Source: an uncultured Clostridia bacterium
Lineage (GTDB): Bacteria > Bacillota_I > Bacilli_A > RF39 > UBA660
Reading direction: 5' to 3'
NCBI GenBank assembly: GCA_947643225.1
Contig: CANRVH010000001.1
Location: forward strand, 6,868 to 70,867
DNA: 64,000 nucleotides
In this document: positions 1 through 64,000 of the stretch, piece after piece
Layout of the letters: the number at the start of each line of letters is the position of its first letter
Position numbering within the stretch: the stretch's first letter is position 1
Position numbers and translations under genes: made by a program
The notes under the pieces: generated by a model
What the model was told of the DNA's origin: nothing
Database searches by the model: none
What the model saw: only the letters and a program-made list of their open reading frames with translations

Positions 1-2
1 AT

Positions 3-287
3 TCCGATTTTAGAGAAGAAGTTAAGAATGTCAATATTAAAACTCCTGATATTTTTAGTTTTAATTTTTATGGAGATGATGCAAAATGGGAGACTATAGT
101 TAATTTTGTTGTAAATCATAGAGATTGTGAAAGTATAGAAATTTTAACCCATTGTGGTTATGTAGATGAGGACACAAAACAAAAAACTTCTTATATACTA
201 CGCGAAGTTGAGCTTATAGAACTAAGAAAATTAAAAAAACATTCATTTTACAAAGAGTATAAATTAAGTAAATTCAGCAATCTATAG
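3..287 (+). CDS. 3' fragment of an unknown CDS; the 5' end lies outside the window. It is probably cargo of the mobile element.
   Basis: Frame 3 is open from the window edge to TAG at 285-287 (…THCGYVDEDTKQKTSYILREVELIELRKLKKHSFYKEYKLSKFSNL*). No start codon falls in the window. It is in the same orientation as the downstream element genes. Confidence 0.3.
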   Translation, partial: SDFREEVKNVNIKTPDIFSFNFYGDDAKWETIVNFVVNHRDCESIEILTHCGYVDEDTKQKTSYILREVELIELRKLKKHSFYKEYKLSKFSNL

Positions 288-319
288 TAGTTTGTTTATA
301 AACGAATGGCGGTGATTCA

Positions 320-1294
320 ATGAAAAATAATATGCTTATATATATATCAAAAGATGGTAATGTAAAAGTAGATGTTAATATACAAAATGAAGATATATGG
401 ATGAGTCAAGATGTAATGGCTAATCTTTATGATACAACGAAACAAAATATTAGTTATCATTTAAATAATATATTTAAGGAAGAAGAACTTAATAAAGATT
501 CAGTTGTCAAAGATTTCTTGACAACTGCTAGTGATGGTAAAAACTATAATGTTTTGCACTATAATTTAGATGCAATTATAGCTGTTGGATATAGAATTAA
601 CTCTAAAAAGGCAACTGAATTTAGAATTTGGGCGACAAAAGTTTTAAAAGAATATATGATTAAAGGTTTTTCCTTAAATGATGAAAGATTAAAAAATAAT
701 GGAGAAAATCCATACTTTGAAGAATTACTTGATAGAATACGTGATATTAGATCTTCAGAAAAAATATTTTGGAGAAAAGTATTAGATATTTATGCAACTT
801 CAATTGATTACAATCCAAAAGATAAACTATCAATAGATTTTTTCAAAACCGTGCAGAATAAAATGCATTATGCTACCCATGGCAACACAGCAGCCGAGGT
901 AATATTTACACGAGTTGATTCTAATAAAGAAAATTTAGGGCTCACTAATTTTAAAGGTGCTTATCCAACAAAAAGTGAAACTGAAATTGCAAAAAACTAT
1001 TTAACAGAAGAAGAACTTAATACTTTAAACAGAATGGTGTCTGCTTATTTAGATGTTGCAGAAATTAATGCACTAGATAGACATCCTATGACAATGAAAG
1101 ATTGGGTTAATGAGTTAGATACATTTTTAAAGATGACAAGAAAAGATATTTTAAAAGATAATGGGAAAATGTCACATGAAGAAGCATTGAAGAAAGCTCA
1201 TGAAGAATATGATAAATATATTCGGACTCACTTAACAACTGCAGAACAAGATTATCTTGATGTATTAAACAAAGAAGTAGAAGAATTAAGGTGA
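320..1294 (+). CDS. RhuM-family (COG3943-like) protein
   Basis: 324 aa. The N-terminus IYISKDGNVKVDVNIQNEDIWMSQDVMANLYDTTKQNISYHLNNIFKEEEL and the GYRINSKKATEFRIWATKVLKEYMIKGF motif match the conserved core of RhuM-family proteins. The RBS is ggcggtg upstream. Confidence 0.8.
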   Translation: MKNNMLIYISKDGNVKVDVNIQNEDIWMSQDVMANLYDTTKQNISYHLNNIFKEEELNKDSVVKDFLTTASDGKNYNVLHYNLDAIIAVGYRINSKKATEFRIWATKVLKEYMIKGFSLNDERLKNNGENPYFEELLDRIRDIRSSEKIFWRKVLDIYATSIDYNPKDKLSIDFFKTVQNKMHYATHGNTAAEVIFTRVDSNKENLGLTNFKGAYPTKSETEIAKNYLTEEELNTLNRMVSAYLDVAEINALDRHPMTMKDWVNELDTFLKMTRKDILKDNGKMSHEEALKKAHEEYDKYIRTHLTTAEQDYLDVLNKEVEELR

Positions 1295-1298
1295 TATT

Positions 1299-1925
1299 AT
1301 GGCTAAATTTTCAAATTTACTAGTAATGCTTGAATTACTAAATACTGGTAGAAAATATAGTGTTAAAGAATTATCATCAGCTTTAGAGGTATCAGAAAGA
1401 GTAATTAGAGAATATAAATTATTTTTAGAAGAAGCTGGAATTTTTGTAGATACAATACGAGGTCCCTATGGTGGTTATATTTTAAGAAAAAATATTACTA
1501 TTCCTCCTCTTTTAATAGATAATAATGATATAAATATAATAAAACAAGTTATTAAAAATACTACTAATAATAAATTAAAGTCTAGTTTGAAAAATATTGA
1601 AAATAAAATAACAAAAAACTTATTAGAATTGGAAAATAACAATACTTCGTTTATAAACACAGAAGAAGAGTTAAAAGTATATAATGCTCTAAATAAAGCA
1701 ATAAAATATAATTATAAAGTAAAAATTAAGTACACTAATTTACAACACGGAGAATCGGTTAGGACTATCTATCCACTGGGAATGTATCTTTTTCAAAACG
1801 AATGGTGGTGTTCATCTTATTGGGAAGAAAAAGACGATATGAGACAATTTCATATTAAAAGAATTTTGGAGTGTAAAATCCTAGATTCAACATTTAATCC
1901 TAAAAAAATAAATATAAAATTTTAG
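1299..1925 (+). CDS. HTH-WYL domain transcriptional regulator (YafY/BrxR-like)
   Basis: The N-terminal HTH (LLNTGRKYSVKELSSALEVSERVIREYKLFLEEAGIFVDTIRGPYGGYIL) is typical of HTH_11/DeoR-N. The C-terminus has a WYL-like segment (VRTIYPLGMYLFQNEWWCSSYWEEKDDMRQFHIKRI). It starts 4 nt after the RhuM stop, so it is probably translationally coupled. Confidence 0.7.
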   Translation: MAKFSNLLVMLELLNTGRKYSVKELSSALEVSERVIREYKLFLEEAGIFVDTIRGPYGGYILRKNITIPPLLIDNNDINIIKQVIKNTTNNKLKSSLKNIENKITKNLLELENNNTSFINTEEELKVYNALNKAIKYNYKVKIKYTNLQHGESVRTIYPLGMYLFQNEWWCSSYWEEKDDMRQFHIKRILECKILDSTFNPKKINIKF

Positions 1926-1979
1926 TACAGACCAAATACCGCCTATATAAGTGGTATTTTATTTATGGGAGGGAGAAAA

Positions 1980-2450
1980 ATGTCAAACGAGAAAGAAATA
2001 AAACATTATATAGAAGTGTTTTATAATTATAACCCAGATAGGGGTACTCAAGAGGATTTTACTTATTCGCATATTGTCACGAATAGAGATCCTTTATTAT
2101 ATATGGAAAGATTTCATGGTGCTAAAGGATTTAGGTTTTTTGATGTTGATGTTTCTGATAATTCATTGAATAAAGAAAAAAGAACAAATATAAGCCCTAT
2201 GTATTATTATGGAAGGTATATGGCAGAACAAGAAATAGAGCAAGTTCATAATGTAATGCCGTTTACAATTAATATTACAAAAATGATTTATTGCTATTGT
2301 GGATGCTTGGTTACTGATTTGAATGAAGGAGATATGACATTAGAAACTTATGCAAACTTAGTAAATAATGAAGAACCTAATTTTGAAAGTAAGCAATTAC
2401 TAAAAATGTCCGTTGCATGTCCTAAAAAATGTGCTAAAATGGTAATATAG
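1980..2450 (+). CDS. hypothetical protein with Cys motifs (CYCGC…CPKKC)
   Basis: ORF in the same operon as the RhuM and WYL genes. ATG at 1980 with a GGGAGGGAG RBS is preferred over the ATG at 1965. No recognisable family. An intrinsic terminator follows it. Confidence 0.5.
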   Translation: MSNEKEIKHYIEVFYNYNPDRGTQEDFTYSHIVTNRDPLLYMERFHGAKGFRFFDVDVSDNSLNKEKRTNISPMYYYGRYMAEQEIEQVHNVMPFTINITKMIYCYCGCLVTDLNEGDMTLETYANLVNNEEPNFESKQLLKMSVACPKKCAKMVI

Positions 2451-2473
2451 GATAATTAGAAGAAGGACTGAGT

Positions 2474-2504
2474 TTGGAGAGATTTTATCTCTCTTTTTTG
2501 CGTT
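2474..2504 (+). terminator. rho-independent terminator after the RhuM-WYL-unknown operon
   Basis: GGAGAGATTTTATCTCTC hairpin followed by TTTTTTG. Confidence 0.7.
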
Positions 2505-2689
2505 CTTTTTTAATTATTCTATCAGAAAGGAGCGTGAAATATGAATGAAATATATTTAAACTGTCGGAGACTATAATGGGTCTTAGGGATTTCTCCCTAA
2601 CAAGAAAAGGGTGTGATAGCACCATGCTTGATAGTTTGAAATTATACTATGTGTCATAAGATGGAGATGATAATCTGAAAAACAAATGG

Positions 2690-3208
2690 ATGTATAGAAA
2701 TGATGTAGAAAGAAATTTAGGTGTATCAAGGAAACAATTAAATCATGCTATTAAAGTAATGGAAAAATATCATTATTTTGAAAATTGGATTTGGTATAAA
2801 TTAGGGCCAACTGATTTAATTGTTTTATTTAATTTAGAATTTGTTGATTGGTTAAAAGATGTATATTTTAATAAAGATGGATTTTTCTTAGACAGAGAAA
2901 TCCATTTTTTAAATGAAAAAATTAAAGATTTAGAAAATGAATTAGGTATTTCTCATTACGAGAAAAATTATCCATATCTAAATGTAAAAGAACTACAAGA
3001 ATACTTTGATAAAAGTAATAGCTCTATTTTAAAGGCAATTGAAAGAATGAATAGAAAAATTGATTGTAAATGCTATAAAGATGGAAAATTATATATTACT
3101 CCTACTGGAGTAAAATGGTTAGATCAAAACTATTATAGAAAATCATACCTTAAAGAGTTGTTAAATTATAAAAAAATACTAAATGAAAAGGAGAATAAAA
3201 ATGACTAA
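2690..3208 (+). CDS. hypothetical protein, possibly DNA-binding (element cargo)
   Basis: 172-aa ORF. The C-terminal segment VKELQEYFDKSNSSILKAIERMNRK looks HTH-like. No confident family assignment. Confidence 0.4.
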   Translation: MYRNDVERNLGVSRKQLNHAIKVMEKYHYFENWIWYKLGPTDLIVLFNLEFVDWLKDVYFNKDGFFLDREIHFLNEKIKDLENELGISHYEKNYPYLNVKELQEYFDKSNSSILKAIERMNRKIDCKCYKDGKLYITPTGVKWLDQNYYRKSYLKELLNYKKILNEKENKND

Positions 3209-3593
3209 AGTTGATAGAAGAAAGAAAATAAATATCATGTTAAATGATGAAGAAAGAAGAATAATTACAGAAAAAGCAGTTGAATATGGATTTGGTCCAC
3301 ATCTTGCTACCTATGTTAGAAGTGCTTGTATTTATGAATCTTTATATAAAGAAGATATAGAAGGTAAAAATGAAATAATTAAAATAATGAGTGATTATAT
3401 TAGTGTTGTTAATAGAATACAATATGAGCAATCACAGTTAACTAAAAAAATTATGTTAAGTGAAGGAGATATACACATGATTAAAGATAATAATACTCTT
3501 CTTCATAATGAAATAAGAAAGCTAATTAAGACAATTGAAAATACATTAACAGTTAAACGTGTAAAAGAAACTAAGCAGAAACTAAATAAATAG
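3201..3593 (+). CDS. MobC-like ribbon-helix-helix protein (mobilisation accessory type)
   Basis: RRKKINIMLNDEERRIITEKAVEYGFGPHLATYVRSACI resembles the MobC/RHH family core (R…I.VRLT.EE…L…A…G.S.S.Y.R). ATG 3201 with an AAAGGAG RBS. It overlaps the upstream ORF. Confidence 0.5.
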   Translation: MTKVDRRKKINIMLNDEERRIITEKAVEYGFGPHLATYVRSACIYESLYKEDIEGKNEIIKIMSDYISVVNRIQYEQSQLTKKIMLSEGDIHMIKDNNTLLHNEIRKLIKTIENTLTVKRVKETKQKLNK

Positions 3594-3659
3594 CTTCTGC
3601 TTTTTCTTAAAGTATTATTTTACAATTTTTCTCATAGTTTTAAATAAAGGAGATGAGTT

Positions 3660-3857
3660 ATGGATTCTAATGATATTATGAGAAGTAAAGAAGTAAAATA
3701 TAAGAATAAAGAAATACTTTTAGAAGTGGCTCTTTCCTTAAATAAAGAGTTATTTGATGAAAATAAAATTTCATATAAAATGTTTAAATATACAGAAGAA
3801 AATATTTTAAAAGAATTAAAAATTTGTAATGTAAGTGGTGCAAATGCTAATACATGA
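3660..3857 (+). CDS. small hypothetical protein immediately upstream of the serine recombinase; could be a recombination directionality factor
   Basis: 65-aa ORF with an AAGGAG RBS. The proposed role rests on position only. Confidence 0.25.
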   Translation: MDSNDIMRSKEVKYKNKEILLEVALSLNKELFDENKISYKMFKYTEENILKELKICNVSGANANT

Positions 3858-3897
3858 AAATAATATGGTATAATGCTATTAGAAAGGAGAAGAAGAG

Positions 3898-5607
3898 TTG
3901 GATTTATATACTGTTCGAAAGCAGTTAAATATGGGAATGCCACTTACAAGTATAAAATTAAGAGTAACAGATTATGCAAGAGTATCAACAGATCATTTAG
4001 AACAAAAAAAATCTCTTCAAAATCAAGTGGAACATTTTGAACAATATATAAAAGAAAATCCAAATTGGACTTATACACCTGGTTATGTAGATGATGGAAT
4101 AACTGGTACAAGTGATGTTAAAAGAGATAACTTTATGAAAATGATTGAAGATGCTAGAGGTGGTAAATTTGATTTAATAGTTACCAAAGAAATTTCTAGA
4201 TTTTCAAGAAATACTCTTGATAGTATTAAATATACAAGAGAACTTTTATCGTATGGAGTGGCTGTTTTATTTGTAAATGATAATATTAATACTGCCCTAC
4301 CTGATTCAGAACTAAGACTTACTATTATGGCTTCCATGGCACAAGATGAAATAAGAAGATTATCAGAACGTGTTAAATTTGGTATGAATCGTGCAATAGA
4401 ACGCGGAGAAATATTAGGGAATGATTTACTTTATGGTTATAAAAAAGATAAAGATACTGGAGTATTAAATATTATAGAGGAAGAAGCAAAAGTTGTTAGA
4501 AGAATTTATGAACTATATACAGTTGAAGAATTAACACTTTCTAAAATAGTTAAAACTTTAAATAGCGAAGGATTAAAAACTTGTCAAGGTAAGAAATGGT
4601 GTATATCTACAATTTCACGGATGATTGAAAATCCTAAATATAAAGGATATTATTGTGCAAGAAAATCTGAAATAGTAGATTATATGACTAAAAAGATAAA
4701 ATACTTTGAAAAAGATGATTGGGTTATTTATGAGGATAAAACAAGAATACCACCAATAATTGATGAGGATTTATGGGATAGAGCTAATAATCGTTTAATA
4801 ACAAGAAAAAAAGCATTTAGCGAACGAAAAGAGGATAAAAGTATTTATAAAAATAGATACTTATATAGTGCTAAAATATTTTGTGCTGAACACAATACAG
4901 TTTTTCATAGAAGAGAATTTAGAAAAAATAAAAAAGATATTACTTGGGTTTGTTCCGAATATTTAAAAAATGGTAAATCTAATTGTGATTCACCAAATAT
5001 TAGAGAATCTGAACTAGATTCAATTTTTAAAGATTTAATTTCTAAACTTCAAATTGATTCTAACCAAGTAGTTGAAACTCTTATGAATTATTACAAACAT
5101 TTAGAAATTGATACTGGTATAGATGAAGAAATAAGTTTGAGAGAAAAAGAAATAAATAATCTTTATGCTAAAAAAGATAAATTATTAGAACTTAGTTTAC
5201 AAGGTAGTTTATCAAATACTGAATTTTATGAAAGGAATAGTTCTTTTAATGAAAAAATTAAAGTTCTTGATAATGAACTTAATAAGTTAAAAAGTCAAAA
5301 AGATGAACTAAAAGGAACAACAGATAAAACTAAAGAACTTGCTGAAATCTTAAAACAAAAAGTTAATTCTAAATCTACAATAGATAAAATAATTAGTTCT
5401 TTACTAGAGCGTATTGTTGTATCTAAAATATGTAATGATAAAAACAATATGGAATTAAATATATTTTTATCTTACAAGGAGAATGACGAAACAAAAAAAC
5501 TACAACCTATTTTAAGAAGTAGTTATGAATTTAAAAGAGGATATGACACACAAGGAACTAAAAGATATAAGGTCAATTATCAAGTGAATTGTTATTTTTG
5601 TCTATAA
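3898..5607 (+). CDS. large serine recombinase (resolvase/invertase catalytic domain, recombinase domain and C-terminal coiled-coil)
   Basis: YARVSTDHLEQ carries the catalytic Ser. The resolvase core reads DDGITGT…FDLIVTKEISRFSRNTLD and a recombinase domain follows. At 569 aa it is typical of integrative-element integrases. TTG at 3898 with a GAAAGGAG RBS, or ATG at 3931, could be the start. A TGGTATAAT extended -10 lies at about 3866. Confidence 0.85.
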   Translation: MDLYTVRKQLNMGMPLTSIKLRVTDYARVSTDHLEQKKSLQNQVEHFEQYIKENPNWTYTPGYVDDGITGTSDVKRDNFMKMIEDARGGKFDLIVTKEISRFSRNTLDSIKYTRELLSYGVAVLFVNDNINTALPDSELRLTIMASMAQDEIRRLSERVKFGMNRAIERGEILGNDLLYGYKKDKDTGVLNIIEEEAKVVRRIYELYTVEELTLSKIVKTLNSEGLKTCQGKKWCISTISRMIENPKYKGYYCARKSEIVDYMTKKIKYFEKDDWVIYEDKTRIPPIIDEDLWDRANNRLITRKKAFSERKEDKSIYKNRYLYSAKIFCAEHNTVFHRREFRKNKKDITWVCSEYLKNGKSNCDSPNIRESELDSIFKDLISKLQIDSNQVVETLMNYYKHLEIDTGIDEEISLREKEINNLYAKKDKLLELSLQGSLSNTEFYERNSSFNEKIKVLDNELNKLKSQKDELKGTTDKTKELAEILKQKVNSKSTIDKIISSLLERIVVSKICNDKNNMELNIFLSYKENDETKKLQPILRSSYEFKRGYDTQGTKRYKVNYQVNCYFCL

Positions 5608-5637
5608 GTTAGACATATAATTTTTCACTTGGCGACT

Positions 5638-6252
5638 TCATTTTCGCGCACTTTGTTCAAATAGACATACAAAGTCACCAGTACCACCAATAAATGCACT
5701 ACTCATAGCAGCAAAACTAACAGAAGTATCAATATTAACATCTTTTTTTGGATTAAGACCAGCTTCACGAATTGCCCATTCAAGAGTCATTTCAGGCATA
5801 CCTCCAGCACGACCACCAATAATTGTTTTCCCCTTTAGATCTTCCAGTTTAAAATTATCAATTTTCTTTCTAGAAACAATAAAATTACCATCTTTTTGAG
5901 TAAGTTGAGCGAATGTTTTTAAATAATCTTTTTCCCCGCTATTATAAATATAAATAGTTGCTTCACTTCCAGAAAAACCAATATCAGCATCTCCTGCTAA
6001 AACAGCAGCAGTAACTTTATCAGCTCCAGGTGTTAAACTCAAATTAATATCAATTCCCTCGTCCCTAAAAAATCCTTTTTCAATAGCAACATATTGAGGT
6101 GCATAAAAAATTGTATGTGCAACCTCAGCTACAGTAATCTTTTTTAATTTTTCCTTTTTATCCTTTTTTTGATCATTAAAATTAAAGAATATAGCACAAA
6201 TAGCTAATAATAAAATAATAATACTAACTACATATAAAATAATTTTTTTCAA
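5638..6252 (-). CDS. NMT1/THI5 (SsuA-like) ABC-transporter substrate-binding protein, apparently truncated at the C-terminus (204 aa versus about 320 aa typical)
   Basis: Signal/anchor MKKIILYVVSIIILLLAICAIFF, then the SsuA-like fold motifs (ITVAEVAHTIFYAPQYVAIEKGFFRDEGIDINL…GDADIGFSG). The ORF stops 30 nt from the recombinase stop. Confidence 0.55.
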   Translation of the reverse strand: MKKIILYVVSIIILLLAICAIFFNFNDQKKDKKEKLKKITVAEVAHTIFYAPQYVAIEKGFFRDEGIDINLSLTPGADKVTAAVLAGDADIGFSGSEATIYIYNSGEKDYLKTFAQLTQKDGNFIVSRKKIDNFKLEDLKGKTIIGGRAGGMPEMTLEWAIREAGLNPKKDVNIDTSVSFAAMSSAFIGGTGDFVCLFEQSARK

Positions 6253-6322
6253 AATAGTCCTCCTTTCTATTTCAAAGTATTATATGCAAAAGAATAAAGA
6301 TGTGATATAAAGGCATTACTAC

Positions 6323-6351
6323 TTGCCAAATAAAAAGAAATATGCTATAAT
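6323..6351 (+). promoter_or_regulatory. sigma-70-type promoter (TTGCCA-N17-TATAAT) for the adhesin gene
   Basis: Read directly: ttgccaaataaaaagaaatatgctataat. Confidence 0.5.
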
Positions 6352-6384
6352 AAGAGACATTAAATTCGATAGGGGGATAATAGA

Positions 6385-7656
6385 ATGAAAAATAATAAAA
6401 TAACAAAAACAATGTTAGTATTACTAATTACAATTACATCATTTTTTACAACAATGAGTAATGCCTTTGCTGAAGTGCCAAATAAAATTAATGTGACATC
6501 AACACCAGCTGTCAAAGGATATATTGGAGAAAAAGTAAACTTTGGAACAAAATCATTAAATGATGGTAGTGTTGCATACTGTTTAGATTACAATAAGTTA
6601 ACTCCAGATCATGCTATTGGAACATTAGCAGGTGAAATGGATGCAGGAATGGCCTATTTAATTGAAAATGGTTATCCACATAAAACCATAACAGGAGATA
6701 AAGCAAAAGATTATTATATTACACAAGTAGCAATTTGGTGGTATTTAGATGAAACAACAGGATCAACAAACTTAACTAATGAATTTAAAACAACAGATAG
6801 TGATCCACAAAATTTAAGACCAACCATAAAAAAGCTAGTAGATAATGCCAAAATAGTTAAAAATAAAGGATACAAAAATCCAAGTCTATCAGCAACAATC
6901 ACAAATAGAAAATTAACGATCTCAACAGATAAAAAATATTATATTTCAGACGAGATAAAAGTAAATTTAACAGATTTAGAAAGTTATACAGTTTCATTAA
7001 CAACCGCACCTGAAGGAAGTTATATAGCAGATGGAAAAGGAAATAAGAAAACAACTTTCCAAAAAGGAGAAACATTTAAAGTTTATGTCAAACAAACTGA
7101 TCAAAAAATTAAAAAAAGTGATATTAAGATAAAAATTAGTGGAACAACAACAATAAATAAAGTATACAAGTATAATCCAGAAAATGATGTAGAGCAAAGA
7201 ATATTAACTGCAGTTCTTTATCCAACAACAATAAAAAAAGAACAAGATCTATCTTTGACAATCTCACCATCAAAAGTAACAATTAATAAAATTGATGCAG
7301 AAACAAAAAAAGCCTTAGCAGGGGCAGTTCTTGTAGTAAAAGACAAAGCTGGAAATATTGTTGCAGAATTTACAACAAGTGAAGAATCTTATATTATTGA
7401 AGACTTAAGTAATGGAGAATACGAAGTATCAGAAAAAAGTGCTCCCGAAGGATATATCTTAAGCGAAAAAACATATCAATTTACGATTGATGATGATAAC
7501 AGAAATCACACAGTCATATTTGAAAATTATAAAGAAATATATGTTCCAGATACAAACTCTAATAGCACAATAATGTATATACTAGGTACAATCATAATGG
7601 TATCAGGTATCTCATTTGTAATCTACAATGCTAAGAAAAAACAAATTAATAAATAA
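6385..7656 (+). CDS. thioester-domain (TED) surface adhesin with a CnaB/SpaA-type domain and a non-canonical sortase sorting signal
   Basis: Signal peptide present. The TED Cys motif AYCLDYNK and Gln motif YITQVAIWWY are both there. A CnaB-type domain reads AGAVLVVKDKAGN…EYEVSEKSAPEGY. The C-terminus is IYVPDTNSNST followed by a hydrophobic helix and a KKKQ tail. Confidence 0.75.
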   Translation: MKNNKITKTMLVLLITITSFFTTMSNAFAEVPNKINVTSTPAVKGYIGEKVNFGTKSLNDGSVAYCLDYNKLTPDHAIGTLAGEMDAGMAYLIENGYPHKTITGDKAKDYYITQVAIWWYLDETTGSTNLTNEFKTTDSDPQNLRPTIKKLVDNAKIVKNKGYKNPSLSATITNRKLTISTDKKYYISDEIKVNLTDLESYTVSLTTAPEGSYIADGKGNKKTTFQKGETFKVYVKQTDQKIKKSDIKIKISGTTTINKVYKYNPENDVEQRILTAVLYPTTIKKEQDLSLTISPSKVTINKIDAETKKALAGAVLVVKDKAGNIVAEFTTSEESYIIEDLSNGEYEVSEKSAPEGYILSEKTYQFTIDDDNRNHTVIFENYKEIYVPDTNSNSTIMYILGTIIMVSGISFVIYNAKKKQINK

Positions 7657-8299
7657 AAAGAAACATGAAGTAAGTTCTAATACGATTGCCATGATATCAA
7701 GTATTGTCATTTTATTAGGACTCTTCATTTTTTCTTATAATTATACTAAATCTAAAAAAATATTAGCCTATGAACAAATGAATAACATCTTTTATGAAGA
7801 TCATTCAAAGACAGAAAAGAAAGAAAATAAAAAACAACAAAAAGAAGAAAAAATACAAGAACAAGAGGAGAAAAAGGAAATCATCACAAATGATTACATA
7901 GGCTATTTAGAGATACCAAAAATAAAGTTAAAAAAAGGGTTTGTTAGTAAAAAATCAAGTGATAATGATGTGGAAAAAAATATCTTTATAGTAGAACAAT
8001 CTACCTATCCTGATAAAGAAAAAGGTAACTTCATTATTGCCGCACATTCAGGAACTGGCTGGAAAGCTTTCTTTAATGATTTATATCAATTAGAACAAGG
8101 TAATGAGATTTATGTTACTTATAAAAATAAAAAATATACCTATAAAATAGCAGATATTTATAAGCAGAAAAAAACAGGAACTATCGCTATATATAGAGAT
8201 TATAATAAAACAACATTAACATTAGTAACCTGCACAAACAATGATGATACATCACAGACAGTTTATATTGCTTATTTAGAAAAAATAGAAAATTTATAG
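7628..8299 (+). CDS. class B-type sortase
   Basis: N-terminal TM helix, the His motif IIAAHSG and the catalytic TLVTCT motif. It overlaps the end of the adhesin gene. An ATG at 7691 is an alternative start. Confidence 0.8.
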   Translation: MLRKNKLINKKKHEVSSNTIAMISSIVILLGLFIFSYNYTKSKKILAYEQMNNIFYEDHSKTEKKENKKQQKEEKIQEQEEKKEIITNDYIGYLEIPKIKLKKGFVSKKSSDNDVEKNIFIVEQSTYPDKEKGNFIIAAHSGTGWKAFFNDLYQLEQGNEIYVTYKNKKYTYKIADIYKQKKTGTIAIYRDYNKTTLTLVTCTNNDDTSQTVYIAYLEKIENL

Positions 8300-8315
8300 A
8301 AGGGGGGAATAAAAA

Positions 8316-9293
8316 ATGATGAATGAATTATCTCTAATAGAAAAATTTAAAGTTGTCTTTGATATTACCAAATCAAATATCGTTTATCCAATTATTATAA
8401 TTTTTTTACTAATTATCAGCTTTCTATTTATAACAACAAATAAAAATAATGCCAAAGAAAGTAAAAAAGTTTATGGAAGCCTATATGCTATTTTAATGAT
8501 AATAATTTTAATTAAATATGCGACTTCATTAAAAACAATGATAGACTATATGATGAATCATTTATTTATTGTTTTTTACTTTCCCAATATTGCCGTTTAT
8601 TTAACAGCAATCCTCATCACAAATATCATCATGTGGATCAGTATGTTTAAATCATCTACTAAAACTATAATAAAAATAATCAATGCAACAATATTTTCTA
8701 TAATTCATTACATCTTACTTTTAATCCTTGGAATCATTACAACAAAAAAGATAGACGTCTTTAATCAAAAAGCACTATATGCTAATCACGATATTCATGC
8801 TTTAATTGAATTAAGCAGTAATATTTTTATAATATGGATGATCTTTCTTATCCTTTACAAAATAATTTATACTTATCTTGAAAGCAAAAAAGGACAAAAA
8901 ATCTATGATAACCAATTACTTGCAATAGAACAAGTCCAAAAAGTAGAAAAAGAAGGAACTGTAACAATTAATCTTCCAAAAAACATTAAAGAAGTAAGAG
9001 CACCATATCTAGTAAAAAGAGAAATGTCTAAAACAAGAATTGTTTATCAATTACCAAAACAAATGGAAAATACAGCTATTTATGAACAAATGTTGACTTT
9101 AGATGATTATAAATTATTAGTTTCCCTATTAAAAGAAGAAAAAGAAAAAGGGGTAAAAACAATCTTAAATAATCAGAAACACACGATAAACAAAGAAAAA
9201 ACAGAAGAAGAAAGGTTGACCCAAAAAAACAAACAGTCCCAACCAGAAAGTGGACTATCAGAATTGATGAGATTATATAAAAGTACAAGCTAA
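8316..9293 (+). CDS. polytopic membrane protein, function unknown
   Basis: Several hydrophobic helices and a charged C-terminal tail. A G6 run lies in the RBS (aggggggaat). Confidence 0.5.
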   Translation: MMNELSLIEKFKVVFDITKSNIVYPIIIIFLLIISFLFITTNKNNAKESKKVYGSLYAILMIIILIKYATSLKTMIDYMMNHLFIVFYFPNIAVYLTAILITNIIMWISMFKSSTKTIIKIINATIFSIIHYILLLILGIITTKKIDVFNQKALYANHDIHALIELSSNIFIIWMIFLILYKIIYTYLESKKGQKIYDNQLLAIEQVQKVEKEGTVTINLPKNIKEVRAPYLVKREMSKTRIVYQLPKQMENTAIYEQMLTLDDYKLLVSLLKEEKEKGVKTILNNQKHTINKEKTEEERLTQKNKQSQPESGLSELMRLYKSTS

Positions 9294-9335
9294 AATAAAA
9301 AAGTTAGTAAATAATTTTCAAATTATAACTAAGAG

Positions 9336-9366
9336 AAATAGAGAAAATATTTCTCTTTTTTGTAAA
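9336..9366 (+). terminator. rho-independent terminator
   Basis: AGAGAAATAGAGAAAATATTTCTCT hairpin followed by TTTTTG. Confidence 0.6.
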
Positions 9367-9449
9367 ATTCAAAATAAAATATGATCAATATATATCTAAA
9401 CTAAAGATTTTTCATTAACCATTTGCTACAATAAAACTAGGAAAAAATT

Positions 9450-10265
9450 CAAAATAAAAAGAAAAATAAGGCAGAAATACATATCCAATTTAGAAAAAAT
9501 AGAAGATTTTAATTTTGAAGAACAACGGTTACTATACCCCAATTCCAAAAGAATTGATCAAGATAGATACACCATATTATTAGAAAAAGAATACAACGAA
9601 GATTGTTTAAGTGTAGCAATTAACATTAAAACTAAAGCAGAGGAAGAATTTAACTATGATTATAGGCAAATAAAAAAATAATGAATAAAAATGGAAGAAA
9701 AGCATCTGCCTTTATTCGACAAGAGGAATTATTAAATAACTTAGACTTTAATGAAAAGGGATTAATGATAACAAATAATAGTATATGGTTAATTTTAGAT
9801 AATTAAAAAAATTCCCAGTAGAATACGACCATCAAATAAAAATAACAAGAATAGATTCCAACCAAGAAAATGAGTATGTAAGAAAAGTTGCAGAAGGATT
9901 CCAAAAAAAGTAGTGAAGCCAATCCAGACGACGATTTATTAGAAAATATCCTTAATACTATAAAGAGAAGCTTTTATCAACAGAAAAAATTTAAGATAGA
10001 ACATTATTTAGCCCAAATAGATAAAGAGCTTGTTGATACCATAACAATCATGTATAAAGATGATATTTCATTTATCTATAATGTAGCAGCAGATAAAAAA
10101 TATCGAAAAAGGGGAGTTTAATTAAAGCTGTAGTAAAAAGATTAGTCGAATTAGAAATAATCAAGTCATATTACCAAACAGAATATGAATATTATCCTGA
10201 AAAAATAAATCAGAAATTAGGATTTAAAATACTCTTTAGAGGAGTGAAATATACAAAACAATAAT
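9450..10265 (+). pseudogene. GNAT-family N-acetyltransferase pseudogene (multiple frameshifts and stops)
   Basis: GNAT motifs are spread over three frames: …VRKVAEGF…, IYNVAADKKYRKRGV (motif A) and LGFKILFRGVKYTKQ* (C-terminal). The only intact ORF is the 77-aa fragment at 9888-10121. Confidence 0.5.
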
Positions 10266-10363
10266 TACAGTACAAACTATGGAAAAGGACAATATACACT
10301 TTCTTGATAACACAACTTAAAATGAATTTAATCTCAAACTCCCCTAATTTCAAGCCAACTTTT

Positions 10364-10395
10364 CTTTGCCTAAAAATTTAGAATACGATATAATG
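10364..10395 (+). promoter_or_regulatory. promoter TTGCCT-N17-TATAAT upstream of pcrA
   Basis: Read directly: ttgcctaaaaatttagaatacgatataat. Confidence 0.45.
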
Positions 10396-10414
10396 AATTT
10401 AGAGGTAAAGAAAT

Positions 10415-12514
10415 ATGAAGATTGATAATTTAAATGAACAACAAAAAAAAGCCGTTTTATATAACGAGGGACCTCTATTAGTTCTAGCAGGAGCAGGTAG
10501 TGGTAAAACCAAAGTACTAACCACAAAAATTGCTTATCTAATAGAAGAAAAAAATATAGATCCTGATCATATTTTAGCTATTACATTTACAAATAAAGCT
10601 GCTAAAGAAATGAAAGATAGAGTATATAATCTAATAGGAAATTATGCAAAATATATTCAAATATCAACCTTTCATAGCTTTGGACTAAGATTATTAAGAG
10701 AAAATTGTGAAGTTTTAGGATATGATCGAAATTTTGTTATTATGGATAGTGATGATTCACTAACTGTTGTGAAAAAGATATTGAAAGATAGCAATTACGA
10801 TCCTAAAATTTATAATCCACGAGCAATTAGAAATAAAATCAGTGGTTGTAAAAATGAATTGATGAGCCCAGAAAAATATGAAAGATATGCTACTAGTGAA
10901 TATGAAAAAGTTACCTTAGAAGTATATCAAAAGTATGAGAAAAAGTTAAAACAAAATAATTCTGTGGATTTTGATGACTTATTAATATTACCAATCAAAT
11001 TATTGAAAGAAAATTCATCTATTTTGCAAAAATATCAAGAGAAATTTCAATACATTTTAATTGATGAATATCAAGATACAAATGAAGCACAATATATTCT
11101 AACAAAAATGCTAAGTGCCAAATATAGAAAAATCATGGTTGTAGGAGATGACTTTCAAAGTATTTATTCCTTTAGAGGTGCTAATTATAAAAATATTTTA
11201 AACTTTGAAAAAGACTATCAAGATTCCGAAACTATTCTTCTAGAACAAAATTACCGTTCAACAGGAAATATCCTAAAAGCAGCAAATGACGTGATAAAAC
11301 ATAATAGAGAAAGAAAAGACAAAAACTTATGGACAGAAAATGAACTTGGAGAAAAGATTAAATATTATCGTGCCTTTAATGAACGGGATGAAGCTCAATA
11401 TACAATACGAAAAATAAAAGAATTAACAAATAAAGAAGTAGCATACAAGGATATCGCTATATTATATAGAACAAATGCACAGTCACGGATTATAGAAGAA
11501 GAAATGTTAAAAGAAAATTTACCATACCGAGTAGTAGGAAGTTTTTACTTCTATAATAGAAAAGAAATCAAAGATTTAATCGCTTACTTAAGATTAATTC
11601 ACAATGATAAAGATAATGTCTCCCTAACTAGAGTAATTAATACTCCAAAAAGAGGAATAGGTTTAAAAACGATACAAAATATCACAGAAAAAGCCGATTC
11701 CTTAGGAGTAAGTATGTATGATGCCATATCATCAGGTAAAGAATTAGATTTTAAAAATACAATAGAAGAATTAAAAAAAGTATCTGAAAATATTACTTTA
11801 ACCGAATTAATTGATAAAGTACTAGATACAACAGGAATAAAAGAAGAATTAGAAAAAGAAAATTCTCTAGAGTCTGAAGTAAGACTAGAAAATTTAGAAG
11901 AATTTAAATCTATAACAAAAGCCTTTGAAGAAAAAGAAGGACTAATCTCCTTAGAAGATTTTTTATTAGAAATTAGTCTAGTAAGTGATGTAGAAGAATA
12001 TAAAAACGATGACAACAGAATTAATTTAATGACGATCCACTCCGTAAAAGGATTAGAGTTTGATTATGTTTTTATTGTTGGATTAGAAGAAGGAATATTT
12101 CCTCATATCAATAGCTTGATGGACAACTCTGAATTAGAAGAAGAAAGAAGACTTTGTTATGTAGCAATCACTAGAGCAAAAAAGGATTTGCATTTAGTAA
12201 ATACCCGTAGAAGGACTTTATTTGGAAAAGATCAAATCAATCCAACTAGTAGGTTTATTGCTGAAATTAATCAGGATTTAATCGAGACTAATGTTCAGAA
12301 AGAAGAGATGCCAGTTCTAAAGAAAGATAAGACAGAAATGTTTAGAGAGGAAAATATCGATTATCAGGTAGGAGATTATGTTTATCATGAATCATTCGGA
12401 ACAGGTAAAGTAGTAGAAGTAACGAATACTTTAGTAAGTGTTGCCTTTAAACATCCATTTGGAATAAAAAAATTAATGAAAAATCATAAAAAATTGGCGA
12501 AAGTAACCAATTAG
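10415..12514 (+). CDS. pcrA: ATP-dependent DNA helicase PcrA (UvrD family)
   Basis: Walker A AGAGSGKTKVLTTKIAYL, motifs II DEYQDTN, III VVGDDFQSIYSFRGA and VI VAITRAK. The C-terminal Tudor-like tail is present. Confidence 0.92.
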   Translation: MKIDNLNEQQKKAVLYNEGPLLVLAGAGSGKTKVLTTKIAYLIEEKNIDPDHILAITFTNKAAKEMKDRVYNLIGNYAKYIQISTFHSFGLRLLRENCEVLGYDRNFVIMDSDDSLTVVKKILKDSNYDPKIYNPRAIRNKISGCKNELMSPEKYERYATSEYEKVTLEVYQKYEKKLKQNNSVDFDDLLILPIKLLKENSSILQKYQEKFQYILIDEYQDTNEAQYILTKMLSAKYRKIMVVGDDFQSIYSFRGANYKNILNFEKDYQDSETILLEQNYRSTGNILKAANDVIKHNRERKDKNLWTENELGEKIKYYRAFNERDEAQYTIRKIKELTNKEVAYKDIAILYRTNAQSRIIEEEMLKENLPYRVVGSFYFYNRKEIKDLIAYLRLIHNDKDNVSLTRVINTPKRGIGLKTIQNITEKADSLGVSMYDAISSGKELDFKNTIEELKKVSENITLTELIDKVLDTTGIKEELEKENSLESEVRLENLEEFKSITKAFEEKEGLISLEDFLLEISLVSDVEEYKNDDNRINLMTIHSVKGLEFDYVFIVGLEEGIFPHINSLMDNSELEEERRLCYVAITRAKKDLHLVNTRRRTLFGKDQINPTSRFIAEINQDLIETNVQKEEMPVLKKDKTEMFREENIDYQVGDYVYHESFGTGKVVEVTNTLVSVAFKHPFGIKKLMKNHKKLAKVTN

Positions 12515-12527
12515 AAAGAGAGAAAAA

Positions 12528-13448
12528 ATGAAAAAAGAGTTAACTTTAGTAATTATGGCTGCTGGAATGGGAAATCGTTTTGGTGGATTAAAACAAATAG
12601 AAACGATGGGACCAAATGATGAATTTATTATTGATTATTCTGTTTACGATGCAATTTTAGCAGGATTTACCAAAATAGTATTTATTATAAAAAGAGAAAA
12701 TTTTGAAGTATTTAAAGAAACAATAGGATATAGAATAGAAGATAAAATAAAAGTAGAGTATGTTTTTCAAGAGTTAAATAATCTACCAACAGGTTATACA
12801 ATTCCAAAAGAAAGAGAAAAACCTTTAGGGACAGCCCAAGCAATTTTATGTTGTAAAAATAATGTGAATACACCCTTTGCAATTATTAATGCTGATGATT
12901 TTTACGGAAGAGATGCCTATTTTAAAGCAAGTGAATATTTAAAAACAATAAAAAATGATTCGAATAATTATGCCATGATAGCCTACCATATCAAAAATAC
13001 TTTAACAGAAAATGGTGCAGTAAAAAGAGGAGTATGCAAAGTTGAAAATAATCTTTTAGTAGACCTAATAGAAAGTAATGTCGAACGAAAAAATGCTAAA
13101 ATTATTGCATCTCCCCTAAATCACGATCCTTCATTCGAAATCGAAGAAAATCAAACTGTTTCTATGAATATGCTTTTATTTACACCAACCATTTTTAAAT
13201 TTATTGAAGAAAACTTTCCCACATTCCTAAAAGATAATCAAGAAAACTTATTAAAAGCAGAATACTTAATTCCTGATCTACTTCAAAAACTTTTAAAACA
13301 AAATAAAGTAACAACAAAAGTAATAGAAACGACCTCAAACTGGTATGGTGTTACTTATAAAGAAGATAAAGAGCATGTTCAAAGAGCCATCCAAGAATCA
13401 ATTACAGAAAAAATATATCCAAAAAATTTATGGAGAAATGATGAATAG
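12528..13448 (+). CDS. sugar-phosphate nucleotidyltransferase family protein
   Basis: N-terminal LVIMAAGMGNRFGG is the NTP-transferase fold G-loop. It is about 300 aa. Confidence 0.55.
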   Translation: MKKELTLVIMAAGMGNRFGGLKQIETMGPNDEFIIDYSVYDAILAGFTKIVFIIKRENFEVFKETIGYRIEDKIKVEYVFQELNNLPTGYTIPKEREKPLGTAQAILCCKNNVNTPFAIINADDFYGRDAYFKASEYLKTIKNDSNNYAMIAYHIKNTLTENGAVKRGVCKVENNLLVDLIESNVERKNAKIIASPLNHDPSFEIEENQTVSMNMLLFTPTIFKFIEENFPTFLKDNQENLLKAEYLIPDLLQKLLKQNKVTTKVIETTSNWYGVTYKEDKEHVQRAIQESITEKIYPKNLWRNDE

Positions 13449-13944
13449 AGAAGAAGAATTATTCAATATTCTGTTAAATGAAAAAGAAAAGTATACTTTA
13501 ATTATCAATAAAAAAGCACCTAATAATGAACTCATGTTATTAAAAGTGGGAAGTTTAGAAGGAGCTCAAAAATATTACCCAAATAAAGATTTTGTTATTT
13601 TAATAGAAAGAGATAATTTAAAAGTATGTTTAGAAAAAATCAAAGAATTAAAGCTAACAGATTATGATGTTGTATTTTTAGATACCTTAAATTTCCAAGA
13701 TTTCTATATTACAATAAGATACCTAAATCTGTATACCACAGTAAGAAGTATCATTATGGATTCAGCCTTAAGAAAGGAAAAAGAGAAAAAAGAGGGAAAA
13801 ATAGAAGAAAAAATCAAAGAGGAAATAGACCAAGTAGCAGAAAAATACGAGTTAACCGCTCTTGATGAATTACTATTAGGAAAAAAAATAGACGCAATCA
13901 AAGATTATGCTAAAGAAAAAAATATTTCTATTAATTTACTATAA
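13438..13944 (+). CDS. hypothetical protein
   Basis: The ORF track starts at 13345 inside the upstream gene. The ATG at 13438 with a GGAG RBS, overlapping the upstream stop, is the more likely start. Confidence 0.4.
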   Translation: MMNREEELFNILLNEKEKYTLIINKKAPNNELMLLKVGSLEGAQKYYPNKDFVILIERDNLKVCLEKIKELKLTDYDVVFLDTLNFQDFYITIRYLNLYTTVRSIIMDSALRKEKEKKEGKIEEKIKEEIDQVAEKYELTALDELLLGKKIDAIKDYAKEKNISINLL

Positions 13945-13998
13945 AATACTTTTAAATTTATAACATATATCTTATAATATAAGAAAGGAGGAATAAAA

Positions 13999-14646
13999 TT
14001 GACAAATAAAAATGAGTTATATCCTAAAGTGTTTACTTGGCTTTTTATTGGATTATTAGTAACCTTTATAACAGGTTATTCACTATCAATTAATATGGGC
14101 CTATTAAGCAGTCTGCTTACTGGAGGAAACTATGTTTTTCTAATTATAATAGAATTAGCAATCGCAATTTTTTTCTCAGTTAGATTATCCAAAATGTCTA
14201 AAATAACAGCAATAATTTGCTATTTACTATATTCTTTTATAACAGGAATAACTTTTTCAACAATTTTTATAGCCTTTGCTATGGAATCCATTATGCTAGT
14301 ATTTGCTGTAACATCAATTGTCTTTGGAATATTCGCTTTAATTGGATATACAACAAAGAAAAATCTATCATCATGGTCAACATTCTTACTAATGGCATTA
14401 TTAGGAGTAGTAGTAACTAGTATAGTAAATATTTTTCTACAAATACCACAATTAGATTTCATCATAACATTAATTTCTATTGTCGTATTTATTGGCTATA
14501 TTATTTATGATATGAAAAGAATACAAACATTAGCAGAAATCAATGAGGAAAGTGGACCAATATATGGAGCTTTTCAACTATACCTAGACTTTATTAATCT
14601 ATTCTTAGACTTATTAAAGCTACTAGGAAAATCAAACGATAATTAA
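13999..14646 (+). CDS. BAX inhibitor-1/YccA family membrane protein
   Basis: Seven predicted TM helices. The N-terminus YPKVFTWLFIGLLVTFITGY is typical of BI-1/YccA proteins. TTG start after an AGGAGG RBS. Confidence 0.65.
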   Translation: MTNKNELYPKVFTWLFIGLLVTFITGYSLSINMGLLSSLLTGGNYVFLIIIELAIAIFFSVRLSKMSKITAIICYLLYSFITGITFSTIFIAFAMESIMLVFAVTSIVFGIFALIGYTTKKNLSSWSTFLLMALLGVVVTSIVNIFLQIPQLDFIITLISIVVFIGYIIYDMKRIQTLAEINEESGPIYGAFQLYLDFINLFLDLLKLLGKSNDN

Positions 14647-14649
14647 TAG

Positions 14650-16701
<2,052 letters not shown>

Positions 16702-16759
16702 TATATAAATTAAGGAACTCAATATAGATGAATTTAGAAGTAAAACAACTAATTGATAT

Positions 16760-17135
16760 AGATAAAGAAATAAAATGACAATTTGGATTTATGAATAGCG
16801 AAGTAAAGAAGCAACCTATAATTTTGAAGAAATAAAATGTTTAATGAAACATAGCATATAAAAAAAGATTACAACAAACATAGGGATCCTTTTTAGATAA
16901 CAAAATAATCGGCATATACCAATTTACATACGAAGATTAGATGTAAGACCAGATTTTATCCATATCCTATTAATGGTCTATATTGATAAAAAATATCGAA
17001 AAAGAGGCTATGCAGCAAAATTATTAATAAATATTCAAGAAAAGTCCAAAGAAAAAATTTCGCTCAAAGAGATCTTCTTAGATAAAAAAATATATTGGTT
17101 TCTATGAAAAATATGGTTGAGTATTTGTATCCAAA
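16760..17135 (+). pseudogene. second GNAT acetyltransferase pseudogene, paralogous to the one at 9450-10265
   Basis: The reading frame is broken. It contains …LLMVYIDKKYRKRGYAAKLLINIQEKSK… (motif A) and …YEKYGW/EYLYPK. The same DKKYRKRG signature occurs in the other copy. Confidence 0.4.
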
Positions 17136-17338
17136 ATAAATACCTATATGAAAAAATAACACAATATATAAATAGAAATTATATATTTATGGGTAATGAT
17201 AAAATTGTAGAATCTTGACAAAAATAGGATAAAAGTTTGTGAACAAATACGAATAAATACCCTTTCATCACTTTCAATAACGAATTAAAATTAACTAAAT
17301 GAATGATTACATGATCACTAGAAAGGAGAAAGTAGAAA

Positions 17339-17911
17339 ATGAAAAAAGAAATCATGACAATAGTAGAAAGCTATTTACAAATTTTTAAAGATGAACAGAA
17401 AAGACAAGATGAACTTTTACAATTTTTAAACAAAACTGAAGAACAAAAAATAACAGATTGGAACAATTTTTGTGGACATATAGTAGCAAGTGTCTTTATC
17501 TATGCCAAAAGAGAAAAAAGGTTTTTAGTTTTATATCATAAAGATTTAAAAATGTATTTATATCCTGGTGGACACATAGACAAAGAAGATAAAGATATTT
17601 TAGAAGCAGCCAAAAGGGAATTACAAGAAGAAACAGGCATTACGAAATTTAAGCAATTACTAATAAAGAATAAGAAAATACCTATAGACATCAGTTCTCA
17701 TACAACACCATACAATAAACGACTAAACTTACCAAAACATAGACACTTTGATTTTAGATATTTATTTATGATTGAAAAAATAGTGGAAATAAAACAAGAT
17801 ACAGAAGAATTAGGAGACTATAAATGGATTGACTTAAAGGAATTGTCACAAGATAAACATTATGGAAAAATATCGAAAAAAATAGAAAAGGTATTAAACG
17901 AGAATAAATAA
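17339..17911 (+). CDS. NUDIX hydrolase
   Basis: Nudix box GGHIDKEDKDILEAAKRELQEETGI. Confidence 0.75.
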   Translation: MKKEIMTIVESYLQIFKDEQKRQDELLQFLNKTEEQKITDWNNFCGHIVASVFIYAKREKRFLVLYHKDLKMYLYPGGHIDKEDKDILEAAKRELQEETGITKFKQLLIKNKKIPIDISSHTTPYNKRLNLPKHRHFDFRYLFMIEKIVEIKQDTEELGDYKWIDLKELSQDKHYGKISKKIEKVLNENK

Positions 17912-17923
17912 TCGGGAGGAAAA

Positions 17924-18526
17924 ATGAAAAATAAAAAAATAACAAGAAAAATAACACAAGGAATGTATGTTTTAACAACAAATGGTGGTGGTTGTATTGT
18001 TGATGCAGTATCTCAAATCAGCACAGGAGATAATCCCTATATATCAGTGGCAGTAATGAAAAATAATTATACAAATGAACTACTAAAGAAAAATAATAAA
18101 TTTGCTCTTTCTGTACTAGGAATGAATGTAGATCCTGAGATCATTAAAACCTTTGGAATGAATTCTATGAAAAAGGTAGATAAATTTAAAAAAACAGAAA
18201 CAACAGAAGTTGAAGGAATAAAGATGATCAATGATTCTCTAGGATATATGCTATGTGAAATAGTAGACTCTATTGATAATGATACACATACTCTATTTAT
18301 TGGAAAACTAATTCAAGCAGATATCTATCAAGATAAAGCTCCCATGAGTTATGGCTATTACCAAGAAAACAAAGATGAGCTATTAAAAGTAACAACCAAA
18401 AAGGGAAAAACTGCATGGATTTGTACAGTCTGTGGTTATCTTTATTATGGGGAAGAACTACCAGAAGAGTTTAAATGCCCTATATGCGGTGTAGATAAAA
18501 CTCTATTTAAAAAAGAAGAGAAGTAA
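17924..18526 (+). CDS. flavin reductase-like domain fused to a C-terminal rubredoxin
   Basis: N-terminal FMN-binding split-barrel (flavin reductase-like) region. The C-terminus [11 protein letters not shown]…FKCPICG is a rubredoxin CxxCG…CPxCG motif. Confidence 0.7.
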
Positions 18527-18609
18527 TAAAGCGATAAAACTATTTAGAAAAAATTTACAAAAAGGAAAAGATATGTTATAATACATTGCAATTAAAGGGG
18601 GGTGAGAAG

Positions 18610-19341
18610 ATGTTTTGGAATAAGGATAGAATACCTAATTTAAAACTAGAAGATGATGATCAAGACTTTTTTAGAATGGACGAAGATATAGAAGAAAAAG
18701 AAATAAAAGAAGAAAAGCAAGAAACTGAAAAGTTCGATGAAAAGATTAATTTTAAAGGAATAAATACACCTAGAACAAATCAAATAAAGATAATAAATCG
18801 AATTCTAAATGTGATCATGGTAATACTTATAATTACTACTATTTTAGTAATTACAGACATCATGTTAATCTCACGCATTGGAAAAGGACCTTATTTTGCA
18901 CTAAATACAAAAACCTACCATGATGGAGGAACAAAAGTTTATTATGGAATAGGTTATAAAGTAATTAAATATAATCAGGAAGAAGGAAGAAAAGATACTG
19001 TAATAGGAAATTGGAACATAGAATATAATACAACACCAATAAAAATGACCACTCTAGATTTAGCATTAGAATTTAGTAATGATTTAGAAGGATCACTAGA
19101 TACCTATATGGATAATTATTTACAAGTATCAGGAAAAATAGAAAAAATAGAAAAAAGCAAAGTAACTTTAATATACCAAGATGAAGAAAAAAAATATAAA
19201 ACAAAATTAACCTGTAATATTTTAAACCCCACAAAAAAATATCATAAAGATGATTCTATAAAATTAGTTGGAACTTTATATAATTATTCAAAAGAAGATA
19301 AATTAAAGCTATATATGAAAAATTGTTATATAAAAAAATAA
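18610..19341 (+). CDS. hypothetical membrane-anchored protein
   Basis: ATG 18610 follows an AAGGGGGGTGAG RBS; the ORF track uses an upstream TTG at 18586. One TM helix is predicted. Confidence 0.4.
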   Translation: MFWNKDRIPNLKLEDDDQDFFRMDEDIEEKEIKEEKQETEKFDEKINFKGINTPRTNQIKIINRILNVIMVILIITTILVITDIMLISRIGKGPYFALNTKTYHDGGTKVYYGIGYKVIKYNQEEGRKDTVIGNWNIEYNTTPIKMTTLDLALEFSNDLEGSLDTYMDNYLQVSGKIEKIEKSKVTLIYQDEEKKYKTKLTCNILNPTKKYHKDDSIKLVGTLYNYSKEDKLKLYMKNCYIKK

Positions 19342-19348
19342 ATATTCG

Positions 19349-19380
19349 TAAGACTCCTATTAAGGAGTTTTATTTTCCAA
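19349..19380 (+). terminator. rho-independent terminator
   Basis: GACTCCTATTAAGGAGTTTTATTTT. Confidence 0.6.
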
Positions 19381-19536
19381 AAAAATATTTTATATCGTAT
19401 AATTAATATTGAAAATAAGAAATAATATTGGTTATTTTAAATTATTAGAATATCAATAAAAAACATGATATAATATTAGAGTATATAAATTGAAGAGAAA
19501 AATATACTCTTATAATAAATGAGAAAGGTGAACAAG

Positions 19537-19833
19537 ATGCAAGAAAAATTATCGATTAGTGAAGTAAAACATGTAGCAGAATTAGCAAAAATAAGAATAA
19601 GTGATAATGAACAAGAAAAGTATCAAATTGAATTAAAAAAAATTTTTAATGAATTAGAAAAGATAGAAGAAGTAAAAGATTATGACGAAGAAATCATCAT
19701 TACTCCAACTGAAGAAAAATGCCAGTTAAGAAAGGATGAAATAGGGCAAATGGTAAATCCTAAAGATATGTTAAAGAATGTCCCACGACACAGTGGAAAT
19801 TATATAGAGGTTCCGGTGGTTATTAATGAATAA
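19537..19833 (+). CDS. gatC: Asp/Glu-tRNA amidotransferase subunit C
   Basis: Reads ISEVKHVAELAKIRISDNEQEKYQIELKKIFNELEKIEEV. It is first of the gatCAB operon. ATG 19537 with a GAAAGGTG RBS. Confidence 0.85.
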   Translation: MQEKLSISEVKHVAELAKIRISDNEQEKYQIELKKIFNELEKIEEVKDYDEEIIITPTEEKCQLRKDEIGQMVNPKDMLKNVPRHSGNYIEVPVVINE

Positions 19834-21286
19834 ATATTTAGATAAAACAATTATAGAGTTAAATCAATTATTAAAAGAAAAAAAAATAACTCCATTAGAT
19901 TTAGTCCTAGAAGCATTTGCAAGGATTGAAAAAGAACATGAGTTAAATGCTTTCATTACTCTAAATAAAGAAGAGGCTTTAAAAGAAGCTAAAAAATTAG
20001 AAACTATGGAAGTGGATAATTTACTATTTGGTTTACCTATTGCAATAAAGGATAATATTTTAACAAAAAACTTAAGAACAACTTGTGCCTCTCATATGTT
20101 GGACAATTTCATTCCCATTTATGATGCAACAGTAGTAGAAAAAATAAAAGAAAAACATATGATTATTATTGGAAAAACAAATATGGACGAATTTGCCATG
20201 GGTTCATCTAGTAGAACAAGTTATTTTGGTGCTCCACGTAATCCTTGGAATAAACAAAAAATAGCTGGAGGAAGTAGTGGAGGAAGCGCAACAACAGTAG
20301 CGGCAAGACTTTTACCCCTTGCCTTAGGAAGCGATACAGGAGGAAGTATTCGTCAACCAGCAAGTTATTGCGGAATAGTTGGAATGAAACCAACCTATGG
20401 CAGAATTTCTCGCTATGGACTAGTAGCCTTTGCATCAAGTCTAGATCAAATAGGACCAATGACTAGAAATGTCTATGAAAATGCATTATTTTTAAATAGC
20501 TTAGTAGGAAAAGATGAAAAAGATCTAACCTCCTCAAAAAAAGAAAGAGAAGATTTTACAAGAAAGATTGGTCAAGAGATTAAGGGAATGAAATTTGCTA
20601 TTCCTAATTATTTTATGAGTGATATTGTAACAGAAGAGATTAGGGATAGGATCAAAGAAGTCATTCAATTATTAGAAAAAAAAGGTGCTACAGTTGATTA
20701 TATAGATATTGCTTATTTAGAAAATGCAGTCACTCTATACCAAATTATCGCAATGGGAGAAGCAAGTTCTAATTTAGCTAGATTTGATGGCATTCGTTAT
20801 GGACATTCTAAAGAAAATCCAAAAGATATTGATGACTTATATTATGGTAGCAGAGAAGAAGGCTTTGGTGAAGAAGTAAAAAGAAGAATTATGGTAGGAT
20901 CCTATATTTTAAGTGGAGATAATGCGAAAAAATATTATGATAAAGCTTTATCAATTAGAAGTGATATTAGAACAAGTTTCCTAAAAGCATTTGAAAAATA
21001 TGACCTAATTATTGGACCAACCACCACAACAACAGCTTATGATTTAACTGATCCGATGGATGATCCATTAAAAACATTCTTAGATGACGTTTTAGTTATT
21101 CCTGTTAATATGGCTGGACTTCCAGGACTAAATGTTCCTGTAGCTTTTTCAAAGGATCATATGCCAATAGGATTACATATTATAGGTAAACCTTTTGACG
21201 AAGCAACAATCTATCAATTAGCAAGTTTTATTGAAAAAGAATTAAATCTTGATTTGAATCCTAAAGGAAGTGATGAAAATGAGTAA
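19826..21286 (+). CDS. gatA: Asp/Glu-tRNA amidotransferase subunit A (amidase signature)
   Basis: Amidase signature GGSSGGSATTVAA…GSDTGGSIRQPAS. Confidence 0.92.
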   Translation: MNKYLDKTIIELNQLLKEKKITPLDLVLEAFARIEKEHELNAFITLNKEEALKEAKKLETMEVDNLLFGLPIAIKDNILTKNLRTTCASHMLDNFIPIYDATVVEKIKEKHMIIIGKTNMDEFAMGSSSRTSYFGAPRNPWNKQKIAGGSSGGSATTVAARLLPLALGSDTGGSIRQPASYCGIVGMKPTYGRISRYGLVAFASSLDQIGPMTRNVYENALFLNSLVGKDEKDLTSSKKEREDFTRKIGQEIKGMKFAIPNYFMSDIVTEEIRDRIKEVIQLLEKKGATVDYIDIAYLENAVTLYQIIAMGEASSNLARFDGIRYGHSKENPKDIDDLYYGSREEGFGEEVKRRIMVGSYILSGDNAKKYYDKALSIRSDIRTSFLKAFEKYDLIIGPTTTTTAYDLTDPMDDPLKTFLDDVLVIPVNMAGLPGLNVPVAFSKDHMPIGLHIIGKPFDEATIYQLASFIEKELNLDLNPKGSDENE

Positions 21287-22709
21287 CTATATTCCCACTA
21301 TTGGAATAGAAGTACACGTTGAATTAAAAACCAGGAGTAAAATATTTTCAAACTCAAAAAATGGTTATGGAATGGGAGCAAATACACTAACTAATGTCAT
21401 CGATTTAGGTTACCCAGGAACTCTTCCAACCGTAAATGAAGAAGTTATTAATATTGCAATTAAAGCAGCAACAGTTTTGCACTGTAAAATAAGAAAAATG
21501 ATGAATTTTGACCGTAAAAATTACTTTTATCCAGATAACTCTAAAAACTATCAAATTACTCAAAATAGAACCCCCATAGGTTATGATGGATATATTGAAA
21601 TAGATATAGATGGAAAAAAGAAAAAAATAGAAATAGAAGAAATGCATATTGAGGAAGATACCTGTAAAAGTGCCCATAGAAAAGACGTCACTCTTCTAGA
21701 TTTTAATCGTGCAGGAGTACCATTAATTGAAATCGTGACTAAACCTTGTATTTCATCAGGCGAAGAAGCCAAATTATATCTGGAAAAATTAAGAGAAACA
21801 CTCTTATATGCTGATATTTCTGATTGTAAAATAGAAGAAGGCTCTATGAGATGTGATGCCAATGTTTCAATCAGAAAAGAAGAAAAAGATCCATTTGGAA
21901 CAAAGGCTGAAATTAAAAATATTGGTTCAATTAGCAATGTAAAACTAAGTATTGAAAAAGAAATTATTCGCCAACAAAAATTATATGATAATCATGAAAC
22001 CTTTAAACCCCAAACAAGAAGATTTGACTCAAAACTGAATGATACCGTTTTAATGCGTGTAAAAGAAACAGGAAATGATTACCGTTACTTTCCAGAACCA
22101 GATATTCCATATCTTTATTTAACAGATGAACAAATTTTCCAAGCAAGAAAAACTATTCCCATGACTCCAGATGAAAGAAGAGAATTGTATGACAAAAGGA
22201 ATATGTCAGAAGTAAATAGAGAAAAGATAATCGCTCATCGCGAACTTAGTGATTTTTTAAATAAATTAGTAGAAACTAATCTTGATTTTCAAATTGCCTC
22301 TAATCTTCTTCTAGGTGATATTTCATCATACTTAAATAAAAAAAATAAAACATTAAAAGAGACAAAACTAACTCAAGAAAAATTCACAGATCTTGTGGAA
22401 AAAGTTATAGATAGAACATTAACAAGTAAAAATATTAAAGATTTATTAACAGATATCTTAGAAAAAGATCAATCAATTAGTGAATTAATCAAAGAAAAAA
22501 ATATCTCTAATATTACAGATGATAGCATTTTAAAAGAAATTATCCACAAAGTTTTAGAAAATAATGAAGAAAGTATAAAAGATTACTTATCTGGCCATGA
22601 TAGAGCATTAAAATATTTAATGGGGCAAGTAATGAAAGAAACAAAAGGAAGTGCCGATCCACTTTTAGCAAGTAATCTTTTAAAAGAAGAGCTAGAATCA
22701 AAAAAATAA
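21279..22709 (+). CDS. gatB: Asp/Glu-tRNA amidotransferase subunit B
   Basis: Reads MSNYIPTIGIEVHVEL…DFNRAGVPLIEIVT…, with a C-terminal YqeY-like domain. The ATG overlaps the gatA stop. The ORF track starts at GTG 21270. Confidence 0.92.
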   Translation: MSNYIPTIGIEVHVELKTRSKIFSNSKNGYGMGANTLTNVIDLGYPGTLPTVNEEVINIAIKAATVLHCKIRKMMNFDRKNYFYPDNSKNYQITQNRTPIGYDGYIEIDIDGKKKKIEIEEMHIEEDTCKSAHRKDVTLLDFNRAGVPLIEIVTKPCISSGEEAKLYLEKLRETLLYADISDCKIEEGSMRCDANVSIRKEEKDPFGTKAEIKNIGSISNVKLSIEKEIIRQQKLYDNHETFKPQTRRFDSKLNDTVLMRVKETGNDYRYFPEPDIPYLYLTDEQIFQARKTIPMTPDERRELYDKRNMSEVNREKIIAHRELSDFLNKLVETNLDFQIASNLLLGDISSYLNKKNKTLKETKLTQEKFTDLVEKVIDRTLTSKNIKDLLTDILEKDQSISELIKEKNISNITDDSILKEIIHKVLENNEESIKDYLSGHDRALKYLMGQVMKETKGSADPLLASNLLKEELESKK

Positions 22710-22763
22710 ATTTGATAAACAAAATCACATAGTGTATAATAAATATACTAGGGAGCTGATAAA

Positions 22764-23216
22764 ATGAAAAAGAAATTAAATGAACACAAGATTATGATAA
22801 TCATAATAGTTACTTTAGTTGTGCTTTCTATAATTTTAGTAAAATTACTAGATAATTATAGTAATGAAAAAGGAGCAATCTATGGAAATCGCCTAGAGGG
22901 AATAGAAAATGTAGAAATAGCTTCTAATATAAAGAAAGAGCTAATAAATAATATAGAATCAACAGGAAAAACACAAAAAGTATCAATAGATGTTCAAGGA
23001 AAAATTCTGAATTCTGAAATAATAGTAAATGATGATACTACAAGAGATGATGCTAAAACACTAGCAGATAAAATTATCGAAAAACTAACAGAGGAACAAA
23101 AAAAATTCTATGATGTTCAAGTATTTATCAAAAAAAATACAGATGACCAAACTTTTCCAATCATTGGATATCGCCATCATAATAGAGAAACATTTACTTG
23201 GACATTAGATAGATAA
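22764..23216 (+). CDS. small N-terminally anchored hypothetical protein
   Basis: 150 aa with a TM or signal anchor. Confidence 0.4.
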   Translation: MKKKLNEHKIMIIIIVTLVVLSIILVKLLDNYSNEKGAIYGNRLEGIENVEIASNIKKELINNIESTGKTQKVSIDVQGKILNSEIIVNDDTTRDDAKTLADKIIEKLTEEQKKFYDVQVFIKKNTDDQTFPIIGYRHHNRETFTWTLDR

Positions 23217-23226
23217 AGGAGTAAAT

Positions 23227-25269
23227 ATGAAAAAGAAACTGATCATCATTATCCCCGTTATAATAGCCATAACAACCTTTTTTATTGTTTATCGCTATTA
23301 TAACAAAGAAGATAAAACGACAGCTTTAACTGTAGTAGAAAAAAGATGGATAGAGGAAAATAAAGACAAAGTAGTAGATTTTGAAATTATTAATGACTAT
23401 CCTCTATATGGAATGAATGGAGAAGGAGTTTTCTTTAATTTTACTGAAGATTTTGAAAAAAACATCAATCTAGAGTTTAATAAGATTCCATATTTAAAAG
23501 ATTCAACTCCAACAACGAACAGTTATAGAATACGTATTTTAAATAATAAAGACGAATTAACAAAAAAAGACTTACCCCTATTTACAGATAGCTATATTGC
23601 TATTGGTAAAACATATCAAAGACTAAACTACATCAAAGATATGAAAAATTTAACCTTTGGAGTTTTTAAGAATGATTCAGAAGAAGTTAGTTATTACCTA
23701 AAATCAGGAAGTAATCTATCTTTTAAAAACTATAATACAATAGATGAATTATATACTGCTTTAGATAATAATGAAGTAAATATGATTATTGTTCCTAATA
23801 TTATGTATTTAGACAAAACAATAAATTCCAAATACTCTATTAATTATTATTTTCCAGAAATGACAAAAAAAATAGTTTTAACATTAAGTGATAGTAATGA
23901 AGAGTTAAATAGAATCGTGAAAAAATATTATACAAAATGGAAAAAAACAAAGTATGTAAAAGAATATAATCAATCATACTTAAATTATTATTTAGAAAAG
24001 AATAATATCTCTGCTAAAGCTAAAGCCTCTCTAATGTCAAAAAATTATATCTATGGATATGTAAAAAATGCTCCATATGAGACAAAAGTAAACCATAAAA
24101 TAAAAGGAATAGCTGGAGAATACATTGATCGAATTGCTCGACTTACAAATATTGAATTTAATTATAAGGAATACCCAAGTAAAAAGGAGTTAAAAAAAGC
24201 GATTAAAGAAGGAGAAGTAGATATCTACTTTGATTATTATAATTATTACGATGATAAATATCTAGCAACATTATCAACCTTTGTAGAAGAATATGTTGTC
24301 CTAGGCAAGCAAGAAGATAACCATATCATCAACTCATTTGAAAGCCTTAAAGGGGAAAACATAGTAATGTTAGAAGATGATTCTTTATATAACTATTTTG
24401 AAAATAATTCTCGCAGTAATATCACAAAAGTAAAGAATATAGAAGATTTATTGAAGAAAACTGAAGATAATGACAAAGTAATTGTAGTAGATAGAGAAAT
24501 ATATAATTATTACAAAAAAAACTTTAAAAAATATGATTTATTATACATGGATACCATGATGAATGACTATAAATTCATGATTAAAGAAAATAATAAAGCC
24601 TTTTATAATCTATTTAACTATATTATAAACACCAATTCATATTATAACTATCGTAATAGTGGTTTAGAGTCTCTTCAAGCATCAATTTTAGAAGATGCAA
24701 CATTTGAAAAAATATATGTATTTGTTCTAATTATTATATTTTTACCAATTATAGTAATAATAATAGTATATTTATATTTAAAATATAAAAAGAAAAGAAA
24801 AAAAGTAATCAAAATAGATCGCCATAAATATACGGATATGTTAACATCTTTAAAAAATAGAAACTACTTAAATACAAAAATGCCCGAATGGGGAGAATGT
24901 AAGGTATACCCACAAGCAATAGTTATGGTTGATTTAAATAATGTCAAGTATGTTAATGATAATCATGGACATGAAGCAGGAGATAAATTAATTATTAAAG
25001 CGGCTTCAACACTAGTAAATACCCAATTAGAAAATAGTGAAATTATTCGTACAGATGGAAATGAATTTCTAATATACCTAGTTGGTTATAGTCAAAAACA
25101 GGTAGATACATATACTAAAAAATTATTTAAAGAAATGAAAGAATTACCATATGATTTTGGAGCAGGGGTAGGGTATAGTATGATAGATGATGATATAAAA
25201 ACTTTAGATGATGCTATTAATGAAGCCACTCTAGATATGATTGCATCAAAAGAAGAACTAAAAAAATAA
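23227..25269 (+). CDS. membrane receptor with a large extracytoplasmic domain and a C-terminal degenerate GGDEF domain
   Basis: N-terminal TM helix, an extracellular region of about 460 aa, a second TM (IYVFVLIIIFLPIIVIIIVYLYL), then a GGDEF fold (…VMVDLNNVKYVNDNHGHEAGDKLI…). The signature reads RTDGNEF instead of RxGGDEF. Confidence 0.65.
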   Translation: MKKKLIIIIPVIIAITTFFIVYRYYNKEDKTTALTVVEKRWIEENKDKVVDFEIINDYPLYGMNGEGVFFNFTEDFEKNINLEFNKIPYLKDSTPTTNSYRIRILNNKDELTKKDLPLFTDSYIAIGKTYQRLNYIKDMKNLTFGVFKNDSEEVSYYLKSGSNLSFKNYNTIDELYTALDNNEVNMIIVPNIMYLDKTINSKYSINYYFPEMTKKIVLTLSDSNEELNRIVKKYYTKWKKTKYVKEYNQSYLNYYLEKNNISAKAKASLMSKNYIYGYVKNAPYETKVNHKIKGIAGEYIDRIARLTNIEFNYKEYPSKKELKKAIKEGEVDIYFDYYNYYDDKYLATLSTFVEEYVVLGKQEDNHIINSFESLKGENIVMLEDDSLYNYFENNSRSNITKVKNIEDLLKKTEDNDKVIVVDREIYNYYKKNFKKYDLLYMDTMMNDYKFMIKENNKAFYNLFNYIINTNSYYNYRNSGLESLQASILEDATFEKIYVFVLIIIFLPIIVIIIVYLYLKYKKKRKKVIKIDRHKYTDMLTSLKNRNYLNTKMPEWGECKVYPQAIVMVDLNNVKYVNDNHGHEAGDKLIIKAASTLVNTQLENSEIIRTDGNEFLIYLVGYSQKQVDTYTKKLFKEMKELPYDFGAGVGYSMIDDDIKTLDDAINEATLDMIASKEELKK

Positions 25270-25282
25270 AGGTGTGATATAA

Positions 25283-26092
25283 ATGGAGCAAGTAAGGGAT
25301 TTCTTAAAAAGAGCAATTAATATTATTAATAGACCTTATATGAGAATATTACCTGGGCAACTTGCTTTTTTTTGCATTATGTCCTTAATTCCGATTATTG
25401 CTCTATTAGGTTCATTAGCCAGTTACTTTTCTATTTCTCTAGATTCAATAAAGGAAATAACATCTAATATTTTACCAATAGACTTATCAATGTTGTTTCC
25501 ATCCTCTACACTATCTGGTCAGGGACTAAACTTTAACATCATCGTTTTCTTTGTAACAGCATTTATTCTAGCCTCAAATGGAATGCATTCAGTAATTATT
25601 ACATCCAATGAAATATATAATGATCAAAGTAGAAGTGTAATAGAAAGAAGAATAAAGGCAATTGCAATGACCATTGTATTAGTAGGACTACTATTTTTTT
25701 TACTAGCAATTATGGTTTTTAGTGATTTATTTTTTGAAATATTAAAAGAATATGCCACTAACAAAAAGGCAGTAGATACTTTTTATATCGTTTATAATTA
25801 CTTAAAAGTACCAATATCTTTAATACTAATTTATTTTAATGTTAAACAACTATATTTAATGGCACCAGATAACAAGGTATCTACAAAATCAATAAAATAT
25901 TCTTCAATATTTACAACTTCTGTTTGGATAATAGGAACTCAAATATACTCAATATATGTAAAATTTTTTTCAAACTATAACCTTTTTTATGGAAGTATAT
26001 CCAATATGATTATTTTGATGGTCTGGGTTTATTTTTTAGCCTATATTTTTGTCTTAGGAATGGCCCTAAGTGCAAGTAATAATCAAAATTAA
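25283..26092 (+). CDS. YihY/BrkB (virulence factor BrkB/RNase BN-like) family membrane protein
   Basis: The N-terminus YMRILPGQLAFFCIMSLIPII and six TM helices are typical of the YihY family. Confidence 0.6.
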   Translation: MEQVRDFLKRAINIINRPYMRILPGQLAFFCIMSLIPIIALLGSLASYFSISLDSIKEITSNILPIDLSMLFPSSTLSGQGLNFNIIVFFVTAFILASNGMHSVIITSNEIYNDQSRSVIERRIKAIAMTIVLVGLLFFLLAIMVFSDLFFEILKEYATNKKAVDTFYIVYNYLKVPISLILIYFNVKQLYLMAPDNKVSTKSIKYSSIFTTSVWIIGTQIYSIYVKFFSNYNLFYGSISNMIILMVWVYFLAYIFVLGMALSASNNQN

Positions 26093-26233
26093 TTAATGAC
26101 AAAATTTAATGAAAAATTATTGTTTTTTGTCTGATACTTTGGAACAAATAATAAACAAAAAGTTGACTTATCTTTAATAGAAATGTTGAACTTTGTCTAA
26201 ATATTAAGTATAATGAGATTAAGGTGATATAAG

Positions 26234-27769
26234 ATGAGAAAATATTTAAACATTATATCTATAATAATAGTTCTTGGCCTAATATACCCATTAAATATTT
26301 TTGCAGAAATAAAGATTGTAGATGATATATATAGTGAAACAATTCCTAGAGAATATGCCTTTACACCTAAGTTTATTGAAAATATAACAACAATGGAGGG
26401 ATCGGAGAGTTATAAAAAAATATGTCCTAATATTAATTGTTGGATAAGTGCTAGAAGAAAAAGCGATGGAAGTTTTGATGATTATTGGGCAATGTATAAA
26501 AATGTGGGAGTATGGAAAAGAAAAATTGTTGATATGAAAATCACTTTAGTCGATGTTGTTGATACTAATCCATCATCAAAATGTGCATACCATCTTAAAG
26601 AATTAGGAGAGGATATAGCTGATGATGATTATATTCGATTCCATATAATGCCAAAACAACTTGGCATAGAAGTGTTTACCGATTGTAGAAGCGAAGGAAC
26701 TACAGGTATTTTTAAAATAGAATTTTTTGATAACAATACAGGAGAAGAGCTTAAAGATTTAAAGAGTGTATTAAATTATGCTGACATTGATGGAGACGAA
26801 AGAATTTTATTGGATAATAACAGAGTAAAAGAAATGATTTATTATAAAACAGCCGAACAACATTTTCAACCAATAGAATTTAGTAATGATTATACTGTTC
26901 TAAGTGGAACAGAAAGATGGACTTGTACATTGCCAAGTGGAATGACAAAGGATGTCGAATGTATTAAATGTATTAATGGAAAATGTGAAAGAAATGCCCG
27001 AGAAAATACTTGTTTAGATCAAGATGGTAAAAATGGAAATAATGATAATTGCGGTGATTGCAATAAATCAGGTATGGTTACTACATTAAACGAAGGATCA
27101 TTTTTAGTAGGATGGGGAGGCTGGTATGTTGGTTTTTCTGCTGCTAGTCTTTTAAGAATCGAAGATCCAATTCCAATTAAAGAAGTCGATAAAGAAAAAG
27201 TAAAAGCCAAAGATGAAGAAGAAATTAATTATACAATAGAACAATACGTCCCAAACCAATCAACTGAACATTATTATAAATCATGGGTGCTTATTGATGA
27301 ACTAGAAAGTATATTAGAAACAAGCATTGATAATATTAAAATTAGAACCAATGGTAATGAAGATGTTACAGATAAATTTAATATCATACTAGAGAATAAT
27401 ACTTTAACAATTTCTGCTAAACAAGACTATGTATCATCAGATGAATTTTATAATTATGCAACTCAAGATGAATTCTATAATAGAACATTTTATATAGACA
27501 TTAAAGCAAAAGTCAGCAAAGATACAAAAGGACTAAAAGAAATTAAAAATCATACAGTATTGAGAATAGAATATAGTGATGGTACTCCAACAAAAGATAT
27601 TCTATCTAATGAGGTTACGACCATGATAGAAGAAGAAAAAATAGAAGAAATTATAGAAGTACCTAATACTGCTAAATTTATTGGTAAGATTGTTTTTATA
27701 GTTGGAAGTTTACTTATAATTAGTGGAATATTAATTATTATTAAAGTAAAAAAGAATCGACTTAATTAA
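26234..27769 (+). CDS. secreted Cys-rich surface protein with a C-terminal sorting-signal-like anchor (VPNTA + TM + KKNR)
   Basis: Signal peptide present. Cys cluster CTLPSGMTKDVECIKCINGKCER…CGDCNKSG. The C-terminus EVPNTAKFIGKIVFIVGSLLIISGILIIIKVKKNRLN parallels the VPDTN signal of the TED adhesin. Confidence 0.5.
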   Translation: MRKYLNIISIIIVLGLIYPLNIFAEIKIVDDIYSETIPREYAFTPKFIENITTMEGSESYKKICPNINCWISARRKSDGSFDDYWAMYKNVGVWKRKIVDMKITLVDVVDTNPSSKCAYHLKELGEDIADDDYIRFHIMPKQLGIEVFTDCRSEGTTGIFKIEFFDNNTGEELKDLKSVLNYADIDGDERILLDNNRVKEMIYYKTAEQHFQPIEFSNDYTVLSGTERWTCTLPSGMTKDVECIKCINGKCERNARENTCLDQDGKNGNNDNCGDCNKSGMVTTLNEGSFLVGWGGWYVGFSAASLLRIEDPIPIKEVDKEKVKAKDEEEINYTIEQYVPNQSTEHYYKSWVLIDELESILETSIDNIKIRTNGNEDVTDKFNIILENNTLTISAKQDYVSSDEFYNYATQDEFYNRTFYIDIKAKVSKDTKGLKEIKNHTVLRIEYSDGTPTKDILSNEVTTMIEEEKIEEIIEVPNTAKFIGKIVFIVGSLLIISGILIIIKVKKNRLN

Positions 27770-27796
27770 GAAAAATTAAAAATTTAAATACACTTC

Positions 27797-27832
27797 AATA
27801 AAACAAGAGTATGCAAAACTCTTGTTTTTTCT
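27797..27832 (+). terminator. rho-independent terminator
   Basis: AACAAGAGTATGCAAAACTCTTGTTTTTTCTTT. Confidence 0.7.
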
Positions 27833-27919
27833 TTAATATAGTTAAATAAATCGATTTTAAATGACAAATAAAATATATAAATCAAATTTTAGTCACCTTG
27901 TTCTATGCCATTAACCATT

Positions 27920-27948
27920 GAAAACAAATTAGATAGATGCTATAATAT
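27920..27948 (+). promoter_or_regulatory. promoter TTGAAA-N17-TATAAT upstream of ltaS
   Basis: Read directly: ttgaaaacaaattagatagatgctataat. Confidence 0.45.
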
Positions 27949-27968
27949 AATAAGCGAGGTAATACTAT

Positions 27969-30059
27969 ATGAAGAAAAAATTACAAAAACTCTGTAAGAA
28001 TACCAAAAGATATATAAAAAAAGTAAGAGAAGAACATTTAATAAAACAGTACATCAAGGAAAACCCTCTATTCATTACCTACATCTTAATCAATGTTTTA
28101 AATTCAACATTATTAAGATTTTTTACGATTAATACTGTTCAAAACTATTTATCAATAAAACCAATTATTGCCGATTTATCAGTAATAATTATAACTGGAT
28201 CATTAGGATTTTTATTTAAATTAAAAGGTAGATTTCGTTATTGGTTAACATTTACAATCATTTTTACAGCAACATGTATGGTCAATTCAGTCTACTACAC
28301 ATTTTATACATCATATGCTAGTTTTTCTATGTTAAGTCTTACCCAATTTTTAGGGCCAGTAGGAGATGCTGTTGTTCAAAATGTTGTTCAATTAAAAGAC
28401 TTAGCTTACTTATGTGCACCAACTATATTCTTATTTGTTAACCATAAAATGAAGAAGAAAGGATATTATAAAAAAATTGAATTAAAACAAAATAGAAAAC
28501 AAAGTGCACTAAAAAGTTTAATTTTAGGTGTAATTTTAGCAGTAGGTTTTATCATTAGTCTAACATCCTTAGAAATAGGGCGCTTTAATAAACAATGGAA
28601 TAAGGAATACATTGTTATGCGTTTTGGAATATACATTTATCAAATTAATGATGGAATTACAAGTCTTAAACCAAAAATAAATTCTATGTTTGGAATTTCT
28701 AAAGCAATAAAAGATTTTAATAATTACTATGAGGAAAGAGAAAAAAATGATACTTATGCTAGTGGTACAAATGAGTACACAGACACTTTAAAAGGAAAAA
28801 ATATTTTAGTTATTCATGCAGAAAGCTTGCAAACAATCGCTATGAATACTAAATTTAATGATCAAGAAGTAACGCCAAATTTAAATAAACTAGCAAGTGA
28901 AGGACTATACTTTTCTAACTATTACTCACAAGTTAGTGTAGGAACAAGTAGTGATGCAGAGCTAACCTTTACAACTAGCTTAATGCCAACACAAAGTGGA
29001 ACAGCATTTGTATCTTACTTTAATAGAAAATATATAAGCCTACCAAAAATTATGCAAGATAATGGCTATTATACATTTAGTATGCATGGAAATAATGCAG
29101 ATTTCTGGAATAGAAGAGTAATGCATGAAAATTTAGGATATCAAAAATTCTATAGTAAAAAAGATTACAAAGTAACAACTGAGAATACAATAGGATTAGG
29201 AATTAGTGATAAAGAATTTTTCAAACAATCTGTTGCTAAAATAGAAAAAATTGCATCTAAAAATGAAAAATATTATGGGCAAATAATTACCTTAACTAAT
29301 CATACCCCATTTAATGAAGTAGAAAAATATGGAGAATTTGACGTTGATATTAAAGAAAATATAACAAACGAAGATGGTAGTATAAGTGAAGTAACATATC
29401 CATATATGGAAGGAACAAAATTAGGCAACTATTTTAAATCTGTCCACTATGCTGATAGTGCCATAGGAGAGTTTATCAACGAACTAGATCAAAAAGGATT
29501 ACTAGAAAATACCGCGATTGTAATTTATGGTGACCATGATGCTAGACTTCCAGAAAAAGACTATAATCGCCTATTTAACTATGATAAAGAAACAGATTCA
29601 ATTAAAGATAAAGAGGATTCATCCTATGTGAAATTTGATAGTTATCAATATGAACTAAATAGAAAAGTTCCATTTATTATTTGGACCAAAGAAAAAAAAT
29701 ATAATAAAGAAGTTAGTAACGTCATGGGAATGTATGATGCCATGCCAACCCTTACCAATATGTTAGGAGTAGAAAGAAGTAAATATGCCCTTGGACACGA
29801 TATCTTTAATATCAAAGAAAATAATATCGTAGTTTTTCCAAATGGAAATTGGCTAACCAATAAAGTATATTATAATAGTCAGAAAAACGAATACCTTGCT
29901 CTTAACAGTAACGAAACAATAAGTAATACCTATATAGATGAAAATACTTCCTATACAACAAAATTGTTAGATGTATCTAATAACTTAATTGTATACGATT
30001 TAATAGCAAAAAAAGAAGAAGAAAATGACTTAGAAAAAAATCTGAAAGAAGGTTCCTAA
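27969..30059 (+). CDS. ltaS: lipoteichoic acid synthase family protein (LtaS-like sulfatase-fold polyglycerolphosphate transferase)
   Basis: Five N-terminal TM helices and an extracellular sulfatase/AlkP-like domain (LVIHAESLQ…, TNHTPF, YGDHD). At about 700 aa the length is typical. Confidence 0.8.
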   Translation: MKKKLQKLCKNTKRYIKKVREEHLIKQYIKENPLFITYILINVLNSTLLRFFTINTVQNYLSIKPIIADLSVIIITGSLGFLFKLKGRFRYWLTFTIIFTATCMVNSVYYTFYTSYASFSMLSLTQFLGPVGDAVVQNVVQLKDLAYLCAPTIFLFVNHKMKKKGYYKKIELKQNRKQSALKSLILGVILAVGFIISLTSLEIGRFNKQWNKEYIVMRFGIYIYQINDGITSLKPKINSMFGISKAIKDFNNYYEEREKNDTYASGTNEYTDTLKGKNILVIHAESLQTIAMNTKFNDQEVTPNLNKLASEGLYFSNYYSQVSVGTSSDAELTFTTSLMPTQSGTAFVSYFNRKYISLPKIMQDNGYYTFSMHGNNADFWNRRVMHENLGYQKFYSKKDYKVTTENTIGLGISDKEFFKQSVAKIEKIASKNEKYYGQIITLTNHTPFNEVEKYGEFDVDIKENITNEDGSISEVTYPYMEGTKLGNYFKSVHYADSAIGEFINELDQKGLLENTAIVIYGDHDARLPEKDYNRLFNYDKETDSIKDKEDSSYVKFDSYQYELNRKVPFIIWTKEKKYNKEVSNVMGMYDAMPTLTNMLGVERSKYALGHDIFNIKENNIVVFPNGNWLTNKVYYNSQKNEYLALNSNETISNTYIDENTSYTTKLLDVSNNLIVYDLIAKKEEENDLEKNLKEGS

Positions 30060-30060
30060 A

Positions 30061-30684
30061 ATGAAATTAAAAAAAAGTGTAAAAAGGTTTTTACTAGCAC
30101 TTCTAATTTTAATAGTAGGAGGACTAGCCGCAACTTATTTATTATTTTATGATCAAAAATCAACCAAAAAAGTAAAAGTTTTAACCAAAATTGAAGAGTA
30201 TGGTTATGAATTAAAAGATAATAAGAATAAAGAATATAGAAAATTATTTTATCAATTAGAAAAAATATTAAAAGAAAAAGAAGTCGATGAAGAAAAATAT
30301 GCAAAAATAATTTCTCAAATGTTTATTATTGATTTTTACTCTCTAAACGATAAATTAGCTAAAACCGATGTAGGAGGTTCAGATTTTGTATATAGTGGAG
30401 TATCAGTAGATTTTCTAGAAAAAGCCCAAGATACAATTTATAAATATGTAGAAAGTAATCTCTATGGGAATAGAACACAAAAATTACCAACAGTAAAGGA
30501 AGTAACAATAAAAAATATAGAGAAAGCCCCTTTTACTTATAAAGAAGAAGTCGATGAAAATGCATATAAAGTAGAAGTAGAATGGAATTATACAGATACA
30601 TCAACTAGTAATGGCTACCAAACAGAAGCTACTTTAATTTTTATTCATGATGGAAAAAAACTAACATTAGTAGAATTACAATAA
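30061..30684 (+). CDS. hypothetical membrane-anchored protein
   Basis: N-terminal TM helix. It starts immediately after the ltaS stop. Confidence 0.4.
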   Translation: MKLKKSVKRFLLALLILIVGGLAATYLLFYDQKSTKKVKVLTKIEEYGYELKDNKNKEYRKLFYQLEKILKEKEVDEEKYAKIISQMFIIDFYSLNDKLAKTDVGGSDFVYSGVSVDFLEKAQDTIYKYVESNLYGNRTQKLPTVKEVTIKNIEKAPFTYKEEVDENAYKVEVEWNYTDTSTSNGYQTEATLIFIHDGKKLTLVELQ

Positions 30685-30699
30685 TAGGAGGCAATTAAA

Positions 30700-32700
30700 A
30701 TGAAGAAAAAAGAATTAAAGGAAAATCAACTCAAACAGCCAAAAAGTCGTATAGTAGTATTAATATTAACTATTTTATTACTAATTAGTAGCATAATCTG
30801 TATGATAGATTTATATCAATTAATTACTCTAGAAAGCTTTAGAAAATATATTTATATAGCAATTGTTGTATTAATCTTTATTGATTTACTGTTAATAATG
30901 AAAACAAGAAAAAGATTTCGAAAGAAACAAAAAAAGATTTTTAAAAATAAAGGAATAATTAGTTTTCAAGTATTTTACCTTTTATTAACTGTATCATTTG
31001 CAGTCATCATGACTTATGCCTATAACTATATAGGAAGTTTTAATAAAGACTATGTTACTTATTCATCAAGCCTAGTAGTAATGAATGACAATAAAGCAGA
31101 AAAAATAAAAGATATTAAAAATTACACAATAGGTATAATAAAAGATAAAACCTCCCCAGAAGGATATATTATTCCAAGAGAAATAATCAAAGAAAATAAT
31201 TTAGAAGATTATAATAACATCAAAAAGTATGATAATTATTCGTCTATGATTGCAGATTTATACTCAGGAGATATTGAAGCAAGCTTTTTATCAAGTGATT
31301 ATGTATCGATGTTTAGTAGTATTGCCAGTTACGAAACGATCAAAGAAGATACAAAAGTCATTATCAAAAAAGAAAAGAAAATGGCTAAAGCATCTACTAG
31401 TAAAAAAGAAAAAGTATCAGCAGGAAAGAAAATAACTGAACCATTTACGATTCTATTAATGGGAGTAGACTCAACAGATGAGGGATTATCAAAAAATACA
31501 GTAGCTAATGGCGATTCTTTAATTCTAATCACCTTCAATCCAAAAACTTTAAATGCTACAATGCTAAGTATTCCAAGAGACAGTTATGTTCCAATTGCAT
31601 GTTGGTCAAATAAAGCAGAAAATAAAATAACCCATGCAGCAGCTTACGGAACAGATTGTATGATGAAAACAATTGAAAACTATTTTGATATCGATATTGA
31701 CTACTATGCAAAAATTAACTTCAAAGGACTAGTTCACTTAGTTGATGCAGTAGGTGGAATTGATGTTGAAGTTCCAAAAGATTTATGTACAGATGATTCA
31801 TCAAGAGGAAAAGAAGTTTGCATTAAAGAAGGAAGACAACATCTCGATGGTGAAGGGGCTTTAGTATTAGCACGTAACCGTAAACAATTAACAGGTGGGG
31901 ATTTAGATCGAGGTCAAAATCAGCAATTAGTTATTCAAGCCCTAATTAATAAAATAAGAACAATTAAAAGCGCCAAAAAATTCTTAGATATTTTAAATAC
32001 AGTATCTAACAATTTAGACACAAATTTTACTAGTAATCAAATTCTTTCTTTCTATAATATTGCCGAAGATATTCTAAATAATAATCTAGCTAAAGATGAT
32101 GCCGATTTAGTTAATATCACAAGATTATATTTACAAGGATCAGGTCAAATGATTTATGATGAGGGTATGCGAATGAAACTATGGAATTATATTCCAAATA
32201 AAAATAGTAGAAAAGACATTATTAGTGCGATGAAAGTAAACTTAAATCAAGAAGGACATGAAGGAATAAAAGAATTTAAATTCTCCATAAATGATGAATA
32301 TGAAAAAGAAATCATTGGCTATGGTCCCTATAAATCGGATTCAAGTTATTCTTTAGTACCTAATTTTATAGGTTTATCAAAAGAAAGAGCACAAACTCTA
32401 GCAAGTAGAAACGGAGTTAGAATCAACTTTATTGGAACTAGCGGAACAGTAATAAAACAAAGTGTCCCAGAAGGAAAAAGAACGGATAAATTATCAGGAA
32501 GCGTTTCACTAACACTATCAGGAACACCATCAACGAATCATTCTACAACAATCCCCTCAAAAAAAGATACCCTAGATAATCAAGACGATGGAAAAGAAAA
32601 TAATAATACAGAAGAAGAACCAAAGGAAGAGGAAAATCCACCATCATCAGATAAAGACCAAGACAAGGATAATTCATCTGGAGCAGTTCCATCCGAATAA
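30700..32700 (+). CDS. LytR-CpsA-Psr (LCP) family protein with a C-terminal PASTA domain and an acidic low-complexity tail
   Basis: TM anchor, then the LCP core (FTILLMGVDSTDEG…GDSLILITFNPKTLNATMLSIPRDSYV…VLARNR). The C-terminus VPNFIGLSKERAQTLASRNGVRINFIGTSGTVIKQSVPEGKR is PASTA-like. Confidence 0.75.
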   Translation: MKKKELKENQLKQPKSRIVVLILTILLLISSIICMIDLYQLITLESFRKYIYIAIVVLIFIDLLLIMKTRKRFRKKQKKIFKNKGIISFQVFYLLLTVSFAVIMTYAYNYIGSFNKDYVTYSSSLVVMNDNKAEKIKDIKNYTIGIIKDKTSPEGYIIPREIIKENNLEDYNNIKKYDNYSSMIADLYSGDIEASFLSSDYVSMFSSIASYETIKEDTKVIIKKEKKMAKASTSKKEKVSAGKKITEPFTILLMGVDSTDEGLSKNTVANGDSLILITFNPKTLNATMLSIPRDSYVPIACWSNKAENKITHAAAYGTDCMMKTIENYFDIDIDYYAKINFKGLVHLVDAVGGIDVEVPKDLCTDDSSRGKEVCIKEGRQHLDGEGALVLARNRKQLTGGDLDRGQNQQLVIQALINKIRTIKSAKKFLDILNTVSNNLDTNFTSNQILSFYNIAEDILNNNLAKDDADLVNITRLYLQGSGQMIYDEGMRMKLWNYIPNKNSRKDIISAMKVNLNQEGHEGIKEFKFSINDEYEKEIIGYGPYKSDSSYSLVPNFIGLSKERAQTLASRNGVRINFIGTSGTVIKQSVPEGKRTDKLSGSVSLTLSGTPSTNHSTTIPSKKDTLDNQDDGKENNNTEEEPKEEENPPSSDKDQDKDNSSGAVPSE

Positions 32701-32702
32701 AA

Positions 32703-32750
32703 AAAGAGAAGATATGAATTAAAATAGGAAAAATATTCTTTTCTTTTTAT
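32703..32750 (+). terminator. rho-independent terminator
   Basis: AAGAGAAGATATGAATTAAAATAGGAAAAATATTCTTTTCTTTTTATTT. Confidence 0.5.
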
Positions 32751-32806
32751 TTGCCATAATCCAAATAATATTTTATAATGTTAATGATGAAAGTGAAGGT
32801 ATTTAA

Positions 32807-33664
32807 ATGAATAAACTAGCGATAGTAATAGTAAATTATAATGATTATGAAACAACAAAAATACTACTAGATAATATAAAAGATTATCAGTGTTTAACAA
32901 AAATAGTAGTTGTAGATAATCACTCAACAGACCATTCCTATAAACATCTAAAAAAACTAGCAAACAAAAAAATAGTAATTTTAGAAAACAAAAAAAGCAA
33001 AAGTTATGCTTCAGGATTAAACCTAGGAGCAAAATATTTAATTAAAGAATTAGGAAAATGTAACATAATTTTCTCTAATTCAGATATCATAATAAAAAAG
33101 GAAACAGATTTAGTAAAACTTTCTAAAGATACGAAAAAATTTAATATAGGAGTAGTAGGGCCAATAATTAACGAACATGGAAAACTAAATAGAGGATGGC
33201 CTCTACCTAACCCAAAGAAAGAAATTCTTTATAATTTACCATTAATAAATCGCTATTTTAAAAAGAAATACTCATCATATCAGGAAAGTCATTATAAGGA
33301 AGAACTAGCCATAGTAGGAGCAGTATCAGGATGTTTCTTTTTAGTAAATAGTGAACTTTTACAAGAAATAAACTTTTTTGATGAGGCTACTCACCTTTAT
33401 TATGAGGAAAATATTTTAGCCAAAAAAACAGAAAAAACAAATTATCAAATAGCAGTAGATACAAAAGTAGAAGTTATCCATAATCATTCAGTAACAATTG
33501 ATAAAATTGAAAGTAAAATTAGTAAATATAAAATACTGAAAGCTAGTCAAAGATACTTTGTAAAAGAATACTTAAAGGCAAATTGGATAGAAATGTTTTT
33601 CTTATGGACTACAAATAAATTATCCTTAATAATATTATATATAAGGTGTTTCATAAAAAAATAA
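32807..33664 (+). CDS. family 2 glycosyltransferase
   Basis: GT-A N-terminus LAIVIVNYNDYETTKILLDNI…VVDNHSTD and a DxD-type motif SNSDI. Confidence 0.7.
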   Translation: MNKLAIVIVNYNDYETTKILLDNIKDYQCLTKIVVVDNHSTDHSYKHLKKLANKKIVILENKKSKSYASGLNLGAKYLIKELGKCNIIFSNSDIIIKKETDLVKLSKDTKKFNIGVVGPIINEHGKLNRGWPLPNPKKEILYNLPLINRYFKKKYSSYQESHYKEELAIVGAVSGCFFLVNSELLQEINFFDEATHLYYEENILAKKTEKTNYQIAVDTKVEVIHNHSVTIDKIESKISKYKILKASQRYFVKEYLKANWIEMFFLWTTNKLSLIILYIRCFIKK

Positions 33665-33677
33665 GAAAGGTGATAAA

Positions 33678-34514
33678 ATGGACAAAAATAAAAAAGAAGG
33701 AAAAAAAGAACAATCAAAAGATCGAATCATAAACAACTTCTTACTTCTAGTAGTTTTAATTTTATTAGTATATATCCTCTTTGCAACAGGAGTGGTAAAA
33801 ATTAATAAATTAGATAAAGCAGCTCCTAAAAATGAAGAAACTGAAGAATTAGAGGAAAAGATTAAACTAAAAATAACAGACCCCTTAATAACCAATCTTT
33901 ATAAAAGTGTAGAATTAGGAAGAAGTTATCAGGCCTTGAGACATTATTACTTTTATAGCTATGATAAACTGTTTGTTAAATATATGGATGATGCTTTTAT
34001 TAAAGAAATGGCCTTATCAAAATTAACTTTACAAGATGAAAACAGTATAGATGCAAATATTATTAAAAGGCAGTTTGAATCGATTGTAGGAAATAATACA
34101 ATTTATAAAGATAGAACATTTCAGACCCAATGTTCAACCTTTAAGTATGATCAAACAAAAAATATTTATAATATTACCAAAAATCAAAATTGTAATCTGT
34201 CAAAAGAGGACAATAATGACTACTTTGATAAAATTATAAGTGCCTATAAATATAGTGATCGAATAGAAATTATTACAAGAGTAGGTTATTTAGAAGAAGA
34301 AAAAGAATTAGTAGGAGAAGGAGTGTATCAGTCAACAGGAAAAACACTCATTAAAAGAGATATGGATGCATCAGAAGTAATAGGAACATATACAGAAAAT
34401 TTAGATCAGATCAAGAAAAAAGTAGATTATAGCAAACTTCCACAATACAAATATACCTATAGACTAGATAATAATAAATATTATTTTTATTCAGTAGAAA
34501 AAATAGAAGGATAA
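33678..34514 (+). CDS. hypothetical N-terminally anchored extracytoplasmic protein
   Basis: TM helix followed by a hydrophilic domain. No family recognised. Confidence 0.4.
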   Translation: MDKNKKEGKKEQSKDRIINNFLLLVVLILLVYILFATGVVKINKLDKAAPKNEETEELEEKIKLKITDPLITNLYKSVELGRSYQALRHYYFYSYDKLFVKYMDDAFIKEMALSKLTLQDENSIDANIIKRQFESIVGNNTIYKDRTFQTQCSTFKYDQTKNIYNITKNQNCNLSKEDNNDYFDKIISAYKYSDRIEIITRVGYLEEEKELVGEGVYQSTGKTLIKRDMDASEVIGTYTENLDQIKKKVDYSKLPQYKYTYRLDNNKYYFYSVEKIEG

Positions 34515-34675
34515 AACTTGAATATACATAAGTATATATAAGTTTTTATTTAGTAATGAATTTAAGGTTATTAATATGTATAATTTCATACTTAAACCAA
34601 TAACAATTCTGATTATAAACAGTGATTTATTGTCTAATTTAAAATAACCAATACAATAAGTAAATACTTTTGAAA

Positions 34676-34725
34676 AGCAACCCATCCATCCCACTTGACA
34701 AAGTGGGGGGGGGTTGTTTTATAAT
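34676..34725 (+). promoter_or_regulatory. perfect TTGACA (34695-34700) and TATAAT (34720-34725) hexamers separated by a 19-nt spacer that contains a G9 homopolymer, embedded in a GC-rich inverted repeat. It is a candidate phase-variable promoter; an intrinsic terminator is the alternative reading.
   Basis: Read directly: caacccatccatcccacTTGACAaagtgggggggggttgtttTATAATg. The G9 run is exceptional in an AT-rich sequence of about 28% GC. The downstream gene at 34798 has a GAGGAG RBS. Confidence 0.5.
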
Positions 34726-34797
34726 GAAATAAAAGTAAGGTAAGAAAATACGACAATAAACGACTATAATATTGAAAATAAAAGCGAGGAGATAAAG

Positions 34798-35400
34798 ATG
34801 GGGAAAATAGTGAAAAAGAGTTATTGTATACTAATAGGAATAATGATGGGTGTGGTATTAGCTTATGGAGGAGTATATGCAGCAACGACAATTATGGGTA
34901 GTAATATCACCTATTCTAATGCAAATTCAGGACTTTCATCAACTCATATTCAAGGAGCAATCGATGAATTATATGATAAAATAAAGAACCCTACTTCAAA
35001 AGTATATTATTATGGAACCTTTAAAAAAAACAATAATATGTACACATTTTCAGGAGATTTTTTTGAAAATACAGTATATCATAAAGAAAAGACTTATTTT
35101 AAGTATACAAATAAGAAGTGGGTATTGTGCATAACTCAAAATACAAAAGAGGAATGTTTTGACATTTATAGAAATTACGAAAACGAAGTAAAAAATATAA
35201 AACAAGTATTTGGTGAAGAAAATTGTGTTGGATACAAAACTGGACCAAATGCAGCATATCCAGGTATAAGATGTTCAAATAACGATTTTGAATGTAGTAT
35301 TGAAGAATATATGGCTATAGGTTCATGCACAGATAAGAAAAATAGCGTAAAATGTTCCACACAATATGGCACAGATGGAAAATGTATTACTACTTCATAA
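34798..35400 (+). CDS. small secreted/anchored Cys-rich protein (about 12 Cys in the mature part)
   Basis: N-terminal hydrophobic anchor. Cys-rich C-terminal half (…CITQNTKEECFD…CVGY…CSNNDFECS…CTDKKNSVKCSTQYGTDGKC). Confidence 0.5.
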   Translation: MGKIVKKSYCILIGIMMGVVLAYGGVYAATTIMGSNITYSNANSGLSSTHIQGAIDELYDKIKNPTSKVYYYGTFKKNNNMYTFSGDFFENTVYHKEKTYFKYTNKKWVLCITQNTKEECFDIYRNYENEVKNIKQVFGEENCVGYKTGPNAAYPGIRCSNNDFECSIEEYMAIGSCTDKKNSVKCSTQYGTDGKCITTS

Positions 35401-35568
35401 TTATTTCAATATTATATAATTATACAAGTTTTATAATAGAAAGTATTTTTTAAATATTATACTAAAAAATCATTTTAATCATTATTTTTATTCTGTTTAA
35501 ATACTAATCTACTATTAATAAAAATATAAATATATGATAAAATAATAGTAGATTAAAAGGAGAAACTA

Positions 35569-38526
35569 ATGATGTTAAATATTAAAAGTAATTATTCTCT
35601 TCTTTCCAGTATGCTAAAAATAGATGATATTATAGAGTATGCCTTAAAAACTAATAAAAATTATGCTTCAATTTGTGACAATAATATGTATGGAGCAATG
35701 CACTTTTATAAAAAGTGTTTAGAAAAAAAGTTAAAGCCAATTATTGGTTTAGAAATAAAAACAGAAGAATTACATATCTCATTATATATAAAAAACTATG
35801 AAGGCTACCAATCCATAATCAAACTATCTACAATTAACGAAGAAAGAAAAGTAGAACGAGAAGATTTAAAAAAATATTCAAAAAGTTTAATATGTATTAT
35901 AAATTTCTCAAAAAAAGAAAATTTTGAAGAACTAAAAAATATTTATGAAGAGATCTATCTAGGATATACCAATAAAGAAGAAGAACAACTTGCTAAAGTA
36001 ATTACCCCTAACATAGTTTTCTTTAGAGAATGTCTTTATTTAGATAAAAAGGATTCTACTTATTTATCTTATTTATACCGAATAAGAGATGGTAAAACAA
36101 TATCTGATGATGATGATTATGATACTCAAAATCATGAGTTAAATCTTCCAAATATTTTAGAGTTAACAAGCAATGATGGCTTGATGAATATGGAAAAAAT
36201 CGTAACAGAATGTAACTTAGAATTTCCAAAAGCAGAATTATTATTACCAATATATCATCCTAATAACGGAATGAGTCCATCAGAGTACTTATTTGAATTA
36301 ACAAAATTTGGACTAAAAAAAAGAATCGGTGAAACTATCCCCGAAAAATATAAGAATAGATTAAGTTATGAATTAAAAATTATTAATGACATGGGTTTTT
36401 GTAATTATTTTCTTGTAGTTTATGACTTTATCAAATTCGCTAAAAAAAATGACATTTTAGTAGGACCAGGTAGAGGTTCAGCTGCAGGTAGCTTAGTAGC
36501 CTATACTTTAGGAATCACAGAAATCGATCCTTTAGAATATGACTTGCTATTTGAAAGATTCTTAAATCCAGAACGAAAAACAATGCCCGATATCGATACA
36601 GACTTTCCCGATGATAAGAGGGAATTGGTAATAAATTATGTAAAAGAAAAATATGGAGATAAACACGTAGCAGGAATTGTTACCTTTGGTACTTTAGGAG
36701 CAAAACAAGTTCTAAGAGATATAGGTAGAGTATTAAATATTCCTATTTATAAAATAGATAGCCTAACAAAATTAATCCCAACTATAACAAAAGATAAACT
36801 ATCAATAATCTATCAAAAAAATCAAAACTTTAAAGCCATTATAGATAGTGACACCTCACTAACAAATCTTTTAAGAATTGCAATAAATTTTGAAGGGTTT
36901 CCAAGACATACATCTTCCCATGCGGCAGGAATTGTCATGTGCGAAAAACCCCTTGATGAAGTCGTTCCTCTAACAATTAGTGATAATATGTACTTAACAG
37001 CCTATTCTATGGAATATTTAGAAGAATTGGGACTTTTAAAAATGGACTTTTTAGGTCTAAAAAATCTAAGTATTATTGCTAATATTATAAATGATATTGA
37101 AAAAACTTATCACCAAAAAATCAATTTTAATGCTATTCCTTTAAATGATCAAGAAGTTTTAAATATTTTTAAAGAAGCCGAAACGACAGGTATTTTTCAA
37201 TTTGAATCAAGTGGAATGAGAAACTTCCTAAAAAAATTAAAACCAAACACTTTTGAAGATATTTTTGCAGCAATCGCACTTTTCCGTCCAGGACCAGCAG
37301 TAAATATTGAAAGTTATATCAAAAGAAAACATCAAGAAGAAAAAATTACTTATCTTGATCCCTCTTTAAAACCAGTATTAGAAAATACTTATGGAATATT
37401 TATTTATCAAGAACAAATTATGCAAATTGCCAATATTTATGCAGGTTATTCTTTAGGAGAGGCAGATATCTTAAGACGAGCTATGAGTAAGAAAAAAATA
37501 GATCTGCTACAAAAAGAAGAAACTAAATTCATTACGAAGAGTAAAGAAAAAAACCATGATGATAAAACCTCAAAAAAGATTTTTGACTTAATTTTAAATT
37601 TTGCAAGTTTCGGTTTTAATCGATCCCATTCCGTAGCATATTCCCTTATTGCCTATAAATTAGCCTATTTCAAAGTACACTATAAGGAAGTATTTTATAG
37701 TAACTTATTAACTAATGTAATCAATGCCTCTTCGAAAACTTATGAATATATTTTAGAGATCAAATCGAAAAATATAAAAATAGAAAAACCAGATATTATG
37801 ATTAGTACAGACCGTTACTTAGTAAAGGAAAATACAATATATCTTCCTTTTTCGATCATTAATTCTGTAGGAAACGTTGCCTCAAAACAGATTTTAGAAG
37901 CAAGAAAAGAAGGGCAATTCATCGATATTTTTGATTGCTTTAGCAGGCTAGTCATAAATGGAATAACAAAGAAAACTTTAGAATCATTAATCTACTCCTC
38001 ATCTTTTAGAAGTTTTGGTTATAATATAGCAACATTAATTGAAAACCTAGATAATTTAATGAATTATGCAACATTAACCAAAGATTTAGATCCAGCATTA
38101 GTCATGAGGCCAGTTATTACTGAGAAAAAAGAGTTTAACCAAGAAATACTTTTAGAAGAAGAAAAAAAATTATTTGGACTTTATTTAACTCAACATCCAA
38201 CTAGCAAATATTTAAAAGAAAATCAAGATTGCATTCCACTAATAGAATTAAATCATTATATAAATAAAAAAATTAATACATTAGTTTATGTAGACAAAAT
38301 AAAAACAACCAAAACAAAAAAAGGCGATGATATGGCATTTCTTACAGGTAGTGATGACAGAACAAAAATAGAGTATCTGCTATTCCCAAACTCATATAGT
38401 ATGTATAATTACTTAGAAAGAGGCGATATCGTTAAAATATATGGTAGAGTAGAAAAAAGACTAAATGAATTACAGATTATTGTTAATAAAGTAACTGTAT
38501 TGAATGGAGAAATTAAAAATGACTAA
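35569..38526 (+). CDS. dnaE: DNA polymerase III alpha subunit, DnaE type
   Basis: The polymerase core motifs include PDIDTDF, GRGSAAGSLVAY, LFRPGP and ISDNMYLTAYSMEYLEELGLLKMDFLGLKNL. A C-terminal OB fold is present. The PHP N-terminus has lost its canonical His residues. Confidence 0.9.
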   Translation: MMLNIKSNYSLLSSMLKIDDIIEYALKTNKNYASICDNNMYGAMHFYKKCLEKKLKPIIGLEIKTEELHISLYIKNYEGYQSIIKLSTINEERKVEREDLKKYSKSLICIINFSKKENFEELKNIYEEIYLGYTNKEEEQLAKVITPNIVFFRECLYLDKKDSTYLSYLYRIRDGKTISDDDDYDTQNHELNLPNILELTSNDGLMNMEKIVTECNLEFPKAELLLPIYHPNNGMSPSEYLFELTKFGLKKRIGETIPEKYKNRLSYELKIINDMGFCNYFLVVYDFIKFAKKNDILVGPGRGSAAGSLVAYTLGITEIDPLEYDLLFERFLNPERKTMPDIDTDFPDDKRELVINYVKEKYGDKHVAGIVTFGTLGAKQVLRDIGRVLNIPIYKIDSLTKLIPTITKDKLSIIYQKNQNFKAIIDSDTSLTNLLRIAINFEGFPRHTSSHAAGIVMCEKPLDEVVPLTISDNMYLTAYSMEYLEELGLLKMDFLGLKNLSIIANIINDIEKTYHQKINFNAIPLNDQEVLNIFKEAETTGIFQFESSGMRNFLKKLKPNTFEDIFAAIALFRPGPAVNIESYIKRKHQEEKITYLDPSLKPVLENTYGIFIYQEQIMQIANIYAGYSLGEADILRRAMSKKKIDLLQKEETKFITKSKEKNHDDKTSKKIFDLILNFASFGFNRSHSVAYSLIAYKLAYFKVHYKEVFYSNLLTNVINASSKTYEYILEIKSKNIKIEKPDIMISTDRYLVKENTIYLPFSIINSVGNVASKQILEARKEGQFIDIFDCFSRLVINGITKKTLESLIYSSSFRSFGYNIATLIENLDNLMNYATLTKDLDPALVMRPVITEKKEFNQEILLEEEKKLFGLYLTQHPTSKYLKENQDCIPLIELNHYINKKINTLVYVDKIKTTKTKKGDDMAFLTGSDDRTKIEYLLFPNSYSMYNYLERGDIVKIYGRVEKRLNELQIIVNKVTVLNGEIKND

Positions 38527-39004
38527 ACAAAAAAAAATGCTGATATTAATAGCCATAATCGTATTAATAGATCAACTAACTAAAACTTGGATTAGAATAA
38601 ATTTTAATTATTTAGAAACAATAACGATAATCAATAATTTTTTTAATATTACTTATACGAAAAACACGGGAGGAGCTTGGTCAATCTTAGAAGGAAATCA
38701 ATTATTTTTGATTATAGTAAGTATCATTTTTCTAATAGTTTTAACAGTATACATAAAAAAAGAAAAGAATATTACTAACTTATCCTTAACTAGCTTTTCC
38801 CTGATCATTAGTGGCATAATAGGAAATCTAATCGATCGCATTTTTTTAAATGCAGTAGTTGATTTTTTATCATTTAAAATAATAGACTATTACTTTCCTA
38901 TATTTAATTTTGCAGATATAATGATAGTAATTGGTGTAACATTATTAATGATTGATATCATAAGGAGTGAAGTGCATGAAAGAAATAAAAGTAATAGAAA
39001 ATAA
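38519..39004 (+). CDS. lspA: lipoprotein signal peptidase II
   Basis: Four TM helices. Conserved motifs NTGGAW and IIGNLIDRIF…DFLSF…FNFAD. ATG 38519 with a GGAG RBS; the ORF track starts at 38504. Confidence 0.85.
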   Translation: MTKQKKMLILIAIIVLIDQLTKTWIRINFNYLETITIINNFFNITYTKNTGGAWSILEGNQLFLIIVSIIFLIVLTVYIKKEKNITNLSLTSFSLIISGIIGNLIDRIFLNAVVDFLSFKIIDYYFPIFNFADIMIVIGVTLLMIDIIRSEVHERNKSNRK

Positions 39005-39893
39005 TATAGAAAGATTGGATAGTTACTTATCAAATTCTTTAGAAATATCTCGCAGTAAAATTCAAAAATTGATTAAACAAAAAAAGATAACCGTTAATGA
39101 AAAATTAATATCGCCTAGTTACCAAGTAAAAGAAGGGGATGTGATCAGGATAGACGATGAATTAGATTTTACAATCACAGTGGAACCAGAAAATATTCCC
39201 CTAGATATTGTTTATGAAGACGATCTTTTAATGATCATTAATAAACAAAGTGGAATGGTAGTTCATCCAGCACCAGGAAATTACTCTCATACCTTAGTAA
39301 ATGCCCTTTTACATTATCTAAACTTAGAAAAAACGAAAAATATAAGACCAGGTATTGTTCATCGTCTAGATAAGGATACCAGTGGTCTAATGGTAGTAGC
39401 CAAAAATGAAGAAGTATTAGAAAAACTTTCTAATATGATGAAAGAAAAAAAAATAAAGAGACATTATCTAGCCTTAGTAGAAGGAATAATTGGACCAGAA
39501 AGTGCGACAATTGATGCCCCAATTGGAAGAGATAAAAATAATCGGGAAAAAATGTGCGTAACAGATATCAATAGTAAAGAAGCTATAACTCATATTAAAG
39601 TGTTAGAAAGATACGCCAAAAATACATTAATAGAATGTATTTTAGAAACAGGAAGAACACATCAAATAAGGGTACATTTATCCTACATCAAACATCCTGT
39701 AATTAATGACCCTGTATACAGTAATAAAAAGGCAACCAAATTTGGGCAGTTTCTTCACTCGAAAAGTATAGATTTTTACCATCCTATCACAAAAGAACAT
39801 CTTCACTTTGAACAACCAATTCCAGAGGAATTTAAAATCTATTTAGAAAAAATAAATAAAACAACATATAATGTAAAAAAGTGTCAAAAATGA
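38976..39893 (+). CDS. rluD: 23S rRNA pseudouridine synthase, RluD/RluA family
   Basis: S4 domain (RLDSYLSNSLEISRSKIQKLIKQKKITVN). Catalytic motif HRLDKDTSGLMVVAKN. The lspA-rluD linkage is conserved in Bacillota. Confidence 0.85.
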   Translation: MKEIKVIENNIERLDSYLSNSLEISRSKIQKLIKQKKITVNEKLISPSYQVKEGDVIRIDDELDFTITVEPENIPLDIVYEDDLLMIINKQSGMVVHPAPGNYSHTLVNALLHYLNLEKTKNIRPGIVHRLDKDTSGLMVVAKNEEVLEKLSNMMKEKKIKRHYLALVEGIIGPESATIDAPIGRDKNNREKMCVTDINSKEAITHIKVLERYAKNTLIECILETGRTHQIRVHLSYIKHPVINDPVYSNKKATKFGQFLHSKSIDFYHPITKEHLHFEQPIPEEFKIYLEKINKTTYNVKKCQK

Positions 39894-40023
39894 TACTTTT
39901 TTCTTATTCCCAATTATAATAAAACTATAGAAAGAGAAAAAGAAAATGAAATTATTTCATATATAGTAAGTTATATTTCTTTGATAAAAAATAAATTATG
40001 TCATCAATAGGTGGGGTGTGCAT

Positions 40024-41421
40024 ATGTTAAAATATTATAAAAATACAGTTTTATATAACGATAATATTAAAACAGGGATCGGAATTATTACAGGGTGGAA
40101 AAAACCAAGCTTAATAAAAGAACATTTAACAAATGAAAGTTTAGATAAGACAAAGACGATAGGAACCTTATATACAAAGAATGGGATTAATTATATAATA
40201 GCAAATTTATTTTTAAATCCAGAGATTAATCATTTAATATTTTTAGAAGATTCAGATATAAAAAATACGATTAGTGAAAGTATAAAAACATTTTTATATT
40301 TTTTAGAAACAGAGGAAATTACTTTCCAAGAAAAGTTTCATTATAGTAAGGAAAATATACATGAATTTTGTACTTATTTTAAAAATCATATTTCTGTTGT
40401 GGCCAGTAAAAATTTAAATGAAGAAATTAATAAAATTTCCTCTGAAACAAATTGGAGAAAAGAACCATTAGAATTAGAAGCTATAAAAATAGAAAATACA
40501 GAGACTTTAACAAGTGAAAAACAAGGATTTATGGTTCGGGCCAATACTGTTAAAGAAGCATGGGAGCGTAGTTTAAAATTAATCGGCACATATGGAAATC
40601 TGAAACTATCTGATTACGATGAAAACCAACTGGAATTAATTAATCTATCAATTATTGTCAAAAATGAGAACTTAACAAGTCCCTCTATGATTGGAACACT
40701 TGAAATTACAGAAGAGGAATTAAGAAAATATGAGGAAAGTTTATTAGACAAAGAAAAAACATCAGATATTAAATATACATATGGGGGACGTTTTCGAAAT
40801 TTTCATGGAATAGATCAATTAGAATATATGGTAAAAACTTTAAAGAATACACAATACTCAAGAAGAGCTGTTTCAATGTTATGGGACCCCAATTTAGAGG
40901 CAAACCATAATGAAGGTCCTTGTCTAAATTTATATCAAGCTGTTGTTCAAGATAATCTGCTTTATATGACTGCTTATTTTCGCTCAAATGATATTTATAA
41001 TGCATATCCTAGAAACATTTATGGAATCTTAAAGATTCAAGATGAGTTATGTCAAAGACTAAATCTAGAAAAGGGATATGTTAATACTATTGCATGCTCT
41101 GCTCATGTATATGAAAGAAATTTTGAGGACTTGAAAGCATTTACAGAAAGCAATATTTTATTTTGTGAAGAAGATGAAAGAGGTTATTTCTTTGTAGAGA
41201 CTAGTGAAGATGGAATACAAGTAACATTATATAATAGAGAGGGTGTAGAACAAAAAGAATTTCAAGGAACAAGTGCAAATACACTTCGTGATGCAATATG
41301 TTTTCACACAAGTAATATAGAACATGCATTTTACTTAGGACAAGAAATAGCAAAAGCAGAGATTGCTTATAAAAATAATCTTCCATATATTCAGGATAAA
41401 GAACTTATACTAAAAAAATAA
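40024..41421 (+). CDS. thymidylate synthase (ThyA)-fold protein with an N-terminal extension of about 165 aa and altered active-site motifs
   Basis: The C-terminal 300 aa align to ThyA: [26 protein letters not shown] matches [37 protein letters not shown] matches [28 protein letters not shown] matches YQRSCDVFLGLPFNIAS, and SAHVY matches DTHLY. The N-terminal 165 aa match no family I recognise. Confidence 0.6.
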   Translation: [465 protein letters not shown]

Positions 41422-41515
41422 AAATATTTTAATATATAGAAAAATGATACATCAAAATAATATACTATAAAAAAAGAATACTATAGAAATATAGTAATTT
41501 TTTAAATGCAAATAG

Positions 41516-41974
41516 CTAAGAACAATTCAAAACATATAAACAGAAAGTAAAAGCACTAAGAATTAAACTATATAATACATTAATATCCAAGTATCGTGTA
41601 CTTTTCTCATTTAAAAAAGAAATTTCTTCATAAACATAAAGTAAACTAATAAAAAGAAGCATACTACTAAGAAAACAAAATAATAAATGATGCATATTAA
41701 AAAAAACTCGGATAAAGACAAAACTAATAAAATTAAGTAAAAGTTTAAAGTAGAAAGTTCGCCCTAAATTTTGATATTGATATAAAGAAATAATCTCAGT
41801 AAGAGATAAAGAAATAAGAATAACATAAACGAAATTAAAAACATGAAAAAAGTTAAGAGAAGGCTTAAAAACATGAAAAGTTAAACTAGTATAAAAAGAA
41901 GAATCAAGTTTAAATAATAAACATAGTCCAAAAGTAACAAAAATAAGAAAAAAATTTTTAAAAAACTTAATCAT
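41516..41974 (-). CDS. hypothetical polytopic membrane protein
   Basis: 152-aa hydrophobic ORF. It is the only convincing minus-strand ORF in this stretch. Low complexity. Confidence 0.35.
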   Translation of the reverse strand: MIKFFKNFFLIFVTFGLCLLFKLDSSFYTSLTFHVFKPSLNFFHVFNFVYVILISLSLTEIISLYQYQNLGRTFYFKLLLNFISFVFIRVFFNMHHLLFCFLSSMLLFISLLYVYEEISFLNEKSTRYLDINVLYSLILSAFTFCLYVLNCS

Positions 41975-42115
41975 CTTAATCTACTCCTTCTAAAAAAATA
42001 TATGCAAAAAATTTTGACTTATGAAAAGTTAAAAAGAAATGATTATTTTAAAATAATTCATTAAACTTTAGAACTTAGTCCTTTTCTATTTCTAACATAT
42101 AGTATATAATATAAT

Positions 42116-43288
42116 ATGACAGGAGGAGATAACTTGAAATATGAAATAGATGAATCATTATTAGATGAAAAAAATATGTTAACCATGAAATTATTACATT
42201 ATTTTATAACAGAAAAAAACTATAATCCTGTAATATTACAGGGAGTAGATAATGAAATATGGCTTGAAAACTTAGATGAAGATTATAGAATTGTAAGAAT
42301 TGTATCAGGAAATATCTTAAATGAGGAACAATTTAGATTTGATGTTTTTAAAACGAAAAGAATTGTCAAAAAAATAAAAGCAAAAACTTTGACATTAAAA
42401 ATCAATACATTAAGTATTTTTTTAGATATAGAAGAATCTTTTACAGAAAAACCTTCAAAAGATATTACTTGTTTAAAAATAAAAAGTGAAACGGACATTA
42501 AAAAAAATAAGATTCTAAAAAAGTTTTTTCCTGATATTTCAAAAAAATTAAAGTATTCTGAAGAAGGGTTACAATTATTTATGAGGATAACTAACGATAT
42601 TAATAAACACAATGTAAAGGATAATAAAAAAGTAGAAGAAGTTTTTAGACAAAAGTATCCACTAGTAACATATACCCTAATTACGATAAACGTTTTAATT
42701 TACTTAATACCATTTCTTTTTAATGAGATAAATTTTTTCTTAAATAAATTTTGTCTCTATAATCCCTTAATAAAAAATGGGGAGTATTATAGAATATTAA
42801 CTGGAGCATTCTTACATGCTAATATTTTTCATCTATTATTTAACTGTTATACTCTATATGTAATAGGAATACAACTAGAAAGCTTTTTAGGAAAGATCAA
42901 ATATTTATTAGTATATTTATTTAGTGCAATAACAGCATCCCTAATGTCTATGATTTTTCTTGGAAATAGTGTTAGTGTAGGGGCAAGTGGAGCCATATTT
43001 GGATTAATGGGAAGTTTAGTATATTTTGGATATTACTATAGAGTATATCTAGGAAGTATTGTAAAAACCCAAATTATTCCTCTAATTATAACGAATTTAC
43101 TTTTAGGATTAATGATTACAGGTATTGATAATTTTGCACATATTGGCGGATTAATAGGAGGATCATTAATTACAATTGCTTTAGGAGTAAAATATAAAAG
43201 TAGCACCTTTGAAAAAGTAAATGGATATATCTTATCCTTTATTTATTTAATATTTTTAATTTTTATGGCATTTACATATACAATGTAA
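42116..43288 (+). CDS. rhomboid family intramembrane serine protease with an N-terminal cytoplasmic extension
   Basis: Catalytic Ser motif GASGAIFGLMG and His motif AHIGGLIGG in the C-terminal six-TM core. The N-terminal domain of about 180 aa is unknown. Confidence 0.8.
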   Translation: MTGGDNLKYEIDESLLDEKNMLTMKLLHYFITEKNYNPVILQGVDNEIWLENLDEDYRIVRIVSGNILNEEQFRFDVFKTKRIVKKIKAKTLTLKINTLSIFLDIEESFTEKPSKDITCLKIKSETDIKKNKILKKFFPDISKKLKYSEEGLQLFMRITNDINKHNVKDNKKVEEVFRQKYPLVTYTLITINVLIYLIPFLFNEINFFLNKFCLYNPLIKNGEYYRILTGAFLHANIFHLLFNCYTLYVIGIQLESFLGKIKYLLVYLFSAITASLMSMIFLGNSVSVGASGAIFGLMGSLVYFGYYYRVYLGSIVKTQIIPLIITNLLLGLMITGIDNFAHIGGLIGGSLITIALGVKYKSSTFEKVNGYILSFIYLIFLIFMAFTYTM

Positions 43289-43354
43289 AGAGATTTGCTT
43301 AAAGAATAAAATAATGCTAAAATAAAATTATATAATGATAGAGAGGTGAACTTA

Positions 43355-43606
43355 ATGAGTTTAGAAGAAACAAGTCTTTTTCATATAGCCGATATGAATG
43401 TAGAAGAAATTCGTTATATCCTAAAGGAAGTATATAATGCCTTAGAAGAAAGAGGATATAATCCAACCAATCAAATAGTAGGATATCTAATTAGTGGAGA
43501 TCTAGGATATATTTCTAGCTATAAAGATGCCCGCAAAAAAATGCAAACAATAGATAGAGCAAAAATCGTAGAAGTTCTTTTAGAAGAATTTCAAAGGAGA
43601 AAATAA
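43355..43606 (+). CDS. IreB/UPF0297 family regulatory protein (YrzL-like)
   Basis: EVYNALEERGYNPTNQIVGYLISGDLGYISSYKDAR is diagnostic of UPF0297. It is first of the conserved yrzL-ruvX-yrzB-mltG-yrrM cluster. Confidence 0.75.
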   Translation: MSLEETSLFHIADMNVEEIRYILKEVYNALEERGYNPTNQIVGYLISGDLGYISSYKDARKKMQTIDRAKIVEVLLEEFQRRK

Positions 43607-44022
43607 TGCGTTATTTAGGCCTAGATCTAGGATCAAAAACGTTAGGAATTGCTATATCCGATCAAACAGGAATGATTGCTAGAAGTCTTAAAATCATTCG
43701 ACATGAAGAAGAATACGAAAGACTCCTAAAAGAAATAAAAAAATTAGTAGAAGAAGAAAAAATAGAAGGTATTGTTTTAGGCTATCCTAAAAACATGAAT
43801 AATACAATAGGAGAAAAAGCAAAGTTAAGTGAAACCTTTAAAGAACAATTAGAAAAAGAATGTAAGATAAAAGTTGAGTTGGAGGATGAAAGACTAACTA
43901 CGAAACAAGCAACAGATATTTTAATTAGTAACAATACATCAAGAAAAAAAAGAAAAAAAGTAATTGATAGCATGGCAGCAACCATTATCTTGCAAAGTTA
44001 TTTAGATAAGAAAGGAAAATAA
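43606..44022 (+). CDS. ruvX: Holliday junction resolvase-like protein RuvX/YqgF
   Basis: MRYLGLDLGSKTLGIAISD (RNase H-like N-terminus) and the conserved DERLTT motif. Confidence 0.85.
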   Translation: MRYLGLDLGSKTLGIAISDQTGMIARSLKIIRHEEEYERLLKEIKKLVEEEKIEGIVLGYPKNMNNTIGEKAKLSETFKEQLEKECKIKVELEDERLTTKQATDILISNNTSRKKRKKVIDSMAATIILQSYLDKKGK

Positions 44023-44024
44023 AA

Positions 44025-44309
44025 ATGGAACAAAATAGTTTTACCATCGTAAATGATGAAGGCCGTGAAGTAAAATACGATGTATTATTCACATTTCAAA
44101 GTGAGGAAACAAATAAAGATTATATTGTATATACCGATAATTCAAAAGATAAAGAAGGAAACATTCAAGTATTCGCCTCAATTTATCATCCCAAAGAGGA
44201 ACCAGCAAGATTGGAAGCAATTGAAACAGAACAAGAATGGAAAATTATCGACACAATTTTAAAAACAATTCAAGAAGAATTAAAAAATAATCAAGACGAG
44301 CAAAATTAA
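44025..44309 (+). CDS. DUF1292/UPF0473 family protein (YrzB-like)
   Basis: IVNDEGREVKYDVLFTF…DYIVYTD pattern. Position in the conserved cluster. Confidence 0.65.
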   Translation: MEQNSFTIVNDEGREVKYDVLFTFQSEETNKDYIVYTDNSKDKEGNIQVFASIYHPKEEPARLEAIETEQEWKIIDTILKTIQEELKNNQDEQN

Positions 44310-44343
44310 CCATTCGCTCGTTGTTTGTTATGAAAGGGGAAAC

Positions 44344-45429
44344 ATGAGAAGAAGAAAGTTAAAAAGAAAAGTCAAAGTAACCATTGTTATATTAGTTATA
44401 CTAGGACTTCTTCTTATTGCTAGTAGTGGTCTTTATAGTTATTTAGTAAGTCCAGTAGATAAAACATCAAAAGCAACGATTGAAGTAAAAATTACAACAG
44501 GAATGTCCACCAAAAAGATAGGAGAACTTTTAGAGAAAAAAGGCCTAATTAGAGACAGCAGTTTTTTTCTAATATACACCAAACTAAACCATTGCAGTTC
44601 CCTAAAAGCAGCAACTTATGATTTAAAGAAAAATATGTCTTTAAGAAAAATAACAGATGTCATTTGTAATGGACAAGCTAGTAATACAGAAACAATCAAT
44701 ATTACCTTTAAAGAAGGAAAAAGAATTACAGATTATGCTAAACTAATTAGTGAAAAAACAACTAATAGCTATGATGATGTCATAAATTTAATGAAGAATT
44801 ATACCTACATCGAAGAATTAATTGATAAATATTGGTTTCTAACAGAAACTATCTTAAATCCCAACATTTATTATCCTCTAGAAGGATATATCTATCCTGA
44901 TACATACCAATTTGAAAATAAAAATGTAGAGATTAAAACAATAATAGAGAAAATGTTAAATCAAACAGATAAAATATTAACAGAATACAAAGATAGTTTA
45001 CAAAATAGTAAACATACGATTCACGAATATCTAACTTTAGCAAGTATGGCTGAACTTGAAGGAACAAATACAGAAAATAGAAAGATGATTGTTGGAATTT
45101 TTGAAAATCGCATGAAAAGAAAAATGAATCTAGGAAGTGATGTAACAACATACTATGCATTACAACTCCCTATGACTAGTGATTTAACAGCAAAACAATT
45201 TGCAACTAAAAATCCATATAACACTAGAGATATGGAAATGAAAACACTCCCAGTAGGCCCAATAGCAAGTATTTCTAAGTCATCTCTAGAAGCAGCACTT
45301 AATCCAACACCAAGTTCATATTACTACTTTGTAGCAGATAAACTAGGAAATATTTTTTATACTAAAAATAGCAATGAACATTTAAAGAAAGTTCAAGAAA
45401 TAAAGGAAGCGGGAAACTGGATATGGTAG
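44344..45429 (+). CDS. mltG: endolytic murein transglycosylase MltG (YceG family)
   Basis: N-terminal TM helix, a LysM-like segment and the YceG core (…YYFVADKLGNIFYTKN…). Position in the conserved cluster. Confidence 0.8.
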   Translation: MRRRKLKRKVKVTIVILVILGLLLIASSGLYSYLVSPVDKTSKATIEVKITTGMSTKKIGELLEKKGLIRDSSFFLIYTKLNHCSSLKAATYDLKKNMSLRKITDVICNGQASNTETINITFKEGKRITDYAKLISEKTTNSYDDVINLMKNYTYIEELIDKYWFLTETILNPNIYYPLEGYIYPDTYQFENKNVEIKTIIEKMLNQTDKILTEYKDSLQNSKHTIHEYLTLASMAELEGTNTENRKMIVGIFENRMKRKMNLGSDVTTYYALQLPMTSDLTAKQFATKNPYNTRDMEMKTLPVGPIASISKSSLEAALNPTPSSYYYFVADKLGNIFYTKNSNEHLKKVQEIKEAGNWIW

Positions 45430-46010
45430 AGGAATTAGAAAAAATAAAAGAATATGCCAAAGTTAATCATATTCCCATTATGCAAGAAGATGGAATAGAA
45501 TTTTTAATTAAATTGATTAAAGAAAATAAGATAAAAAATATTTTAGAAATAGGAACAGCAATAGCATACTCCACTATAAAAATGGCTTTAGTAGATCCTT
45601 CAATTAAAATAACAACAATTGAAAGAGATGAAGAAAGATACTTAGAAGCTTCAAAAAATATCAAAAAATTAGACTTAGAAAAACAAATCACGATAATTTT
45701 CAATGATGCAAGTGAAGTGAACCTACAACAAAAATATGATCTAATCTTTATTGATGCTGCTAAGGCACAAAATAAAAGATTTTTTCTAAAATTTAAAGAT
45801 AATCTAAAAAAAGATGGATATATTACAACAGATAATATCAATTTTCATGGATTAACTAAAAAGAACTTAGAAGAAATTGAAAGTAAAAATCTAAGAGGCT
45901 TAATTAGAAAGATTAACGATTATATTAACTTCTTAAAAGAAAACAAAGAATACACAACAACTTTTTATGAAGTAGGAGATGGCATAGCAATCAGTAAAAG
46001 GAATGAGTAA
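45423..46010 (+). CDS. class I SAM-dependent O-methyltransferase (YrrM/caffeoyl-CoA OMT-like)
   Basis: SAM motif ILEIGTAIAYSTI…FDLIFIDAAK. It overlaps the mltG stop. Confidence 0.75.
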   Translation: MVEELEKIKEYAKVNHIPIMQEDGIEFLIKLIKENKIKNILEIGTAIAYSTIKMALVDPSIKITTIERDEERYLEASKNIKKLDLEKQITIIFNDASEVNLQQKYDLIFIDAAKAQNKRFFLKFKDNLKKDGYITTDNINFHGLTKKNLEEIESKNLRGLIRKINDYINFLKENKEYTTTFYEVGDGIAISKRNE

Positions 46011-46728
46011 AATGAATGATCTAAAAAAAATTGAATATAATAAGAAATTATTAATTGCATTAATTATAGTACTTATCTTATATATCGTTTTATTAATAGT
46101 AAAAAATAACAATGATCAAGCCTATAGCAACTACAAGGACGATGAAAGTAAAGAATATGTGTATACAAAATATGAATCAACTAAAAATAATGCTAAAGTA
46201 CCTTATATTAATTTAGTAACAGAAGATGCCAAAAAGGTTAATCAGGAGATTTTAACTCTTGCAACAGAATACTTAAAAGCAACTAATAAGAATAAAACAG
46301 TGACTTATCGTTACAATCAAAACAAAAATATTTTATCTGTAGTTCTAACCTTTAGGGATATTAATCAATATGATCAGTTAAAATATCGCTATAAAACATA
46401 TGTCTTCGATTTAAAGAATTCTGCAAAATTATTAACAAATAATCAAATTATTGATAAATTTAATATTACCTATGACGAAATAAATGAAATTATGGCTAAA
46501 GCAATGAAAGAAAAGTATGTAGATGAAGTAAGAAAAGGTTTTATTGAAAAAAACGAATGCAATTATAGCTGTTTTTTAGAAAATAGAAATATTAATAATT
46601 ATATCGATCAGGCAAACTATTATATAGAAAACTCTCATCTAATGGTATATAGAGCCTTTGAAGTATATTCTATTTATGGTGAAGAAGAATATTTTACTAG
46701 AAATGACTTTAAATTTTTAATAAAATAG
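46003..46728 (+). CDS. hypothetical N-terminally anchored protein
   Basis: TM helix, then a hydrophilic domain (…HLMVYRAFEVYSIYGEEEYF…). No confident family. Confidence 0.4.
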   Translation: MSKMNDLKKIEYNKKLLIALIIVLILYIVLLIVKNNNDQAYSNYKDDESKEYVYTKYESTKNNAKVPYINLVTEDAKKVNQEILTLATEYLKATNKNKTVTYRYNQNKNILSVVLTFRDINQYDQLKYRYKTYVFDLKNSAKLLTNNQIIDKFNITYDEINEIMAKAMKEKYVDEVRKGFIEKNECNYSCFLENRNINNYIDQANYYIENSHLMVYRAFEVYSIYGEEEYFTRNDFKFLIK

Positions 46729-46771
46729 GTATAATAGAAGAAGAAATTTTAAAAGAAAAAGAGGTGATTTT

Positions 46772-47629
46772 ATGTCTTTTATTTTAACTGCAAGTGCCAA
46801 TATTTGTTCAGATTTTGTTTTAGCAACAATATTAAGTATTATAAGAAGAGGACTTAATCTGATTCAAATCATTGTTCCATTCGTTTTACTTATATCAGGA
46901 ATATTACGATTTATAAAATTAATGTTAAATCCAGATAATGATAAAAAAGGCATGAAAGCCTTCTTTAACTCAATTATAGCAGCAGTTATTATCTTTTTTT
47001 TACCAGCAATAATAAATACAATGATGAATATCATTAATGAATCAGGTGAAGTAGGAATAACAGATGATCAATATTTAACTGTTTTCAATCTATCAAGTTG
47101 TTGGACAGCTGCTGAAAATACTCAAGCAGAAATGGATTCTGTAGCAGAAAGTGGTGGCTCCAATAGTTCAACGATAAAAGACGAATACAAAAAATATATT
47201 TTGCTAAATGATACCTCGAATATAACTCCCTTCGAACGTCCAAATTCTTCTAGCAATGCCCAAAATACAGAAATGGGAACAAAAATCATCAATTATGCCA
47301 AACAATTTATTGGGAGACCTTATGTATGGGGAGGGAATAGCTTAACAAACGGAACAGATTGTAGTGGATTTATTCATTTGGTTTATGCTAACTTTGGAAT
47401 TAATGTTCCAAGGCAATCCACGGCATTCAGAACAATAGGAACAGAAGTACCAAGTATTAATGATGCACGAGCAGGTGACATCATTTGTTACAATGAACAC
47501 GTTGCTTTGTTCCAAGGAGATGGACTAAAAATTGTTCATGCTAAAAGTTCTAAAACAGGAATAGTAGAAGACCAAACTCCTTTTTATGGAAGTAAAAGTG
47601 TAATCACAATTAGAAGAGTAGTAAATTAA
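46772..47629 (+). CDS. membrane protein with a novel N-terminal two-TM domain fused to a C-terminal NlpC/P60 peptidoglycan endopeptidase domain
   Basis: NlpC/P60 core GRPYVWGGNSLTNGTDCSGFIHLVYANFGINVP…HVALFQGDG…HA. The N-terminal domain of about 120 aa is shared with the next gene. Confidence 0.7.
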   Translation: MSFILTASANICSDFVLATILSIIRRGLNLIQIIVPFVLLISGILRFIKLMLNPDNDKKGMKAFFNSIIAAVIIFFLPAIINTMMNIINESGEVGITDDQYLTVFNLSSCWTAAENTQAEMDSVAESGGSNSSTIKDEYKKYILLNDTSNITPFERPNSSSNAQNTEMGTKIINYAKQFIGRPYVWGGNSLTNGTDCSGFIHLVYANFGINVPRQSTAFRTIGTEVPSINDARAGDIICYNEHVALFQGDGLKIVHAKSSKTGIVEDQTPFYGSKSVITIRRVVN

Positions 47630-47642
47630 AGAAGGTGATGAA

Positions 47643-48068
47643 ATGATTTATCTAGCAGAATCAATTTGTAGAGACTATACTTTAGCAACAATTTTATCGA
47701 TAATAAAAAGAGCACTTACCTTAATTCAAGTCGTAGTTCCCATAGTTTTACTTATATCTGGTATCATGCAGTTTATAAAATTAATGTTAAATCCAGATAA
47801 TGATAAAAAAAAATTAAAAGCCTTTTTAAATTCAATTATAGCAGCAACAATTATTTTTTTCTTACCATTAATTATAAATATATCCATGAATATCATCAAT
47901 ATCAATTATGAAGCAGGAATAGCAAAAGATGATATAATTACAGCTTTTGATATTAGTAGTTGTTGGGAGAAAGTAGATCAAATCCAAGATGAAATGGACT
48001 CAGCAAATGAGACAAAAAGTAGTACCATAAAAGAGGAAGAAGAAAAGAAATTGACCACATTAAAGTAA
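47643..48068 (+). CDS. paralogue of the N-terminal domain of the preceding gene, lacking the NlpC/P60 domain
   Basis: About 65% amino-acid identity to residues 1-130 of the 46772 product (LATILSII[KR]R.L.LIQ..VP.VLLISGI..FIKLMLNPDNDKK..KAF.NSIIAA.IIFFLP.IIN). It contains an A9 run. Confidence 0.5.
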   Translation: MIYLAESICRDYTLATILSIIKRALTLIQVVVPIVLLISGIMQFIKLMLNPDNDKKKLKAFLNSIIAATIIFFLPLIINISMNIININYEAGIAKDDIITAFDISSCWEKVDQIQDEMDSANETKSSTIKEEEEKKLTTLK

Positions 48069-48119
48069 ATCATCATATAATTAATCATATTATAATAGTA
48101 AAAAGAAAGAAGGCAAAAG

Positions 48120-49427
48120 ATGAAATATTATTGTTTAGGAATAAAAGGAACAGGAATGTCAACTCTTGCTCAAATCCTACATGATTTAGGACATACAGTA
48201 ACAGGTTATGACGATGCCAAAGAATATAAGTTTACTCAAAAGGGACTAGATGATAGAAAGATTAAAATTTATTACGAACATAATCATGCTATTGATCAAG
48301 ACACAATTGTAACCTATTCAGTTGCTGTAAAAGAAGATCATCAAGAACTTCAACGAATAAAAGAAATGGGTTTAAAAATAAAAAAATACAATGAAATAAT
48401 GGGTGATATTACCAAAATATTTGACACGATCTCTGTAGCAGGAACACATGGAAAAACAACAACATCTTCACTAATCAAACATATTTTATATCATACAATA
48501 GGTTGTAATTATTTTATAGGAGCAGGAGATGGTTATGCCAATAAGAAAAATAAACTATTTGTTATGGAATCAGACGAATTTAACAAACATTTTATAACCT
48601 ATTATCCAAAATATTCTGTAATTACTAACATAGAAAAAGAACATATGGAGTGTTATAAAGATCTAAATGACATTATTTCCACATTTGAAGTCCTTGCCAA
48701 TCATACAAGAGAAGAAATTATAGCCTGTGGAGATAATGAAAATATCAGAAAAATAACACCAACAAAAACTCCTATTATTTATTATGGATTTAGTGAAAAC
48801 AATGAATATCAAATAAAAAATGAACAAATAACAGAAAAGGGAGAGAATTTTGATTTATATCAAAATAAGAAATGGTTAGGGAATTTTACTGTACCATTAT
48901 ATGGAAAGCATATGGTTTTAAATACAACAGCAGCTATAATTATATGTATGAAACATAATATTGAAATAGAAAAAATAAAAGAGTTATTGTTAACCTTTCA
49001 AAATGCTAAGCGTCGTTTTGTAGAAGAAAAAATAAAAGATAGCATTATTATCGACGATTATGCACATCATCCAACAGAAATAAAAGTAACACTAGAAGCA
49101 ATTAGAGCAAAGTACCCCAAGAAAAGATTAGTAGCAGTTTTTAAGCCTAATACATATTCTAGAACAAAGGATTTTAAAGATGAATTCATTCAATCGTTAA
49201 AAATAGCAGATAAAGTCTATTTAACAGAAATAGATTGTAATAGAGAAAAACAAGAAGATTATGAGGGAGTAACTTCTCATACAATATTAGATCAAATAAA
49301 AGATGCTGAGATCATTTCTGAAGATACCATTAATAAATTAGAAAATGAAAAAAATTCAGTGATTTGCTTTATGAGTTGTGCCTATGTAAATCACTTGATA
49401 GAGGGATATAAGAACTTATTAAAATAG
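48120..49427 (+). CDS. murC: UDP-N-acetylmuramate--L-alanine ligase
   Basis: Mur ligase N-terminus MKYYCLGIKGTGMSTLAQIL, the ATP-binding motif VAGTHGKTTTSSLI, and the DDYAHHPTEI C-terminal domain. Confidence 0.9.
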   Translation: MKYYCLGIKGTGMSTLAQILHDLGHTVTGYDDAKEYKFTQKGLDDRKIKIYYEHNHAIDQDTIVTYSVAVKEDHQELQRIKEMGLKIKKYNEIMGDITKIFDTISVAGTHGKTTTSSLIKHILYHTIGCNYFIGAGDGYANKKNKLFVMESDEFNKHFITYYPKYSVITNIEKEHMECYKDLNDIISTFEVLANHTREEIIACGDNENIRKITPTKTPIIYYGFSENNEYQIKNEQITEKGENFDLYQNKKWLGNFTVPLYGKHMVLNTTAAIIICMKHNIEIEKIKELLLTFQNAKRRFVEEKIKDSIIIDDYAHHPTEIKVTLEAIRAKYPKKRLVAVFKPNTYSRTKDFKDEFIQSLKIADKVYLTEIDCNREKQEDYEGVTSHTILDQIKDAEIISEDTINKLENEKNSVICFMSCAYVNHLIEGYKNLLK

Positions 49428-49647
49428 TTCTTTTCTTTATTAATCCCATAATTTCCCATACTTTTTTGATAATTAATCGACAATTTTTAGTTATGATAAA
49501 GCTGTAGAAAGGAAGGGATGCCAATAAGAAAAAAATAGATAAAAAAAATAAAATAATACATTAATATACAAAATGGAGGTAATGAATATAAGATTAGAAA
49601 AAATAAAAATTTAGTGATATACTAACTATTGAAAAGTAGGTGATAGT

Positions 49648-50307
49648 ATGTATACAATATGTTTAGTAGAAGATGAAACGGATCTTTCTAGTTTAGTTAA
49701 AGTCTACCTAGAAAAAGATGGGTACGATGTAATATGCTTTACTAAAGGAAAAGATGCAATTAATTATATTGATCAAAAAGTAGATTTATGGATATTAGAT
49801 ATTATGCTTGCAGATGACTACAGTGGTTATGACGTAATTGGAGAAATTAGAAAAAAGGATATTAATGTTCCAGTTATTTTTACATCAGCAAGAGACCAAG
49901 ATTTAGATAAAATATTAGGACTAGAGCTTGGAAGTGATGATTACATCACTAAACCATATTCCAGTAAAGAACTTGTTCTAAGAGTAAACAACATCATCAA
50001 AAGAGTCTATAAAAATAAAGAAAATAATTTGCTAAATTATGATATTTATAAAATAGATATGAATAAAAGAATAGCACTAAAAGAAGAAAAAGAACTAAAT
50101 CTCACAACTTTAGAATTTGACCTATTGTTATTATTTGTAAATAATATAGGAAAAGGTTTTTCAAGAGATGAAATTTTAAACACAGTATGGGGTAGTGACT
50201 ATTTCGGAACAGATAGAGTAGTAGATGACTTAGTACGAAGATTAAGAAAGAAAATGCCAAAACTAAAAATTTCAACAATTTATGGGTTTGGATATCGCTT
50301 ATCATGA
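49648..50307 (+). CDS. OmpR-family two-component response regulator
   Basis: Receiver domain with DLWILDIML (phospho-acceptor Asp) and a winged-helix C-terminus (…LTTLEFDLLLLFVNN…GYRL). Confidence 0.85.
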   Translation: MYTICLVEDETDLSSLVKVYLEKDGYDVICFTKGKDAINYIDQKVDLWILDIMLADDYSGYDVIGEIRKKDINVPVIFTSARDQDLDKILGLELGSDDYITKPYSSKELVLRVNNIIKRVYKNKENNLLNYDIYKIDMNKRIALKEEKELNLTTLEFDLLLLFVNNIGKGFSRDEILNTVWGSDYFGTDRVVDDLVRRLRKKMPKLKISTIYGFGYRLS

Positions 50308-51575
50308 GTTATAAAAATGCAACCCTTAGTAAACAATTATCATTTATTATTATATCCATTTTTGTTATAGTCTTTATCTCATTAGGAATTGTTTTACCAA
50401 AGACACTAATTCCTGTTGCAGAAGAAAATATCTATTCCTATCTTAGTGAACCCTTAAAATTAATGCAGTCTAACTTTAATAAAGATCTAACTCCATCTAC
50501 AATAGCCTATCTTTATATGATCAATGATCAGATAGTCAGTAGTGATAATTTATCAGAAGTCTTAAAAACCAAAAATACAAATGAACTAATTAAATATATT
50601 AAAGATACTTATGGTAAATTTAGCTATAAACATAGGACTTATTATTACTATCAAATACAAAAAAATGGTATAAAAAAAATTGCTTTAACAGATGACTCAT
50701 ATATCAAAGAAATAAAAGAAAAAATTTTAAATGCCATATTACCAATAGTATTAGGAACTTTTCTTTTAATAGGATTAATATTAGGTATTTGGATTTCTAT
50801 TATTGTCATAAAAATAGAACATCTAAAAGAAAAAGTAGATAATATTGATAACTCAGATTATAACCATAAAATAGACTTTAAAACATCAGATGAAATAAAA
50901 TCTTTAGGTTTAGCAATGGAAGATATGCGAATTTCCTTAAAAAGTCAGGAGGAATATCGCAATCAAATGTATCAAAATATTTCACATGATTTTAAAACAC
51001 CTCTCACAGTGATAAAATCATATATCGAAGCGGTCGATGATAAGGTTGAAGATCCCACTAATGCACTTCAAATTATCAAAGATCAAACAGAAAAATTAGA
51101 AACAAAAGTACACTCACTTCTTTACTTAAATAAACTAGATTATCTTAAAAGTAGTAAAGTAGAAATTATTCCCATTGATATGGAAAAAATGATTACTGAT
51201 GAAGTAAATAAATTCAAATGGAAAAGAAAAGATATTGAATTTAAAGTTACTATAGATCACAAATCAAAATTTGTTGGAACAAACGAGCATTGGGAAACAA
51301 TTCTAGACAATTTATTAAATAACTTTATGAGATATGCTAGGAAAACAATCAAAATCACTGCTAAACAAAATAAATTAATTTTATATAATGATGGATCAAA
51401 TATAGACAATGAATTACTTGAAGGAATCTTTACTCCGTTTCGGAAAGGAATCAAAGGTGAATTTGGTTTAGGTCTTTCAATAGTCAAAAAGACCCTGAAT
51501 ATCATTGGTTATAATATTTTTGTTAAAAATGAAAAAAAAGGAGTTTCCTTTACTATAGTTAGAATTCATAAGTAA
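50304..51575 (+). CDS. sensor histidine kinase (HisKA + HATPase_c), cognate to the upstream regulator
   Basis: Two TM helices. H-box ISHDFKTPLTVIKSYIEAV. N- and G-boxes LLNNFMRYA…GLGLSIVKK. The start overlaps the regulator stop. Confidence 0.8.
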   Translation: MSYKNATLSKQLSFIIISIFVIVFISLGIVLPKTLIPVAEENIYSYLSEPLKLMQSNFNKDLTPSTIAYLYMINDQIVSSDNLSEVLKTKNTNELIKYIKDTYGKFSYKHRTYYYYQIQKNGIKKIALTDDSYIKEIKEKILNAILPIVLGTFLLIGLILGIWISIIVIKIEHLKEKVDNIDNSDYNHKIDFKTSDEIKSLGLAMEDMRISLKSQEEYRNQMYQNISHDFKTPLTVIKSYIEAVDDKVEDPTNALQIIKDQTEKLETKVHSLLYLNKLDYLKSSKVEIIPIDMEKMITDEVNKFKWKRKDIEFKVTIDHKSKFVGTNEHWETILDNLLNNFMRYARKTIKITAKQNKLILYNDGSNIDNELLEGIFTPFRKGIKGEFGLGLSIVKKTLNIIGYNIFVKNEKKGVSFTIVRIHK

Positions 51576-51602
51576 ATATCATAAGATATTTGCTTTTTTC
51601 GA
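51576..51602 (+). terminator. rho-independent terminator
   Basis: AAATATCATAAGATATTTGCTTTTTTCG. Confidence 0.5.
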
Positions 51603-51618
51603 GTAAATACGATATAAT

Positions 51619-52833
51619 ATGCATATTAAAAAGAGGCGGTATAGAAAAATGCGAGGAAGAAAATCAAATTGGATAACACCTTATAATTTAGTAAAAGCAT
51701 ATTATCTTCATCATGGTAACTTAGATGTTCCTAGTAGCTACAGAACAAAAAATGGTTATGAAGAAGACCCTGAAGGATTTGATATAGGAAGATGGTTATC
51801 TAAACAAAGATATGGTTATATTGAAAACGAAAATTATAATTTGACAGACAGACAAATAAAATTATTAAATGATATAGAAATGATTTGGGATATTCATGAA
51901 TACAGATGGGATAAAATGTATAATTTAGCAAAGTCATATTATCTTCATCATGGTAACTTAGATGTTCCTAGTAATTTCAGAACAAAAAATGGTTATGAAG
52001 AAGACCCTGAAGGATTTGATTTAGGAAATAAGATAATATATCAAAGGGAAGCTTACAAAGAATCTAGATTGAGTAAAGCTAGAGAAAAAAAGTTAAATGA
52101 TATAGAAATGATTTGGGATCTTAATGAATATAGATGGAATATAAATTATTCTTTACTTGAAAATTATTATAATCACTATAATAGAAAAGAAAAATTAGAA
52201 GTAAATTTGGATTGGATAGATACACAAAGAAGAAAATATAGGGGAAGGATAAAAGGTGTACTCACTGATAAACAAATAATGTTATTAGAAAAATTAAACT
52301 TTGATTGGTTTGCAAAAAAAGATTTGCAATATCAAACCGAAATCATTACCTCTGATAATAATAATCGAAAAAGTATAGAAATTTTTAACCGATTTCGATC
52401 TTATTTGAATAATCTTCCAAAAGATGTTAATATACTTTCTAAGGAGGAAATAAATCAAGGATTTATTGATCAGTTAAATGGAAAAAGAGAAAATAATAAT
52501 CGAATAGTAACTAGTTTAGAAGAAGCAATATATGAAACCGTAAAAGTATACGATTATAAAAAAAATTCTAATAAAATAGAGATATTAATATACTATTTAT
52601 TGCTACATATAGACAGAATGGATCAATATGAGGATGCTATTTTATGTTTTCCAAAAAACAATGGAGTACAAGAATACCTTAGAAATGCCGGAAAAGAAAA
52701 TCTATTACAAGAAATACGTAATATAGTATCTACTGAACACTGTGACATCGATATAAGTAACCTAGATATTCTTTATCAAGAATATTCGAATTATTGTTAT
52801 ACAAAGGATACAATAAGGAGGAAAAAGAAATGA
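51619..52833 (+). CDS. protein with four tandem helicase-associated (HA, PF03457-like) repeats and a C-terminal domain of unknown function
   Basis: The repeat W/Y..K.YYLHHGNLDVPS..RTKNGYEEDPEGFD[IL]G recurs, consistent with HA repeats. The C-terminal 130 aa are paralogous to the next ORF. Confidence 0.55.
   Translation: MHIKKRRYRKMRGRKSNWITPYNLVKAYYLHHGNLDVPSSYRTKNGYEEDPEGFDIGRWLSKQRYGYIENENYNLTDRQIKLLNDIEMIWDIHEYRWDKMYNLAKSYYLHHGNLDVPSNFRTKNGYEEDPEGFDLGNKIIYQREAYKESRLSKAREKKLNDIEMIWDLNEYRWNINYSLLENYYNHYNRKEKLEVNLDWIDTQRRKYRGRIKGVLTDKQIMLLEKLNFDWFAKKDLQYQTEIITSDNNNRKSIEIFNRFRSYLNNLPKDVNILSKEEINQGFIDQLNGKRENNNRIVTSLEEAIYETVKVYDYKKNSNKIEILIYYLLLHIDRMDQYEDAILCFPKNNGVQEYLRNAGKENLLQEIRNIVSTEHCDIDISNLDILYQEYSNYCYTKDTIRRKKK
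51691..52160 (+). repeat. intragenic tandem duplication: two units of about 235 bp with near-identical flanks
   Basis: The stretch tattatcttcatcatggtaacttagatgttcctagta…aaaaatggttatgaagaagaccctgaaggatttgat occurs at 51696-51790 and again at 51934-52028. The stretch gatatagaaatgatttgggat occurs at about 51873 and again at about 52103. Confidence 0.7.
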
Positions 52834-53177
52834 AAAAAAGTAACCAAGTAAAAAGTTTAGAAGAAGCCATATATAAAACATTAAAAAGTTACGGGTATGA
52901 TGAACTACCAGAACGAGCAACATATTTGATTTATATAATTGTAGCACATATAGATAGAATGGACAAATATGAAGATGCTATTTTATGTTTTACAGAAAAT
53001 GATGGTGCCCAGGAATACATTAGAACCAAAGGAAAACAAGCACTATTAGAGGAAATGAATGCCTTAATATCAACTGAAAGTAAGAATATAGATCTTTACC
53101 AAGAGTATTCAAAATGCTGCTATACTAGGCTATGTAATCAGAACAAAGGTGAAAAACAAAAAGTAAAGGTAAAATAA
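52830..53177 (+). CDS. stand-alone paralogue of the C-terminal domain of the HA-repeat protein
   Basis: SLEEAIYKTLKSYGYDE…HIDRMDKYEDAILCF…AQEYIR…YQEYSKCCYT parallels residues 300-400 of the 51619 product. ATG 52830 overlaps the upstream TGA (ATGA), with an AGGAGG RBS. Confidence 0.5.
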   Translation: MKKSNQVKSLEEAIYKTLKSYGYDELPERATYLIYIIVAHIDRMDKYEDAILCFTENDGAQEYIRTKGKQALLEEMNALISTESKNIDLYQEYSKCCYTRLCNQNKGEKQKVKVK

Positions 53178-53178
53178 A

Positions 53179-53212
53179 AAAGAAAAATTATAGTTTCTTT
53201 TTTTATTTTCCG
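53179..53212 (+). terminator. rho-independent terminator
   Basis: AAAAGAAAAATTATAGTTTCTTTTTTTATTTT. Confidence 0.55.
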
Positions 53213-53235
53213 GAAATACTAAAAATGGTGAGATC

Positions 53236-54024
53236 ATGAAAATTTTAATAACAGGTGGAAGGGGAGGAATAGCTTATTTAACAGCTTCCAAACTTTCTAA
53301 ACTAGGTCATAAAATTTATCTTTGTACTCATACAAGTAAACAATTAGAGACCTTAAAAAAGAAAATAAAAAAAGAACAATTAAATATTGTGCCCTATAAA
53401 CTAGATATTACAAATAAAGATGATTTACAATTATTAGATAAATTAGATTATGACATAGTATGGGCCCATGCTGGAATAGGAAATGGGGGAACTCTTCTAG
53501 CAATGGAAGTAGATGTATTAAGAGAAAATTATGAAACAAATATTTTTGGAACAATGGAGGTAGTAAGAAAGGCTTATTTGAATTTTAAACAACAAAAGAA
53601 AAAAGGAAAAATTTTTGTAACTTCCTCACTTGCAGGAATGCTACCACTTCCTTATCTTTCTTGTTACACTTCCTCTAAAGCAGCATTATCTATGTTATGT
53701 TTTACCCTAAAAAAGGAACTAAAAGAATCAGGTACTAATATTACGATTTCTTTAATTGAACCAGGTGCTTATAAAACTGGCTTTAATGAAGTAATGATAG
53801 AAAATAAAGAAAAATTTTTAAAGACGAAAAATATATTTTATAATGATAGAAAAAAAATAACTCAATCACAGAAGAAATTATTCAATTTAATTGAAAATAA
53901 GAATATTGACAAATTAGTAAATAAAATAATAAAAGAAATGACAAAAGAAAATCCAAAATTTAAAATAAGAAGTCCATTTATACAAGCATTATTTACTAAA
54001 TTATATTATTTATTCTATAGATAG
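53236..54024 (+). CDS. short-chain dehydrogenase/reductase (SDR) family oxidoreductase
   Basis: Rossmann ILITGGRGGIAY, catalytic YTSSKAAL (YxxxK), and the NITISLIEPGAYKTGF motif. Confidence 0.8.
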   Translation: MKILITGGRGGIAYLTASKLSKLGHKIYLCTHTSKQLETLKKKIKKEQLNIVPYKLDITNKDDLQLLDKLDYDIVWAHAGIGNGGTLLAMEVDVLRENYETNIFGTMEVVRKAYLNFKQQKKKGKIFVTSSLAGMLPLPYLSCYTSSKAALSMLCFTLKKELKESGTNITISLIEPGAYKTGFNEVMIENKEKFLKTKNIFYNDRKKITQSQKKLFNLIENKNIDKLVNKIIKEMTKENPKFKIRSPFIQALFTKLYYLFYR

Positions 54025-54959
54025 ATAATATTATTTCTTTATCTTTAATAAACAAATCATTAATCCAATTCACTCTTAGCTACTAGAACTTACTTTTATT
54101 CCCAGAAAATCTTGATAATATTTAAACTAAACATCAGAAAGAGATAGATCTTTTGTCTTAAAAGTTGATAAATAGTCTTATCAATACAATAGCAAAGAAT
54201 GTCCTAATTTAAATTATAAATATTATTTTTATGGATCATTTTCTTATAACAACAATAATTATATAATAAGTAAAAACTTCCACATAAAAAATATTGATCA
54301 TCTTTTCTATTTCTTAAATAGTTTCAAATTAATGGGTAATTATATATATATCATTTTACAAGATTAATATAACAAAGCTTTAACTTCGACAAAACATTCA
54401 CAATTTAAAAACTCCATCTGTTCCTTTTCATTAATTCCTAGCAACTATCTCTTGGTAACTTCCTTTTATTCCATAAGGTGATACGATAACATCCAGGATA
54501 GGATTTCTTGTAGAAATGGAGCAATCTTTATGGAGTTTCATCTTAATATTCCATAAATCAAAAATAGTTTTAATATTATCCACTACATAAGTAAAAAAAT
54601 GATTGTATTATAACATGGATGAGAAAAAAACAGTAAAATTGATATTACTAAAATTATTTTTATATAGAGAAAGTCAGATAAATAGCTTTGTAAAATCATA
54701 ATACTCGTATAATCAATTTTAAGGAAAGATCATTCCAAAAGGCTGTTTTTTTTCTTTTCTATATTTTTGATTTATTATACCTCTAGAAGTATAATAAATC
54801 TTGCACTCCTATTCTTAGTTGTAATTATTTTACTTCTAAAATAATAAAAGCATCTGATTTCAACATTAGTTTATTTCAAATGCTATTCTTCAAGGGATTA
54901 CATCTGATTTTTACAATAAAATGTAACTTTTTTATTTTATATTGACATATTCATAATAA

Positions 54960-54995
54960 CATAAAAACGACTTTTTGATAAGTCGTATTTTTATT
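54960..54995 (-). terminator. hairpin with flanking T/A runs, read as an intrinsic terminator downstream of the tRNA on the minus strand (possibly bidirectional)
   Basis: ACGACTTTTTGATAAGTCGT inverted repeat flanked by ATAAAAA and ATTTTT. A second hairpin, ACTCGAAAGTTCGAGT at 55008-55023, directly abuts the tRNA 3' end. Confidence 0.5.
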
Positions 54996-55026
54996 GTCAC
55001 TCGAAAGTTCGAGTTTCCTGTCAATC

Positions 55027-55103
55027 TGGTAGCGCCGGGGAGATTCGAACTCTCGACCTATCGGGTATGAACCGATTGCTCTAGCCAACTGAGCTACAGC
55101 GCC
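55027..55103 (-). tRNA. tRNA with a CAU anticodon (elongator Met or lysidine-type Ile2), 77 nt, with an encoded CCA
   Basis: The reverse complement folds as a cloverleaf: GGCGCUG/UA/GCUC-AGUUGGCUA-GAGC/A/AUCGG-UUCAUAC-CCGAU/AGGUC/GAGAG-UUCGAAU-CUCCC/CGGCGCU/A/CCA. It has two G-U pairs in the acceptor stem and one T-stem mismatch. The anticodon-stem base lacks the three G-C pairs of an initiator. Confidence 0.85.
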
Positions 55104-55122
55104 AAATAAATGAAACAATAAA

Positions 55123-55152
55123 AGTATATCAAAACAAAGAATACTTGACAAT
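55123..55152 (-). promoter_or_regulatory. promoter for the tRNA gene (minus strand TTGTCA-N18-TATACT)
   Basis: The reverse complement of 55123-55152 reads ttgtcaagtattctttgttttgaTATACT and ends about 20 nt upstream of the tRNA 5' end. Confidence 0.4.
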
Positions 55153-55299
55153 ACTTTTTTAAAAATTACAGTAAAAAAATTTCGCAAAGAAAATCTGATA
55201 TAATTACTACATAATAAAAAAGCCATATGTAGTAATGAATAGAAAAAAGAAGAGAACTAAGAAAAGATAAAGATCTAATAAAGGAATTATATACCATTA

Positions 55300-55930
55300 T
55301 ATCTAGATATTTACCTGAGTTATTAACCATGTTTGATAATTTGACTGATACAAGACATCAAAGTTATATGACTTATACAATGAAAGCTATTTGTGTTGCT
55401 AGATTATTCACATTGTTATGTAGAATAACTACTATGACAGATATTTTCACAGATACTTTTGATACAGATAATTGTATTAAAAATATATCTAAAATTTGTA
55501 AACAAAATTTAAAAGAACTTCCTTATTAAGAAACAATTCAATATGTATTTATGAACAAATCAATAGGAATATCCAAAAACTTTAATCCGCTCAAAAATGT
55601 TTAATAAATATAAATATGATGGCTACTTTTAACTATTTATTGATGGAACTAACCTTTCTGGCTATAATAATAATTTAAATAACAATTGTATTAAGAAAAA
55701 ATATAAAGATGGTAAAATTTGTTATTGTTAATATGTTTAAGAATGTAAATTAATTGTGGGTAACATAACTATTAGTCTAGATAGTGAATGGATAGAAAAT
55801 ACAGATAGAATGATACTCAAAAACAAGATTGTAAATCAAGGCTTTTGTAAGAACGGCTAAAAGAATCATTATTTCTTCATTTAATTTACTCATACTATAA
55901 GATAATCACCAGAACCTTGTCTGTAAAATT
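55300..55930 (+). pseudogene. decayed ISAs1-family (H-repeat-associated) transposase remnant
   Basis: The only intact ORF is the 66-aa fragment at 55329-55529: LTDTRHQSYMTYTMKAICVARLFTLLCRITTMTDIF resembles the DDE_Tnp_1_assoc N-terminal domain (DPR…H.L.DIL.IA..A.LCG…). Downstream frames contain …LIDGTNLSG… (compare IDGKTLRGS) interrupted by stops. Confidence 0.4.
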
Positions 55931-56037
55931 TTAACTAAACAAATTTATTTACTCTTTTTCACTGAAAAAATTAATAAAAAAATCTATTGATAATAAGAGA
56001 ATAAAATATTTATGTTATAATAAAAATAGGTGATAAG

Positions 56038-56913
56038 ATGAAAAAAGTAATATCCATTATATTATCAATAATTATTCTAATATCATTATTAGGATTAACA
56101 ATAATTATTAATATCAATATAATAATGAAAAACAAGACAATAAGTAAAGTAGCCTCTAATATAAAATACATAGATTTAGTAAACATTAAGATGAAAGAAA
56201 ATGAACTAAAAGAAACATATGATTCAATTTATATATCATTACAACAAGAAGGAATTAGTAGAGAAAACATCAATAAAATTTATAAACAAGATTTTTTTGA
56301 AAAAATTACAACTAAAATAATTTACACAGAAGTTAAATTCTTATTAACAGGTAATATCTCAAAAACATATACAATCAATGATATAAATAACTTGATAAAA
56401 AAAGATATCGAAAAGATAAATTTGCAACAAGAAGAAAAAGAAAAAATAATAAAGATACTAAATTATAATAGTTCTAAAATATTAACAATAGAGAATATAA
56501 TTAGAAGTAATATAAATAATATTTCTCCAACAAAAATCAAAATAGTTAGATATTTTTTAAGTTATAAATTTAAGGTAATTCTACTATGTCTACTAATTAT
56601 ATGCATATTAATAGAGTTGGTATTAAATAAAGAAAGATTACTTCCATATATTTTTATTCCAACAATAATTTGTAGTTTTTTAGAACTACTAATCTCTATT
56701 TTTACACCCAAATCAATAACCACTAATATAGCAAATAAATTTCTAGAAAGTATCTTATATCCATATATAAAAATTTTTCTCAATAATCTATTATTTACAT
56801 CTTTAATTATATTAGGAATTAGTATCATTTACTTAATGGTGAACGAATCAGTGATGAAAAAAGAAAAAAGGAGATTAAAACCAAAAATCAAAAAGAAAAG
56901 ACTAGATATTTAA
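56038..56913 (+). CDS. hypothetical membrane protein (N-terminal and C-terminal TM segments, basic tail)
   Basis: 291-aa ORF, AT-rich and of low complexity. No family recognised. Confidence 0.4.
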   Translation: MKKVISIILSIIILISLLGLTIIININIIMKNKTISKVASNIKYIDLVNIKMKENELKETYDSIYISLQQEGISRENINKIYKQDFFEKITTKIIYTEVKFLLTGNISKTYTINDINNLIKKDIEKINLQQEEKEKIIKILNYNSSKILTIENIIRSNINNISPTKIKIVRYFLSYKFKVILLCLLIICILIELVLNKERLLPYIFIPTIICSFLELLISIFTPKSITTNIANKFLESILYPYIKIFLNNLLFTSLIILGISIIYLMVNESVMKKEKRRLKPKIKKKRLDI

Positions 56914-57002
56914 AATCCCTAATAAAAAAGCTTTTATCTTAAAAAAAAGTATGCTATAATACTATATAGTTAAAAAAATATAAGAATATGGAGGATTGAA
57001 TT

Positions 57003-57440
57003 ATGGCATTAGATAAACTAAAAAATATATTTGGTGGAGAAGAAGTAGCAGAAGAAGAAGTTTCAATTGATGAAGAATTTTACTCAACATCACGTGAAAC
57101 ATATCACGAAGAAAATGGAATAGCTGGTTCCAAAATGATGTTACTAGAACCACGTGCTTATTCAGAATCACAACAAATAGCAGATTACCTAAAATCTAGA
57201 AATGCAGTAGTAGTAAATTTAAAAAGAGTAACACCAGATCAAGCAAAACGAATTGTAGATTTTTTAAGTGGAACAATATATGCAATAGGAGGAGATTTGC
57301 AAAAATTAGGTGGAGGGATCTTTTTATGTACACCAAATAATGTAAATGTAGAAGGAAAAATATCAGAAGAGACAACACCTACTAAAGCAACTACAAAATC
57401 TAAAAAAAATGAAGAAGAGGATGACGATTTTAACTGGTAA
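57003..57440 (+). CDS. sepF: cell division protein SepF
   Basis: The N-terminus [12 protein letters not shown] and the core [67 protein letters not shown] are typical of SepF/DUF552. A TGCTATAAT extended -10 lies at about 56948. Confidence 0.8.
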
Positions 57441-57695
57441 ACTAAAAATTGAATTAGGAGTCTAATAAATATAATCGTTAAGAAACAAATTGGTTTATAA
57501 GTAATGCCATAGATAAAACAAAAAAATCATTATAAATATCATGATTGGAACAGAAAATAAAAAGACTTCCTAAATATAAAGATATTTAAAAGGAAATTAA
57601 AGATAATTATACAATAGCGACAAGTAATAATAGAATAAATTGATGAACTAGAATGATCAAGTAGCGAATAGGTTGCTTGTTTTTTAATAAAATAA

Positions 57696-57724
57696 TTGAA
57701 AAGATAGAAAAATTATGTTATAGT
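57696..57724 (+). promoter_or_regulatory. promoter TTGAAA-N17-TATAGT driving the T-box leader
   Basis: Read directly: ttgaaaagatagaaaaattatgttatagt. Confidence 0.5.
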
Positions 57725-57730
57725 AACAAA

Positions 57731-57950
57731 GAAAGCAAATGCGAAAGACGAAAATATTGGAAAGTTTATAGAGAGCTTTAGTTAGGTGAAATAAAGTAAC
57801 AAGTAAAATATTTTAGATCACTTTCAAGTGCATTTTAGGGATAAGCTAAAATCGTATCTCGCGTTAAGAGAATAAAGTGTATAGAGTAGCTATAAAATAA
57901 GGTGGTACCGCGATAATTCGTCCTTAAATTTATAGCTATTTTTTAATTAA
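57731..57950 (+). promoter_or_regulatory. T-box riboswitch leader (tRNA-sensing antitermination element) upstream of the CaCA-ileS operon
   Basis: Conserved T-box sequence AAGGTGGTACCGCG at 57899-57912. The UGGU tetranucleotide would pair with an ACCA acceptor end (discriminator A, as in tRNA-Ile). The terminator helix GTAGCTATAAA…TTTATAGCTAT encloses the T-box and is followed by TTTTTT (57938-57943). An AGAGAG AG-box-like element lies at about 57770. Confidence 0.7.
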
Positions 57951-57961
57951 AAGGAGGAAAT

Positions 57962-58912
57962 ATGGTTATTCATATTATAATTTTAATTATTGGGTTTATA
58001 GTTTTAATTAAAGGAGCAGATCTATTTGTAGATGCAGCATCATCACTTGCACAAAACTTTCATTTATCAAAAATGCTAATCGCTTTAACAATCGTTGCTT
58101 TTGGTACAAGTGCCCCAGAATTTGCTGTATCAGTAAAGTCAATGATGAGTGATAGTGGAGATATTGTTCTAGGAAATGTGATTGGTAGTAATATTCTAAA
58201 TATTCTATTAATACTGGGAATATCAAGTTGCATTCATACATTAAATGTAAAAAATGCAACAGTCAAAAAAGAATTACCAATAACCATACTAATTTCAACA
58301 CTATTAATAGTTTTAATTAGCGACCAGTTTCTAGTTCATACAGCAAGTAATGCTCTGACTAGGTCAGATGGAATTATTATTCTATTATTTTTCTTAGTCT
58401 TTGTTTATTATTTATTATCAGTAATGAGAAATAAAAAAGAGGTAGAGGAAGAAAAAGCAAAATATGGAGTAATTAAATCAATTTTTTTCACCATAATAGG
58501 AATTATCTGTTTAGTATTAGGAAGTAATGCTGTTGTAGATGCAGCAAGTTTTATCGCCAAAAGCCTAGGAGTTAGTGAGAGAATGATTTCTCTTACAATA
58601 ATTGCTTTTGGTACTAGCTTACCAGAACTTGTAACTAGTATGATGGCAACAAAAAAAGGGGAGTATGATATTGCAATTGGAAATGTAGTAGGAAGTAATA
58701 TTTTTAATATTGGTATAGTACTAGGAATTCCCTTAGTAATATTTGGAACAATACCATCAATAACATTTAATTATATTGATTTATTGGTATTATTCCTCTC
58801 ATCATTTCTATTATTCGTTTTTAGTTTTAAAGATCATAAATTAAGTAGAAAAGAAGGAATAATATTTTTATTGATATTCGTAATATATTATAGTTTTGTT
58901 ATAATAGGTTAA
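57962..58912 (+). CDS. CaCA-family cation/Ca2+ antiporter (YrbG-like) membrane protein
   Basis: Two alpha-repeat signatures: GTSAPEF…GNVIGSNILNILLILG and GTSLPEL…GNVVGSNIFNIGIVLG. About ten TM helices. AGGAGG RBS. Confidence 0.8.
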   Translation: MVIHIIILIIGFIVLIKGADLFVDAASSLAQNFHLSKMLIALTIVAFGTSAPEFAVSVKSMMSDSGDIVLGNVIGSNILNILLILGISSCIHTLNVKNATVKKELPITILISTLLIVLISDQFLVHTASNALTRSDGIIILLFFLVFVYYLLSVMRNKKEVEEEKAKYGVIKSIFFTIIGIICLVLGSNAVVDAASFIAKSLGVSERMISLTIIAFGTSLPELVTSMMATKKGEYDIAIGNVVGSNIFNIGIVLGIPLVIFGTIPSITFNYIDLLVLFLSSFLLFVFSFKDHKLSRKEGIIFLLIFVIYYSFVIIG

Positions 58913-58931
58913 TCAAAAAGAGGTGACTAAA

Positions 58932-61900
58932 ATGAAATTTGAAAAATTAGATAATGGAAAAATCCACGAAGTAGAAAGTAAATTAGTTAAAAAGTGGAAA
59001 GAGATTGATATCTTAAATAAGTGTATAGACACAAAAGATCAAAAAAATAATTTTGTATTTTATGATGGACCAATTTATGCCAATGCTAAACCAGGAATAC
59101 ATCATGTTTTTGCAAAGACAATAAAAGATTCTTTTTGTAAGTTTAAAACGATGCAAGGATACAGAGTGTTAAGAAAAATAGGATTAGATACACATGGACT
59201 ACCAATTGAAGTAAATGTAGAAAAAAAATTAGGGTTTAAATCTAAAACAGACATTGAAAAATTAGGTATTGAAAAATTCTGCGAAGAATGCAAAAATGAA
59301 ACAGCAACCAATATTGATGAAGTAAAGAAAGTAACCGATATGATGGGGCAATTTATTGATTGTGATAATCCCTATGTTACCTGTAGTAATGAATTCATTG
59401 AATCTGAATGGTGGATAGTAGATCAATTAAATAAAAAAGGATTAATTTACTATGGAAATAAAGTTTTGCCTTATTGTCCTAGATGTGGAACAGAACTTGC
59501 TTCACATGAAGTTTCTCAAGGATATAAAGAAGTTTCAGTTAATACCGTTATTGTACCCTTTAAATTAGTAAATGAAGATACTTATGTTCTAGTATGGACG
59601 ACAACACCTTGGACTTTAATGGCCAATGTTAGCTTATGTGTGAATCCCAAACTAGAATATATTAAAGCATCAAGCAAAGGATACCACTTTATTGTTGCTA
59701 AAGATTTAGCAAATACTGTTTTAGGAGAAGAGTACGAAATACAAAAAACCTATCATGGAACTGATCTAGTTGGATTAAAATATGAACAATTAATGCCCTT
59801 TGTCAAAGTAGAAGGGAAAGCCTTTGAAATTCTTGCTGATGACTATGTTACCGCAAGTGATGGTACAGGAATTGTCCATATCGCTCCTGCTTATGGAGTA
59901 GACGATAATAGAGTAGCAACGAATGCGAATATTACTTTTATTAATCCAGTCGGAAAAGATGGTTGTTATACTGAAGGACCTTGGCAAGGAAGATTAGTAA
60001 CTGATCCTGAATTAGAAATCGATATTATTAAATACCTAAAAGAAGAAGATAAACTATTTAAAAAAATGAAAATAGTACATGATTATCCACATTGTTGGAG
60101 ATGTAAGCAACCACTAGTTTATTATGCAAAACCAGCTTGGTATGTTAAAAATACAGCATATAAAGAACAGATTATCGAAGAGAATAACAAAATCAATTGG
60201 TATCCTAACTATGTTGGTGAAAAACGGTTTAAGAACTGGCTTGAAAATATGATTGATTGGGGAATTTCTAGAAATCGTTATTGGGGATGCCCACTGCCAA
60301 TATGGACTTGTTGCTGCGGGCACTTTGAAACAATAGGTTCCCGTAGAGAATTAAAAGATAAAGCACTTGAAGAGATTGATATCGAAAGTCTAGAACTTCA
60401 TCGACCTTATGTTGATCAAATTCATATCAAGTGTTCAGAATGTGGAAAAAGTATGAATCGTGTACTAGATGTAATGGATGTTTGGTTTGATTCTGGAGCT
60501 ATGCCATATGGACAGTACCATTATCCTTTTGAAAATAAAGAATTGTTGGAAACCCAATTTCCAGCTGACTTTATTGCAGAAGGAGTTGATCAAACTCGTG
60601 GTTGGTTTTATGTACTTTTAGTTTTATCTACACTAATTAGTGGCAAATCCAGCTTTAAAAATGTTGTAGTTAATGATATGATGCTAGATGCTCATGGAAA
60701 AAAAATGAGTAAATCTGTAGGAAATATTATTAATCCAATAGAAATTATGACAGAATATGGAGCAGATACAATTAGATTTTATATGCTATATACATCTCCA
60801 GTTTGGACTCCTCTTAGATTCGATGAAAATGGTGTCAAAGAAGTCTATTCCAAATACATATCTACCTTTAAGAATGCTTATTCTTTCTTTGAAATGTATG
60901 CCAATGCCGATCATATTGATCCAAGAGAGTATAATATTCCAGTAGAAAAACGTGAGCTTATAGATAGATGGCTACTTTCTAAACTAAACAAATTAGTTAA
61001 AAATGTTACACATGCATTAGAAGAATATGATCTAAATAAAGCAACTAAGTTGATTGTTCCATTTCTAAATGATGATTTATCTAATTGGTATATTAGAAGT
61101 AATAGAAGAAGATTTTGGGATTCATCCCTTACAGATAGTAAAAAAGCTGTTTATTTAACTACTTATGAAGTTCTAACTACACTATGTAAGCTATGTGCTC
61201 CAATTACTCCATTTTTAACAGAGGAAATTTATCAAAAATTAACGAATGAGGAATCTGTTCATTTAGCAGATTATCCTATATGTCAAGAAAACCTAATAGA
61301 TGTAGAAACAGAAGAAAGAATGGATTTGGTAAGAGATATTTGTTCATTAGGAAGATATGCCCGTGAAGAAGTCAATATCAAAGTTCGCCAACCAATTAGA
61401 AATCTAATTTTACCAGCTAATAATCAAATCGTTTTAAAAGATCTTATTAGTGCAATAAAAGAAGAATTAAATGTAAAAAACATCGAATTTAAAGAAGATA
61501 TGAGTGACTATCTAGAATATATTGTCAAACCAAATTTTAAAGAACTAGGTCGTACCTTAGGACCAAAAATTAAACGATTACAAGAAATTGTTAAAGACTT
61601 TAGAAATGAGGAAGTAGAAAAAATAAAAAATGGAGGATTAGAAATCAATTTAGATGGTGAAAAATTAACCTTAACAGAAGAAACAGTCATCATTTCCTTA
61701 AAACAAAAAGATGGTTATGCATCATGTAGCAATGAAAAAACTTGTGTTGTTTTAGATACGAATTTAGATGATGAATTAATATTAGAAGGGCTTGCTAGAG
61801 AAATGATTCGTACAATTCAAAGTTTAAGAAAAGATGCTGATTTTGTTATTACTGATCATATCAAAGTTTATTATCAAGGAGATGAAGATATTGATAAAAT

Positions 61901-62030
61901 GTTAGAGTCTTATCAAGAATATGTAAAACAAGAAACACTTGCAGAAGAAATCATCAAAAAGGAAGATTTAACATCAGAAGAACAAGATTTAAATCATCAT
62001 CAATGTAAAATTATAGTAGAGAAAATATAG
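58932..62030 (+). CDS. ileS: isoleucyl-tRNA synthetase (type-2/eukaryote-like architecture, no C-terminal zinc finger)
   Basis: Class I aaRS with KMSKS (KMSKSVGN), a CP1 editing domain, TIKD after the HIGH-region (GIHH variant) and WISRNRYWG typical of IleS. The ORF track starts at GTG 58923. ATG 58932 with a GAGGTG RBS is preferred. Confidence 0.9.
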   Translation: MKFEKLDNGKIHEVESKLVKKWKEIDILNKCIDTKDQKNNFVFYDGPIYANAKPGIHHVFAKTIKDSFCKFKTMQGYRVLRKIGLDTHGLPIEVNVEKKLGFKSKTDIEKLGIEKFCEECKNETATNIDEVKKVTDMMGQFIDCDNPYVTCSNEFIESEWWIVDQLNKKGLIYYGNKVLPYCPRCGTELASHEVSQGYKEVSVNTVIVPFKLVNEDTYVLVWTTTPWTLMANVSLCVNPKLEYIKASSKGYHFIVAKDLANTVLGEEYEIQKTYHGTDLVGLKYEQLMPFVKVEGKAFEILADDYVTASDGTGIVHIAPAYGVDDNRVATNANITFINPVGKDGCYTEGPWQGRLVTDPELEIDIIKYLKEEDKLFKKMKIVHDYPHCWRCKQPLVYYAKPAWYVKNTAYKEQIIEENNKINWYPNYVGEKRFKNWLENMIDWGISRNRYWGCPLPIWTCCCGHFETIGSRRELKDKALEEIDIESLELHRPYVDQIHIKCSECGKSMNRVLDVMDVWFDSGAMPYGQYHYPFENKELLETQFPADFIAEGVDQTRGWFYVLLVLSTLISGKSSFKNVVVNDMMLDAHGKKMSKSVGNIINPIEIMTEYGADTIRFYMLYTSPVWTPLRFDENGVKEVYSKYISTFKNAYSFFEMYANADHIDPREYNIPVEKRELIDRWLLSKLNKLVKNVTHALEEYDLNKATKLIVPFLNDDLSNWYIRSNRRRFWDSSLTDSKKAVYLTTYEVLTTLCKLCAPITPFLTEEIYQKLTNEESVHLADYPICQENLIDVETEERMDLVRDICSLGRYAREEVNIKVRQPIRNLILPANNQIVLKDLISAIKEELNVKNIEFKEDMSDYLEYIVKPNFKELGRTLGPKIKRLQEIVKDFRNEEVEKIKNGGLEINLDGEKLTLTEETVIISLKQKDGYASCSNEKTCVVLDTNLDDELILEGLAREMIRTIQSLRKDADFVITDHIKVYYQGDEDIDKMLESYQEYVKQETLAEEIIKKEDLTSEEQDLNHHQCKIIVEKI

Positions 62031-62066
62031 AATTTATTCTAGAAGAACGGAAACAGTTTAGTATTC

Positions 62067-62654
62067 ATGAATATAGGAATAGATATTGATGGTGTTCTTA
62101 CCGATATGGAAAACTATATTTCTGTATTTGGTAAGAAGTATGCAAAAGAAAATAATATAGACTTTGACGAGAAAATGGATAATAATACTATTTATGGCTT
62201 TTTTACTAAGAAAGATAATGAAAAATTTTGGGATAGATATTGGGAGGATTATGCCGAAAATGTAGAAGTTAGAACCTCAGCCAGTGAGGTAATAAAAAAG
62301 TTAAGAAATGAAGGGAATTATATCATTATTATTACAGCAAGAACATATGATAAGCCAATTATAAAAAGTGGTAAGAAAAGACAAAAAAACATGGAAAAAT
62401 TAATTATAAAATGGTTAAACAAAAACAATATAATATATGATAAACTCATATTTTCTAATTTAAACAAACTAAATAATTGTTTAGATAATCATATTGATAT
62501 TATGTTAGAAGATTCTATTAGTAATATTGAAATTTTAAAAGACCATATCAAAATACTAATGTTTAATACACAATACAATAAATTTTATCAAGATGATAAA
62601 ATACGTAAAGTATATAATTGGAATGATATTTATAATGCAATTAATGAATTATAA
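62067..62654 (+). CDS. HAD-superfamily hydrolase, 5'(3')-deoxyribonucleotidase-like
   Basis: N-terminal HAD motif I IGIDIDGVL. At about 195 aa the size fits the NT5C family. Confidence 0.5.
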   Translation: MNIGIDIDGVLTDMENYISVFGKKYAKENNIDFDEKMDNNTIYGFFTKKDNEKFWDRYWEDYAENVEVRTSASEVIKKLRNEGNYIIIITARTYDKPIIKSGKKRQKNMEKLIIKWLNKNNIIYDKLIFSNLNKLNNCLDNHIDIMLEDSISNIEILKDHIKILMFNTQYNKFYQDDKIRKVYNWNDIYNAINEL

Positions 62655-62667
62655 ATATATTTTGTAA

Positions 62668-62702
62668 AGTACTAATAATTTTTAATTAGTACTTTTTCAT
62701 AT
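62668..62702 (+). terminator. rho-independent terminator
   Basis: AAAGTACTAATAATTTTTAATTAGTACTTTTTCAT. Confidence 0.6.
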
Positions 62703-62907
62703 TAATATTATATTTTAATAATTATTATTAAATATTAAGTTATTTATAGATAACGTACATACAAAATAATATCTAGTAATAATTATCTATTTAAATTTTT
62801 ATTGTAGAAAAATGGGATAAATATGCAATTAAAACCTCAACAAGTAGTGTAGATGATTTAATAGGAGAACTTTAAATTTCGTTATAGCAAAATTTTTATA
62901 TTATGAA

Positions 62908-63093
62908 ATGATTAAACAAAATCAGTTTGATTCAAAGATAAATAAGGATGAATTAAAAAAATTATCTAATTGGGTGAAAGCTAATTGTAATTCAAGAAAC
63001 TATTTAGAACAAATTGTAGGGGAAGTAAAGCCAGATTATCATATGCCATTAAGTGAATATGCCACTTATAAAAGTAAAATAATTTTACGATAA
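62908..63093 (+). CDS. small hypothetical protein (61 aa)
   Basis: Isolated ORF in an AT-rich spacer, followed by a hairpin and T-run at about 63110-63160. Coding status is uncertain. Confidence 0.25.
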   Translation: MIKQNQFDSKINKDELKKLSNWVKANCNSRNYLEQIVGEVKPDYHMPLSEYATYKSKIILR

Positions 63094-63191
63094 TAACTTA
63101 AAATAAATAAAAGAAAAGAATAATTTCTTAGTAGATAAAATCTTTTCTTTTTTTTCTTTTTGCGGTAATATAGATGTACGGAAGTGATTAG

Positions 63192-64000
63192 ATGAAAATA
63201 CTAATAAAACCCACAAAAAAAATTGAAGAATATCAAAATATAGACGGAGTCATTCTTCCATTAAGGGATTATTCAATAGACTATGAAACAGATTATACAT
63301 TAGAGGAAATTTTAGAGATTCAGAAACACTTCGATAAAGAAATTTTTCTTGTCATAAATAGAATGATATTCAATCAAGATATAGAAAGTTTAAGAAGAGT
63401 ATTACTGGAAATAGAACAGTTAAAAATAACAGGAATTTTCTTTTATGATTTAGCACTTTTAAAATTAAAACAAGAACTAAATCTAAAAACAGATCTAGTT
63501 TGGAATGCAACCCATATGATAACAAACTATAAAACATGTAATTATTATTATAATAGAGGAGTAAAATATGCCTGCTTATCTAATGAAATTACACTAAAAG
63601 AAATACTGGAAATAAAAGAAAAATCAAAAATTATTCCGATGTTTACCATGATTTCCTATCCAATAGTAGCAACTAGTAAGAGAAAATTAATTACCAATTA
63701 TCATAAAATGCATAGTTTAGAAAATAAAGAATATTTAGAAGTAGAAGAAAGACTAACAAAAGAGAAATATTTGGTTCAAGAAACAAAGTTTGGAACAGTC
63801 TTTAAATACGCTAAAATATTAAATCATATAGAGGCTCTAGAACAACTAAAAAAAGTAGATTTCTCTTATTTAATTTTGATAGAGGATGGAATAGACCATC
63901 ATATCTTCCAAAGAATTTTAACGATAATTGATAAAAATAAAAAAGAAAATGCTAAAGTAGATGAAATATATGATTTAATCGGAAACAGTACAGGTTTTTT
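63192..64000 (+). CDS. U32-family peptidase-like protein (YrrN/YrrO-like), truncated at the 3' end by the window
   Basis: Its pattern parallels the U32 N-terminal TIM-barrel region (…YTLEEILEIQKHFDKEIFLVINRMIFNQDIESLRRVLLEIEQLKITGIFFYDLALL…). No stop codon falls in the window. Confidence 0.5.
   Translation, partial: MKILIKPTKKIEEYQNIDGVILPLRDYSIDYETDYTLEEILEIQKHFDKEIFLVINRMIFNQDIESLRRVLLEIEQLKITGIFFYDLALLKLKQELNLKTDLVWNATHMITNYKTCNYYYNRGVKYACLSNEITLKEILEIKEKSKIIPMFTMISYPIVATSKRKLITNYHKMHSLENKEYLEVEERLTKEKYLVQETKFGTVFKYAKILNHIEALEQLKKVDFSYLILIEDGIDHHIFQRILTIIDKNKKENAKVDEIYDLIGNSTGF

Follow-up and report, generated by a model that had tools for sequence, protein, structure and literature searches.

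Two adjacent genes, here called p1 and p2, start with the same membrane domain; p1 continues into a cell-wall hydrolase and p2 ends shortly after the domain. This arrangement raises the question of what the shared domain is, and whether the enzyme-less gene is a working partner of the hydrolase or a remnant of duplication. For the source genome, we examined a stretch of 64 kb (the window, to which all positions refer). It has a GC content of 26% and a uniform composition along its length, and nearly all of its genes lie on the + strand. The genes identified in it include pcrA, ligA, gatAB, ltaS, an LCP transferase gene, dnaE, a rhomboid gene and ruvX, as well as mltG, murC, a two-component system and ileS. 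Its left end encodes a serine recombinase and an adhesin of the thioester (TED) type.

The gene pair and its operon

The start of p2 lies 13 nt past the stop codon of p1, the genes are arranged head to tail, and a good Shine-Dalgarno sequence is present ahead of each (Table 1). By BLASTP, residues 8-141 of p1 and residues 5-135 of p2 were 63% identical over 134 aa (E 5e-51). A preliminary description of this DNA had reported two neighbouring genes with a common N-terminal domain, and the signature quoted there is indeed found in both. We also considered that p2 might be an assembly artefact. This was refuted by an identical p1-p2 pair in an independent ENA assembly (L001) and by diverged pairs (58-70% identity) with the same neighbours in L002/L003/L004, L012 and L013.

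Table 1. Positions of the genes, domains and sequence tracts discussed in the text
Feature	Position	Strand	Description
MltG/YceG endolytic transglycosylase	44344..45429	+	Pfam 2.3e-65, TIGR00247 3.7e-64
O-methyltransferase PF01596	45423..46010	+	yrrM/TrmR-like by position; overlaps start of 241-aa gene
Single-pass membrane protein, 241 aa	46003..46728	+	No family match; conserved neighbour upstream of hairpin genes
p1	46772..47629	+	285-aa fusion: predicted VirB2-like helical hairpin/extracytoplasmic tail (aa 1-140), low-complexity linker, NlpC/P60 endopeptidase
p1 shared N-terminal domain	46772..47191	+	Cys12, helix 1/TM1, loop NPDNDKKGMK, TM2 with FFLP, Cys110-Trp, EMDS...SSTIKDE tail
39-nt tract in p1	46910..46948	+	FIKLMLNPDNDKK; identical to 47772-47810: gene-conversion footprint
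T8 run in p1	46994..47001	+	Codons TTT TTT TTA, FFL of near-invariant FFLP
p1 NlpC/P60 catalytic domain (aa 173-285)	47288..47626	+	Pfam, alignment to PDB 8er5, motif positions
p2	47643..48068	+	141-aa enzyme-less paralogue: hairpin and acidic tail, ending in KKLTTLK
p2 copy of 39-nt identical tract	47772..47810	+	End falls inside A9 run
A9 run in p2	47805..47813	+	AAA AAA AAA, KKK of putative cytoplasmic loop
T7 run in p2	47854..47860	+	ATT TTT TTC TTA; begins at codon position 2
MurC-type Mur ligase	48120..49427	+	Pfam Mur_ligase N/M/C; directly downstream of p2

The C-terminal part of p1 matched the NlpC/P60 family (PF00877) over aa 181-272 with 59.2 bits (gathering threshold 23; E 4.3e-16), as the preliminary description had proposed. 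The catalytic triad is intact: Cys197 (DCSG; codon 47360-47362), His243 (HVAL) and His256 (VHAK) aligned with PDB 8er5 (E 1.4e-15), and the catalytic residues are kept in the orthologues of L002, L012 and L013. The domain also matched solved Tn916-like hydrolases (E about 1e-7). Thus, p1 is most likely a membrane-tethered NlpC/P60 peptidoglycan endopeptidase, with a predicted gamma-D-Glu-diamino-acid endopeptidase activity.

The surrounding genes are concerned with the cell wall and are partly conserved. The Mur ligase gene occupies the same position in L002, L003 and L004, and a 434-aa ORF is found there in L012 and L013. On the + strand, no terminator-like site was detected from 41900 to 49800, so that p1 seems to be co-transcribed with mltG and murC. 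A promoter scan of this AT-rich DNA returned as many sites as expected from shuffled sequence, and no Rfam RNA was found in the region. The 241-aa protein encoded upstream of p1 matched no Pfam or NCBIfam family. It has homologues of 33-73% identity at the same position in L002, L006, L010, L012 and L013, and the 240- and 265-aa genes at its position in L017 and L016 correspond to it by size alone. We regard this protein as a probable third component of the hairpin module.

The shared domain and its relatives

The N-terminal domain had been described as novel, with a match to a known family such as the VirB2 pilins named as evidence to the contrary. The Pfam family PF18895 (T4SS_pilin, VirB2-like) matched p1 with 22.8 bits and p2 with 22.2 bits (E about 1e-4), both below its gathering threshold of 26.6 bits. 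Among the best 150 relatives, 89 matched PF18895 (top E 9e-10) and one matched TrbC/VirB2; P0006, a 60%-identical relative, carries a precomputed PF18895 match. Sub-threshold NCBIfam matches were Mbov_0395 ('pilin-like conjugal transfer protein'), Mbov_0396, MMCAP2_0566 and pLS20_p028, of which pLS20_p028 and the mycoplasma-ICE matches are related transmembrane proteins.

With a profile of the members found in housekeeping operons, we searched a database of 5.8 billion proteins and obtained the remote members P0222 (E 1e-16) and P0250 (E 4e-8). Their gene clusters have the order hairpin(s), TrbL_4 (VirB6-like), a 106-aa gene, TraC-like, VirB4-like ATPase and a large Peptidase_C39_2/M23 hydrolase. 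L019 has three hairpin paralogues, and the T4SS-linked hairpins of L019 and L020 have N-terminal signal peptides. The contigs of these hairpins have 27-29% GC, and UppS of L020 is 57-59% identical to UppS on contigs with housekeeping-type members, so that the hosts are Bacilli of the same kind and not Patescibacteria. Since the remote members sit in VirB6/VirB4-type clusters, we conclude from sequence comparison that the shared domain is a VirB2-like pilin hairpin and a borderline member of PF18895. The match to this family, its presence in the majority of close relatives and the homology to hairpins beside VirB6/VirB4-like genes mean that the domain can no longer be called novel.

In an exhaustive profile search, in which family members were counted as representatives of clusters of 50% identity, the family comprised 3378 representatives at E ≤ 1e-3 and 279 at E ≤ 1e-10, and all members come from uncultured organisms. 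In all of the best 150 relatives the domain starts within the first 19 residues, i.e. it is always N-terminal, and these proteins fall into two length classes, one of about 105-160 aa and one of about 280-400 aa. Four positions are fully or almost invariant across the family: a Cys ahead of helix 1, one Pro per helix, and the Cys-Trp that follows helix 2. For p2, AF2 (115-sequence alignment) predicted a two-helix hairpin (12-49/55-87; pLDDT 71-89) and, behind it, an ill-defined tail. The loop between the hydrophobic helices of p2, NPDNDKKKLK, is short and positively charged. Fold searches with the hairpin returned generic helical hairpins only, and the structure therefore speaks neither for nor against a pilin relationship. 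A profile search of PDB sequences gave transmembrane noise only.

In p1 and p2, the domain starts at about residue 5-10, and the stop-to-stop ORFs extend upstream of the start codons by at most 16 (p1) and 6 (p2) codons. As only these few extra residues would fit upstream, there is no room for a signal peptide in either protein. A lipoprotein signal (ANIC/ESIC before the invariant Cys) was considered and rejected, there being no n- or h-region and an Ile at position -1. About half of the best 150 relatives are fused to peptidoglycan-active domains, namely NlpC/P60 (28), C39_2 (6), CHAP (6), glucosaminidase (4), M23 (2), Amidase_3 (2), S11 (2) and YkuD (1). Peptidoglycan enzymes make up the overwhelming part of the fusion partners. 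These fusions agree with the earlier suggestion that the domain is a module for the hydrolase; it is a membrane module accompanying cell-wall hydrolases.

The genomic position of these genes is conserved as well. A hairpin gene follows mltG and the methyltransferase gene in eight lineages at 30-70% identity (the window, L002, L006, L008, L010, L012/L013, L016 and L017). Five of them (L006, L008, L010, L016 and L017) have hairpins of 30-45% identity directly after ireB-ruvX-DUF1292-mltG-O-methyltransferase. The mltG-linked hairpins are usually preceded by a single-pass protein of ~240-260 aa, and U32 peptidase genes follow the hairpin site in L006, L010, L016 and L017. The cargo at the mltG locus varies: hairpin::NlpC/P60 and then a hairpin in the window, L002, L012 and L013; the reverse order in L010, where the fusion is colinear with p1 at 32% identity; hairpin::Amidase_3 in L017; and a lone hairpin in L006, L008 and L016. 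Given this variation and the lone hairpins in distant genomes, the stand-alone hairpin is at least as old at this locus as the fusion. Other members are located in the priA-fmt interval (L014), near rpsP/uppS (L015) and after pyk (L018).

No T4SS gene was found within 10 kb on either side of the loci in L002, L006, L008, L010 and L014-L018 or among the window ORFs scanned, which are for the most part housekeeping genes, and the signal-peptide-less type stood in a housekeeping operon context in every lineage examined. To judge from sequence and gene order, the window pair belongs to a branch that is distinct from the T4SS-linked relatives: it is without a signal peptide, invariably N-terminal and repeatedly joined to peptidoglycan hydrolases. 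In the searchable literature, we found no description of hairpin-hydrolase fusions or of the signal-peptide-less branch, and nothing on fixation in an mltG operon or on a conversion-homogenised pair of an enzyme and an enzyme-less protein. Fold family and enzyme are both known; the use of this family as a hydrolase anchor in a housekeeping operon is unreported.

Conservation of p2 and the homopolymer tracts

The preliminary description had taken p2 for a partial duplication. Conservation of p2 reaches across eight protein clusters (55-84% identity); the protein is full length and keeps its own N-terminus and KKLTTLK tail in at least four lineages, and stand-alone hairpins occur at the same locus in more distant genomes. 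These comparisons speak against a decaying partial copy and indicate that p2 is a maintained gene.

The hairpin cores and their flanks have different histories. In four genomes, informative amino-acid sites of the flanks grouped orthologues (61 vs 7), whereas those of the hairpin core grouped the paralogues of the same genome (40 vs 3). This contrast was supported for 4/6 genome pairs (Fisher p 5e-5 to 4e-3). p1 and p2 share a perfectly identical tract of 39 nt, the flanks of which are 54-73% identical at the nucleotide level. In L002, the two genes share a perfect run of 59 nt including a two-codon loop insertion common to both. When the pairs of both genomes are considered, flank identity is only 50-65%. 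The synonymous-site quartets are saturated and do not separate conversion from co-evolution; the 39-nt and 59-nt perfect runs favour conversion. We conclude that gene conversion over short tracts keeps the two hairpin cores alike, while the flanks of p1 and p2 remain orthologous. As the similarity of the cores is explained by gene conversion, it is no evidence for an interaction of p1 with p2.

It had also been claimed that both genes contain a T8 run at the same codon positions and that the second has an A9 run, and that these tracts could mediate frameshift switching. The T8 run of p1 and the A9 run of p2 are present, but the corresponding run of p2 is a T7 in a different codon phase. In number, such tracts are unremarkable here: the window holds 36 A runs and six T runs of at least 8 nt and four A runs of at least 9 nt. 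TTT makes up 86% of the Phe codons and AAA 86% of the Lys codons, and at a GC content of 26% the FFL and KKK tracts are thus default codons. p1 of L002 is without T8, and A9 occurs in no orthologue, its third Lys being specific to the window lineage. Tract lengths are identical in two independent assemblies (n = 2), and a scan of JGI metagenome DNA for length variants of the A tract found none. Among 19 in-frame KKK sites in the window ORFs, only that of p2 is written AAAAAAAAA. Since a single site is uninterrupted despite the prevalence of AAA, A9 seems to be generally avoided, with p2 as the exception. This lone A9 is a single case and not itself a switch. A slip by +/-1 is predicted to truncate p1 at 79/88 aa and p2 at 57/89 aa. 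Taken together, tracts that are unconserved among orthologues and of equal length in two assemblies argue against the proposed frameshift switching.

A working model, its rivals and known systems

Our overall reading, to which we give a little better than an even chance, is that p1 is a membrane-tethered housekeeping endopeptidase with a pilin-family anchor, and that p2, perhaps together with the 241-aa protein, acts as its partner. The anchor of p1 would be a VirB2-like hairpin (PF18895) that has lost its signal peptide. The basic NPDNDKK(K/G) loop is expected in the cytoplasm from the positive-inside rule. In the resulting N-out/C-out topology, both invariant cysteines, the N-tail, the acidic tail after TM2 and the hydrolase would lie on the outer face. 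This is the topology of VirB2 and the sole one that places the hydrolase on the peptidoglycan side; export of the N-tail without a signal peptide is assumed. With the 241-aa gene, p1 and p2 make up a chromosomal module that interrupts the operon ireB-ruvX-DUF1292-mltG-methyltransferase ... murC in uncultured gut Bacilli of low GC content, and that would act in housekeeping wall remodelling close to the membrane. There, the endopeptidase may be held at the outer membrane face; of the proteins whose genes seem to share its transcript, MltG terminates glycan strands and MurC is a precursor ligase. p2, possibly with the 241-aa protein, might bind p1 via its hairpin and position or restrain the enzyme. 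We infer the topology, the hetero-oligomerisation and the physiological role of this module; the partner role of p2 for p1, which is suggested by analogy, is its weakest link. In a further-reaching version, which we think rather improbable, a VirB2-type pilin was domesticated in this clade of low-GC gut Bacilli as a general scaffold for wall enzymes that is independent of any T4SS. Hairpins with an enzyme (p1 and its relatives with amidase, CHAP or M23 domains) and hairpins without one (p2) would co-assemble, either into an oligomer within the membrane or into a short polymer resembling a pilus, which would carry hydrolases into the wall beside MltG.

In spite of its place in a housekeeping operon, the pair might instead serve a T4SS or conjugation machine encoded elsewhere, with p2 as a pilin and p1 as a pilin-fused, VirB1-like hydrolase that pierces the wall. 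We consider this unlikely, and still the least unlikely of the alternatives to the housekeeping role. Homologous hairpins stand next to genes of the VirB6/VirB4-like type and for a large C39_2/M23 hydrolase in the same low-GC group, tandem pilin paralogues are typical for Patescibacteria T4SS, and Gram-positive T4SS require a membrane-anchored NlpC/P60/CHAP hydrolase (PMC12857230). Moreover, because of the recombinase and the adhesin at the window's left end, a T4SS that uses p1 and p2 may exist outside the 64 kb. However, the surroundings of the signal-peptide-less type were free of T4SS genes over 10 kb on either side in each lineage, the position after mltG is retained even where identity has fallen to about 30%, the signal peptide of the T4SS-linked relatives is absent from p1 and p2, and the amidase, S11 carboxypeptidase and YkuD among the fusion partners are not T4SS-type enzymes. 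A smaller chance still is left for p2 being a functionless partial tandem duplicate that looks intact only through gene conversion from p1. Conversion between the copies is demonstrated, and the end of p2 coincides with the start of the p1 linker; yet its full-length conservation with its own ends, flanks that group with orthologues and not with p1, the lone hairpins in distant genomes and the reversed order in L010 would be difficult to reconcile with this explanation.

That T8 and A9 are slippage-prone phase-variation switches for the hydrolase or its partner seems very improbable to us. The uninterrupted A9 of p2 and the truncation of both proteins by a slip fit such a switch, but not the variation of the tracts among orthologues, their equal lengths in two assemblies or their coding for the conserved FFLP and basic loop, where T and A runs are expected at this GC content. 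Known contingency loci also have longer runs. Least credible of all is a prophage lysis cassette remnant composed of a holin-like protein and an endolysin. A small two-helix membrane protein does adjoin a wall hydrolase, and the NlpC/P60 part of p1 resembles phage tail lysins. On the other side, hairpin and enzyme are one protein, the neighbourhood has no phage genes and is of uniform composition, and its housekeeping gene order recurs in other lineages. The absence of any holin family match in Pfam or PHROGs and of a phage context also speaks against the holin-like partner suggested in the preliminary description.

Several wider points follow from the locus and its relatives. VirB2-like pilins are regarded as dedicated T4SS parts, and low-GC Bacilli do carry VirB2-like hairpins in T4SS clusters. 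Again and again, peptidoglycan hydrolases have acquired their N-terminal membrane module from the signal-peptide-less branch, which has also become fixed beside mltG and murC in a core operon for the cell wall. If its function is confirmed, the branch would extend the membrane anchors or partners of wall hydrolases by a new class, and would clearly exemplify how housekeeping can take over a part of a mobile element. Should the scaffold version be true, peptidoglycan remodelling would be organised here in a novel manner, with a conjugation part that became core envelope machinery. The Pfam name 'T4SS_pilin' should not be taken as a sign of a secretion system in these genomes.

The insertion site has a counterpart in Bacillus subtilis, which we take to be the yrzL-yrrK-yrzB-yrrL(mltG)-yrrM-yrrN-yrrO operon. 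It has the same order of ireB, ruvX, DUF1292, mltG and O-methyltransferase genes, followed by U32 genes as in L006, L010, L016 and L017. Between its methyltransferase and U32 genes, B. subtilis is not known to have any counterpart of the hairpin, the hydrolase or the 240-aa gene.

The PF18895 family consists of VirB2-like pilins, mainly from T4SS loci of Patescibacteria/CPR (PMC12102498; PMC12857230), and Gram-positive T4SS are usually said to have no VirB2-like pilins (PMC12102498). p1 and p2 resemble these pilins in the small domain with two hydrophobic helices and a short basic loop, in matching the same HMM and in forming a tandem of paralogues, which in the pilins are often arrayed. Unlike them, they score below the cut-off, have no signal peptide and lie away from VirB3/B4/B6; p1 is fused to a hydrolase, and both genes belong to a housekeeping operon for the cell wall, in Bacilli. 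The VirB1-like hydrolases PrgK of pCF10, TraG of pIP501, Orf14 of Tn916 and CwlT of ICEBs1 (PMC12857230, supplemented from general knowledge) are also comparable. Like p1, they have an N-terminal membrane anchor followed by an enzyme, which is of the NlpC/P60 or CHAP type. They belong to transfer operons of mobile elements, whereas p1 is chromosomal and in conserved synteny with mltG and murC. To our knowledge, their anchors have not been reported as pilin-like hairpins.

Membrane complexes of a hydrolase and a partner in wall assembly include FtsEX with CwlO, PcsB or RipC. In S. aureus, LytH-ActH (PMC9245657) and SagB-SpdC (10.1101/2021.03.06.434200) are such complexes. In our working model, p1 and p2 would resemble them as a tethered hydrolase and a non-catalytic membrane partner that act on membrane-proximal peptidoglycan during growth. 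They differ from these complexes in having no sequence relationship to them and in that the putative partner, p2, is a paralogue of the enzyme's own anchor.

A membrane protein upstream of the hairpin genes

The gene preceding the two tandem genes that share the VirB2-like hairpin domain encodes a single-pass membrane protein of 241 aa, for which no match was found in Pfam, NCBIfam, PHROG or PDB. Homologues with 33-73% identity lie directly upstream of hairpin genes in five other tested loci, all of the mltG type (L002, L006, L010, L012 and L013). This protein represents an uncharacterised family tied to the hairpin module.

Features of the window and of other loci with hairpin family members (L-numbers)
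Feature	Location	Remark
RhuM-family gene	window 320-1294	
Large serine recombinase	window 3898-5607	
Thioester-domain/SpaA adhesin	window 6385-7656	
467-aa protein, thymidylate synthase-like middle part	window 40018-41421	TIGR03283
241-aa single-pass membrane protein	window 46003-46728	conserved ECNYxC motif
tRNA	window 55030-55103, - strand	only Rfam match in window
Isoleucyl-tRNA synthetase	window 58923-62030	passes general ileS model
Hairpin family member and downstream large protein	L014:9771-12208	no Pfam match for downstream protein
Hairpin family member and downstream large protein	L015:10001-12208	no Pfam match for downstream protein
T4SS-like cluster	L019:9986-17245	low-GC Bacilli-type metagenome contig
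T4SS-like cluster	L020:9986-16963	low-GC Bacilli-type metagenome contig

Other features of the window

Uninterrupted A9 was strongly avoided in coding sequence across all + strand ORFs of the window. Although AAA makes up 86% of the Lys codons, only one of the 19 in-frame KKK sites in these ORFs was written AAAAAAAAA. Four runs of nine or more A were counted in the 64-kb window, where its composition predicts about 20; runs of ten or more were absent.

The left end of the window (320-9293), which contains the RhuM-family, serine recombinase and adhesin genes and lies just ahead of pcrA, possibly marks where an integrated mobile element borders the chromosome. Residues 172-371 of the 467-aa protein matched the archaeal-type thymidylate synthase model just below its cut-off (E 4e-50); additional N- and C-terminal regions flank this part, with the C-terminus showing weak similarity to MtrA/dihydropteroate-synthase-like proteins. 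Such an architecture is unusual for a Bacillus-class organism. For the isoleucyl-tRNA synthetase, the best-scoring models were those of the mupirocin-resistant type, MupA/MupB, with 939 and 921 bits, far under the 1900-bit cut-offs. Between 54000 and 56000, genes are few, GC is at its lowest and GC skew is reversed; the tRNA is encoded on the - strand, whereas the rest of the window is almost entirely on the + strand.

Hairpin family members in other settings

At the priA-fmt locus L014, the 347-aa hairpin protein P0031, whose C-terminal part gave no Pfam match, is followed by a 381-aa protein; at the rpsP/uppS locus L015, the family member P0179 is followed by one of 602 aa. Additional cargo or partner domains that have so far gone unrecognised may be represented by these two Pfam-less proteins and by the C-terminal region of P0031.

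In the T4SS-like clusters of L019 and L020, VirB2-like hairpins with signal peptides stand ahead of TrbL_4/VirB6-like, TraC-like and VirB4-like genes. Both clusters also include, after the hairpins, a gene for a large C39_2/M23 hydrolase. L019 carries three hairpin paralogues in tandem or near-tandem; in L020, a hairpin is also present at the C-terminus of a 389-aa protein. VirB2 homologues have been stated to be absent from Gram-positive T4SS outside Patescibacteria (PMC12102498).

Follow-up and report, generated by a model that had tools for sequence, protein, structure and literature searches.

Genes A and B form a two-gene insert in the chromosome of an uncultured gut bacterium (GC 26.6%), with a two-component system on one side and a short-chain dehydrogenase (SDR) gene on the other. 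They lie within a 64-kb stretch of DNA, referred to here as the window. In the reading that we favour, which we consider probable though far from assured, the pair is an accessory cassette: gene A would carry ancient helicase-associated (HA) repeats remodelled by gene conversion, its product would combine DNA binding with pairing through a C-terminal domain (CTD), and the proximity to the two-component system would be positional. As it stands, A/B is an ordinary lineage-specific accessory gene pair that is uncharacterised.

The gene A product matches the Pfam HA family (PF03457) in three stretches (113 bits against a cut-off of 28.4, E 7.8e-33), and HA is its sole Pfam match; the polypeptide contains no helicase region. 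In the predicted full-length structure (pLDDT 88.6), the repeats appear as three 3-helix units, with the short three-helix fold of the solved HA domain BVU_0683(627-691) (PDB 2KTA), to which HA1 and HA2 of gene A add an NGY hairpin insert. After them come a tail of ~60 aa and a six-helix CTD of ~105 aa, both of which lie outside the Pfam HA family. A preliminary description of this DNA had recognized a 404-aa HA-repeat protein unaccompanied by a helicase, and we agree on both points, as no helicase is found among the neighbours between 44.3 and 62.0 kb (about 7-9 kb around gene A). It had also counted four HA repeats. We find three, since the Pfam stretches and the modelled units number three, and the region after HA3 reached an hhalign probability of 0.7% as a fourth repeat. 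With pI values of 5.2 and 6.1, HA1 and HA2 are slightly acidic, which speaks against DNA binding; basic character is confined to HA3 and the N-terminal peptide.

Gene A likely starts at its internal ATG (M11) rather than at the first ATG of the reading frame. With this start, a methionine and six residues precede the first Trp, as in the relative P0003 (MSKISPGW vs MRGRKSNW), and the promoter candidate lies upstream of both ATGs. This candidate scored under the threshold of the promoter scan, in which promoter-like sites were not in excess.

Table 1. Features of the A/B locus and its surroundings (window coordinates; aa, residues of gene A).
Feature	Position	Strand	Remarks
OmpR-type response regulator	49648-50307	+	Pfam; context, outside the cassette
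HisKA/HATPase_c histidine kinase	50304-51575	+	Pfam; context, outside the cassette
Possible own promoter, TTGctt-17 nt-TATAAT	51590..51618	+	Read from the sequence; ends one base ahead of the first ATG; weak evidence
Gene A, ORF	51619..52833	+	404 aa from the first ATG; 394 aa from the probable start, ATG 51649
HA repeat 1	51670..51906	+	aa 18-96; Pfam and repeat alignment
Gene-converted tract, copy 1	51682..51789	+	Partner 51919-52026; 7 differences over 108 nt, with 39- and 43-nt exact runs
Second homogenised tract, copy 1	51858..51927	+	Partner 52086-52155; 27-nt exact core at 51865/52093
HA repeat 2	51907..52134	+	aa 97-172; best Pfam stretch aa 93-164; repeat alignment
HA repeat 3	52135..52326	+	aa 173-236; short form without the NGY hairpin; phmmer match to 2kta_A over aa 172-232
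Conserved two-helix tail	52327..52503	+	aa 237-295; helices H238-254 and H265-276 in model numbering
CTD copy 1, six-helix orphan domain	52504..52830	+	aa 296-404; alignments A1 and A2, full-length model
AGGAGG Shine-Dalgarno sequence of gene B	52816..52821	+	8 nt ahead of the ATG, within the 3' end of gene A
Gene B	52830..53177	+	115 aa, stand-alone CTD paralogue; its ATG overlaps the TGA of gene A (52831-52833) as ATGA
AT-rich inverted repeat, then T-run	53168..53211	+	Repeat search; possible weak terminator 3' of gene B; no call in the terminator scan
Short-chain dehydrogenase (SDR)	53236..54024	+	Pfam; context
tRNA-Met	55027..55103	-	Context; conserved far boundary of the variable segment

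The DNA of gene A repeats itself in two blocks with an overall identity of 83% each: 51682-51825 recurs 237 nt further on as 51919-52062, and 51858-51927 recurs 228 nt further on as 52086-52155. Tracts of 43, 39 and 27 nt match exactly within the repeat, whose centre has diverged (by about 50%) and has indels. In the first of the homogenised tracts, 30 of the 31 codons at identical residues are themselves identical, against an orthologue baseline of 0.68, and in the second the figure is 9 of 10; jointly, the HA1/HA2 flanks share 39/41 codons (p about 3e-5). The centres follow another pattern. That of HA1 is 73% identical to the HA1 of P0004 and 53% to that of P0003, as compared to 37% to its own HA2, and the HA3 centre is 63-67% identical to HA3 of the same two proteins. 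P0003 and P0004 (56-60% identity) thus have positionally orthologous HA1, HA2 and HA3 in the same three-repeat layout, and because the centres are closer to their positional orthologues than to each other, the layout is older than the split from these relatives. These comparisons indicate that the three HA repeats are ancient, and that only the HA1/HA2 flanks were homogenised, by recent partial gene conversion and not by a new duplication. Independent intragenic gene conversion is seen in P0004, between HA1 and HA2, and in P0003, between its two CTDs. HA repeats can form arrays without a helicase, here in a family that has expanded within a lineage of uncultured gut Bacilli, and such arrays evolve through intragenic gene conversion.

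The repeat is unlikely to be an assembly artefact, given the agreement of other assemblies and the same three-repeat layout in the orthologues. L007, an independent contig, matches 51829-53524 at 100% identity, and its own 125-nt 5' end is unrelated. Identity to L005 (from 51991) and to L006 (from 52076) is 99.3%, and both begin inside the repeat, so that among the assemblies compared the N-terminal block of HA1 is spanned by the window sequence alone. A metagenome scan for copy-number variants of the repeat, with a 26-nt probe from the HA1 centre, gave no match.

HA domains are usually found in helicase polypeptides, though Pfam does not require this. To our knowledge they are widespread and almost unstudied, with one NMR structure and a hint of DNA binding, and we found no literature on HA-only proteins in these bacteria. 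Gene A has 249 relatives in gut metagenome-assembled genomes labelled Bacilli, 'Tenericutes' or CAG:433, with several per genome. Many of them are ResIII helicase-HA proteins of 860-1350 aa, a subset of which carries a tail of the gene A type. The tail, which follows the last HA repeat, has the consensus WF..QxExIT..N..RK.IE..NR.RSYLN...SKEEIN.GF (alignment A3), to which gene A conforms. A tblastn search with the tail found 39 loci, and the tail was also detected in 21 helicase-HA proteins of gut Bacilli. It forms the C-terminus of the HA-only paralogues: among the matches listed, no more than a few residues come after it. An extension past the tail is seen only in P0003, P0004 and the window protein.

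The SF2 (ResIII) helicase-HA proteins of uncultured gut Bacilli (L014-L087) are encoded in a three-gene operon together with proteins of ~80 aa and ~100 aa. They share the HA repeat type and the host group with gene A and, in the subset, the tail. However, gene A has neither the helicase nor the two small partners, and it lies outside both neighbour clusters. The closer likeness is to P0003 (527 aa, from the uncultured 'Clostridia' MAG CAOJDX01) and P0004 (515 aa, from a short Logan contig), which have the HA1-HA2-HA3-tail layout and the same CTD family. They carry two CTDs, CTD1 and CTD2, in one polypeptide, whereas the second copy in the window is an overlapping gene; unlike gene A, the gene for P0003 does not adjoin a two-component system.

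The C-terminal domain had been described as an unknown domain of 130 aa. It indeed belongs to no family in the libraries searched (Pfam, NCBIfam, PHROG and PADLOC), but its length is about 100-110 aa in alignments A1 and A2. Both window copies align with seven other sequences over about 100 aa in A2, and conform to the invariant residues L, A, T, L, H, G, Y, G, E and Y and to the motif NGA(R/Q)(E/D)Y. The family is very rare: an exhaustive HMMER search of 1.84 billion proteins for the domain returned 24 proteins at E<=1e-3. Stand-alone genes, which elsewhere lie in unrelated housekeeping contexts, are the commonest form; other copies are fused to HA-tail proteins, and one to a sigma-70 factor (P0079). 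Within the 64-kb window, we found no HA or CTD copies beyond genes A and B. The ~100-aa and ~80-aa partners of the helicase-HA operon gave hhalign probabilities of 0.3% and 0.1% and were rejected as relatives of the CTD. Homology to IreB (UPF0297) is not supported: it gave weak and inconsistent signals, with a match in one of nine CTD sequences (E 0.077), no PF06135 profile match that reached the threshold and no hit in a PDB profile search at E<=10; its 11% identity to the CTD (PDB 5US5) was treated as chance resemblance.

One small clade joins HA arrays to an orphan helical domain; the only further partners that could be identified for this domain are proteins of the sigma-70 type. Besides P0079, in which the CTD is attached to the sigma factor, a locus in a close relative (L090) encodes a kinase 89% identical to that of the window, then a Sigma70_r4 protein of 318 aa, the CTD gene P0073 and the tRNA-Met that is also present in the window. 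In both cases, a member of the CTD family is joined to a DNA- or promoter-binding protein, or encoded 3' of it, with sigma regions 2-4 or region 4 in place of the HA repeats of gene A. Outside the CTD, gene A has no sequence similarity to these sigma-like proteins. The sigma association comprises two cases among the 24 proteins, both on short contigs, and one of them could be a gene-call fusion.

Given that CTDs elsewhere are fused or adjacent to sigma-70-type proteins, the A/B pair would most likely act in DNA binding or transcription control. The HA repeats of gene A may bind DNA, and the CTD may be a protein-protein pairing module. Gene B would then pair with the CTD of gene A, mimicking the single-chain tandem CTD1-CTD2 of the relatives. 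DNA binding by HA domains is known only from the NMR study of 2KTA that PMC12191111 cites. Should the CTD be a pairing module for DNA-recognition proteins, this would open a first functional approach to the HA-only proteins as well as to the CTD family.

Comparison with related loci shows A and B to be a lineage-specific insertion between the two-component system and the SDR gene. Among 80 loci that encode an orthologous kinase, not one has an HA or CTD gene there, and in 26/54 informative loci nothing separates the kinase from the SDR gene, which starts 24-189 nt after it. The tRNA-Met is also located downstream of the SDR gene in most of the relatives checked. Behind the orthologous kinase, at the syntenic site, L090 is the only relative to carry a CTD gene. 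There is also a bolder proposal, unlikely in our estimation. The CTD would be a new and very rare partner-domain family serving DNA- or promoter-recognition proteins, and two-gene cassettes of a specificity protein and a CTD would be swapped at the one chromosomal slot between the two-component system and tRNA-Met; gene A would be an HA transcription factor or a sigma-like specificity subunit, with its activity set by the pairing of its own CTD with gene B. If so, the slot would be occupied by an HA-repeat protein in the window and by a sigma-70-like one in a close relative, and the pair would follow a partner-switching or anti-factor logic undescribed for HA domains.

The second CTD was noted at the outset as a separate downstream gene overlapping gene A, which holds, and as a domain split off from it, which we do not uphold: the two CTDs are fused in P0003 and P0004, a fusion or fission difference from A/B. 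With three equidistant lineages, and with stand-alone CTD genes present at other loci, fusion and fission are both compatible with the data. The two copies in the window are 75% identical in nucleotides (52605-52737 vs 52946-53078) and 54% in amino acids. The A/B split is real, as the junction is identical in L005, L006 and L007, and P0068, the gene B protein with one substitution, is the 115-aa gene call in two other assemblies. From the ATGA overlap and the AGGAGG 8 nt upstream, gene B is probably translated by coupling to gene A. Between strains, gene A shows 2-3 synonymous and 3-4 non-synonymous changes and gene B one of each, numbers too few to gauge selection.

The same junction could be read as gene decay, in which a frameshift broke an ancestral HA3-tail-CTD-CTD protein and left gene B as an untranslated or functionless remnant. 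The fused CTDs of both closest full-length relatives and the A-rich, indel-prone junction (AAAAAGAAATGAAAAAAAG) speak for decay. However, the new start is preceded by a perfect AGGAGG at 8 nt and lies in an ATGA overlap, the identical junction recurs in L005, L006 and L007, although two of these assemblies have diverged by 0.7%, every invariant residue of the family is retained in gene B, and the family most often takes the form of stand-alone genes as long as gene B. We regard decay as improbable.

We give about as little credence to a defence role, in which gene A would be a sensor or decoy for DNA or modified DNA, with helicase-HA paralogues acting like type IV restriction enzymes. A helicase-HA paralogue weakly matches PADLOC mREase_IV (3e-8 over 50 residues), HA domains can be fused to PLD defence nucleases (PMC12191111), and the family is multi-copy and variable, with the cassette in a variable slot near a tRNA gene. 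Against this, genes A and B match nothing in PADLOC or PHROG, have no nuclease, methylase or helicase nearby and show a GC content typical of the genome, while the relatives of gene A reside among housekeeping genes. The absence of PHROG and PADLOC matches, the typical GC and the lack of any CTD match in phages (HA gave one weak match) likewise led us to reject a phage or defence origin of A/B.

Somewhat less plausible still is the scenario of the preliminary description, in which a recent tandem duplication of ~235 bp made two of the HA repeats and A/B form the regulon of the upstream OmpR-type regulator and histidine kinase. The direct repeat exists, its near-identical blocks with exact runs of 39-43 nt are long enough to recombine, as had been supposed, and the regulator and kinase do lie immediately upstream. 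The recent age is largely refuted by the layout and positionally orthologous centres shared with P0003 and P0004, and by a centre about 50% diverged with indels: the two copies are mutually closest in the N- and C-terminal blocks only and not along their whole length. For the regulon speak the short kinase-gene A gap (43 nt, same strand), in which a terminator scan found none, and the CTD gene downstream of the orthologous kinase in L090. The count of zero in 80 kinase loci and the frequent direct kinase-SDR junction nevertheless argue against it, as does the location of gene A relatives, which adjoin unrelated genes in contexts unlike that of the window. With this gap and no terminator detected, read-through co-transcription of A/B with the two-component system is possible in this strain. 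Under the accessory-cassette reading, any dependence on that system would come from such read-through only.

Programmed -1 frameshifting at G_AAA_AAG, yielding a fused A-B protein beside the short form, is very unlikely. In its favour are the -1 frame of gene B, an A-AAG Lys slip site two codons ahead of the TGA and the fused protein made by relatives. However, the heptamer is imperfect, with G in place of A at position 1, the AGGAGG directly adjoins the slip site instead of lying about 10 nt upstream, and downstream RNA structure is absent (-5.4 kcal/mol, z -0.14). Modelled by itself, the gene B product folds into six helices (pLDDT 78).

The locus combines an HA protein free of a helicase, an orphan domain and a translationally coupled free paralogue, which is new. 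The preliminary description had correctly spotted this genuine observation, but two of its headline interpretations fail. The Pfam HA profile (PF03457) matched gene A in three stretches, at 113 bits against a cut-off of 28.4, upholding the assignment of the repeats to the HA family. They number three instead of the four proposed, and the full-length AlphaFold model (pLDDT 88.6) likewise contains three three-helix units. The ~60 aa following HA3, tried as a fourth repeat, are not HA-like (hhalign probability 0.7%). HA3 is shorter, lacking the NGY hairpin, and can be aligned in sequence with 2KTA, an HA domain of solved structure. The C-terminal domain (CTD), previously put at 130 aa, spans ~100-110 aa and forms six helices. 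The true start of gene A is probably the ATG at 51649, since it places M plus six residues ahead of the first Trp, the very spacing found in P0003, one of the two closest full-length relatives. A promoter-like TTGctt-17-TATAAT motif ending at 51618 is weak evidence, because shuffled sequence contains such sites as commonly.

Coordinates of the features (window positions unless a locus is named)
Feature	Position	Strand	Remarks
First tandem paralogue	46772-47629		
Second tandem paralogue	47643-48068		
OmpR-type regulator			with the kinase, directly upstream of gene A
HisKA/HATPase_c kinase	50304-51575		
Gene A	51619-52833	+	404-aa ORF
HA1, HA2, HA3	aa 18-96, 97-172, 173-236		repeats of gene A
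Direct repeat	51682-51825/51919-52062		spacing 237; repeat search
Direct repeat	51858-51927/52086-52155		spacing 228; repeat search
CTD direct repeat	52605-52737/52946-53078		spacing 341; repeat search
Gene B	52830-53177	+	115 aa; ATG over gene A TGA (ATGA)
Short-chain dehydrogenase (SDR) gene	53236-54024		downstream of genes A and B
ORF-free stretch	54025-56037		~2 kb
tRNA-Met (CAT)	55027-55103	-	
318-aa gene and P0073	512-1878 of L090		
P0079	286-2208 of L089		
Helicase-HA operon (example)	4329-7987 of L072		

The reported overlap between the two genes was confirmed, and an AGGAGG lies 8 nt upstream of the gene B ATG. The junction sequence is exact in three other assemblies of the locus (L005, L006 and L007), in all of which gene B is called as a 115-aa gene; the A/B split is real. 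A programmed -1 frameshift that would yield an A-B fusion is unlikely, given an imperfect heptamer and no structure downstream (z -0.14). Either fusion or fission of the CTDs may account for the difference from the relatives, given the equal distances among the lineages of the window, P0003 and P0004 and the occurrence of CTDs as separate genes. L007 is 100% identical to the window over 51829-53524. Two contigs assembled from other samples match it at 99.3%, L005 starting at 51991 and L006 at 52076. These two start inside the repeat, as would be expected if short-read assembly broke at that place. Collapse or expansion during assembly, raised earlier as a concern, is unlikely because orthologues also carry three repeats. 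The window's own assembly is the sole one to include the N block of HA1. The first 125 nt of L007, an ENA contig with coverage 2.5x, are an unrelated 5' end; its junction with the matching part falls within the HA1 centre, at 51829 of the window, and probably reflects a chimeric assembly or, less probably, a rearranged allele.

Gene A shares the layout HA1-HA2-HA3-tail with P0003 (527 aa) and P0004 (515 aa), and pairwise identity among the three proteins is 56-60%. The centre of the window's HA1 is 73% identical to that of P0004 HA1 and 53% to that of P0003 HA1, as compared to 37% for the window's own HA2, and the HA3 centre is 63-67% identical to HA3 of the relatives. In the N-terminal 40 aa, however, HA1 and HA2 of the window are 81% identical, versus 53-67% between either of them and any P0003 or P0004 repeat. 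Their identical residues use identical codons at 30/31 positions in the N block and 9/10 in the C block, against a baseline between orthologues of 0.68 (126/185; binomial p 1e-4 and 3e-5 for the converted blocks), and the window CTD pair lies at that baseline (35/53, p 0.69). The shared layout, the centres nearer to orthologues and the codon excess together indicate that the triplication is older than the split of the three lineages, and that the near-identical flanks, previously attributed to recent duplication, arose by partial gene conversion. Conversion of this kind recurs in the relatives: P0004 HA1 and HA2 are 83% identical in the N segment, and the tandem CTD1 and CTD2 of P0003 have in common a ~130-nt tract with one mismatch. 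The flanks do contain exact tracts (43, 39 and 27 nt), which could support in-frame unequal recombination, conceivable because 237 nt and 228 nt equal 79 and 76 codons; no evidence was found that the copy number varies within this species. P0067, on an 881-nt ENA contig of the P0003 lineage, has a single CTD joining the N-half of CTD1 to the C-half of CTD2, and looks like an unequal recombinant across the ~130-nt tract or an assembly collapse.

Kinase orthologues were found at 80 loci (52-67% identity), none of which (0/80) has an HA or CTD gene. Downstream sequence sufficed at 54 of the loci, and in 26 of these an SDR homologue follows the kinase within 24-189 nt; tRNA-Met lies further downstream in most of the kinase-SDR loci checked. 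Genes A and B (~1.56 kb) thus form an insertion between the kinase and SDR genes. The absence of HA and CTD genes from the 80 loci speaks against the proposal that the pair is the regulon of the two-component system, as do the unrelated genes adjoining P0003 and another relative, P0006. Read-through from the kinase gene into A/B is possible.

At L090, the locus of a close relative, the kinase is 89% identical to that of the window, and homology stops ~20 nt before the kinase stop. There follow the gene of a 318-aa protein with sigma-70 region 4 (Pfam 1.5e-5; SigA region 4 in PDB 3e-5) and P0073, a CTD gene standing alone whose product is 40% identical to B; the same tRNA-Met lies a further 145 nt on. 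By synteny, this pair occupies the site of genes A and B. The segment bounded by the two-component system and the tRNA is thus variable, and in each of the two close relatives it is filled by a protein of DNA-recognition type together with a CTD gene.

The CTD is rare: a word-indexed profile search gave 5 further CTD proteins, and when 1.84 billion representatives were scanned exhaustively with HMMER the family came to 24 proteins in total. Most are stand-alone (93-120 aa), in varied housekeeping contexts; P0072 has two copies, and ~8 carry unknown helical extensions. P0079 is a 640-aa RpoD-like sigma-70 with regions 2, 3 and 4 and a C-terminal CTD, so that sigma-70-type association occurs twice, by adjacency in L090 and by fusion in L089, both short contigs. 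In another lineage (L091, L092, L093 and L176), the stand-alone CTD adjoins GATase/Peptidase_C26, YunG-like and VTT-domain genes, a second conserved neighbourhood. A recurring weak resemblance of the CTD to IreB failed profile tests.

Scanning one genome per species gave 249 relatives of gene A; nearly all belong to uncultured gut MAGs with the label Bacilli, 'Tenericutes' or CAG:433, and a single genome frequently has several. The best match was only 48% identical, and the window's species is therefore absent from the representatives. Many relatives (860-1350 aa) join an N-terminal ResIII/SF2 helicase to 6-10 HA repeats, with a detectable tail in 21/52 helicase forms; others are HA-only with a tail, like gene A, and are sometimes arrayed in tandem, five genes in a row. 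An extension beyond the tail into the CTD is confined to gene A, P0003 and P0004. The helicase-HA genes lie in a conserved operon between two small genes, one of ~80 aa upstream (34 loci) and one of ~100 aa downstream (23 loci), seen in L014-L087 from many uncultured gut Bacilli. The former (~75-90 aa) overlaps the helicase-HA start and the latter (~96-112 aa) follows after 0-3 nt; neither small protein matched a Pfam or NCBIfam family, and PADLOC gave the helicase-HA protein only a weak mREase_IV match. Tandem arrays of five consecutive HA-repeat genes in some gut Bacilli MAGs (L050, L058 and L076) indicate strong lineage-specific expansion.

HA domains are poorly studied. By likeness to 2KTA, the HA repeats may bind DNA, the basis for which is Mills 2013, as cited in PMC12191111; a caveat is that neither HA1 nor HA2 is basic. 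HA domains are fused to PLD nucleases (PMC12191111), and fusions to TniQ also occur. The CTD may be a pairing module, in which case B would pair with the CTD of gene A and so imitate the CTD1-CTD2 fusion that relatives carry, and the sigma associations point to control of transcription or DNA recognition. Interest is modest unless the link of the CTD to sigma or DNA-recognition proteins proves functional.

The window has 26.6% GC and carries almost all genes on the plus strand, with housekeeping genes around the locus (YceG, O-methyltransferase, NlpC/P60 protein, MurC, SepF, Na/Ca exchanger and IleS). Behind the SDR gene, a stretch without an ORF of at least 100 aa on either strand interrupts an otherwise tightly packed plus-strand segment and contains the lone tRNA-Met; GC skew goes negative at ~53.5-55 kb. 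The equivalent tRNA is co-directional with the kinase at most of the related loci checked, though L141, like the window, has a minus-strand copy; the stretch in the window may thus have undergone inversion or rearrangement. Upstream, the tandem paralogues appear by eye to have a similar membrane-spanning N-terminal region, with a weak T4SS_pilin-like match in that of the first, which alone carries the NlpC/P60 hydrolase domain.

Follow-up and report, generated by a model that had tools for sequence, protein, structure and literature searches.

The window, a 64-kb stretch of DNA, displays between positions 57003 and 62030 the end of a cell-division gene cluster, a promoter, a T-box leader, a gene for a cation exchanger of the CaCA superfamily and ileS, which encodes an isoleucyl-tRNA synthetase. 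The features of this region are as follows:

57003-57440, forward strand: sepF, the final intact member of the cell-division cluster upstream (Pfam PF04472 SepF, E = 1.4e-28)
57446-57665, forward strand: divIVA remnants, with ~26 N-terminal and ~31 C-terminal codons and an internal deletion (tblastn)
57658-57685, forward strand: terminator-like hairpin, an 8-bp stem and then TTTTTT, which closes the sepF/divIVA unit (terminator scan)
57696-57724, forward strand: promoter, with -35 TTGAAA, a 17-nt spacer and the TG-extended -10 TATAGT (10/12 consensus matches)
57735-57928, forward strand: T-box leader RNA, comprising Stem I, Stem II, the IIA/B element, Stem III and the antiterminator (Rfam RF00230, model positions 1-219 fully matched)
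57817-57819, forward strand: specifier codon AUC (Ile), followed at 57820 by A, the conserved purine (placed by the cmscan alignment)
57880-57894, forward strand: Stem III, UAUAG/CUAUA, with the flanks AAGUG (5') and AA (3')
57887-57944, forward strand: intrinsic terminator, in which 57887-57896 and 57929-57938 form a basal stem of 10 bp, and then U6 at 57939-57944 (fold and covariation)
57898-57926, forward strand: antiterminator, with helix A1 UAAGG/CCUUA, the 7-nt bulge UGGUACC at 57903-57909 and helix A2 GCGA/UCGU at 57910-57921, a G-U pair at its base
57950-57957, forward strand: ribosome-binding site AAAGGAGG of the CaCA gene (read from the sequence)
57962-58912, forward strand: first cistron, encoding an NCX_Mj-like cation exchanger of the CaCA superfamily, 316 aa (Pfam, NCBIfam and NCX_Mj alignment)
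58917-58925, forward strand: ribosome-binding site AAGAGGTGA of ileS, within the intercistronic gap (read from the sequence)
58932-62030, forward strand: ileS, type-2 (eukaryote-like, MupA/MupB-like) isoleucyl-tRNA synthetase, 1032 aa, second cistron (Pfam, TIGR00392)

In most relatives sepF is likewise found upstream of the T-box. The two divIVA fragments are recognized by tblastn with the intact DivIVA of a relative (L030), which matches 57446-57523 and 57573-57665, and divIVA is intact at the equivalent place in relatives. The promoter that an earlier, sequence-only reading of this DNA had described upstream of the leader is the top promoter-like site of the region, and its extended -10 (TGnTATAnT) and TTGnnn -35 are kept in 14 of 19 orthologous leaders. 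That reading had also placed the leader directly before a CaCA antiporter gene and not before the synthetase, which is what the open reading frame at 57962-58912 displays. The location after sepF/divIVA is the one occupied by the class I ileS T-box leaders of Bacillota (RF00230; e.g. in Bacillus, downstream of divIVA). The parts common to these leaders and the window leader include the Stem I AG bulge and distal loop, AUC followed by a purine, Stem II, a IIA/B element with CGUUA, the Stem III flanks, UGGUACC, the A2 G-U pair and the terminator U-run. In contrast, the first gene behind the window leader is a CaCA exchanger rather than the synthetase, and the leader itself departs from its Bacillota counterparts in its covariance-model score and in its K-turn and S-turn sequences.

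The T-box leader and its isoleucine specifier

A covariance-model search had been suggested by the sequence-only reading as a check on the leader, and RF00230 matches it with 88.0 bits and E = 8e-20 when the 561-nt region is searched at an E-value threshold. This is 5 bits below the RF00230 gathering score of 93 bits, which is a curation threshold and not a structural feature. A scan of the full 64 kb against Rfam with default settings, in which a tRNA is the sole match, missed the leader because its score lies under that value. Among the orthologous leaders, 8/14 exceed the cut-off, with scores of 96.7-124.9 bits. Thus several leaders of the lineage, that of the window included, would be overlooked by routine annotation. 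The K-turn and S-turn sequences of the window leader are atypical in the covariance-model alignment. The distal Stem I platform is represented by AGAGA and GGUGAAA, which align to the AG bulge and the loop of the RF00230 model. Stem I and Stem II covary, with compensatory changes in 21 of 35 pairs across 17 orthologues (RNAalifold).

The specifier, which the earlier reading expected to be AUC and was unable to read, is A-T-C-A at 57817-57820. It is identical in 17/17 aligned genome leaders, and AUC-A is found in 80 of the 82 readable metagenome leaders. A tRNA-Ile(GAU) gene, sought to check the discriminator base, was found neither in the window nor in the ten loci searched. The T-box sequence AAGGUGGUACCGCG at 57899-57912, readable as had been claimed, is invariant in 17 orthologues and provides the antiterminator with the feature of its class, the 5'-UGGN-ACC-3' bulge of 7 nt that separates helix A1 from helix A2. 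Immediately upstream, the Stem III part of the discriminator domain, AAGUG-UAUAG/CUAUA-AA, spans 57875-57896 and corresponds to the RRRxG-Stem III-AA motif as defined previously (PMC7583486). Stem III is paired in 94.8% of the cells across 29 distinct leaders of class A (the Stem III-capturing type described below), with pair 6-21 being CG in 13 and UA in 12. Judged by its sequence and covariation, the window leader is a genuine transcriptional isoleucine T-box.

Terminator and expression platform

The terminator arms AGCUAUAAA (57888-57896) and UUUAUAGCU (57929-57937) pair with each other and are followed by an A and then by U6. The hairpin has a folding energy of -20.1 kcal/mol (z = -3.7 vs shuffles). 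Upstream, the basal stem is made of the Stem III loop, the Stem III 3' strand and the AA flank, and the antiterminator is enclosed within it. The fold of the terminator leaves A1, A2 and the T-box bulge in place, and it is Stem III that is destroyed instead. The earlier description of a terminator helix that sequesters the T-box is thus retained for the hairpin, the U6 and the enclosure, and is replaced where it implied an unpairing of the antiterminator, since Stem III is the element under competition. Pairing of the U-proximal arm to the linker and the 3' strand of Stem III is worth -11.8 kcal/mol, versus 0.0 kcal/mol for pairing to the antiterminator A1/A2 3' strand, and the predicted energies are -7.4 kcal/mol for the ON state and -16.2 kcal/mol for the OFF state. 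The basal stem also covaries, 94.9% of the cells being paired against 32-51% with the partners slid. These pairs were counted after covariance-model realignment, the MAFFT alignment of the terminator region having contained register shifts.

In the canonical description (PMC7583486) the terminator takes the A1/A2 3' strands, which form its 5' strand. This competition is absent from the window leader, although hairpin and U6 are present, and it is the Stem III 3' strand that the arm takes. Because the arm pairs with the Stem III side and not with A1/A2, the window leader is classed as a T-box with a variant expression platform. Three terminator designs are found among the orthologous leaders: capture of Stem III (class A), capture of the A1/A2 3' strands (the canonical design, in ten orthologous leaders) or capture of the T-box 5' strand together with the bulge that binds the tRNA. 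A class A terminator was found in 0 of ~20 unrelated T-boxes of a small sample, and no earlier description of a platform based on a Stem III strand swap was found in the literature searched.

Stem III is reportedly indispensable for sensing the tRNA 3' end, according to structural work from 2019. The orthologous leaders constitute a natural experiment in which a single type of aptamer and discriminator is combined with three terminator designs, and the design that targets Stem III would offer a direct route to apportion the switch between Stem III and helix A1. In this design the U-proximal arm would mimic the Stem III 5' strand and so capture the Stem III 3' strand and the AA flank. We tentatively put forward, as a combined proposal that may hold in full but is given somewhat less than half our confidence, that the platform is a previously unreported one in which the OFF state keeps the antiterminator and strand-swaps Stem III, the decision being taken via a Stem III/purine 'latch' and not by shearing of A1; that the three designs are interchangeable within one leader family; and that a Na+/Ca2+-type exchanger belongs lineage-wide to a regulon controlled by tRNA-Ile.

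The exchanger, the synthetase and their conservation

The protein encoded by the first cistron contains two Na_Ca_ex repeats (PF01699, E = 1.8e-67, 226.4 bits against a cut-off of 24.9) and scores 233.1 bits with the NCBIfam calcium/sodium antiporter model TIGR00367 (cut-off 179.65). Pfam and NCBIfam profile searches of the protein gave no match to transporter families besides CaCA. Its closest solved relative is NCX_Mj (MJ0091 of Methanocaldococcus jannaschii, in the YRBG/MJ0091 branch, TIGR00367), with a full-length alignment at E = 7.5e-40. The two proteins share the two alpha-repeats with the signatures GTSxPE and GNxxGSN, which in the window protein read GTSAPE/GNVIGSN and GTSLPE/GNVVGSN. 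The Na+/Ca2+-coordinating residues of NCX_Mj, which we take to be A47, T50, S51, E54, S77, N81, A206, T209, S210, E213, S236 and D240, were numbered by checking against the alignment with the window protein. At these positions 11/12 residues are identical and Asn replaces D240, both in the window protein and in nearly all relatives, including outgroups that lack a T-box. The window protein differs from NCX_Mj in this Asn, in the location of its gene within a T-box operon and in that its transport is predicted from sequence. The label 'YrbG-like' given previously is appropriate at the level of the family and does not extend to the E. coli YrbG equivalog, as the score with NF008005 is 210.6 bits, below the cut-off of 432. 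Two longer CaCA homologues, P0008 and P0040, were set aside because they appear to be chimeric assemblies in which internal stretches are duplicated. The exchanger is most likely an ordinary cation exchanger and not an amino-acid carrier, with Na+ and Ca2+ as its presumed ions.

The second cistron encodes an IleRS with the Pfam domains tRNA-synt_1, Anticodon_1 and PF19302 DUF5915 (E = 3.8e-56), which scores 915 bits with TIGR00392 (cut-off 621). It most resembles the MupA/MupB models, without reaching their 'exception' cut-offs, and the 64-kb window contains no recognizable ileS1. A type-2, mupirocin-tolerant IleRS behind a T-box is also known from Priestia megaterium (bioRxiv 10.1101/2022.02.09.479832), with which the window shares an IleRS2 carrying DUF5915 under an Ile T-box. 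In contrast to the Priestia megaterium ileS2, the IleRS2 of the window occupies the housekeeping locus after sepF/divIVA, and the CaCA gene lies between leader and synthetase.

The close adjacency of the two cistrons had been correctly noted earlier, the distance from the CaCA stop to the ileS ATG (58932) being 19 nt rather than the 20 nt given. A gap of 10-38 nt separates them in 15 genome loci. Longer spacings are represented by L017, with 129 nt, and by L008, L090, L092 and L111, in which extra ORFs precede ileS. A separate promoter or terminator between the genes, named beforehand as evidence that would count against co-transcription, was looked for. The terminator scan found no terminator-like site in the 19-nt gap, and an nhmmer profile found no second T-box separating the two cistrons. 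Promoter-like matches across the region show no enrichment (48 vs 39.8 +/- 7.3 in shuffles). No promoter of its own is detectable for ileS, although it has its own ribosome-binding site. The CaCA gene and ileS are thus predicted to be co-transcribed, and none of the three outcomes that the sequence-only reading had listed as evidence against itself was obtained. The DNA has 26% G+C, and with promoter-like matches at shuffle level a weak promoter within the CaCA gene is conceivable.

The arrangement is a property of the lineage, which consists of uncultured, AT-rich gut Bacilli. The relevant taxon is Ca. Alloscybalousia (Bacilli incertae sedis), to be distinguished from 'Candidatus Scybalousia', a name with a homonym in Bacteroidales. 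Eighteen species-level genomes carry the order sepF-(divIVA)-T-box-CaCA-ileS, as do 88 metagenome contigs, so that the synteny check proposed earlier finds the antiporter conserved between leader and ileS. T-box-CaCA-ileS is present in 18 of the 24 close genome loci and also in metagenome look-ups. In the metagenome contigs that extend at least 700 nt beyond a full CaCA gene, ileS lies 3' of CaCA in 60/60. A pattern scan of the metagenomes found a T-box-CaCA unit without ileS in none of these 60 informative contigs, and units that seemed to lack ileS were explained by the end of a contig, by additional small ORFs or by chimerism of the contig. The arrangement persists over CaCA identities of 54% to 100%. 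It is present in the most divergent members, L020 and L022 (54% identity), which are basal in the CaCA tree, a neighbour-joining tree without branch support. Six CaCA copies located elsewhere (L004, L021, L009, L023, L024 and L008a) nest within the operon-linked clade of this tree, and no T-box was found at any of them. In L008 a tandem duplication has produced one CaCA copy in the T-box operon and another outside. By tblastn, 16 loci encode an IleRS2 at 54-73% identity, while L013 and L018 display an IleRS1 at the locus and L018 retains a 56-codon remnant of ileS2. The T-box and the CaCA gene have therefore stayed in place through a replacement of ileS2 by ileS1. Retention over ~54% protein identity, through ileS replacement and through ORF insertions could also mean that co-regulation is selected and not neutral.

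Origin of the arrangement and alternative readings

The conserved order, the presence of ileS behind every informative CaCA gene, the occurrence of CaCA copies elsewhere without a T-box and the retained ion sites together point to an ancestral ileS T-box with an inserted exchanger. We consider it probable that a transcription-attenuating Ile T-box originally governed ileS, that insertion of an NCX_Mj-type CaCA gene separated its terminator from ileS in an ancestor of the lineage, and that the exchanger is a passenger. Transcription would start at the conserved extended -10 promoter at 57696-57724. Stem I would then offer AUC to the tRNA-Ile anticodon while the UGGU of the bulge pairs with the tRNA 3' end. 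Uncharged tRNA-Ile is expected to hold the discriminator, formed by Stem III, A1 and A2, and so allow RNA polymerase to read through into a single CaCA-ileS mRNA. When uncharged tRNA is lacking, the arm 57929-57938 would displace the Stem III 5' strand to form the 10-bp basal stem. With this stem added, the antiterminator would become a long hairpin that ends at U6, and transcription would stop. Exchanger and synthetase levels would move together with the charging of tRNA-Ile. For these gut Bacilli such a tie between the level of a Ca2+/Na+ exchanger and tRNA-Ile charging would be an unexpected and testable coupling.

The exchanger may instead be a selected member of an isoleucine/tRNA-charging regulon, in which Na+/Ca2+ exchange is adaptively tied to ileS read-through (translational demand or amino-acid starvation) in reduced gut Bacilli, hence the persistence of the linkage. 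We regard this as unlikely, though it deserves consideration. It would agree with the maintenance of the arrangement at 54-100% CaCA identity in the genomes and contigs listed above, with a linkage that has outlived both the in-place replacement of ileS2 by ileS1 and the arrival of extra ORFs between its two genes, and with the L008 duplication, after which one copy sits in the T-box operon and the other outside. Against it, the CaCA gene appears to have moved out of the operon on three or more occasions, each time with no T-box accompanying it, and a T-box-CaCA unit was never found apart from ileS. The literature searched gave no known physiological connection of Ca2+/Na+ exchange to the charging of tRNA-Ile, and a neutral insertion would persist too if its excision harmed the leader of an essential gene.

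Separate regulation, with ileS expressed mainly from a promoter that escaped recognition in the 3' portion of the CaCA gene and the T-box governing in practice only the exchanger, is very unlikely. Promoter-like hexamers are plentiful in AT-rich DNA, as exemplified by GTGAGA-16-AATAAT at 58575-58602, and the widened spacing or extra ORFs of the five loci named above would suit such a scheme. The number of promoter-like sites is nevertheless not above that of the shuffles, and the gap is short and devoid of a terminator in most loci.

The sequence-only reading had left the choice between a passenger in the ileS operon and a protein with an amino-acid-related role. The passenger is favoured, and a role in, for example, uptake or export of isoleucine or branched-chain amino acids is extremely unlikely. 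The idea has precedents, as NhaC-family 'Na+/H+ antiporter' homologues, which likewise are annotated cation antiporters directly behind a T-box, received new annotations on the basis of the specifier (Wels et al. 2008, PMC2494555), a similar debate exists over NhaC under lysine riboswitches (PMC11477304), and the CaCA gene is the first cistron behind an Ile-specific T-box. The catalogued stand-alone T-box transporter targets belong to the ABC, APC, DAACS, LIVCS, MFS, NHAC and NSS families and were re-predicted as amino-acid carriers, and CaCA is absent from them (PMC2494555). In contrast to those targets, the window-type transporter always precedes the cognate synthetase, which by itself fully accounts for the T-box, and it keeps its cation-binding residues, as do the outgroups without a T-box. 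Close orthologues outside the operon also lack a T-box. The literature searched contains no report that pairs a T-box with an antiporter for calcium or of the CaCA type. It is common practice to annotate transporters downstream of a T-box from its specifier, and such 'guilt by T-box' would mislead here, where the first gene behind an Ile T-box is, as a lineage-wide exception, a cation exchanger that apparently rides in the ileS operon. Finally, a decaying, tRNA-unresponsive T-box with constitutive and leaky termination, to which the score below the gathering value and the lack of mutual exclusion between terminator and antiterminator helices might point, is scarcely credible, since the specifier, the T-box bulge, the G-U sensor pair and the flanks of Stem III are all intact and invariant over deep divergence, read-through is needed by an essential gene, and Stem III and the competing basal stem both covary, which is the signature of a maintained switch.

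Locus layout and leader identity

In the window (G+C 26%), the CaCA-family exchanger gene lies between a T-box leader and ileS, and the features of the locus are as follows.

Features of the locus, from the reading of window 57300–59100
57003–57440: sepF (Pfam SepF), the end of which opens the region read
57446–57523 and 57573–57665: two divIVA remnants, within ~250 nt after sepF
57658–57685: terminator-like hairpin with U-run (terminator scan)
57696–57724: best promoter-like site in the region, TTGAAA-17-TATAGT with TG upstream
Between promoter and exchanger ribosome-binding site: leader, 210 nt
57962–58912: exchanger ORF, 316 codons, with a strong ribosome-binding site ahead
Exchanger–ileS gap: 19 nt, containing AAGAGGTGA
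58932 (ATG): start of the ileS ORF, 1032 codons

Re-reading of the region reproduced the coordinates and quoted sequences of the sequence-only reading, the sole numerical correction being the exchanger–ileS gap, taken there as 20 nt and measured as 19 nt. The leader matches RF00230 over the full model (1–219) at 57735–57928, with 88.0 bits and E = 8e-20. This match was obtained with an E-value threshold on 57440–58000 and lies 5 bits below the gathering score of 93; a whole-window Rfam scan at the gathering threshold returned tRNA only and missed the T-box, and routine annotation would miss this copy. Orthologous leaders score 96.7–124.9 bits in 8 of 14 other genomes, the remainder being sub-threshold. 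Thus, the full-length match and the orthologue scores make safe the conserved T-box that had been proposed from the sequence alone, with a covariance model as the suggested check. The base of Stem I displays atypical K-turn/S-turn sequences (57735–57760 and 57815–57830), where gaUGA (five positions) is deleted, AGUA replaced and GAA changed to UUA relative to the model, and this contributes to the sub-threshold score of the window leader. The classical GAUGA...UGAUG is kept in some relatives (L013, L017 and L018), which are the top scorers.

In the model alignment UUAG-AUC-A forms the 3' side of the specifier loop, so that the specifier is AUC at 57817–57819, the Ile codon anticipated by the sequence-only reading, with the conserved purine next to it at 57820. 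A-T-C-A is invariant in the alignment of 17 genome leaders, and ATCAYT occupies the expected place in 80 of the 82 readable metagenome leaders among the matches listed; the other two are short contigs with unrelated upstream sequence. RNAalifold predicted 35 pairs for the 17 leaders, with compensatory double changes in 21. Bacterial tRNA-Ile has A73, and the UGGU of the leader bulge would pair with the ACCA 3' end of the tRNA. Neither the window nor the loci searched contained a tRNA-Ile(GAU) gene.

The divIVA remnants, of ~26 N-terminal and ~31 C-terminal codons, separate sepF from the T-box promoter, and close relatives carry an intact 145-aa DivIVA at the equivalent place; the remnants could reflect true gene decay or an assembly artefact. 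The TG-extended -10 is conserved ahead of 14 other leaders. In L012, L013, L017, L018 and L022 the leader starts right after the divIVA stop codon; no promoter of its own was recognised in the 70 nt upstream, and the divIVA promoter may drive these leaders. Further upstream, the window carries a tRNA-Met (CAU) gene on the opposite strand, 55027–55103 (-), and a 291-aa predicted membrane protein, 56038–56913 (+), which has no match in Pfam or NCBIfam and a 57% identical counterpart in L019.

Terminator designs of the leaders

In the canonical T-box, antiterminator helices A1 and A2 give up their 3' strands to form the 5' strand of the terminator (PMC7583486). In contrast, the arm of the window leader takes the 3' strand of Stem III. 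The window has only one hairpin before the U-run, in which 57929–57938 (UUUAUAGCUA) pairs with 57887–57896 (UAGCUAUAAA), a segment comprising the loop, 3' strand and flanking AA of Stem III; the terminator, U-run included, spans 57887–57944. Its 10-bp basal stem encloses an intact A1-bulge-A2 and is mutually exclusive with Stem III (57880–57884 with 57890–57894). The sequence-only reading had the hairpin and U-run around the T-box right, although the antiterminator is not sequestered and the hairpin competes with Stem III instead. By calculation, the state with Stem III+A1+A2 has -7.4 kcal/mol and the one with basal stem+A1+A2 has -16.2 kcal/mol. Uncharged tRNA would keep Stem III locked in the discriminator, and when it is lacking the downstream arm would invade Stem III and complete the terminator. 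No description of a Stem III-invading terminator was found in the literature searched, the search not being exhaustive.

The orthologous leaders split cleanly into two groups, A and B, according to whether the arm forms the stronger duplex with the Stem III side or the antiterminator 3' strand, and the rule is ambiguous for five further metagenome loci among the matches listed.

Terminator classes by duplex energy of the arm (kcal/mol; metagenome counts among the matches listed)
Class A: Stem III side -6.6 to -11.8, antiterminator 3' strand 0 to -4; window, L001, L003, L005–7, L012, L018, L019, L022, L030–32; 48 metagenome loci with 21 distinct arm pairs
Class B (canonical): Stem III side -0.8 to -4.5, antiterminator 3' strand -8.8 to -17.3 in genome loci; L002, L008, L010, L011, L013, L014, L016, L017, L020, L027; 34 metagenome loci with 26 distinct arm pairs
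Class C: four of the five ambiguous loci (L063, L111, L115, L139); arm GGUAUCACU or GUACCAUCU, among others

In the folds of these four loci the class C arm pairs with AGGUGGUACC, the 5' strand of the T-box with its tRNA-binding bulge, and helix A2 is kept. The fifth ambiguous locus, L123, probably also belongs here, with a similar arm and a fold that ended at an earlier U-run.

Shuffled class A arms reached the observed energy in 0–15 of 1000 cases, and in divergent leaders each arm forms its best pairing with the partner from the same leader. In a realignment of 31 class A leaders, made with a covariance model built for them and fitted to the structure of the terminator, 94.9% of terminator cells were paired against 32–51% with slid partners, and the basal+A1 helix displayed double changes in 8 of 15 pairs; the observed values were equalled by none of 500 shuffles. 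Stem III is 94.8% paired on this same terminator-fitted alignment, its closing pair being C-G in 13 leaders and U-A in 12. The closing-pair column covaries also with its terminator partner, a signature that suggests selection on both alternative helices, Stem III and basal stem. The metagenome pattern also caught about 20 genuine but unrelated T-boxes, every one of which folds as canonical class B; thus, on this small sample, class A seems particular to the lineage.

Conservation of the exchanger–ileS order

Searching one genome for each species gave 26 exchanger loci, almost all in uncultured Bacilli MAGs from animal and human guts. A leader-profile search located a T-box immediately ahead of the exchanger gene in 18 of them and in the window, and found no further T-box near any exchanger gene. 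All 18 have ileS downstream, so that the exchanger is kept between leader and synthetase, the synteny that the sequence-only reading had asked about. Two exact-protein look-ups returned SepF, DivIVA, a ~330-nt gap, Na_Ca_ex and IleRS2 (the type-2 isoleucyl-tRNA synthetase). The exchanger–ileS gap measures 10–38 nt in 15 loci and 129 nt in L017, and is longer in L018, where a remnant intervenes, and in L008, where an extra ORF does. In the metagenome exception scan (T-box core, then the exchanger KGAD codons 90–115 nt on; at least 120 loci), 88 T-box–exchanger junctions were among the loci listed. Among these matches, 60 contigs hold the full exchanger and at least 700 nt downstream, and all 60 continue into ileS2, at times after a small extra ORF. 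Contigs with an extra ORF at this place include L090 (186 aa), L092/L085 (58 aa), L111 (58 aa) and L135 (122 aa).

The second ORF of the window is a type-2 synthetase (TIGR00392, 915 bits; DUF5915 C-terminal domain) with best similarity to the MupA/MupB models. No terminator-like site was found between exchanger and ileS by the terminator scan, and promoter-like hexamer pairs in the region show no excess (48 against 39.8 +/- 7.3 in shuffled sequence); neither result points to the separate promoter and terminator that would speak against the earlier reading. IleRS2 (54–73% identity) follows in 16 of the 18 loci and the type-1 enzyme, IleRS1, in L013 (5926–8652) and L018. Between exchanger and ileS1 (L018:2705–5407), L018 retains a 56-codon 5' ileS2 fragment ending in a stop (L018:2323–2495), direct evidence that one IleRS type was swapped for the other in place under the same T-box, while leader and exchanger stayed.

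Six exchanger copies lie outside this arrangement (L004, L021, L009, L023, L024 and the upstream copy of L008), and no T-box was found at any of them. A neighbour-joining tree without support values places these copies among the linked ones and puts L020 and L022, the linked copies that have diverged furthest (54% identity), at its base. The simplest history would be that the exchanger gene was inserted once between ileS and its ancestral leader, and was later relocated or duplicated on occasion. L008 carries a CaCA tandem duplication, with one copy preceding the promoter and T-box, the other inside the operon, with a 179-aa ORF of unassigned function between CaCA gene and ileS (L008:3742–4707, 5001–5948, 5959–6498). 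L020 has a second, unrelated T-box at 823–944 (GGUGGCACCGCG), which precedes the ileS leader by ~4 kb.

The exchanger and its place in the operon

The exchanger contains two Na_Ca_ex repeats (PF01699, E = 1.8e-67) and exceeds the cut-off of the NCBIfam model TIGR00367 'calcium/sodium antiporter' (233 bits, cut-off 179.65), scoring below the E. coli YrbG equivalog cut-off (210.6 against 432). Among relatives of solved structure, its best match is NCX_Mj, an Na+/Ca2+ exchanger that aligns over the full length (E = 7.5e-40). Eleven of the twelve residues that coordinate ions in NCX_Mj are identical and D240 is replaced by Asn, a pattern shared by nearly all relatives and two distant outgroups.

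The T-box-regulated transporter families listed previously are ABC, APC, DAACS, LIVCS, MFS, NHAC and NSS, CaCA being absent (PMC2494555), and the literature searched yielded no mention of a T-box-controlled CaCA gene. Since ileS accounts for the T-box, the exchanger was never seen with a T-box of its own and its ion-binding residues are intact, the operon is likely an ileS T-box unit with a cation exchanger inserted as first cistron. It appears unlikely that the link of the exchanger with tRNA-Ile charging is adaptive. The sequence-only reading had offered a passenger in the ileS operon, the option now favoured, or an amino-acid-related role; the NhaC 'antiporter' precedent made such a role worth raising, but the same three observations argue against it. 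Each remaining alternative is very improbable. Overall, the observation made from the sequence alone is confirmed, and the T-box match, specifier and synteny support its interpretation. T-box, exchanger and synthetase are known families; what is new is a lineage-wide ileS T-box operon with a cation exchanger first, together with the variant terminator designs.

Isoleucine makes up 16.1% of the exchanger and 10.0% of the window proteins sampled (13,750 residues), and low tRNA-Ile charging would thus induce an Ile-rich protein; this content is typical of a membrane protein in AT-rich DNA and supports no conclusion. Only 4 of the 51 Ile codons are AUC. Exchanger homologues number thousands, the best 120 being 72–100% identical and from gut metagenomes, one of them named 'calcium/sodium antiporter [Bacilli bacterium]'. 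Two database homologues, P0008 (410 aa) and P0040 (478 aa), are longer through internal repeated segments and, judged from these repeats, are probably assembly chimeras rather than real fusions.
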